NCBI RefSeq assembly: GCF_051873555.1
Contig: NZ_JBJEEY010000157.1
Span: 3,566 to 27,565, forward strand
DNA length: 24,000 nt
Source: Floccifex sp.
GTDB lineage: Bacteria > Bacillota_I > Bacilli_A > Erysipelotrichales > Erysipelotrichaceae
Direction: 5' to 3'
Position numbers and translations under genes: made by a program. The notes below the pieces were generated by a model that did not search any database, was not told the DNA's origin, and saw nothing but the letters and a program-made list of their open reading frames with translations. Positions within the stretch are counted from its first letter, which is position 1, and each line of letters starts with the position of its first letter. Positions 1 through 24,000 of the stretch are shown piece by piece.

Positions 1-228
1 TAATAAAATAACTTTATCTATTTTTCCTTCTTGCCAGATTTTTGTACAAAGCCAATAAAAACCAATACTCGAAACCAATCCCATCAAAATTTCAAAAATG
101 AAATTCAAAATTCCATCCGTGACAATTGCTCCAAACAAAAATACAGAACTATATATTAAACTTGACAACAATAAATAACACAAAGGCAAAAGAATTGATT
201 TAATAGAAATCGATTTTAAACGATTCAT
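1..228 (-). CDS. Partial CDS (N-terminal 76 codons, continues past the window start): small hydrophobic membrane protein, function unknown
   Basis: Own translation of the minus strand. ATG at 228-226 is preceded by GAGGTG (complement of 234-239), and the frame stays open to position 1: MNRLKSISIKSILLPLCYLLLSSLIYSSVFLFGAIVTDGILNFIFEILMGLVSSIGFYWLCTKIWQEGK... It has two hydrophobic stretches. It is not in the ORF track because it has no stop inside the window. Confidence 0.4.
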   Translation of the reverse strand, partial: MNRLKSISIKSILLPLCYLLLSSLIYSSVFLFGAIVTDGILNFIFEILMGLVSSIGFYWLCTKIWQEGKIDKVILL

Positions 229-270
229 TGTATCACCTCAGCATAATTGTAGCACAATTCACTCCATTTC

Positions 271-279
271 TGATACAAT
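271..279 (+). promoter_or_regulatory. Putative extended -10 element (TGaTACAAT) for ppiB
   Basis: TGATACAAT at 271-279, followed by SD GGAGG at 287-291 and ATG at 298. No good -35 is present, which is acceptable for an extended -10 promoter. Confidence 0.4.
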
Positions 280-297
280 AAACACCGGAGGAAATAT

Positions 298-780
298 ATG
301 AAAACAATTGATATAATCATTACTATGGAAGATGGAAATATAATTGAAGCCGAGTTATATCCAGCCATTGCCCCTAAAACCGTTGAAAACTTTGTAAAAC
401 TAATTAATGAAAAATTCTATGATGGCATCATTTTTCATCGTGTCATTCCTGGATTCATGATTCAGGGAGGCGATCCAAAAGGAAATGGAACAGGTGGTTC
501 CAAAGAAACAATTAAAGGAGAATTCGATGCCAATGGATTCAAAAACACATTAAAACATACACGTGGCGTATTATCCATGGCACGCACAATGGATCCAAAC
601 TCAGCCAGTTCTCAATTCTTTATCATGCATCAAGACGCTCCTCACTTGGATGGACAATATGCTGCTTTTGGTAAAGTCACAAAAGGAATGGAAGTTGTGG
701 ACCAAATTGCCAATGTAAAAACTGATTTCAGAGACAAACCAAGAACACCACAAGTCATGAAATCCATTCGTCTAAAATAA
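298..780 (+). CDS. ppiB: Cyclophilin-type peptidyl-prolyl cis-trans isomerase
   Basis: 160-aa ORF with the cyclophilin hallmark FHRVIPGFMIQGGDP, plus SMARTMDPNSASSQFFI. SD GGAGG lies 6 nt upstream and a terminator follows directly. Confidence 0.95.
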   Translation: MKTIDIIITMEDGNIIEAELYPAIAPKTVENFVKLINEKFYDGIIFHRVIPGFMIQGGDPKGNGTGGSKETIKGEFDANGFKNTLKHTRGVLSMARTMDPNSASSQFFIMHQDAPHLDGQYAAFGKVTKGMEVVDQIANVKTDFRDKPRTPQVMKSIRLK

Positions 781-786
781 AAATCA

Positions 787-817
787 GGGAATCGAAAAAA
801 TCGATTCCCGCTTTTTT
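787..817. terminator. Bidirectional intrinsic terminator between convergent ppiB and the 541-aa membrane protein gene
   Basis: GGGAATCGA (787-795), loop AAAAA, TCGATTCCC (801-809), then GC and T6 (812-817). An A-run on the left gives a U-tract for the minus strand as well. Confidence 0.8.
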
Positions 818-2441
818 ATTCAATTGAATTCACCAATTGAATACCATCGGATTCCAAATACTCAATGGAAATAGAATCCCCATTCTGTAGAAAAGCCAAT
901 TGCTCCTCAAATTTTGTTGTGAAATCCATACGATATTTTTTACCATCTTCATCTTCAAAATAATAAATCGTATTTCCTTCTACAGATACTTTATTCAAAT
1001 TCGAAACCGTAATTGTTTTCTTTTCATACACCACTTCATCACTTGAAGAAACACCCTGCAAAGCAATCATCTGCTTCTTTAATACATTCAATCCCTGGTC
1101 TACACTTACTGTAGCGACTTTTTGATAATCTGTTGCATCAACCATCGCATACATCTTTAATACACTCTGAGAAGAATTACTTGTATCCGCACGCAAAGAC
1201 ATTAAATAAGTGGGCTGCCCATTCACATTGACAAGAACTGGGAATGTTGCTTTATATCCATAATTCTGTACTTCGTCTTCTGCCGATTTCATAGCACTGG
1301 TTTCATTAGCCCCTGGTGCATCAATTCGCAATGCTTCATGCGTTCTTAAATTCACCAAAATAAAACCTAAATTACTGGAATCCGAATTTGCACTGGTTAC
1401 ACCTGTATAAAGCCAGATATCTCCATCTTTTTCAATATAATTATATCCACTGCTGGATTTAATGACACCTTTTTGACCAATGATGGAATTAATAAACCCT
1501 TTTTGAAGAGACCCATAATCATCAATTTCTTCAATAACTAACGCCTCAGGAAAAATTCGATCTGCCCAAGTAGGCACTGATTTTAAATCATATTTTTTAC
1601 TTTCTCCTGTAATCGGATCCATAAAAATAGCACCCGTTACATATTTTTTATTTCCAACTAATTTATAAGAATAAGTAGAACAAACATACCATGGATGTCC
1701 ATCTTCATCGATTTCAAAAGAAGGAGAACCAAAAATTTCAAATGGATACTGAAAACGCAAATGACGCATCAAATTCTTATTGAATAAACTAGAAGGAACA
1801 TATTTCATATTATCTAAGCCAATATCTTTTAAACGAACCAGCTTAGCAGTTCCATCGGTTGAATCCACAGTGATATAAGCTGGAATTCCTTCTGCTTTAT
1901 TTGCCCACCACTTAAAGAAATCTGCATATTCCAAAGGTGTAACACGATAGACACTGTCTTTATAAGAAATTTGAGTATATTCATTGCTGACTTCAAACTG
2001 AGAAACCCAGTCTGACATTTGACCCATAACACGATCTCCCAAAGCTTGTGTTGTATCTCGATCAATAATAGCTGTTTTTGTGAAATCAACTTCTCCTATG
2101 GTGTTAAACTCTGTTTTTTCTACATCAATACGAGTTGCATATTCCCCAGAATGAAAAATACGCATTCCAATAAAGCCCAATACAGTCGGCGCCAAAATAA
2201 TTAAAATGCCAAAAATCACGACTGGACGCTTTGGTGCATGAACACCTTCACTAGAAAACATAGTCACAATCACTAAAAAAATTAAAATAGCTGGTGTAAA
2301 AAATGACCAGAAAGCAGGTGAATGCCAATTCAATGGTGGCAACATAAAATAATACGCAATTCCTAAAACAATAAAATAAACAATCAATGCTTTTACTTTA
2401 CTAATTCGAAGAATTGGTAAATCTGGTTTTCGAAATATCAT
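816..2441 (-). CDS. Membrane protein of unknown function: N-terminal TM helices plus a ~440-aa extracytoplasmic domain
   Basis: 541-aa uninterrupted ORF. Residues ~18-100 contain three hydrophobic helices (ALIVYFIVLGIAYYFML, FWSFFTPAILIFLVIVTMF, VVIFGILIILAPTVLGFIGM); the remainder is hydrophilic. I recognise no family motif. Confidence 0.75.
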   Translation of the reverse strand: MIFRKPDLPILRISKVKALIVYFIVLGIAYYFMLPPLNWHSPAFWSFFTPAILIFLVIVTMFSSEGVHAPKRPVVIFGILIILAPTVLGFIGMRIFHSGEYATRIDVEKTEFNTIGEVDFTKTAIIDRDTTQALGDRVMGQMSDWVSQFEVSNEYTQISYKDSVYRVTPLEYADFFKWWANKAEGIPAYITVDSTDGTAKLVRLKDIGLDNMKYVPSSLFNKNLMRHLRFQYPFEIFGSPSFEIDEDGHPWYVCSTYSYKLVGNKKYVTGAIFMDPITGESKKYDLKSVPTWADRIFPEALVIEEIDDYGSLQKGFINSIIGQKGVIKSSSGYNYIEKDGDIWLYTGVTSANSDSSNLGFILVNLRTHEALRIDAPGANETSAMKSAEDEVQNYGYKATFPVLVNVNGQPTYLMSLRADTSNSSQSVLKMYAMVDATDYQKVATVSVDQGLNVLKKQMIALQGVSSSDEVVYEKKTITVSNLNKVSVEGNTIYYFEDEDGKKYRMDFTTKFEEQLAFLQNGDSISIEYLESDGIQLVNSIE

Positions 2442-2515
2442 AAACTCTATATCCTTTCTTCTATACTTTATATCAATACAAAGTCAAAAAATAGATTTCT
2501 TTTTATAAATATGTG

Positions 2516-2944
2516 TTATTTTTTTAGAATTTTCAAAGGCGTAGACCCTAAAGCTTCTACTGCTTGAGAATACGAAGAAATCGCAAAATTTGATTCAATG
2601 GCAACTTGAAGACAAAACATTACCAATCTTGTATCAAAAGCCTGAATATTTTCACTATAATAAATAGCCGGATACAAAGACAATTCCTCTTTTACTTGTT
2701 TTAAAATATCGGATGAAACTTCACTATAAATCACTAAAACATTTTCTTCAAAAACTGCTTTTAATCCCGATAATAAAGTCACATATGGTTTATCTGACAT
2801 TTTCACATAAATTGTTTTTGCACAAGGAGTGACTTGTCCTAATTCTTGTTCAGGCAAACATAAAACAATCTGTTTACAATCATTGTCTTCTAGAAACAGC
2901 TGTATGGAAGAATTCATTCCAAATAATAAAGCCGAATATTCCAT
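2516..2944 (-). CDS. Degenerate IspD-like (nucleotidyltransferase-fold) paralog lacking catalytic motifs; hypothetical protein
   Basis: 142-aa ORF whose ATG (2944) lies 1 nt after the ispD stop (2946-2948). By-eye alignment to the adjacent IspD: QLFLEDNDCKQIVLCL vs SLFLEDEDCLQIIIVC, LSGLKAV vs YNGLQKV, and VLVIYSEVSSDILKQVKEEL vs YVFIHDGARPYVKKENLESL. It lacks the AAGxGxR loop and the HDGARP motif. Confidence 0.6.
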   Translation of the reverse strand: MEYSALLFGMNSSIQLFLEDNDCKQIVLCLPEQELGQVTPCAKTIYVKMSDKPYVTLLSGLKAVFEENVLVIYSEVSSDILKQVKEELSLYPAIYYSENIQAFDTRLVMFCLQVAIESNFAISSYSQAVEALGSTPLKILKK

Positions 2945-2945
2945 A

Positions 2946-3596
2946 TCATTCCCTCACTAAATCCTTGGGATGCGTAATTTTACGGTTTTGTGGATCACCA
3001 GGAACCATTTTAATTTTTACATCTGAATACCATTCTACTAACTGAGCATCATCCGTTCCAATACGTCCATCTAAACGTGCCTTTTCCTGACAAGACTTTA
3101 ATAAATCCGTTTTAAAACACTGTGGTGTTTGTGCATTATAAACCATAGAACGCGTTAACGTTTCCTTTACATATCCATCCACAACAATTTTAGACGTATC
3201 TACACTTTCAATCATCAACAAACAAGCATCTTCTGTTTGTAATGTTTCTTTTAAAGACTCCAGATTTTCTTTCTTTACATATGGACGCGCCCCATCGTGA
3301 ATAAAAACATAAGGACTCGTTACTTTTTGAAGACCATTATATACACTTTCCTGTCGCGTACTTCCACCGATGGCTACTTCCACTTTCTTCAAATCCTTAT
3401 ATCGCTGCGCAATAAAATCCATTTCATGAGATGCACAAACAATAATAATCTGCAAACAATCTTCATCTTCCAGAAACAAAGACAAACAACGATCCAATAT
3501 CATTTCCTCTTCATTCAAATGATAAAAAACTTTATTATAATTTAATTTTGTGCGACTACCCATACCAGCCGCCATGATACATACACTATAATTCAT
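2946..3596 (-). CDS. ispD: 2-C-methyl-D-erythritol 4-phosphate cytidylyltransferase (IspD/TarI family cytidylyltransferase)
   Basis: 216-aa ORF with the N-terminal glycine-rich loop IMAAGMGSR, the motif VFIHDGARPYV, and C-terminal GTDDAQLVE...PGDPQNRKIT. IspD and TarI cannot be distinguished from sequence alone. Confidence 0.85.
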   Translation of the reverse strand: MNYSVCIMAAGMGSRTKLNYNKVFYHLNEEEMILDRCLSLFLEDEDCLQIIIVCASHEMDFIAQRYKDLKKVEVAIGGSTRQESVYNGLQKVTSPYVFIHDGARPYVKKENLESLKETLQTEDACLLMIESVDTSKIVVDGYVKETLTRSMVYNAQTPQCFKTDLLKSCQEKARLDGRIGTDDAQLVEWYSDVKIKMVPGDPQNRKITHPKDLVRE

Positions 3597-3617
3597 AACA
3601 AATCCATTATATCAGAT

Positions 3618-3869
3618 TTATGATACATCGGGACAAAAAACATGAGATTCCAGAAACCATCGATCTTTTTCCCAGTATAAGTTTCGAATCTGATTTCCAA
3701 AAGCACACTGGTAACATTTTCCACATCCCCCAGCCAATGAAAACTTATCACATACTTGTAGAATTTTATCCACTTTATATAACTGATCCTTCCATTTCAC
3801 AAACAAAGGAACCAATTGACCATCTTGTTGAATCATGGTAACTACATCAATATAATATTTAAACAACAT
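3618..3869 (-). CDS. Small Cys-containing hypothetical protein (83 aa), divergent from the XRE-S24 repressor
   Basis: This is the track ORF 3618-4004 trimmed to the Met at 3869 (MLFKYYIDVV...). The longer N-terminus would overlap the divergent repressor gene and its promoter. A minus-strand promoter is present: -35 TTGCGT (complement of 3909-3914), 17-nt spacer, -10 TATAAT (complement of 3886-3891). It excludes the upstream Met codons. Contains GGCGKCYQC. No family recognised. Confidence 0.45.
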   Translation of the reverse strand: MLFKYYIDVVTMIQQDGQLVPLFVKWKDQLYKVDKILQVCDKFSLAGGCGKCYQCAFGNQIRNLYWEKDRWFLESHVFCPDVS

Positions 3870-3927
3870 AGAATCACCCAACTTCATTATAGAATACACG
3901 CAACTTTTACGCAACTTCAAAATAAAA

Positions 3928-3955
3928 TTGCATAAATGTTTCATTGTGATACAAT
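3928..3955 (+). promoter_or_regulatory. Promoter of the XRE-S24 repressor, predicting a leaderless mRNA
   Basis: -35 TTGCAT (3928-3933), 16-nt spacer, extended -10 TGaTACAAT (3947-3955). The A of the ATG (3962) is the 7th nt after the -10, and there is no SD upstream of the ATG. Confidence 0.5.
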
Positions 3956-3961
3956 AAAAAC

Positions 3962-4558
3962 ATGAATATACAACAAATATTATTAGAATACAAACGACAA
4001 ACACATGTCACTAATGATTTCATTGCCCAGCAAATAGGTGTCACAAAATCAACTGTTTCTCGCTGGTGCAATGGACAAATCAAAAAAATCAGTTCTGAAA
4101 CACTGCAAAAACTTTCTTCTTTGATTGGAATTGATTTTGAACAAATGACAAAGATTGCTCAATTTTCTTTTGAAAAACCAATTTTAGGAATCGTAAAAGC
4201 CGGTTATGGTTTATTTGCACAAGAAAATATTGAAGGATATTTACCTGTCAGTGAAGCCGAATATGAACAAGGAGATTATTTTTTAAGAGTCGAAGGAAAT
4301 TCAATGATTCAGGCAAAAATCCATGATCAGGATTTATTATTTGTGAAATCCGTACAAGATGTTCCTTCTAACACGATTGCCATCGTTTTAATTGAAAAAG
4401 AAGAAGTGACTGTTAAACGCATTATTAAAAAAGATAAGTATTTAATTTTAGAAGCCGCTAACAAAGATGTAGAACCTAAAATTTATACTTGGAAAGAAGT
4501 GGAAGAACTTCCTGTACAAATTATTGGAAAAGTAATCTATGCGCGAAGAGATTTTTAG
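3962..4558 (+). CDS. XRE-family HTH / S24 (LexA-like) self-cleaving repressor (phage CI / HdiR-like)
   Basis: 198 aa. N-terminal XRE HTH (FIAQQIGVTKSTVSRWCNGQ). C-terminal S24 peptidase fold with the Ser in VEGNSM and the Lys in EVTVKRI. It is not a canonical LexA winged-helix N-terminus. Confidence 0.85.
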   Translation: MNIQQILLEYKRQTHVTNDFIAQQIGVTKSTVSRWCNGQIKKISSETLQKLSSLIGIDFEQMTKIAQFSFEKPILGIVKAGYGLFAQENIEGYLPVSEAEYEQGDYFLRVEGNSMIQAKIHDQDLLFVKSVQDVPSNTIAIVLIEKEEVTVKRIIKKDKYLILEAANKDVEPKIYTWKEVEELPVQIIGKVIYARRDF

Positions 4559-4588
4559 TTGAGGCACAAAATTTGTTGGTTGTCTATA

Positions 4589-4617
4589 TTGTGTTTCAAC
4601 TTTTTTTAGGCTATACT
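4589..4617 (+). promoter_or_regulatory. Putative nrdD promoter
   Basis: -35 TTGTGT (4589-4594), 17-nt spacer, -10 TATACT (4612-4617). The predicted TSS is near 4624. Confidence 0.4.
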
Positions 4618-4628
4618 ACAGATACATA

Positions 4629-4662
4629 ATCACATTTAGTTGAAACGTCAACTAAATGTGAT
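4629..4662 (+). promoter_or_regulatory. 15-bp perfect inverted repeat in the nrdD leader (RNA hairpin or operator)
   Basis: ATCACATTTAGTTGA (4629-4643), loop AACG, TCAACTAAATGTGAT (4648-4662). All 15 pairs were checked base by base. No U-tract follows. SD AAGGAG and ATG 4692 lie downstream. Confidence 0.6.
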
Positions 4663-4691
4663 GTCAGTAGAAAAAAAGGAGCAGTATTTAT

Positions 4692-6866
4692 ATGAAAGTT
4701 ATTAAACGAAGTGGAGAAGAAGTCGTTTTTGATATCAAAAAAATCGAAAATGCGATTCGTAAAGCAAACCAGGCTACTTCTCATTCTCAAATGAGTGAAG
4801 CCCAAATCATCAACATCTCAAAAAAAGTCCTGGAAAAATGTGAATCTTTACAAAGAAGTCCAAGTGTAGAAGAAATTCAAGATATGGTTGAAACTGAAAT
4901 TATGCGTGAAAAATATTTTGCGGTGGCTCACAACTATATCACATATCGATATGAAAGAGCTTTAGTTCGTAAAGCCAATTCAACAGATAAACAAATTTTA
5001 AGTTTACTGGAAAGAAACAATGAAGAAGTTAAACAAGAAAACTCCAATAAAAATCCTTTAGTCAATAGTGTACAACGTGACTATATGGCCGGTGAAGTTT
5101 CAAAAGATATCACACGACGTTTTTTGCTCCCTCAACATATTATCGATGCCCATGAAAATGGATTAATTCATTTTCATGATTCAGATTATTTTGCACAGCA
5201 CATGCATAATTGCTGTCTAGTGAATTTAGAAGACATGCTTCAAAATGGAACAGTCATTTCTGAAACAATGATTGAAAAGCCACATAGTTTTTCAACTGCT
5301 TGCAACGTTGCCACACAAATTATTGCCCAGGTCGCAAGTTCACAATATGGTGGTCAAAGTGTTACATTGTCTCATTTAGCTCCATTTGTACAAGTCAGCC
5401 GTGAAAAAGCACGTCGAGAAGTAAAAGAAGAATTTGAATCTTTAAATATGCCATTTGATGAAGAAAAAATTAATGCCATGGCAGAAATGCGAGTACACCG
5501 TGAAATCGAAAAAGGCGTACAAATGATTCAATACCAGGTCATTACATTAATGACAACCAATGGACAAGCTCCATTTGTGACTGTTTTCATGTATTTAAAT
5601 GAAGTCCCTGAAGGACAAACAAGAGATGACTTAGCTTTGATTATCGAAGAAATGTTAAAACAAAGAATCAAAGGTGTTAAAAATGAAGCCGGTGTCTGGA
5701 TTACACCTGCTTTTCCTAAATTGATTTATGTATTAGAAGAAAATAATATTCATCCAGACAGCAAATATTGGTATCTTACAAAGTTAGCTGCAAAATGTAC
5801 ATCCAAGCGCATGGTTCCAGATTATATTTCTGAAAAGAAAATGCTGGAATTAAAAGTAGATCAAAACGGAAATGGACAATGTTATCCTTGTATGGGATGC
5901 CGTTCTTTCTTAACGCCTTATGTGGATCAAGACAAAAAGCCAAAATACTATGGTCGATTCAATCAAGGTGTTGTGACAATCAACTTAGTGGATGTAGCTT
6001 GTTCTTCAAAAGGAATCATGGAAGATTTCTGGAAAATCATGGATGAGCGCTTAGAAATTTGTTACGAAGCCTTAATGATTCGTCATAAACGCTTATTAGG
6101 AACACCAAGTGATGTAGCTCCTATTCTTTGGCAAAACGGTGCTTTGGCTCGTTTAAAAAAAGGAGAACCAATTGATAAATTATTATTCAACGGCTATTCA
6201 ACAATTTCACTTGGATATGCTGGATTATGTGAATGCGTTCGTTATATGACAGGTGTACCTCATACAGAACCAGAAGGAACAAAATTTGGTTTAGAAGTCA
6301 TGCAGCACTTAAATGATGCATGTGCAAAATGGAAAGCTCAGGAACATATTGACTTTAGTTTATATGGAACACCAATGGAATCCACAACCTATAAATTTGC
6401 AAAAAAACTACAAGATCGTTTTGGAATCATTCCAAATGTTACAGACAAAAACTATATCACAAATAGTTATCATGTCCATGTAACAGAAAAAATCAATGCC
6501 TTTGACAAATTGACATTTGAAGCACAATTCCAAAAACTATCTCCAGGTGGAGCCATCAGTTATGTTGAAGTTCCAAATATGGAAAATAATATTGATGCTG
6601 TTTTAGCCATTATGCAACATATTTATGACAACATCATGTATGCTGAATTAAACACAAAAAGCGATTATTGCCAAGTATGTGGATATACAGGAGAAATCCA
6701 AATTGTACAAGACGAAAACCACAAATTAGTCTGGGAATGCCCATGTTGCCATAACCGCGACCAGGAAAAAATGAATGTAGCGCGTCGTACTTGTGGTTAT
6801 ATTGGAACACAATTCTGGAACCAGGGACGTACACAGGAAATCAAAGAACGTGTTTTACATCTATAA
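4692..6866 (+). CDS. nrdD: Anaerobic ribonucleoside-triphosphate reductase (class III RNR)
   Basis: 724 aa. N-terminal ATP-cone (MKVIKRSGEEVVFDIKKIENAIRKA), C-terminal Zn-ribbon cysteines (CQVCG...CPCC) and the glycyl-radical motif RRTCGYIG. Confidence 0.97.
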   Translation: MKVIKRSGEEVVFDIKKIENAIRKANQATSHSQMSEAQIINISKKVLEKCESLQRSPSVEEIQDMVETEIMREKYFAVAHNYITYRYERALVRKANSTDKQILSLLERNNEEVKQENSNKNPLVNSVQRDYMAGEVSKDITRRFLLPQHIIDAHENGLIHFHDSDYFAQHMHNCCLVNLEDMLQNGTVISETMIEKPHSFSTACNVATQIIAQVASSQYGGQSVTLSHLAPFVQVSREKARREVKEEFESLNMPFDEEKINAMAEMRVHREIEKGVQMIQYQVITLMTTNGQAPFVTVFMYLNEVPEGQTRDDLALIIEEMLKQRIKGVKNEAGVWITPAFPKLIYVLEENNIHPDSKYWYLTKLAAKCTSKRMVPDYISEKKMLELKVDQNGNGQCYPCMGCRSFLTPYVDQDKKPKYYGRFNQGVVTINLVDVACSSKGIMEDFWKIMDERLEICYEALMIRHKRLLGTPSDVAPILWQNGALARLKKGEPIDKLLFNGYSTISLGYAGLCECVRYMTGVPHTEPEGTKFGLEVMQHLNDACAKWKAQEHIDFSLYGTPMESTTYKFAKKLQDRFGIIPNVTDKNYITNSYHVHVTEKINAFDKLTFEAQFQKLSPGGAISYVEVPNMENNIDAVLAIMQHIYDNIMYAELNTKSDYCQVCGYTGEIQIVQDENHKLVWECPCCHNRDQEKMNVARRTCGYIGTQFWNQGRTQEIKERVLHL

Positions 6867-6872
6867 AAAAGG

Positions 6873-6903
6873 AAGCTATATGCAAGTGTCATATAGCTTT
6901 TTT
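6873..6903 (+). terminator. Intrinsic terminator after nrdD
   Basis: AAGCTATATG (6873-6882), 7-nt loop, CATATAGCTT (6890-6899), running into T6 (6898-6903). Confidence 0.8.
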
Positions 6904-6915
6904 ACAGGAGAATAT

Positions 6916-7296
6916 ATGGAAAAAATAAAAAATCAATTAAATCATCTCAGTCATATACTTGAATTCATTGTTGCCATCATTGTTTTACTCTCTATTTTAG
7001 TCAGCATATTCCATTTATATGAACCCTTTATGGAATTTGTGATGCACGGACAAGAAGGCGAATACTTTATCGAATTTCTAACAAGTGTATTTAATGTTGT
7101 GATTGGAATCGAATTTTTACGAATGCTATGTACAACCGACATCAATACCGTATTAGAAGTCATTATTTTTGTATTGGCTCGTCATCTCATTATTTATGAA
7201 CTCTCAGCTTTAGATAGTTTATTAACGGTATTCGGAATTGTTATCATATTCTTAGTAAAAAAATACTACAATCAAAAACCCGATATTGAATCTTAA
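6916..7296 (+). CDS. PsiE-family-like small membrane protein (126 aa)
   Basis: Track ORF 6793-7296 trimmed to the ATG at 6916, which has SD AGGAG (6906-6910). The longer form would overlap nrdD and its terminator. It has four hydrophobic segments and a pattern (IGIEFLRML...VLARHLII) resembling PsiE-type proteins. Confidence 0.55.
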   Translation: MEKIKNQLNHLSHILEFIVAIIVLLSILVSIFHLYEPFMEFVMHGQEGEYFIEFLTSVFNVVIGIEFLRMLCTTDINTVLEVIIFVLARHLIIYELSALDSLLTVFGIVIIFLVKKYYNQKPDIES

Positions 7297-7314
7297 AAAG
7301 AATTCCTCTATAAT
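7286..7314 (+). promoter_or_regulatory. Promoter of the THF riboswitch-folT transcript
   Basis: -35 TTGAAT (7286-7291), exact 17-nt spacer, -10 TATAAT (7309-7314). It overlaps the PsiE-like stop codon. The predicted TSS is near 7321. Confidence 0.6.
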
Positions 7315-7320
7315 GTTCGT

Positions 7321-7470
7321 GTTACAGAGTAGATATGTATGCGTATAGTGCCATATGAACAGGGAGTTGTCAATGGACGAAAGCAAATGCTGCGATATAC
7401 ATATCGATTCCCACTGTTGCAGGAAAAATTCAATCTCTTTTTCCAGGCAATAATGGAAAAGGAGGTTTTT
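7321..7470 (+). promoter_or_regulatory. THF (tetrahydrofolate) riboswitch, class I, with expression platform
   Basis: The aptamer (~7324-7417) carries the conserved blocks AGAGUAG, GCGUAUAGUG, GGGAGUUGUC, GGACGAAAGC and UUCCC. P1 is ACAG/CUGU (7324-7327 / 7414-7417). P2 is AUAUGUAU/AUACAUAU, perfectly complementary. It sits directly upstream of a folT-type gene, the classical context. Confidence 0.85.
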
Positions 7471-7474
7471 TTAT

Positions 7475-8014
7475 ATGAATTCTGTACAAACTATTAAAGA
7501 AAGCAGTAAAGAACTAAAAAGCGTCTCTTCTCTAACCGGAACTGCTTTACTCATGGCCTTAAAAGCCGTTATCGCTCAATTTACCATTGCCGTATCCAAT
7601 GTACTTGAAATTGGATTTTCATCTGTTGTTACCGGTGTATGTGGCCTCTATTATGGACCCGTATTAAGTGGAATTGCCGGCATCTTAGCCGATACCATTG
7701 AATACATCTTACGACCATCCGGACCATATTTTCCAGGCTTTGCCCTCAATGAATTTGTAGCTGGATTTTTATTTGGATGTTTTTTCTACAAACAAAAAGA
7801 AATCAGCTGGAAACGCATTTTATGTGCACAACTATCTGTAACATGCATCAATAATTTAATTCTAACTCCCCTTTGGCTAAGCATGTTATACGGAAATACA
7901 TTCTATGCTTTATGGATTGGAAGAATTGGTATTCAAATTATTCGCTTTCCTATTGATTTCTGTTTATTATTTATAGTAATCAAAACCGTATCAAGAGTTC
8001 GTCCAAGACACTAG
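7475..8014 (+). CDS. folT: Folate-family ECF transporter S component
   Basis: 179-aa polytopic membrane protein. The pattern LTGTALLMALKAVIAQF...GLYYGPVLSGIAGILADTIEYIL..YFPGFALNEFVAGFLFG is typical of FolT-type ECF-S components. It is preceded by a THF riboswitch and SD GGAGG (7461-7465). Confidence 0.85.
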   Translation: MNSVQTIKESSKELKSVSSLTGTALLMALKAVIAQFTIAVSNVLEIGFSSVVTGVCGLYYGPVLSGIAGILADTIEYILRPSGPYFPGFALNEFVAGFLFGCFFYKQKEISWKRILCAQLSVTCINNLILTPLWLSMLYGNTFYALWIGRIGIQIIRFPIDFCLLFIVIKTVSRVRPRH

Positions 8015-8028
8015 ACGAACTCTTTTTT
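7993..8028 (+). terminator. Intrinsic terminator of folT built from the overlapping 3' ends of two convergent genes
   Basis: AGAGTTCGTC (7994-8003), 10-nt loop containing both stop codons, GACGAACTCT (8014-8023), then a T-run to 8028. There is no U-tract for the minus strand. Confidence 0.65.
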
Positions 8029-9693
8029 AATTGTTTCAATCATTTGCTGCTCAGCTCTTTCTAAATTCGTTCCTTGTATATAACCAAAAGGAACATGAGA
8101 TGCTTGACAAGCATTTACACCTTGATAATAACTCGAATGACTCAAGAAATCGAAAAGAAAAAAAACAATATCCGCATTTTCAATCACATCAAAAGACACT
8201 CGTTTTCTTCCATCTATACAAAAAATATTATTATATTTTGACATAAGCTTTCTTTGAAGCGTTGAATGCCCTCCAACAATCACAATTGAATCAACAGAAC
8301 CAATCCAATCTTTCGATAAATCTTGCATTTGATTTTCTTCTTGACTAACCTGAAAAACAAATTGACGTAAATGATTCAATTCATCTTTTTCTTCATTTGT
8401 TAAAGAATTTGATTCTACATTTTCTATATTTTGATTTTTCAAAGCATAATTTTCTTTTTTTAATTCTCTATTTTTCTGATTCAAAAATTGAATTTGTCTT
8501 TTTAATTCCTTAACTGAATCCACTTCTCTAACAACTACTTCTTCTTTATTTTCTATTACTTCTTGTTTATTCTCTACAATTTTTATTTCTTGAATTTGCC
8601 CATCATACCAATCTCTATAAGAATCCACTTCACGAATCCATCTATAATGCAAATTCAATGCAATGACAATTTCTGCCTGTTCCTTTAAACTTTTTTTCTT
8701 CCATTCATTTTTTTTATATCCAATATTTATATTAAATTCAATTTCCTCTCTATTATTTTGAATCTGCTGACACAAAGAAAACATCGAATTCAAATAACAA
8801 TCTCTATTTTTTTCACTATCAATGGCAATATGAAAAATCTTTAAACTCTCCCATTCTTCATCTGATTCTTCAATATATTTTATAATGGCATCCATATTAA
8901 CATACGATCCATTTTTAAAATAGAGAGAAGCCCTGTAATCTTGATTTTCTTCTCTTTCTATATCTAACATTTTTTCTAAAATAAAAGAAAAATAACAAGA
9001 ATATAAAGAAATGGTAAGCGGTTCTAACAAACACATAAGAAGAAAAACATGAATCGCAATGCGATGATCGACTTTAGTAAAAGAATCAAACTTATCTCTT
9101 TTCCACACTTTTTCCATGAATCTAGATAAAGTTTTCAATCCTATTATTTTATAATTTTTTACACCTAATAATTCAGACAATTCTTTTTCACATTCTTTTA
9201 TAAATTGTTTTCGAATCAAAGAATCTTGAAATACAACTTTTAAAAGAGCTTTTTGACGCATTGTATAGTAACAATCCATTGGCGTATAACCATGCGTCCA
9301 TCCTATTTCTATTATTTCATCATTTATGCTTTCCAATACATCTTTTACTTTTACATTTTCATACAATTCTTTTTTATAAAATCCAAATCGATCAAAATAA
9401 AAACAAAACTGATCATGATATTTCATAATCAAATCTTCAGAAATTCGTTTTTCATCCACTAAACAAAAAACATTATAAATTATCAATAAATCCAGCATAG
9501 AATCTGGTTTTCCGATCACTTCATAATCCTCTTTAAGCTTTTCATTCAAACGCCAAAAAAGAATTCTACGCATTGTCTGATTTTCATCTTCAATGTCAAA
9601 CCAGTCTCTATACATTTTATCTTGTTGTTTATTCAATTGAATTGAACACTTCAACTCATTTGTGATTTTTTCAAAAAAAGTATCAATTTTCAT
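8011..9693 (-). CDS. Hypothetical 560-aa protein: unknown N-terminal ~400 aa, coiled-coil segment, C-terminal DUF2325-like domain
   Basis: Track ORF trimmed to the ATG at 9693, which forms an ATGA overlap with the folC stop (9690-9692) and has SD GGAGAG upstream. The C-terminus IVIVGGHSTLQRKL...IENADIVFFLFDFLSHSSYYQGV fits my memory of the DUF2325 pattern (ivGG...aDlVv..td.vsHs). KELKRQIQFLNQKNRELKKENYALKNQ looks like a coiled coil. Confidence 0.8.
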   Translation of the reverse strand: MKIDTFFEKITNELKCSIQLNKQQDKMYRDWFDIEDENQTMRRILFWRLNEKLKEDYEVIGKPDSMLDLLIIYNVFCLVDEKRISEDLIMKYHDQFCFYFDRFGFYKKELYENVKVKDVLESINDEIIEIGWTHGYTPMDCYYTMRQKALLKVVFQDSLIRKQFIKECEKELSELLGVKNYKIIGLKTLSRFMEKVWKRDKFDSFTKVDHRIAIHVFLLMCLLEPLTISLYSCYFSFILEKMLDIEREENQDYRASLYFKNGSYVNMDAIIKYIEESDEEWESLKIFHIAIDSEKNRDCYLNSMFSLCQQIQNNREEIEFNINIGYKKNEWKKKSLKEQAEIVIALNLHYRWIREVDSYRDWYDGQIQEIKIVENKQEVIENKEEVVVREVDSVKELKRQIQFLNQKNRELKKENYALKNQNIENVESNSLTNEEKDELNHLRQFVFQVSQEENQMQDLSKDWIGSVDSIVIVGGHSTLQRKLMSKYNNIFCIDGRKRVSFDVIENADIVFFLFDFLSHSSYYQGVNACQASHVPFGYIQGTNLERAEQQMIETIKKEFV

Positions 9694-10901
9694 AGTCTCT
9701 CCATAATAAATTTTCGAACACGAGAAATAAAATAAAGCGATCCACAAATTAATAAAGAATCTCTATTTTTTTGAATAAAATCTTCATAATTTGAAATCAA
9801 AGACACATTATGATTTAAAAAACACTGTGCATTGGCTTTTCGAATATGCTCAAATTCACATACAAAAATCGAATTTGAAATCTTTTCTAATTCTGTTAAC
9901 ATAGCATCATATGGCTTATCTTTTAAAGCACTAAATAAAATTTTTAAATTGGGAATATTCTGACAAGAATAAACTACTTCTTTGATTCCTTCTACATTAT
10001 GTGCTCCATCTAAAATAATAAAAGGATCCCTTGATACAATTTCAAATCGTCCTTTCCAATGAAAATGAGATAAACCATTTCGAATATCCATTTCATCAAA
10101 AGTTAAAACACGATTTTCTTTTAACCATTCCAATGCCTGAATTGCCAAAGAAAGATTTTGAATTTGATACAAAGCAAGCGTCGGTACTTGAATATCATGA
10201 TAAGAAAGTACATTCAAATGAAGACAAGAATCCACAAATCCATTTCCTTCTTGTGCTAAACGAAAAATACTTTGTTTAAACTGACAAACACTTTTAAAAA
10301 CATCTAAACACTCTTGTTTTCTTTCTCCAGTCATCAACATAGAATGATTCTTAACAATGCCTGCTTTCTTTAAAGCAATTTCTTCATAACTATTTCCTAA
10401 ATAATCACAGTGATCTAAGCCAATATTGGTGATTATTGATAAAATCGAATCAATCACATTGGTCGCATCATCGATTCCACCCATACCAACTTCATAAATC
10501 GCAAAATCCACTTTCTTTTCTAAAAAATATAAAAACGAAACAAAGACATCGGCTTCAAAACTCGACAATCCATAGTCTTTCCATTCTTCAAAATATGCAT
10601 CTATATACGTTTCATATTTTTCTTTTGAAATGCGTTTTCCATTGATTCGAATGGAATCAAAATCCGATTCCATACAAGGAGAAGAATACACTCCAATCCG
10701 ATAACCAGCTTCCATAAGAATTTGTTCCATGGCATAGCTTGTTGACCCTTTTCCATTGGTTCCCGTTACATGAATACACTTTAGTCGTTTCTGAAAATTA
10801 TGTTTGTCATCCATATATTGTCTAAACGCATTCAAAGAAATGGAATCCAATCCAAAGACATGACCTTTTTGCAGAAAATCCATTGCTTGTTTATAATCCA
10901 T
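9690..10901 (-). CDS. folC: Folylpolyglutamate synthase / dihydrofolate synthase
   Basis: 403 aa. Mur-ligase P-loop VTGTNGKGST and a FolC-like overall layout (...ITNIGLDHCDYLG..., ...ILDGAHN...). There is no SD; see the leaderless finding. Confidence 0.9.
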   Translation of the reverse strand: MDYKQAMDFLQKGHVFGLDSISLNAFRQYMDDKHNFQKRLKCIHVTGTNGKGSTSYAMEQILMEAGYRIGVYSSPCMESDFDSIRINGKRISKEKYETYIDAYFEEWKDYGLSSFEADVFVSFLYFLEKKVDFAIYEVGMGGIDDATNVIDSILSIITNIGLDHCDYLGNSYEEIALKKAGIVKNHSMLMTGERKQECLDVFKSVCQFKQSIFRLAQEGNGFVDSCLHLNVLSYHDIQVPTLALYQIQNLSLAIQALEWLKENRVLTFDEMDIRNGLSHFHWKGRFEIVSRDPFIILDGAHNVEGIKEVVYSCQNIPNLKILFSALKDKPYDAMLTELEKISNSIFVCEFEHIRKANAQCFLNHNVSLISNYEDFIQKNRDSLLICGSLYFISRVRKFIMERL

Positions 10902-10946
10902 GGCAATAGTATATCACTTTCCATCAAAATAAGGTAAAATAGAAAT

Positions 10947-11468
10947 ATGAATTATGGAAATATAAAATACTATGACATCGCCAATGGACAAGGCGTACGA
11001 ACAACTTTATTTGTATCAGGCTGTACTAATCACTGTCTTGATTGTTTTCAACCCGAAACATGGGACTTTAATTATGGTCAACCTTTCACAAAAGAAGTAG
11101 AACAACAAATTTTAGATTCATTAAAACCAGATTATATTCAGGGATTTACTGCTTTAGGAGGCGAACCCTTTGAATTTTCAAACCAAAGAGAATTGGTTTC
11201 TTTGTTCAAACACATAAAAGAAGTTTATCCAAACAAAACAATCTGGTGTTATACAGGATTTATTTTAGATCAAGATTTACTGGAAGGAGGAAAAAGACAT
11301 TGTGAAGTGACAGATGAAATGTTGTCTTATATTGATGTCCTGGTTGATGGACCATTCCAAAAAGATTTATACAATATTTCACTAGCTTTTCGAGGTTCAG
11401 AAAATCAAAGAGTGATTGACTTAAAAGAATCTCTTAAGCAACAAGACATTGTTTTATATTTGAAATGA
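10947..11468 (+). CDS. nrdG: Anaerobic ribonucleotide reductase activating protein (radical SAM)
   Basis: 173 aa. NGQGVRTTLFVSGCTNHCLDCFQPETW contains the CxxxCxxC cluster motif in the NrdG-typical context. Confidence 0.92.
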   Translation: MNYGNIKYYDIANGQGVRTTLFVSGCTNHCLDCFQPETWDFNYGQPFTKEVEQQILDSLKPDYIQGFTALGGEPFEFSNQRELVSLFKHIKEVYPNKTIWCYTGFILDQDLLEGGKRHCEVTDEMLSYIDVLVDGPFQKDLYNISLAFRGSENQRVIDLKESLKQQDIVLYLK

Positions 11469-11929
11469 ATAAAGATTTTAATAAAATGATGCAAGATTCA
11501 AAAGACATGCCTAAAATCCAGATCATTACAGATTCTAAAACCATTGAAAAATACGGAGGAAATCAAATGGCTTTAGCCCCTTGTATCGAATATGACCATA
11601 TTATGAAACAAATTCCATTTGGAAAAGTAATCACAACAAAAGACATTCGAAACTATCTTGCGAAAAAATATAATGCCGATTTCTGCGATCCCATGACCGC
11701 TGGCATCTTTATTTCCATTGTGGCCTGGGCTAGTTTTCAAAGAAAAGAAGATAAAACACCATATTGGCGTACACTAAAAACAAATGGCGAACTAAATCCA
11801 AAATATCCTGGTGGTATTGAAAAACAGAAAATGGACCTGGAAAATGAAGGACATATTATTGTTCAAAAAGGAAAAACAAATATTCGTTATTTTGTCAAAG
11901 ATTATCAAGACGTATTATTCATAAAATAA
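11465..11929 (+). CDS. MGMT-family / alkyltransferase-like (Atl-type) DNA-binding protein without the active-site Cys
   Basis: 154 aa. Its ATG overlaps the nrdG TGA (ATGA at 11465-11468). IPFGKVITTKDIRNYLA...TPYWRTLKTNGEL...QKMDLENEGHIIV parallels the MGMT DNA-binding-domain pattern (iP.GkV.tY.diA...PwHRVv...G.l). YWR replaces PCHR, so no acceptor Cys is present. Confidence 0.6.
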   Translation: MNKDFNKMMQDSKDMPKIQIITDSKTIEKYGGNQMALAPCIEYDHIMKQIPFGKVITTKDIRNYLAKKYNADFCDPMTAGIFISIVAWASFQRKEDKTPYWRTLKTNGELNPKYPGGIEKQKMDLENEGHIIVQKGKTNIRYFVKDYQDVLFIK

Positions 11930-11949
11930 GCACCTTTGCGGTGCTTATT
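11925..11949. terminator. Hairpin between the convergent Atl-like gene and cutC (probable shared terminator)
   Basis: 10-bp stem AATAAGCACC (11925-11934) / GGTGCTTATT (11940-11949) with loop TTTGC. The flanking T-richness is modest, so efficiency is uncertain. Confidence 0.5.
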
Positions 11950-12679
11950 CTGTTTCTACTAATTTTTCAACTAATTCTTGTTTGACAACATCAAATTGAT
12001 TGGTATTTCCAATATAGCTATACGAAACAAAGGCATTAAAAGTTGTTGGATCGACTTTATATCCTTTGCAAGACGAATGAACTTGTGTAACCTTAGTCAT
12101 TTCCTTCATTTCCTGAATATTTTGATCATTCATACCCGATCCCACTAAAATTTCAATTTGATGACCATACTTTGCCTGTAAATCACGAATCAATTCCATT
12201 CCATCCATAGCCTTCGATTTTTGTCCACTTGTTAAAATGCGATCACATTTTAATTGAATCAAAGTTTCAATAGCTTCATATGGATTTCTTGTCACATCAA
12301 ATGCACGATGAAAAACTGCTTCTTTTCCATATTGATGAATCAAATCAATCATTTGTTTTGTAGCCTGTATTTGAATGGTTCCATCTTCATTTAAAAAACC
12401 AAACGCAATTCCATCAGCTCCATTTTCTAAAAACAATTTCGCATCTTCCATCATAATTTGACAATCCCATGTATCGTAACAAAAACCAGCCCCACGAGGT
12501 CGAACCATGCAAATTACTTTTAAGTTTGTATCTTTTTTTACACGTATTAGAGTAGCTAAAGAAGGTGTCAATCCTCCAACACTTAAAGCGCTATTCAATT
12601 CCACTCTTTTGGCTCCGCCTTTATAAGCAGCCATACAATCTTGATACGATCCCGTACATATTTCAATCACAAACTCCAC
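11945..12679 (-). CDS. cutC: CutC-family (copper homeostasis protein CutC-like) TIM-barrel protein
   Basis: 244 aa. VIEICTGSYQDCMAAYKGGAKRVELNSALSVGGLTPS matches the CutC N-terminal pattern. It starts with GTG (12679 or 12670) and overlaps the end of the M20 gene. Confidence 0.85.
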   Translation of the reverse strand: MEFVIEICTGSYQDCMAAYKGGAKRVELNSALSVGGLTPSLATLIRVKKDTNLKVICMVRPRGAGFCYDTWDCQIMMEDAKLFLENGADGIAFGFLNEDGTIQIQATKQMIDLIHQYGKEAVFHRAFDVTRNPYEAIETLIQLKCDRILTSGQKSKAMDGMELIRDLQAKYGHQIEILVGSGMNDQNIQEMKEMTKVTQVHSSCKGYKVDPTTFNAFVSYSYIGNTNQFDVVKQELVEKLVETE

Positions 12680-13781
12680 CTACTCTCAATATACTTAATG
12701 CATAAATTTTCGCATTTAATATTAAATCCTTGCGATCCATCCACTCATTTGGATTGTGTCCAATTCCTTTTTGACCTGGAAAACTTGGACCAAATGGAAC
12801 AATATTTGGCATACATTTCGCATATGTTCCTCCTGTTGTTGTAACCGGTGTTCCATCCAATCCTGTTACTTTTTCATATGTTTCTTTTAAAGTCTGACAC
12901 AAAAATCCTTTTTTATCAAATCGAACCGGATTATAGTTTTGTATGCAGCGAATAGATAAAGGAAATTGACATTTCTTTTGAATTCTTTGATAAATTTCTT
13001 CATTAGATATACAAGCCGGATAGCTTAAAGTAAATTCAAAACAAAGTTCATTATCTTTGATTTTACTTTTTTTATTTCTAAGCTGCATTTTACCAAATTC
13101 AGGATCCTCTATGTCCAATCCCAATTTATTGGCATATTCATTACTGGACAAAATATATTCATTCACAAATTCATTAAATTCATTTGTATATTGTCTATCA
13201 CAATACACCTGATAGATGGCTCTTCCTCTTTCTGCATAGACAACTGGATATTTACAATCCGGTGTCCATCCCATAATTGGTGGTTTTCTAACTTCTAAAT
13301 AATGATGAAGATCTTGAAAGCCTGTTTCTTCATTGGTTCCAAATAAAATATAAACTGGATGCTTTAATTGAATGTTACATTCCTTAATTGCATAAAGAGC
13401 ATATAAATTGGCTAAGATAGGGCCTTTATTATCTAATATTCCACGAGCATAGATTCTTCCATTTTCGTCTTCGTAACAAGAAAAAGGATCGTGATTCCAT
13501 CCATCACCGACTTCAACTACATCTAAATGTCCCATAATACCAATATAATCATCGCCTGTTCCATATTTCGCGATTCCAACAACATGGTCAACATTTTCTG
13601 TTTCAAATCCTAGATTTTTAGCCAAAGAAAGCGTTGCATTCAAACAATCATCGATATCTTTTCCAAAAGGATAGTCTTTGCTACCTTTTGTTTGAACGCT
13701 TTTCATTCTCGTAATAGATTTAATGCCTTCAATCATTTCATCCGCAATTTCATCAATTTTTTGCAGAACCCTTTCTTCCAT
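12663..13781 (-). CDS. M20-family metallopeptidase (PepV/Sapep-like dipeptidase)
   Basis: 372 aa. Metal-binding and catalytic motifs GHLDVVEVGDGW and RGILDNKGP, plus TNEETG. It is shorter than the canonical PepV. Confidence 0.85.
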   Translation of the reverse strand: MEERVLQKIDEIADEMIEGIKSITRMKSVQTKGSKDYPFGKDIDDCLNATLSLAKNLGFETENVDHVVGIAKYGTGDDYIGIMGHLDVVEVGDGWNHDPFSCYEDENGRIYARGILDNKGPILANLYALYAIKECNIQLKHPVYILFGTNEETGFQDLHHYLEVRKPPIMGWTPDCKYPVVYAERGRAIYQVYCDRQYTNEFNEFVNEYILSSNEYANKLGLDIEDPEFGKMQLRNKKSKIKDNELCFEFTLSYPACISNEEIYQRIQKKCQFPLSIRCIQNYNPVRFDKKGFLCQTLKETYEKVTGLDGTPVTTTGGTYAKCMPNIVPFGPSFPGQKGIGHNPNEWMDRKDLILNAKIYALSILRVGGVCD

Positions 13782-13787
13782 ACGATC

Positions 13788-14750
13788 CTACTTTCTAATC
13801 AATGGAGCCGTTCGACTAGCCATATATTGATCCATCCATTCCTTGCTTGCCTGTTCAAAATATTGTTTTCCATTTTCATCAAACTTAACAAGATAGACGG
13901 TTGGTTTTTCTTTTTCCGTAGCCACTGCAAAAGAGAACCCTTCAATATTGGTTGCACATCCCCATTCTCCTTTGTTGTTCATCGCAATTAATGACATATC
14001 CCCGGCTTTTCCACGACGTTCTTTTAGTTCTAAATCAAATTCCTTCACAGCTTTTTCACAAGCCAGTTGTGGATGCATTCCTTCTTTCATTAATCGAACA
14101 ATTTCATAGGAAACACATCCCTTCATAACGTCTTCTCCTAAACCAGTTGCACTAGCGCCTCCTACTTTTGAATCCACATAGAAACCAGAACCCGATACTG
14201 GAGAATCTCCCACACGTCCAGGGTGTTTCATAAACAATCCACTTGTACTTGTCGCACTTGTCATGGATCCAAATGAATCCAGACAAACCATTCCCACTGT
14301 GTCATGACCAGAATACGGTTTTAATTCTGTATCTTTACTTGTTTCCACAACACGATTGTGATAATGAATTTGTGCTCTTTCTGTTAACATGTTTTTTCGT
14401 TGAAATCCATGTCGATGTGCAAATTTTTCAGCGCCTTGTCCCACTAAAAAATTATTGACAGGATACGTCGATAGTTTTCGGGCAATGGAAACTGGATTGG
14501 CAAAATCTTTAATAGCTCCAACACATCCTACATCCAATGTATCTCCATCCATAAAAGCAGCATCTAGTTCAACTTCCATTTCTTCATTTGGCAATCCACC
14601 ATAGCCTACGCTTTTATAAAATTCAAAGTCTTCTACAGCTTTAATAGCTGTTTCAATGGCGTCTTTGGCATTTGACTGATTGGCAAGCATTTTATCAGCT
14701 TCACTGATTCCTTCTAATGCCATTCTCCATGTTGCGATAATTCCATACAT
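13788..14750 (-). CDS. N4-(beta-N-acetylglucosaminyl)-L-asparaginase-like Ntn hydrolase (glycosylasparaginase; asparaginase_2 family)
   Basis: Track ORF trimmed to the ATG at 14750, which has SD AAGGAG 8 nt upstream. The autoprocessing/nucleophile motif SGHDTVGMVCLD is the HDT type seen in glycosylasparaginases, not the GT type of plant-type or isoaspartyl enzymes. Downstream it has GDSPVSGSGFYVD...GASATGLGEDVMK. Confidence 0.82.
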   Translation of the reverse strand: MYGIIATWRMALEGISEADKMLANQSNAKDAIETAIKAVEDFEFYKSVGYGGLPNEEMEVELDAAFMDGDTLDVGCVGAIKDFANPVSIARKLSTYPVNNFLVGQGAEKFAHRHGFQRKNMLTERAQIHYHNRVVETSKDTELKPYSGHDTVGMVCLDSFGSMTSATSTSGLFMKHPGRVGDSPVSGSGFYVDSKVGGASATGLGEDVMKGCVSYEIVRLMKEGMHPQLACEKAVKEFDLELKERRGKAGDMSLIAMNNKGEWGCATNIEGFSFAVATEKEKPTVYLVKFDENGKQYFEQASKEWMDQYMASRTAPLIRK

Positions 14751-14771
14751 ATTTTTTACTCCTTTATAAAT

Positions 14772-14798
14772 AAAGAAGAAGGCCATGCCTTCTTCTTT
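14772..14798 (-). terminator. Intra-operon hairpin (partial terminator/attenuator or processing site) between the GrdB-like gene and the glycosylasparaginase gene
   Basis: 12-bp stem AAAGAAGAAGGC (14772-14783) / GCCTTCTTCTTT (14787-14798) with loop CAT. On the minus-strand RNA it starts at the stop codon and is followed by UAUUUAUAAAGGAG, which is U-rich and then the next SD. Confidence 0.5.
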
Positions 14799-15325
14799 TA
14801 ATGAAAGCAAACTTCTTCTTTCAGTTTACTTGTATCTTTCTTTTCAACCAGTGCCTTAGCAACTTTACACATATTATTTAAAGCCTCGTTCAATCCTGTT
14901 CCACCTTTTTTCGGTGTTTTTACTATACAGATTTTATCTTTAAATTGCCCAATAACTTCTTCATTTTCCTTTGACATAGCAGCTAAAGCAGGAATCGATG
15001 TTTTTTCATGAATGTTATAAGCAACATGAGCTGCCATATTCGCATAATCAGCATAATTGAAACAAGGCCCACACATCACAACATCTGGTTTTAATTTTTG
15101 AATCATAGCTGTTAATTTGCGAATGACTTCTTCTTTATTTTCATTGTAATATCCATTTCCACAATATAAACAAGCTACAACCTTTGCATCGATTTTCTTT
15201 AAAAATTGTCCCATCATTATAGCTGGACCAACAGGTTCCTTTTTTGCGCCTAGTGGAACCATTTTATCGTCTTTTGTTCCTTCACCTGATTGAATCTGAT
15301 CATAAATCATTATTACTTTTAACAT
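14798..15325 (-). CDS. GrdB-related protein: homolog of the N-terminal domain of glycine/sarcosine/betaine reductase component B, with no Sec-containing part
   Basis: 175 aa with SD GAGGAT. By-eye similarity to the GrdB N-terminus as I remember it: LYCGNGYYNENKEEVIRKLTAMIQKLKPDVVMCGPCFNYADYANMAAHVA vs VICGDSYFGENMDEAKAKILEMVKGYEPDLFIAGPAFNAGRYGTACGTIA. Confidence 0.65.
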   Translation of the reverse strand: MLKVIMIYDQIQSGEGTKDDKMVPLGAKKEPVGPAIMMGQFLKKIDAKVVACLYCGNGYYNENKEEVIRKLTAMIQKLKPDVVMCGPCFNYADYANMAAHVAYNIHEKTSIPALAAMSKENEEVIGQFKDKICIVKTPKKGGTGLNEALNNMCKVAKALVEKKDTSKLKEEVCFH

Positions 15326-15339
15326 ATAATATCCTCATC

Positions 15340-16758
15340 TTATAGATCATCAAATGATAATTCATCTAAATTAATATCGTCTTCTTCACTTTCCTGGCTC
15401 ATTGCTTCTTGTTCGTCTTTCAAATATTGATTGTCCATAACTTTGATAAATGGCAAGTATACAAAGACACCTAAAATCAATAATACACCTTGGAAAATAG
15501 CTCCAACCCAGTTTGTTGCTAAGAATCCAGAAATAATAACTGGTGTTGTCCATGGGATGTTGATTCCATTACATGGTGGGAACAATCCTAATTTCATCGC
15601 AAAGTAAGATAAAATGATGTTCATTGTTGGTACAAGAATAAATGGAATAATAATTGTAGGGTTCAATACAATTGGTAATCCAAATACAATTGGTTCATTG
15701 ATTCCAAAAATACCAGGAACCAAAGACAATTTTGCTAATTCTTTAATTCGTTTTGATTTACAGAATAATAACATCGCAATCAATAAAGAAAGAGTTGATC
15801 CACATCCACCAAATGTCGCAAATAAATCCTGGAATTGTTGTGAAATAATATGCGCTCCATTGGCAACTGTATAAGAAGCAGCTCCAACTTCACGATATAA
15901 GTTTAAGTTTTCAAGTGCTAATGTTTGTAGAATTGGATTGAATACAGCTCCTACAACCGATCCACCATTGACTCCAAAGAACCAGAATAAATGTAAGAAA
16001 ATATAGGCAATAATCATAGCCCCTAATGTATCTCCCAATCCCAATAAAGGTGTTTGTAAGAATGTGAAGATAAATGTAAAGGCATCTGTTCCGCATGCAA
16101 CAAAGATTGTGTTAATCAAGAAGAATGCTGTCATTACTATTCCAGCTGGAATTAAGGCAGCAAAGGATTGTACAACTGTTGGAGGAACACCAGCTGGCAT
16201 TTTAATTGTCCATCCTTTTTTCTCAACCCATGCATAAATATGAACAGAAACCAGGGCACAAATGATTCCCACAAAGATTCCTTTGGCTCCTAGCCATCCT
16301 GTACTAATACCAGAAACGGTAGCTGTTGTTCCTTCTGCAAATTCAACGGCAGCTCCTGTTGAATCAAATAAAGCTTTAACGCCTCCTGTAAAACGATATG
16401 GCATTAAAATAAACCAGGACATGATACTTACAGCAGCTCCAAAGATTCCGCTTGTATTTAATTGCTTGGCAAAGGAGTATCCAATTCCCATTGTCGCAAA
16501 AATAGCCATAATTGCAAATGTCGCATCGGATTGTTTTTCCAATAAAGCGGCTAATGAAGTCGCACCAATTTGTACATTGGAAATAAAGTTTGTCCATGCT
16601 GGAATTGGAAAGTTTGCCAGCAATAAGAAAATAGATCCAACGATTAATAAAGGCGTTGAAACAAGGAAACCATCACGAATGGCTGTTAAATATTTATTGC
16701 GTCCAATTGCTTCAGCCATAGGCGTCATGGTTTTTTCTAATTTTTCCATTAAATTCAT
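15340..16758 (-). CDS. PTS lactose/cellobiose/chitobiose-family EIIC permease
   Basis: 472-aa polytopic protein. The N-terminus MEKLEKTMTPMAEAIGRNKYLTAIRDGF and GINEPIVFGLPIVLNP are typical of EIIC(lac/cel). It has an unusual acidic C-terminal tail. Confidence 0.93.
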   Translation of the reverse strand: MNLMEKLEKTMTPMAEAIGRNKYLTAIRDGFLVSTPLLIVGSIFLLLANFPIPAWTNFISNVQIGATSLAALLEKQSDATFAIMAIFATMGIGYSFAKQLNTSGIFGAAVSIMSWFILMPYRFTGGVKALFDSTGAAVEFAEGTTATVSGISTGWLGAKGIFVGIICALVSVHIYAWVEKKGWTIKMPAGVPPTVVQSFAALIPAGIVMTAFFLINTIFVACGTDAFTFIFTFLQTPLLGLGDTLGAMIIAYIFLHLFWFFGVNGGSVVGAVFNPILQTLALENLNLYREVGAASYTVANGAHIISQQFQDLFATFGGCGSTLSLLIAMLLFCKSKRIKELAKLSLVPGIFGINEPIVFGLPIVLNPTIIIPFILVPTMNIILSYFAMKLGLFPPCNGINIPWTTPVIISGFLATNWVGAIFQGVLLILGVFVYLPFIKVMDNQYLKDEQEAMSQESEEDDINLDELSFDDL

Positions 16759-16783
16759 AATTAACTTCTCCTAATACTTCTTA

Positions 16784-17107
16784 TTATTTTTTTGTCTGTT
16801 TCATCAACTTAATAGCTGATTTCAATACTTTTTCTCCTGCCATCATTCCATAATCTCCTGAATCAATGACAGCAATAGGAATTCCTGTAGAACCAAATTG
16901 TTCCACAGTTCCTTGATACATATATTTGACTTGTGGTCCTAATAAAATGCAGTCAGGGCGATCATGTTCAATGATTTCGGCTAATTTGTTGTGTGGATGT
17001 GCTTTTACTTCAATTGGTAAGTTATGTGCATTGGCGCAATCTTGCATCTTACTTGCCAACATACTTGTTGACATTCCAGCACTACAAAACAAATAAATCT
17101 TTTTCAT
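16784..17107 (-). CDS. PTS lactose/cellobiose-family EIIB
   Basis: 107 aa. MKKIYLFCSAGMSTSMLASKM carries the phospho-Cys in the canonical position. SD AAGGAGG. Confidence 0.92.
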   Translation of the reverse strand: MKKIYLFCSAGMSTSMLASKMQDCANAHNLPIEVKAHPHNKLAEIIEHDRPDCILLGPQVKYMYQGTVEQFGSTGIPIAVIDSGDYGMMAGEKVLKSAIKLMKQTKK

Positions 17108-17128
17108 ATATGTTCCTCCTTTAATTTC

Positions 17129-17183
17129 ATTATAAAAGTTTATTTTTTTTTAATTTGTCTTTGCCTTTCCTAGCCCTAGGAAA
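17129..17183 (-). promoter_or_regulatory. Internal promoter plus 18-bp palindromic operator in front of EIIB-EIIC-enzymes
   Basis: TTTCCTAGCCCTAGGAAA (17166-17183), 31 nt, TATAAT (complement of 17129-17134). There is no -35 (AAATTA). SD and ATG at 17107. Confidence 0.55.
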
Positions 17184-17187
17184 GAAA

Positions 17188-17505
17188 TTATTTCATTGAA
17201 TCCATTTTTTTATAACAATCAATCAATTCTTCTGCCATTAACTTAATTGTTTCTGCACTCATTAATTGATCTTCTGAATGAACCAATAATAAAGTTGTTT
17301 GAACTGGATTTCCAGAAGCTTCTTGTTGAATTAAAGACGCATGAGACGTATGTCCCTGTACATAATTTTGATCGCCTTCTTTGATTTTTTCTTTTGCTAA
17401 TTCAAAGTTGCCATTTTTTGCTTCACGAATGGCTTCGACGTAACAACTCTTTGCCAATCCAACATTTGAAATCAATTGAAAACACGCTAATTCTAAATTT
17501 TCCAT
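17188..17505 (-). CDS. PTS lactose/cellobiose-family EIIA
   Basis: 105 aa, helical. NYVQGHTSHASLIQQEASG contains the phospho-His context, followed by LLLVHSEDQLMSAE. Confidence 0.92.
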   Translation of the reverse strand: MENLELACFQLISNVGLAKSCYVEAIREAKNGNFELAKEKIKEGDQNYVQGHTSHASLIQQEASGNPVQTTLLLVHSEDQLMSAETIKLMAEELIDCYKKMDSMK

Positions 17506-17507
17506 TT

Positions 17508-18110
17508 TTATTCTCCTTTTATTAAAATCACTTTTGTATGTGCAATACGATCATGTATCATTCGATGACTATTTGAAAACATACAAATCGCTGCGCTTAT
17601 AATACTGATACTTAAACCTATTATCATCAAAATCCCTGTAAAATTTAAATTCATAACCAATGACAATAAATCATGCCACAAACTCGAAACATTATAAAAA
17701 GTTCCTTCTAATATCATGATGCCCAGTATTTGCCGAATCATTAAAGTTTTTAAATCAATTTCTTCATTATTTGTTTTTACTATTTTAAAATTCATCATTT
17801 TCTTTCCAAGTGTTTGTCCTTTATATACCTTATATGGAATCCATACATAATAAAAAACAGAAAAACAAATCGCAAGGCATCCTGCTAATACTGCACTTTC
17901 TTTAGAAATTTCACTTTGAATCATCCACAAATTTAAATGACCCATTTCCTCTAAATTATGTGTTTGCGACATCCAGATCAAACACATAGGAAACATCATA
18001 AACAAAGCTCCAACAAACCAGTCAATTAAATAGGCTGTAAATCTTTTGGATGTACTGACATCGCTTTTTGAATCATTTAGGCATAGTTTCAATTTAAAAA
18101 ATAAGTTCAT
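17508..18110 (-). CDS. RDD-family membrane protein
   Basis: 200 aa. RFTAYLIDWFVGALFMMFP (Arg/Asp of the RDD motif), three or more TM segments, and C-terminal MIHDRIAHTKVI, typical of RDD domains. Gaps of 3 nt and 2 nt separate it from the flanking genes. Confidence 0.75.
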   Translation of the reverse strand: MNLFFKLKLCLNDSKSDVSTSKRFTAYLIDWFVGALFMMFPMCLIWMSQTHNLEEMGHLNLWMIQSEISKESAVLAGCLAICFSVFYYVWIPYKVYKGQTLGKKMMNFKIVKTNNEEIDLKTLMIRQILGIMILEGTFYNVSSLWHDLLSLVMNLNFTGILMIIGLSISIISAAICMFSNSHRMIHDRIAHTKVILIKGE

Positions 18111-18113
18111 ATT

Positions 18114-20030
18114 TTATCCTTTCATGATTTGATTGATGAATTCTTCGTGTGTTTTCACATTTAATAAATGAGTCAATTTAGAAGAATTTGAAACAATCGT
18201 AGTCAACCAGTCAAAGAAAATACGCAACAAATCACGATCTACATCTTCAATTGCTAATAAAATAACAAGTCTGACACTGTAATCATGCCATTGCATTGCA
18301 TCTTTGAGAAGTACAATGGATATACAAGATTCAATTGCCGAGTGATTCAATGCATGTGGAAGCGCAAATCCATTGTAGAAAGAAGTAGAAGATATTTTTT
18401 CTCTTTGAAGAACACTATCTACAAATAATTCATCGACATATTCATTTTTAACGAGTTCATCGCAAATAAATCGAATTAAATTTTCAGGTGTTGAAGCTTC
18501 GACATTGGTAAAAAACAACTCTGGTTTAATGACATCTTTGATCATCGTTTCAAATTGTTTCTTATTTTTCTTTTTATCGAGTAAATTTAATGCCTGAAAA
18601 ATGTGACTTTCATCTTCGGTATCTACAAACAACGAAATTTGAATGGTTGGTATGTCTAATGCATGTTTTAAAGGTGAAGTCGTTAATATTAAATCTGGTT
18701 TTAAATCCAATACATCTTCTTCATTAAAAAAATTCGTTTGATCCACGATTTCCATTCTTTCTGAAAATCGTGTTTCAATTTTTTGAATGCATAAATTTGA
18801 AAGTGGTAAATCTCTAGGAAAAATCATGAGTACTTGATACTTATCTGAAAAATTATTTTTTTCATAAGAACTTCCTAGATGCAAAGCCATAAAACCAATT
18901 TCATTTTCTTTTACTTCAAGTCCTGTAATTTCTGTAAATGAACGACAAGCATAGATGCTCATATCAAATACAAGTGGATATTTTCTTTTGATTTCTTCTA
19001 AATATACATTCTGAATAGTAGAACCATATAAAATACGATGAACTAAAGAACGAATATGCAATCCCAAGCCATATTTCAAATCACTGTCTCTTCTTAAATC
19101 TACGTCATAGGCATCATAAATACTTTGTAAAATGGTATGAACAATATCACTGATTAAATATGTTTTTCCTAGAATATCAATTTGATTGGAAGTAAATTCT
19201 TCACTTTTCTTTCCCATCAACAATAAAGACAACAATTGTATTTCACTGATTTGGACTTTAATAAAGATACGATTGGCACATTTCTGATAAAATTCATTTG
19301 CGATTTTAAATTCCAGTGAATCCATTAAATTTACGTTATCTTTGGCAATCTGGCTCACATAATTTTGATGAATCATACGTTCAATCGAAACGCCAATATG
19401 CATCAATACCATTGGCATAGCCGTTTCTCGAATGTGATAGTCATACTTAACAAGCGTTTCATCTAAAATACTTTTTAATACTTTTAAATCAAAATCTTTA
19501 AATAAACCTGCAATATTATCCAAATTCAAGAAATTCCCTTTTGTTTCCTCTGCCAGCAAATCCTTATACAATTCTCTTTTACTGTTTTCAGGACCTTTTA
19601 ATGAAATAAAATTTTTAGAACGAATAATTTGTAAATCCTTATATTCACTAATAATTCTCTTCACTTTTTTTAAATCATTATCAATTGTATACCCACTAAT
19701 AAATACTTCATTCTGCAGATTCAATAAATTAATTTCCTTTTTATTCGTCAACAACTCTCGAATAATATAATTACATCTTTCTTTTGGCGTCTGTGGAATA
19801 CAAGATCTCAGTTCCAGTGAAAGAATGGAAACCGTATCTGGATTGATTCGATATCCGCTTTTTATACTCGATTCAATGACATTTTTATTATAAAATCGAT
19901 TAATCGCATCAATATCCGAACGAATCGTACGATCCGATACTTCCATCAAATGAGAAATTTCTTTTCCTGTTTTCCAATCTTGCGATTCATTTAACAGTTT
20001 TATGATTCTTTCTTGTCTTTCATTCAACAA
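18114..20030 (-). CDS. PRD-domain transcriptional activator (LicR/MtlR/ManR type; often auto-annotated as a BglG-family antiterminator)
   Basis: 638 aa. N-terminal HTH (ERQERIIKLLNESQDWKTGKEISHLMEVSDRTIRSDIDAINRF), two PRD-like regions with His (VLMHIGVSIERM, LGLHIRSLVHRI, FMALHLGSS), an EIIB-like segment and a C-terminal EIIA(Mtl/Fru)-like domain (NGFALPHALNHS). It starts with TTG, with SD AAGGAGGGAG 8 nt upstream. Confidence 0.9.
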   Translation of the reverse strand: MLNERQERIIKLLNESQDWKTGKEISHLMEVSDRTIRSDIDAINRFYNKNVIESSIKSGYRINPDTVSILSLELRSCIPQTPKERCNYIIRELLTNKKEINLLNLQNEVFISGYTIDNDLKKVKRIISEYKDLQIIRSKNFISLKGPENSKRELYKDLLAEETKGNFLNLDNIAGLFKDFDLKVLKSILDETLVKYDYHIRETAMPMVLMHIGVSIERMIHQNYVSQIAKDNVNLMDSLEFKIANEFYQKCANRIFIKVQISEIQLLSLLLMGKKSEEFTSNQIDILGKTYLISDIVHTILQSIYDAYDVDLRRDSDLKYGLGLHIRSLVHRILYGSTIQNVYLEEIKRKYPLVFDMSIYACRSFTEITGLEVKENEIGFMALHLGSSYEKNNFSDKYQVLMIFPRDLPLSNLCIQKIETRFSERMEIVDQTNFFNEEDVLDLKPDLILTTSPLKHALDIPTIQISLFVDTEDESHIFQALNLLDKKKNKKQFETMIKDVIKPELFFTNVEASTPENLIRFICDELVKNEYVDELFVDSVLQREKISSTSFYNGFALPHALNHSAIESCISIVLLKDAMQWHDYSVRLVILLAIEDVDRDLLRIFFDWLTTIVSNSSKLTHLLNVKTHEEFINQIMKG

Positions 20031-20054
20031 AATGTCTCCCTCCTTTTCAATTTG

Positions 20055-20145
20055 ATTATATAGAACAAAAAAAATAATTTATGTTTTTCATTTCCTAGTA
20101 TTAGGAAATCACATCTTATTTCTTTTTTTCTTTCATTTATATAAT
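20055..20145. promoter_or_regulatory. Divergent promoter region with a central 18-bp palindromic operator (PRD regulator operon / yitT-family gene)
   Basis: TTTCCTAGTATTAGGAAA (20091-20108). On the minus strand TATAAT lies at the complement of 20055-20060, 30 nt away. On the plus strand TATAAT lies at 20140-20145, 31 nt away. Confidence 0.55.
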
Positions 20146-20163
20146 GACATAGGTGATATATAT

Positions 20164-21045
20164 ATGAAACAAATACTAAAAAAGCTAACAAAAAACAAAC
20201 AAATTCGACTTCTTATTTCAATTATAATGATACTCTCTAGTTCTTTTTTACAAGTTGTTGTGATCAAAGTCTTTATGAACCCGTGTAACTTATTGACAAG
20301 TGGATTTACAGGTGTAGCAATTTTAATCAACAAAATTACGCAATTATTTGGCATTGAATTCTCCACATCTTTAGGAATTTTATTATTGAATATTCCAGCT
20401 GCTTTATTATGTTTTAAAGGCGTATCCAAACGATTTGTTTTCTTAAGCTGTTTACAATTTACAACTACTTCTCTTTTATTGAAAATTCTTGAATTCGATC
20501 CATTTTTTGACGATCGCATGTTAAATGTATTGTTTGGTGGATTCTTATATGGAATGTGCTCTGTATTGGCTTTAAAAGCCGATGGATCCACAGGTGGAAC
20601 CGATTTTATTGCGCTTTATGTATCCAATAAAATCAATCGCAGTATATGGGATTTTGTGTTTGTTTTTAACTGCACGATGCTCCTTATTTTTGGATGGCTC
20701 TTTGGATGGATTCACGCAGGATATTCTATTATATTCCAGTTGATTTCAACCCAGACCATTTCTCGTTTCTATCATCGCTATGCCCAGGTTTCCATTGAAA
20801 TCACAACACGATATCCAGAAACCATTGGATTGGCATTTACACGCAGTTTCAAACACGGTATGAGCATTGTTAAAGCTTATGGTGCATTTAGTAAACAAGA
20901 ATATTATTTATGTAAAACTGTAGTGAGTTCTTATGAAGAAAGTGATGTCATTCATATTATTCAAAGTGTCGATCCAGATGCGATTATTCATTCATATAAA
21001 ATCAATCACTTCTATGGTAATTTTTATTTAAAACCAATTGAATAA
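20164..21045 (+). CDS. YitT-family membrane protein (DUF161 repeats plus DUF2179)
   Basis: 293 aa. Pattern ...FMNPCNLLTSGFTGVAILINKITQLFGIEFSTSLGILLLNIPAALLCFKGVSKRF..., a second repeat with GSTGGTDFIALYV, and a soluble C-terminal domain. SD AGGTGA. Confidence 0.85.
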   Translation: MKQILKKLTKNKQIRLLISIIMILSSSFLQVVVIKVFMNPCNLLTSGFTGVAILINKITQLFGIEFSTSLGILLLNIPAALLCFKGVSKRFVFLSCLQFTTTSLLLKILEFDPFFDDRMLNVLFGGFLYGMCSVLALKADGSTGGTDFIALYVSNKINRSIWDFVFVFNCTMLLIFGWLFGWIHAGYSIIFQLISTQTISRFYHRYAQVSIEITTRYPETIGLAFTRSFKHGMSIVKAYGAFSKQEYYLCKTVVSSYEESDVIHIIQSVDPDAIIHSYKINHFYGNFYLKPIE

Positions 21046-21076
21046 AGCCAGCAAATAAGCTGGCTTTATATTTTTT
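21044..21076. terminator. Bidirectional intrinsic terminator between the yitT-family gene and the GNAT gene
   Basis: AAAGCCAGC (21044-21052), loop AAATAA, GCTGGCTTT (21059-21067), then ATATTTTTT. An A-rich left flank serves the minus strand. Confidence 0.8.
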
Positions 21077-21635
21077 CAATACAATGATGAATCGATTCAT
21101 CCCAATACTTTCTATAAACAAAATCACTTTGATCAAAATTAAGCTGATACATTCGAAACCAAACCAGAATATCTTTGGGTTGCCACTTTTCTTCATATGA
21201 ATAACAATACTTCATCCCAATTTTTTTCATGACATTTCCACTTCTTGGATTGTTTCTATCATGTGTTGCCGTAATAAAAGGCAATCCATCTTTTCTTATT
21301 TGTTCTATAACAGCCATTGCCGCTTCTGTAACAATGCCTTTATGCCAAAATTCTTTTCGTAATCCATATCCAAAATCATGAGATTCATTTAGATGTACTT
21401 GAACATAACCAATAGGAATATTATTTTCTTTCAAACAAATCGCAAATACATATCCATTTGATTTAGAAAATCTTTCTTCAAAAAAAGAATAAGTTTCTTC
21501 TAAATTTTTTACAGGAAACCAAGGTAAAAATGTATTCACTTCTTCATCTTTTAAAATCAAATAAAGTGCTTGTATATCTTGTTGTGTAAACTTTCGTAAA
21601 ATAAGGCGTTGTGTGAATAAAACAGGTGTATTCAT
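21066..21635 (-). CDS. GNAT-family N-acetyltransferase (RimJ/RimL-like)
   Basis: 189 aa. FTQRLILRKFTQQDIQALYLILKDEEVNTFLPW and HKGIVTEAAMAVIE are typical of this GNAT subgroup. It starts 10 nt after the MupG-family gene, with no obvious SD. Confidence 0.85.
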   Translation of the reverse strand: MNTPVLFTQRLILRKFTQQDIQALYLILKDEEVNTFLPWFPVKNLEETYSFFEERFSKSNGYVFAICLKENNIPIGYVQVHLNESHDFGYGLRKEFWHKGIVTEAAMAVIEQIRKDGLPFITATHDRNNPRSGNVMKKIGMKYCYSYEEKWQPKDILVWFRMYQLNFDQSDFVYRKYWDESIHHCIEKI

Positions 21636-21645
21636 TTAATTGTGG

Positions 21646-22740
21646 CTATTTCACAAATCCAAATAGATGATCATGGTGTTTTTCCATTTCATCGAGGATA
21701 ATGTGTTCTTCTTTTGGAATGGAACCAATTAAATTTCGATTTCCATCACATGGAATTGGCTTTAAAATCACTTCCAATTCCCCTCTATAACGAGCTAAAT
21801 TATCATTTACACAAACAACATCTCCGCGTTCAAAATATGTTTTATTGGGATTACGATATGGAATAGACTTATTTTTGTAGTCTAGTCTAGGCCAGGAAGA
21901 ACGAATGAAAAATTCACAATGATCAGGTCTTCCTGTGTGATTAAAATTATAAAGAAGATCAATTTCTTCTTGTGTTACATCTTCACATAAATCAATCGAT
22001 ACCGTTGTTTTGGTTAAATCAATCTTTGATACTTCTTCTAGTTCTTCTTGAGAAGCATAGGCATTTCCAAATAAAATATCATCAATTCTTTCTGTTGCGA
22101 TTAAATGACGCGCCTGAACACTAACAGGTAAATTTCGATGTTGTTCCAATGTACACAAGCCATCAAATACAGGCCAAGGTCCATATGTATTTTCGGATTG
22201 ACTATTAATAAAAGCAGCCGTTGTTAATCCTAATGCATTCCATGTTTCATTGTATTCATTAAAAATATCCATACACAATCCTGTATACGTTTCTGGATAG
22301 AAATTATGGCAAACACAAATATTATCAGGATCTCCTCCATGTTTGATCAAATCTCTAACATTGGCATCGCTGCTTCCATTGAATTCAATTTTAATTCCAT
22401 ATGGATTACGAGTTAAAAGAGTATCTAAGCGATCGTCAAAATGTCCATCCAATCGAATAATATCCACTCCCATTTCATGGAATATTGAAATATCTTCTGG
22501 AGTGGCTTCTAAATGATCAAACACAAATGGTGCAGTATCAGCTGCTACAATAAACCCTAATTCATGTGCTTTTGAAATGAATTGTTTAAATTCCTTTACA
22601 ATTTCATCTTTTGGCTTAGTAACAGACAACAAACAAGTAAAAATACGTGAATACCCATACTTGGCAGCTAATTCCATATACGCTGCATCTTTTTCAAAAG
22701 TAGAGTGTTCAGGATAAACTGAAATTCCTAGTCTATGCAT
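21646..22740 (-). CDS. MupG-family (DUF871) TIM-barrel protein, putative 6-phospho-glycosidase
   Basis: 364 aa. MHRLGISVYPEHS...YMELAAKYGYSRIFTCLLSV...GFIVAADTAPFVFDHL...GVDIIRLDGHF matches the DUF871/MupG family pattern. SD AAGAGG. Confidence 0.85.
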   Translation of the reverse strand: MHRLGISVYPEHSTFEKDAAYMELAAKYGYSRIFTCLLSVTKPKDEIVKEFKQFISKAHELGFIVAADTAPFVFDHLEATPEDISIFHEMGVDIIRLDGHFDDRLDTLLTRNPYGIKIEFNGSSDANVRDLIKHGGDPDNICVCHNFYPETYTGLCMDIFNEYNETWNALGLTTAAFINSQSENTYGPWPVFDGLCTLEQHRNLPVSVQARHLIATERIDDILFGNAYASQEELEEVSKIDLTKTTVSIDLCEDVTQEEIDLLYNFNHTGRPDHCEFFIRSSWPRLDYKNKSIPYRNPNKTYFERGDVVCVNDNLARYRGELEVILKPIPCDGNRNLIGSIPKEEHIILDEMEKHHDHLFGFVK

Positions 22741-22765
22741 AGTAATACCTCTTTTCTATATATTC

Positions 22766-22819
22766 ATTATAGATAGAGGAATTTTATATAAATTGAGACA
22801 ATTTCCTAGTCCTAGGAAA
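22766..22819 (-). promoter_or_regulatory. Promoter plus 18-bp palindromic operator in front of the MupG-family gene
   Basis: TTTCCTAGTCCTAGGAAA (22802-22819), 30 nt, TATAAT (complement of 22766-22771). There is no -35 (AATTTA). SD and ATG at 22740. Confidence 0.55.
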
Positions 22820-24000
22820 CATTATTCAACCGAAACATATTTTGATTTTTACTTCTTGGTTTTTCTGGATTTGTCATTTTTAGTTTTCCAGTTTCAATTA
22901 AAGGCTGAATATATTCTCTTGAAACAAAAGCAATTGTTTTAATTCCTAAAAAATCGGTAATTTCTTGTCTAGTTTTTGGTACTTTACAAAATGATATTAA
23001 ATCCATATCACTCCGGGTATTTTGATCATTACACAAAGTAACCACAAATTCATTTCTTTTATTTTCAAAAACAGGTTCTGGTAAACCATATTCTTTCATT
23101 TCCCTATAAATAGCAGAAATACCAGAATATCTGTTTTCGGTTTTTAGTAAAAATTCAGACATAGTTGCTAATGCTGGATTTCTCAAATTCGATCTAGCCT
23201 TTCCTAAATCTTTTACAGTCATTCTTCCATATAAACTTCCCGGACTATGTATTTCTAATCGATTTGAAAAGAAACAAATTTGGATTGGCGTTCCTTCTGT
23301 ATAGATGCTATAGTCACGATGAATCAATACATTCAAAATAATTTCTCGAATCGCATTAACAGGATATTCCATTCAATCTTCTCTTTTACCGTTTTCTGGA
23401 TGAATAATTGTTTTTATTTTCATATTTCGCTTACAAAACGCAATGGCATCCTCTAACATTTCAGACAAAGTCCCTTCGATTCGTTTATTATCAAGAAAAC
23501 GTATTCCATCCAAAGTAATATTTCTCCTGGAACAACAATGGCTGCAATTGATAATTGTGGCAACAATCCTTGTGGATATATGCCAAAATTCAAAACAGAA
23601 GAAAGAGTTGAAATTTTATCACGAGTAATCGACAACAATTCAAACATTTGTTCTTCGAAAAGTTTTGAAAATCCTGGTCGATTCATTTTCATTTGTAATA
23701 CGAAATTATTTATATCTGTTTCTCTTAATAAAGATGAATTTGCTCTTTCAATTTTTCTTTCATCATCATGAACATGTGATTTATAAGATTCAAAATGATA
23801 TATTTCATAATCTGTCATTGGTAAATCTGCATCACCTACTCAAACATAGAATCCTTTAATTTTTCCATGTCCTGCATAATAACAAGGGCGCAAAACCAAA
23901 TCAACAGAAGGAATTTTAGCAGAACATATATTTACGCCTTGACAGATTGTACTTGTAAATACTGCACGAACTTTAGGATTCATTTGATCACATTGTTCTG
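22812..24000 (-). pseudogene. Decayed COG2865-type gene (AlbA_2 / HATPase_c_4 / C-terminal wHTH 'ATP-binding protein'); 5' end lies outside the window
   Basis: Three collinear pieces. Piece 1 is 24000-23843 (...RPCYYAGHGKIKGFYV), ending at an in-frame TGA (23842-23840). Piece 2 is the 121-aa ORF in the same frame (VGDADLPMTDYEIY...LNFGIYPQGLLPQLSIAAIVVPGE). It needs one extra A in the A3 run at 23521-23523 to continue as NITLDGIRFLDNKRIEGTLSEMLEDAIAFCKRNM...GKRED. A second in-frame TGA follows at 23375-23373. Piece 3 is the 186-aa ORF (MEYPVNAIREIILNVLIHRDY...), which carries the HATPase_c_4 hallmark. Confidence 0.65.

What the first reader, a model, noticed from the sequence alone, without database searches (positions are those of the whole stretch)
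17129..22819. An 18-bp palindrome TTTCCTAGnnCTAGGAAA occurs exactly three times, always 30-31 nt upstream of a -35-less TATAAT: a compact activator regulon
Seen directly in the sequence: TTTCCTAGCCCTAGGAAA (17166-17183), TTTCCTAGTATTAGGAAA (20091-20108) and TTTCCTAGTCCTAGGAAA (22802-22819). I found no other copy in the 24 kb. Reading the minus strand, each copy is followed by 31, 30 and 30 nt and then a perfect TATAAT (17134-17129, 20060-20055, 22771-22766). The hexamers at the 17-nt -35 position are AAATTA, CATAAA and AATTTA, so no usable -35 is present. An SD and start codon follow 21-25 nt later, for PTS EIIB (17107), the PRD regulator (TTG 20030) and the MupG-family gene (22740). This geometry centres the palindrome about 51-52 bp upstream of the predicted TSS, an activator-type position. 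CTAG is generally a depleted tetranucleotide in bacteria, which makes chance recurrence of a CTAG-containing palindrome unlikely. PRD activators of the MtlR/ManR/LicR type are known to bind imperfect palindromes just upstream of weak -35 regions. The simplest inference is that the 638-aa PRD regulator encoded here autoregulates and drives all three units.
Basis: partly seen in the sequence, partly recalled or inferred. Interest (0 to 1): 0.8.

Follow-up and report, generated by a model that had tools for sequence, protein, structure and literature searches.

The report
Operator sites of a PTS-controlled activator
Three copies of a short DNA palindrome mark where a sugar-transport-sensing activator protein most likely switches on four neighbouring gene units for a probable glyco-amino-acid uptake pathway in a gut bacterium; this is a well-supported but fairly ordinary kind of gene switch.

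Summary
TTTCCTAGnnCTAGGAAA occurs three times in the window and nowhere else, even with 3 mismatches. Each copy lies 30-31 nt upstream of a perfect TATAAT with no usable -35.

Comparative data show a conserved cis-element, TTTCCTA-N4/5-TAGGAAA. It is present in 78 of 80 orthologous loci from Erysipelotrichaceae, Clostridium, Peptacetobacter, Lachnospiraceae and Streptococcus. It always precedes the first gene of a unit, with a -10 hexamer 31-32 nt downstream and no information at -35.

A blind metagenome scan for palindrome plus TATAAT returned about 88% of its hits directly upstream of these cluster genes or of LicR-like regulators.

The only conserved DNA-binding protein in the locus is a 638-aa MtlR/LicR-type PRD activator. 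Binding and activation are inferred, not shown.

- The CTAG core is not conserved.
- The middle palindrome also serves a divergent yitT promoter, so there are four units, not three.
- The same operator is used by LicR-like paralogues only 23-29% identical, so it is a family-wide box.

Verdict: a new member of a known kind, of moderate interest.

The parts
22802..22819 (.). Operator copy 3 (TTTCCTAGTCCTAGGAAA), upstream of the MupG-like gene; it overlaps the stop codon of the upstream 186-aa ORF
   Evidence: orthologous sites upstream of mupG in 23 genome loci; close-range footprint A4
22766..22771 (-). -10 hexamer TATAAT of the mupG-like/GNAT unit, 30 nt from the palindrome
21066..22740 (-). 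Unit 1: MupG-family 6-phospho-glycosidase-like gene (21646-22740) and GNAT acetyltransferase (21066-21635)
   Evidence: Pfam MupG_N/MupG_C and Acetyltransf_3; terminator-like hairpin at 21042-21069
20091..20108 (.). Operator copy 2 (TTTCCTAGTATTAGGAAA) in the divergent yitT/regulator intergenic region; probably used in both directions
   Evidence: the same single-palindrome, two-TATAAT layout in L087, L088, L110, L132, L138, L147, L171 and L173; footprint A2
20055..20060 (-). -10 hexamer TATAAT of the regulator unit, 30 nt from the palindrome
   Evidence: yitT is preceded by its own or a shared palindrome in 11 genome loci
20164..21045 (+). Unit 2: YitT-family membrane protein (YitT_membrane + DUF2179)
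   Evidence: conserved cluster member
17188..20030 (-). Unit 3: MtlR/LicR-type PRD regulator (18114-20030, 638 aa), RDD-family membrane protein (17508-18110) and EIIA-Lac/Cel (17188-17505)
   Evidence: Pfam HTH_11, Mga, PRD, PTS_EIIA_2, RDD, PTS_IIA; model pLDDT 81; best fold matches AtxA/Mga-family regulators and EIIA-Mtl
17166..17183 (.). Operator copy 1 (TTTCCTAGCCCTAGGAAA) between EIIA and EIIB
   Evidence: footprint A3
17129..17134 (-). -10 hexamer TATAAT of the EIIB unit, 31 nt from the palindrome
11945..17107 (-). Unit 4: EIIB (16784-17107), EIIC (15340-16758), GrdB-like no-Se protein (14798-15325), Asparaginase_2/glycosylasparaginase-like (13788-14810), PepV-like M20 dipeptidase (12663-13781) and CutC (11945-12679)
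   Evidence: terminator-like hairpin at 11925-11949; gene order conserved in most of the 80 loci

Best explanation
The three palindromes are operators (consensus TTTCCTA-N4-TAGGAAA, two 7-bp half-sites 11 bp centre to centre). The binding protein is most likely a dimer of the 638-aa MtlR/LicR-type PRD activator encoded in the locus.

Each operator spans about -61 to -44 and is centred near -52. That is 30-31 bp upstream of a consensus -10 (TATAAT) and about 8 bp upstream of where a -35 box would be, but none exists. These promoters should therefore be silent unless the bound activator recruits sigma-A RNA polymerase.

Four units are controlled:
- mupG-like plus GNAT
- yitT, divergent, sharing the middle operator
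- regulator-RDD-EIIA, which gives positive autoregulation
- EIIB-EIIC-grdB-like-glycosylasparaginase-like-pepV-like-cutC

By analogy with MtlR, LicR and CelR, the regulator's activity would be set by PTS phosphorylation. HPr~P on PRD2 would activate it. Phosphorylation by the cognate EIIA/EIIB, when no substrate is being transported, would inactivate it. The substrate is probably a glyco-amino acid or glycopeptide such as GlcNAc-Asn.

Shown: the motif, its geometry, its conservation and its genomic distribution. Inferred: which protein binds, that the effect is activation, the phosphorylation logic and the substrate.
For: 1. The motif is non-random in the window: 3 hits against 0.11 expected, and the composite with TATAAT gives 4 against 0.

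2. Among 80 loci fetched through regulator homologues (40-65% identity, at least 5 families), 78 carry TTTCCTA-N4/5-TAGGAAA. Of 175 sites with at most 1 mismatch, 158 have a -10 hexamer 29-34 nt downstream, with the mode at 31-32.

3. The sites follow the first gene of a transcription unit even where gene order is rearranged, as in L004, L026, L029 and L076.

4. Information content is high at the half-sites and the -10, and about zero from -43 to -13, so there is no -35 and no extended -10.

5. Of 83 N4 sites with at most 1 mismatch, one lies inside a recognised cluster gene.

6. A blind scan of metagenome contigs with palindrome-N30-32-TATAAT gave 128 matches. Of these, 104 lie directly upstream of cluster homologues. 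Five more lie upstream of an ASNase2 homologue, LicR-like HTH regulators or a probable peptidase. About 15 look like chance. The same pattern occurs only twice in 2.9 million viral contigs.

7. In close relatives (95%, 87%, 65% and 58% regulator identity) the half-sites, -10 and SD stay fixed while the flanks diverge.

8. The regulator has HTH_11, an Mga wHTH, a PRD and EIIA_2, with no sigma-54 or CAT domain. Its model matches AtxA/Mga-family regulators and EIIA-Mtl. H211, H325, H384 and H559 are invariant and C414 is conserved in at least 90% of sequences. These positions parallel the CelR phosphorylation sites H226, H335, H394, C413 and H577 (PMC3478281).

9. Precedent: B. subtilis MtlR activates PmtlA and its own promoter from a palindrome-containing operator 7 bp upstream of -35 (PMC3217849).
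Against: - There are no binding, TSS or expression data for this organism or any relative.
- The same operator and geometry occur next to LicR-like paralogues only 23-29% identical (L155 with GH1, L114, L136). Sequence alone therefore cannot say which LicR-type protein binds if the genome encodes several, and cross-talk is possible.
- I could not scan the rest of the Floccifex genome.
- The yitT promoter would give a leader of only about 12 nt starting at the SD, so that unit is less certain.
- The mupG operator is degenerate in two relatives.
- Pfam recognises only one PRD, and the second His of PRD1 is Leu. The phosphorylation logic may therefore differ from the textbook scheme.
Confidence: 0.8

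Rival explanations
1. The palindrome is a real operator, but it is bound by a different transcription factor: either a paralogous LicR-type regulator encoded elsewhere or an unrelated global regulator. The locus-encoded regulator would then act through another site.
For: Distant LicR-like paralogues (23-29% identity) sit next to identical palindromes. Some targets (M42 peptidase, HAD hydrolase) lie on contig stretches with no regulator nearby.
Against: 78 of 80 loci chosen only by regulator homology carry the site, usually also upstream of the regulator gene itself. In the blind scan, 7 of the 10 loci with at least 4 kb on both sides contain a REG-like gene, and the other 3 contain no cluster homologue at all. 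No other DNA-binding protein is conserved in the cluster.
Confidence: 0.1
2. The palindrome is a repressor operator. The promoters are constitutive and are shut off by a bound repressor.
For: Palindromic 18-bp sites are also typical of repressors. The direction of regulation has not been measured.
Against: The site lies wholly upstream of the polymerase footprint (-61 to -44). It keeps a strict 31-32-nt distance to the -10, and the promoters lack any -35 or extended -10. That is the signature of activator dependence. The regulator family is known as activators (PMC10864463; PMC3217849).
Confidence: 0.05
3. The palindrome acts at the RNA level, as a hairpin terminator, attenuator or antiterminator (RAT-like) target. 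This would fit the 'BglG family antiterminator' annotation of the regulator.
For: Copies 1 and 3 directly follow stop codons. Each can form an 8-9-bp hairpin of -7.9 to -10.8 kcal/mol. The terminator scan flagged 17165-17184, but on the non-coding (+) strand.
Against: - No U-run follows on the transcribed strand.
- Copy 2 lies in a divergent promoter region with no upstream gene.
- The element sits upstream of the -10 at a fixed distance in about 160 orthologous sites.
- The half-sites are sequence-invariant rather than co-varying.
- The regulator has HTH domains and no CAT RNA-binding domain.
- Rfam finds nothing there.
Confidence: 0.02
4. The copies are a chance recurrence, a dispersed repeat or a mobile-element remnant, or a restriction/methylation (CTAG) motif.
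For: CTAG-containing palindromes can be restriction-modification targets. The window is AT-rich.
Against: - Shuffles give 0.11 hits against the 3 observed.
- The CTAG positions are not conserved in orthologues.
- The flanks are not conserved.
- The distribution is almost exclusively promoter-proximal to one gene cluster.
- Only 2 hits occur in 2.9 million viral contigs.
Confidence: 0.01

Closest known systems
Bacillus subtilis MtlR with the PmtlA and PmtlR promoters (MtlR/LicR-type PRD activator)
   Same: Same regulator class: HTH, Mga-like domain, PRDs, EIIB-Gat-like domain and EIIA-Mtl. A palindrome-containing operator lies just upstream of the -35 position (7 bp in B. subtilis, about 8 bp here). 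There is positive autoregulation through a second operator at the regulator's own promoter. It is proposed to act as a class II-like activator (PMC3217849).
   Different: The MtlR operator is about 42 bp, with conserved flanks around a TTGNCACA-type palindrome, and the mtl promoters have recognisable -35 boxes. Here the conserved element is only 18-19 bp (TTTCCTA-N4/5-TAGGAAA), the flanks carry no information and there is no -35. The PTS family also differs (Lac/Cel rather than Mtl).
LicR (B. subtilis) and CelR (S. mutans, S. pneumoniae): LicR-type activators of lactose/cellobiose-family PTS operons
   Same: Same domain order and same PTS family. The phosphorylatable His/Cys positions correspond. 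Homologues of the window regulator are annotated 'lichenan operon transcriptional antiterminator'. A GH1/beta-glucoside locus with a LicR-like paralogue carries the identical palindrome (L155).
   Different: The target genes are glycosylasparaginase-like, peptidase, MupG-like, GrdB-like and YitT genes rather than 6-phospho-beta-glucosidases. A 'CelR regulatory site' has been published (Shafeeq et al. 2011, cited in PMC3585215). I could not retrieve its sequence, so I could not test whether it is the same as this box.
Enterococcus faecalis GlcNAc-L-Asn PTS / glycosylasparaginase locus (Combret et al. 2023) and the Lactobacillus casei alf-2 cluster
   Same: In both, a glycosylasparaginase is genetically linked to a transporter for an N-glycan core glyco-amino acid. 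In L. casei it is also linked to a PepV-type M20 peptidase (PMC11976118; PMC6960285). The pathway proposed here has the same logic.
   Different: E. faecalis borrows EIIA from the cel locus. L. casei uses an MFS permease and a GntR regulator. I found no report of a LicR-type regulator or of this palindrome for either. The substrate of the window's PTS has not been tested.
E. coli frvABXR (cryptic PTS + M42 peptidase FrvX + PRD-type regulator FrvR)
   Same: It combines a PTS, an M42 peptidase and an HTH_11/EIIA-type regulator. The N-terminal 60 residues are 43% identical to those of the window regulator.
   Different: There is no TTTCCTA/TAGGAAA palindrome upstream of frvA. Overall identity is 17%. 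The PTS is fructose-family.

Membership tests
MtlR/LicR-type PRD-containing transcriptional activator (the regulator) | N-terminal HTH followed by an Mga-like winged-helix domain | tested here: met
   Pfam HTH_11 at residues 5-61 and Mga at 75-158. The AlphaFold model has two N-terminal helix/strand modules. The best full-length fold matches are AtxA 4r6i, Mga-family 3sqn and MgaSpn 5way.
MtlR/LicR-type PRD-containing transcriptional activator (the regulator) | Two PRDs carrying conserved phosphorylatable histidines | tested here: inconclusive
   Pfam detects one PRD (300-387) with invariant H325 and H384. The 170-290 region is helical and PRD-like in the model, but only H211 is invariant and the second His is Leu.
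MtlR/LicR-type PRD-containing transcriptional activator (the regulator) | [quoted passage not shown] | tested here: met
   PTS_EIIA_2 at 500-635 with invariant H559. PDB sequence and fold hits to EIIA-Mtl 1a3a. An alpha/beta segment at 396-495 carries C414, conserved in at least 90% of sequences.
MtlR/LicR-type PRD-containing transcriptional activator (the regulator) | No sigma-54 AAA+ central domain (which would make it LevR-type) and no CAT RNA-binding domain (which would make it a BglG/LicT antiterminator) | tested here: met
   Neither domain appears in the Pfam or NCBIfam results. The length is 638 aa. The family definition is taken from PMC10864463.
MtlR/LicR-type PRD-containing transcriptional activator (the regulator) | Binds DNA at an operator and activates transcription under the control of PTS phosphorylation | not testable with these tools
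   Needs EMSA or footprinting, in vitro phosphorylation and reporter assays.
Activator-dependent sigma-A promoter with an MtlR-type upstream operator | A dyad-symmetric operator immediately upstream of the -35 position, at a fixed distance from the -10 | tested here: met
   The palindrome ends 30-31 nt before TATAAT in the window. The distance is 31-32 nt in most orthologous sites. That is about 8 bp upstream of a nominal -35, against 7 bp for MtlR.
Activator-dependent sigma-A promoter with an MtlR-type upstream operator | An operator also at the regulator's own promoter (autoregulation) | tested here: met
   A site lies upstream of the regulator gene in the window. In 42 orthologous cases it lies upstream of the regulator gene, and in Lachnospiraceae it lies upstream of a mupG-regulator operon. 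Regulation itself was not measured.
Activator-dependent sigma-A promoter with an MtlR-type upstream operator | A recognisable -35 box and an extended (~42 bp) conserved operator, as in B. subtilis PmtlA/PmtlR | tested here: not met
   Information content is about zero between -43 and -13 and outside the 18-mer. This is a difference in architecture, not in principle.
Intrinsic terminator or RAT/antiterminator RNA element | A hairpin followed by a U-run on the transcribed strand, or a match to a known RNA family, located in a transcribed leader | tested here: not met
   No U-run follows. The only Rfam hit in the window is an unrelated THF riboswitch. The element lies upstream of the -10.

The most novel reading that the evidence does not exclude
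TTTCCTA-N4/5-TAGGAAA is a deeply conserved 'LicR box'. It is read by regulators as little as 23% identical to one another, which control different PTS pathways (beta-glucoside GH1 loci and this glyco-amino-acid locus). Pathway specificity would then not reside in DNA recognition. It would reside elsewhere, for example in phosphorylation or membrane tethering by the cognate EIIB, or in the N4 versus N5 spacing. One palindrome could activate two divergent -35-less promoters at once. The regulon would then define an uncharacterised PTS route for host N-glycan-derived glyco-amino acids or glycopeptides in gut Firmicutes, involving unstudied GrdB-like (no-Se), RDD, YitT and MupG-like proteins.
Probability: 0.3. 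Interest if true: 0.55.

Novelty: new member of a known kind. Interest (0 to 1): 0.4.

Why it matters
The finding gives a precise, testable operator and promoter architecture for a widespread gene cluster that, as far as I could find, has not been characterised. The cluster combines a PTS, a glycosylasparaginase-like enzyme and peptidases in gut Erysipelotrichaceae, Clostridia and Lachnospiraceae. It probably scavenges glyco-amino acids derived from host N-glycans.

The motif can be used to annotate regulon members such as the M42 peptidases, a HAD hydrolase and YitT. It could also serve as the basis for inducible promoters in these poorly tractable anaerobes. Because paralogous PRD activators share one DNA box, it also poses the question of how they avoid cross-talk.

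It does not reveal a new regulatory principle.

Tried and rejected
- A full-text search for the motif string (TTTCCTAG, CTAGGAAA and others) returned only unrelated eukaryotic and primer hits.
- Four papers were not held: Combret 2023, Zeng & Burne 2009, Tobisch 1999 and the Deutscher 2014 review. Shafeeq 2011 has no PMC id in the reference list I read. I therefore could not compare this box with the published LicR/CelR sites.
- The E. coli frvABXR locus is a parallel in gene content, but no palindrome lies upstream of frvA.
- I asked whether the DNA-binding domain is more conserved than the rest of the protein among regulators that share the box. It is not clearly so: 25-35% in the HTH against 23-29% overall. 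This test was uninformative.
- Terminator and RNA readings were rejected.
- cre (CcpA) boxes were sought in the window and none was found with three standard patterns.
- The genome-contig scan did not return the Floccifex genomes themselves. I recovered close relatives by exact-protein look-up instead.
- NCBIfam gave no equivalog for the regulator, the MupG-like protein or the RDD protein.


Full report
**Observation.** No further copy exists in the 24 kb, even with three mismatches. Dinucleotide shuffles give 0.11 copies on average and never three. Read on the minus strand, each copy is followed by 31, 30 and 30 nt, a perfect TATAAT, a Shine-Dalgarno sequence and a start codon. A composite search (palindrome, 29-33 nt, TATAAT) finds four matches against zero in 100 shuffles. 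The fourth is on the plus strand at 20091-20145. The middle palindrome therefore has a TATAAT on both sides, and the second one faces yitT (start 20164). No N3, N5 or N6 spacer variants and no cre boxes occur in the window.

**Gene context.** Minus-strand genes:
- a MupG-family gene and a GNAT acetyltransferase
- a 638-aa regulator (HTH_11, Mga, PRD, EIIA_2), an RDD-family membrane protein and EIIA of the lactose/cellobiose family
- EIIB, EIIC, a GrdB-related protein without selenocysteine (NF041545), an Asparaginase_2 protein (glycosylasparaginase or isoaspartyl-peptidase type), a PepV-like M20 dipeptidase and CutC

A YitT-family gene lies on the plus strand, divergent from the regulator. A protein 100% identical to the regulator is annotated from Floccifex sp., an Erysipelotrichaceae genus.

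**Conservation in orthologous loci.** I aligned 23 regulator homologues and fetched 80 loci from one-genome-per-species contigs. The regulators are 40-65% identical to the window's.
- tblastn with the window proteins shows that the whole cluster is conserved in Erysipelotrichaceae, Clostridium, Peptacetobacter, Lachnospiraceae (Enterocloster, Hungatella, Lacrimispora) and some Streptococcus.
- The palindrome is present in these loci. Its conserved core is TTTCCTA-N4-TAGGAAA.
- When a five-base spacer is also allowed, 78 of 80 loci carry at least one site with a -10 box at the right distance. Lachnospiraceae use only N5.
- Of 175 sites with at most one mismatch, 158 have a -10-like hexamer 29-34 nt downstream, with a sharp mode at 31-32.
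- Sites track the first gene of a unit even when gene order is shuffled. Targets are the regulator (42), EIIA (47), mupG (23), EIIB (12), yitT (11) and ASNase2 (3).
- In some Erysipelotrichaceae, extra targets are an M42 peptidase and a HAD hydrolase with a divergent ABC exporter.
- Of 83 N4 sites with at most one mismatch, one lies inside a recognised cluster gene.
- Aligned on the -10, information content is high at the two half-sites and the -10 and essentially zero from -43 to -13. These promoters have no -35 and no extended -10.
- The bases that create CTAG are not conserved: position 8 is A 0.41 / G 0.29 and position 11 is T 0.47 / C 0.33.

**Independent test.** I tested this with a blind scan of metagenome contigs for TTTCCTANNNNTAGGAAA-N30-32-TATAAT, which uses no protein information.
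- 104 matches lie directly upstream of a homologue of a cluster gene: EIIA 46, regulator 26, M42 10, yitT 8, EIIB 5, HAD 5 and ASNase2 4.
- Five more lie upstream of an ASNase2 homologue, of LicR-like HTH regulators or of a probable peptidase.
- Four are at contig ends.
- About 15, representing nine distinct and mostly low-complexity sequences, look like chance.
- The same pattern occurs only twice in 2.9 million viral contigs.
- Eight metagenome loci show one palindrome flanked by TATAAT on both sides, with yitT on one side and the regulator on the other. This is the same layout as in the window.

**Close-range footprints.** Alignments with Floccifex relatives (95% and 87% regulator identity) and with more distant loci show invariant half-sites, -10 and SD amid diverging flanks. 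The mupG operator is somewhat degenerate in two relatives.

**The regulator.** Pfam finds HTH_11, Mga, one PRD and EIIA_2, with no sigma-54 or CAT domain. An AlphaFold model (pLDDT 81) best matches AtxA, Mga-family regulators and EIIA-Mtl. This fits the published definition of MtlR/LicR-type activators (PMC10864463). Invariant H211, H325, H384 and H559, with C414 conserved in at least 90% of sequences, parallel the phosphorylation sites of streptococcal CelR (PMC3478281; PMC4157138). The second histidine of PRD1 is replaced by leucine in this subfamily.

**Mechanism.** If the -10 spans -12 to -7, the operator spans about -61 to -44 and is centred near -52. It ends about 8 bp upstream of the nominal -35 position. 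This closely resembles B. subtilis MtlR. That operator lies 7 bp upstream of -35, activates PmtlA, autoregulates PmtlR, and is interpreted as class II-like (PMC3217849). The two half-sites are 11 bp apart centre to centre (12 bp in N5 sites), as expected for a dimer contacting successive major grooves. I therefore conclude that the locus-encoded regulator binds these sites and activates four promoters, one of them its own. Control by HPr and by the cognate EIIA/EIIB is inferred by family analogy. The likely substrate is a glyco-amino acid such as GlcNAc-Asn. This is inferred from the glycosylasparaginase-like and peptidase genes, from the E. faecalis GlcNAc-L-Asn PTS (PMC11976118) and from the PepV-AsnA2 linkage in L. 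casei (PMC6960285).

**Rivals.**
- RNA hairpin or terminator: excluded. No U-run follows on the transcribed strand. The position is upstream of the -10. The half-sites are invariant rather than co-varying. There is no Rfam match.
- Repressor operator: unlikely given the position and the lack of a -35.
- A different factor binds: not excluded. LicR-like paralogues only 23-29% identical carry the identical palindrome and geometry, including bidirectional use. One of them lies beside EIIB-EIIC-GH1, a classic beta-glucoside locus. The box is therefore a family-level operator, and cross-talk between paralogues is possible.

**Novelty.** PRD-containing activators with palindromic operators and autoregulation are well known. 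I found no paper in the searchable library that describes this box or the regulation of this cluster. I rate the finding a new member of a known kind, of moderate interest. The comparative support is unusually clean, and it opens a poorly characterised gut-bacterial pathway to direct testing.

Noticed in passing
window 7323-7418 (+): A THF (tetrahydrofolate) riboswitch, RF01831, at 73.9 bits (gathering score 36). It lies immediately upstream of an ECF-transporter S-component ORF (7475-8014), probably a folate-family transporter.
   Followed up: no
window 20140-20163 (+): The yitT promoter implied by the shared palindrome would give a leader of only about 12 nt, starting at the SD (GGTGAT). L006 has the same 18-nt distance from -10 to ATG. 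Other relatives have 24-31 nt.
   Followed up: partly
L050, L052, L054, L059, L067, L068, L082 etc., leader of EIIA (about 40-90 nt downstream of the -10): In Lachnospiraceae orthologues the EIIA leader contains a hairpin followed by a U-run (GATGCAGCAAAC...GTTGCATTTTCTC). This suggests an extra attenuation-type control layer that is absent from the window.
   Followed up: no
L037 12556, L039 11049, L057 3606 (EIIA promoters): An additional TAGGAAA half-site lies 13-20 nt downstream of the palindrome, between the operator and the -10, in Peptacetobacter loci.
   Followed up: no
window 17508-18110 (-) and 14798-15325 (-): An RDD-family membrane protein follows the regulator, and a GrdB-related protein without selenocysteine (NF041545) follows EIIC, in most of the orthologous loci. 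Neither has a known role in PTS pathways.
   Followed up: partly
window 18114-20030 (-), residues ~266-273: The second conserved histidine of PRD1, the negative-control site H284 in S. mutans CelR, is leucine (LLSLLLMG) in this regulator subfamily. H211, H325, H384 and H559 are invariant.
   Followed up: partly
L155 3854-3871; also L114 2940, L136 10063: LicR-like regulators only 23-29% identical to the window's carry the identical palindrome. In L155 one copy sits between the regulator and an EIIB-EIIC-GH1 (6-phospho-beta-glucosidase) operon. It has a -10 on the regulator side and a -10-like hexamer on the PTS side.
   Followed up: partly
L012 5761, L013 16390, L015 7908, L018 7192 and 14621, L024 4755, L027 7144: In several Erysipelotrichaceae the operator also precedes an M42-family peptidase (340-353 aa), and a Cof-type HAD hydrolase divergent from an ABC exporter. 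These are extra regulon members not present in the window.
   Followed up: partly
window 22812-23372 (-): A 186-aa ORF with HATPase_c_4 and Fic-like_C domains ends inside operator copy 3. It may be a short form or a remnant.
   Followed up: no
window 8001-10000: This is the lowest-GC stretch of the window (0.265-0.276) with strong negative GC skew. It encodes a 578-aa protein with a weak DUF2325 match and a Mur-ligase-like protein.
   Followed up: no
L204 7851-9870 vs window 21066-22740: Floccifex porci lacks the GNAT gene between mupG and yitT that is present in the window, so GNAT is a variable passenger of the mupG unit.
   Followed up: no
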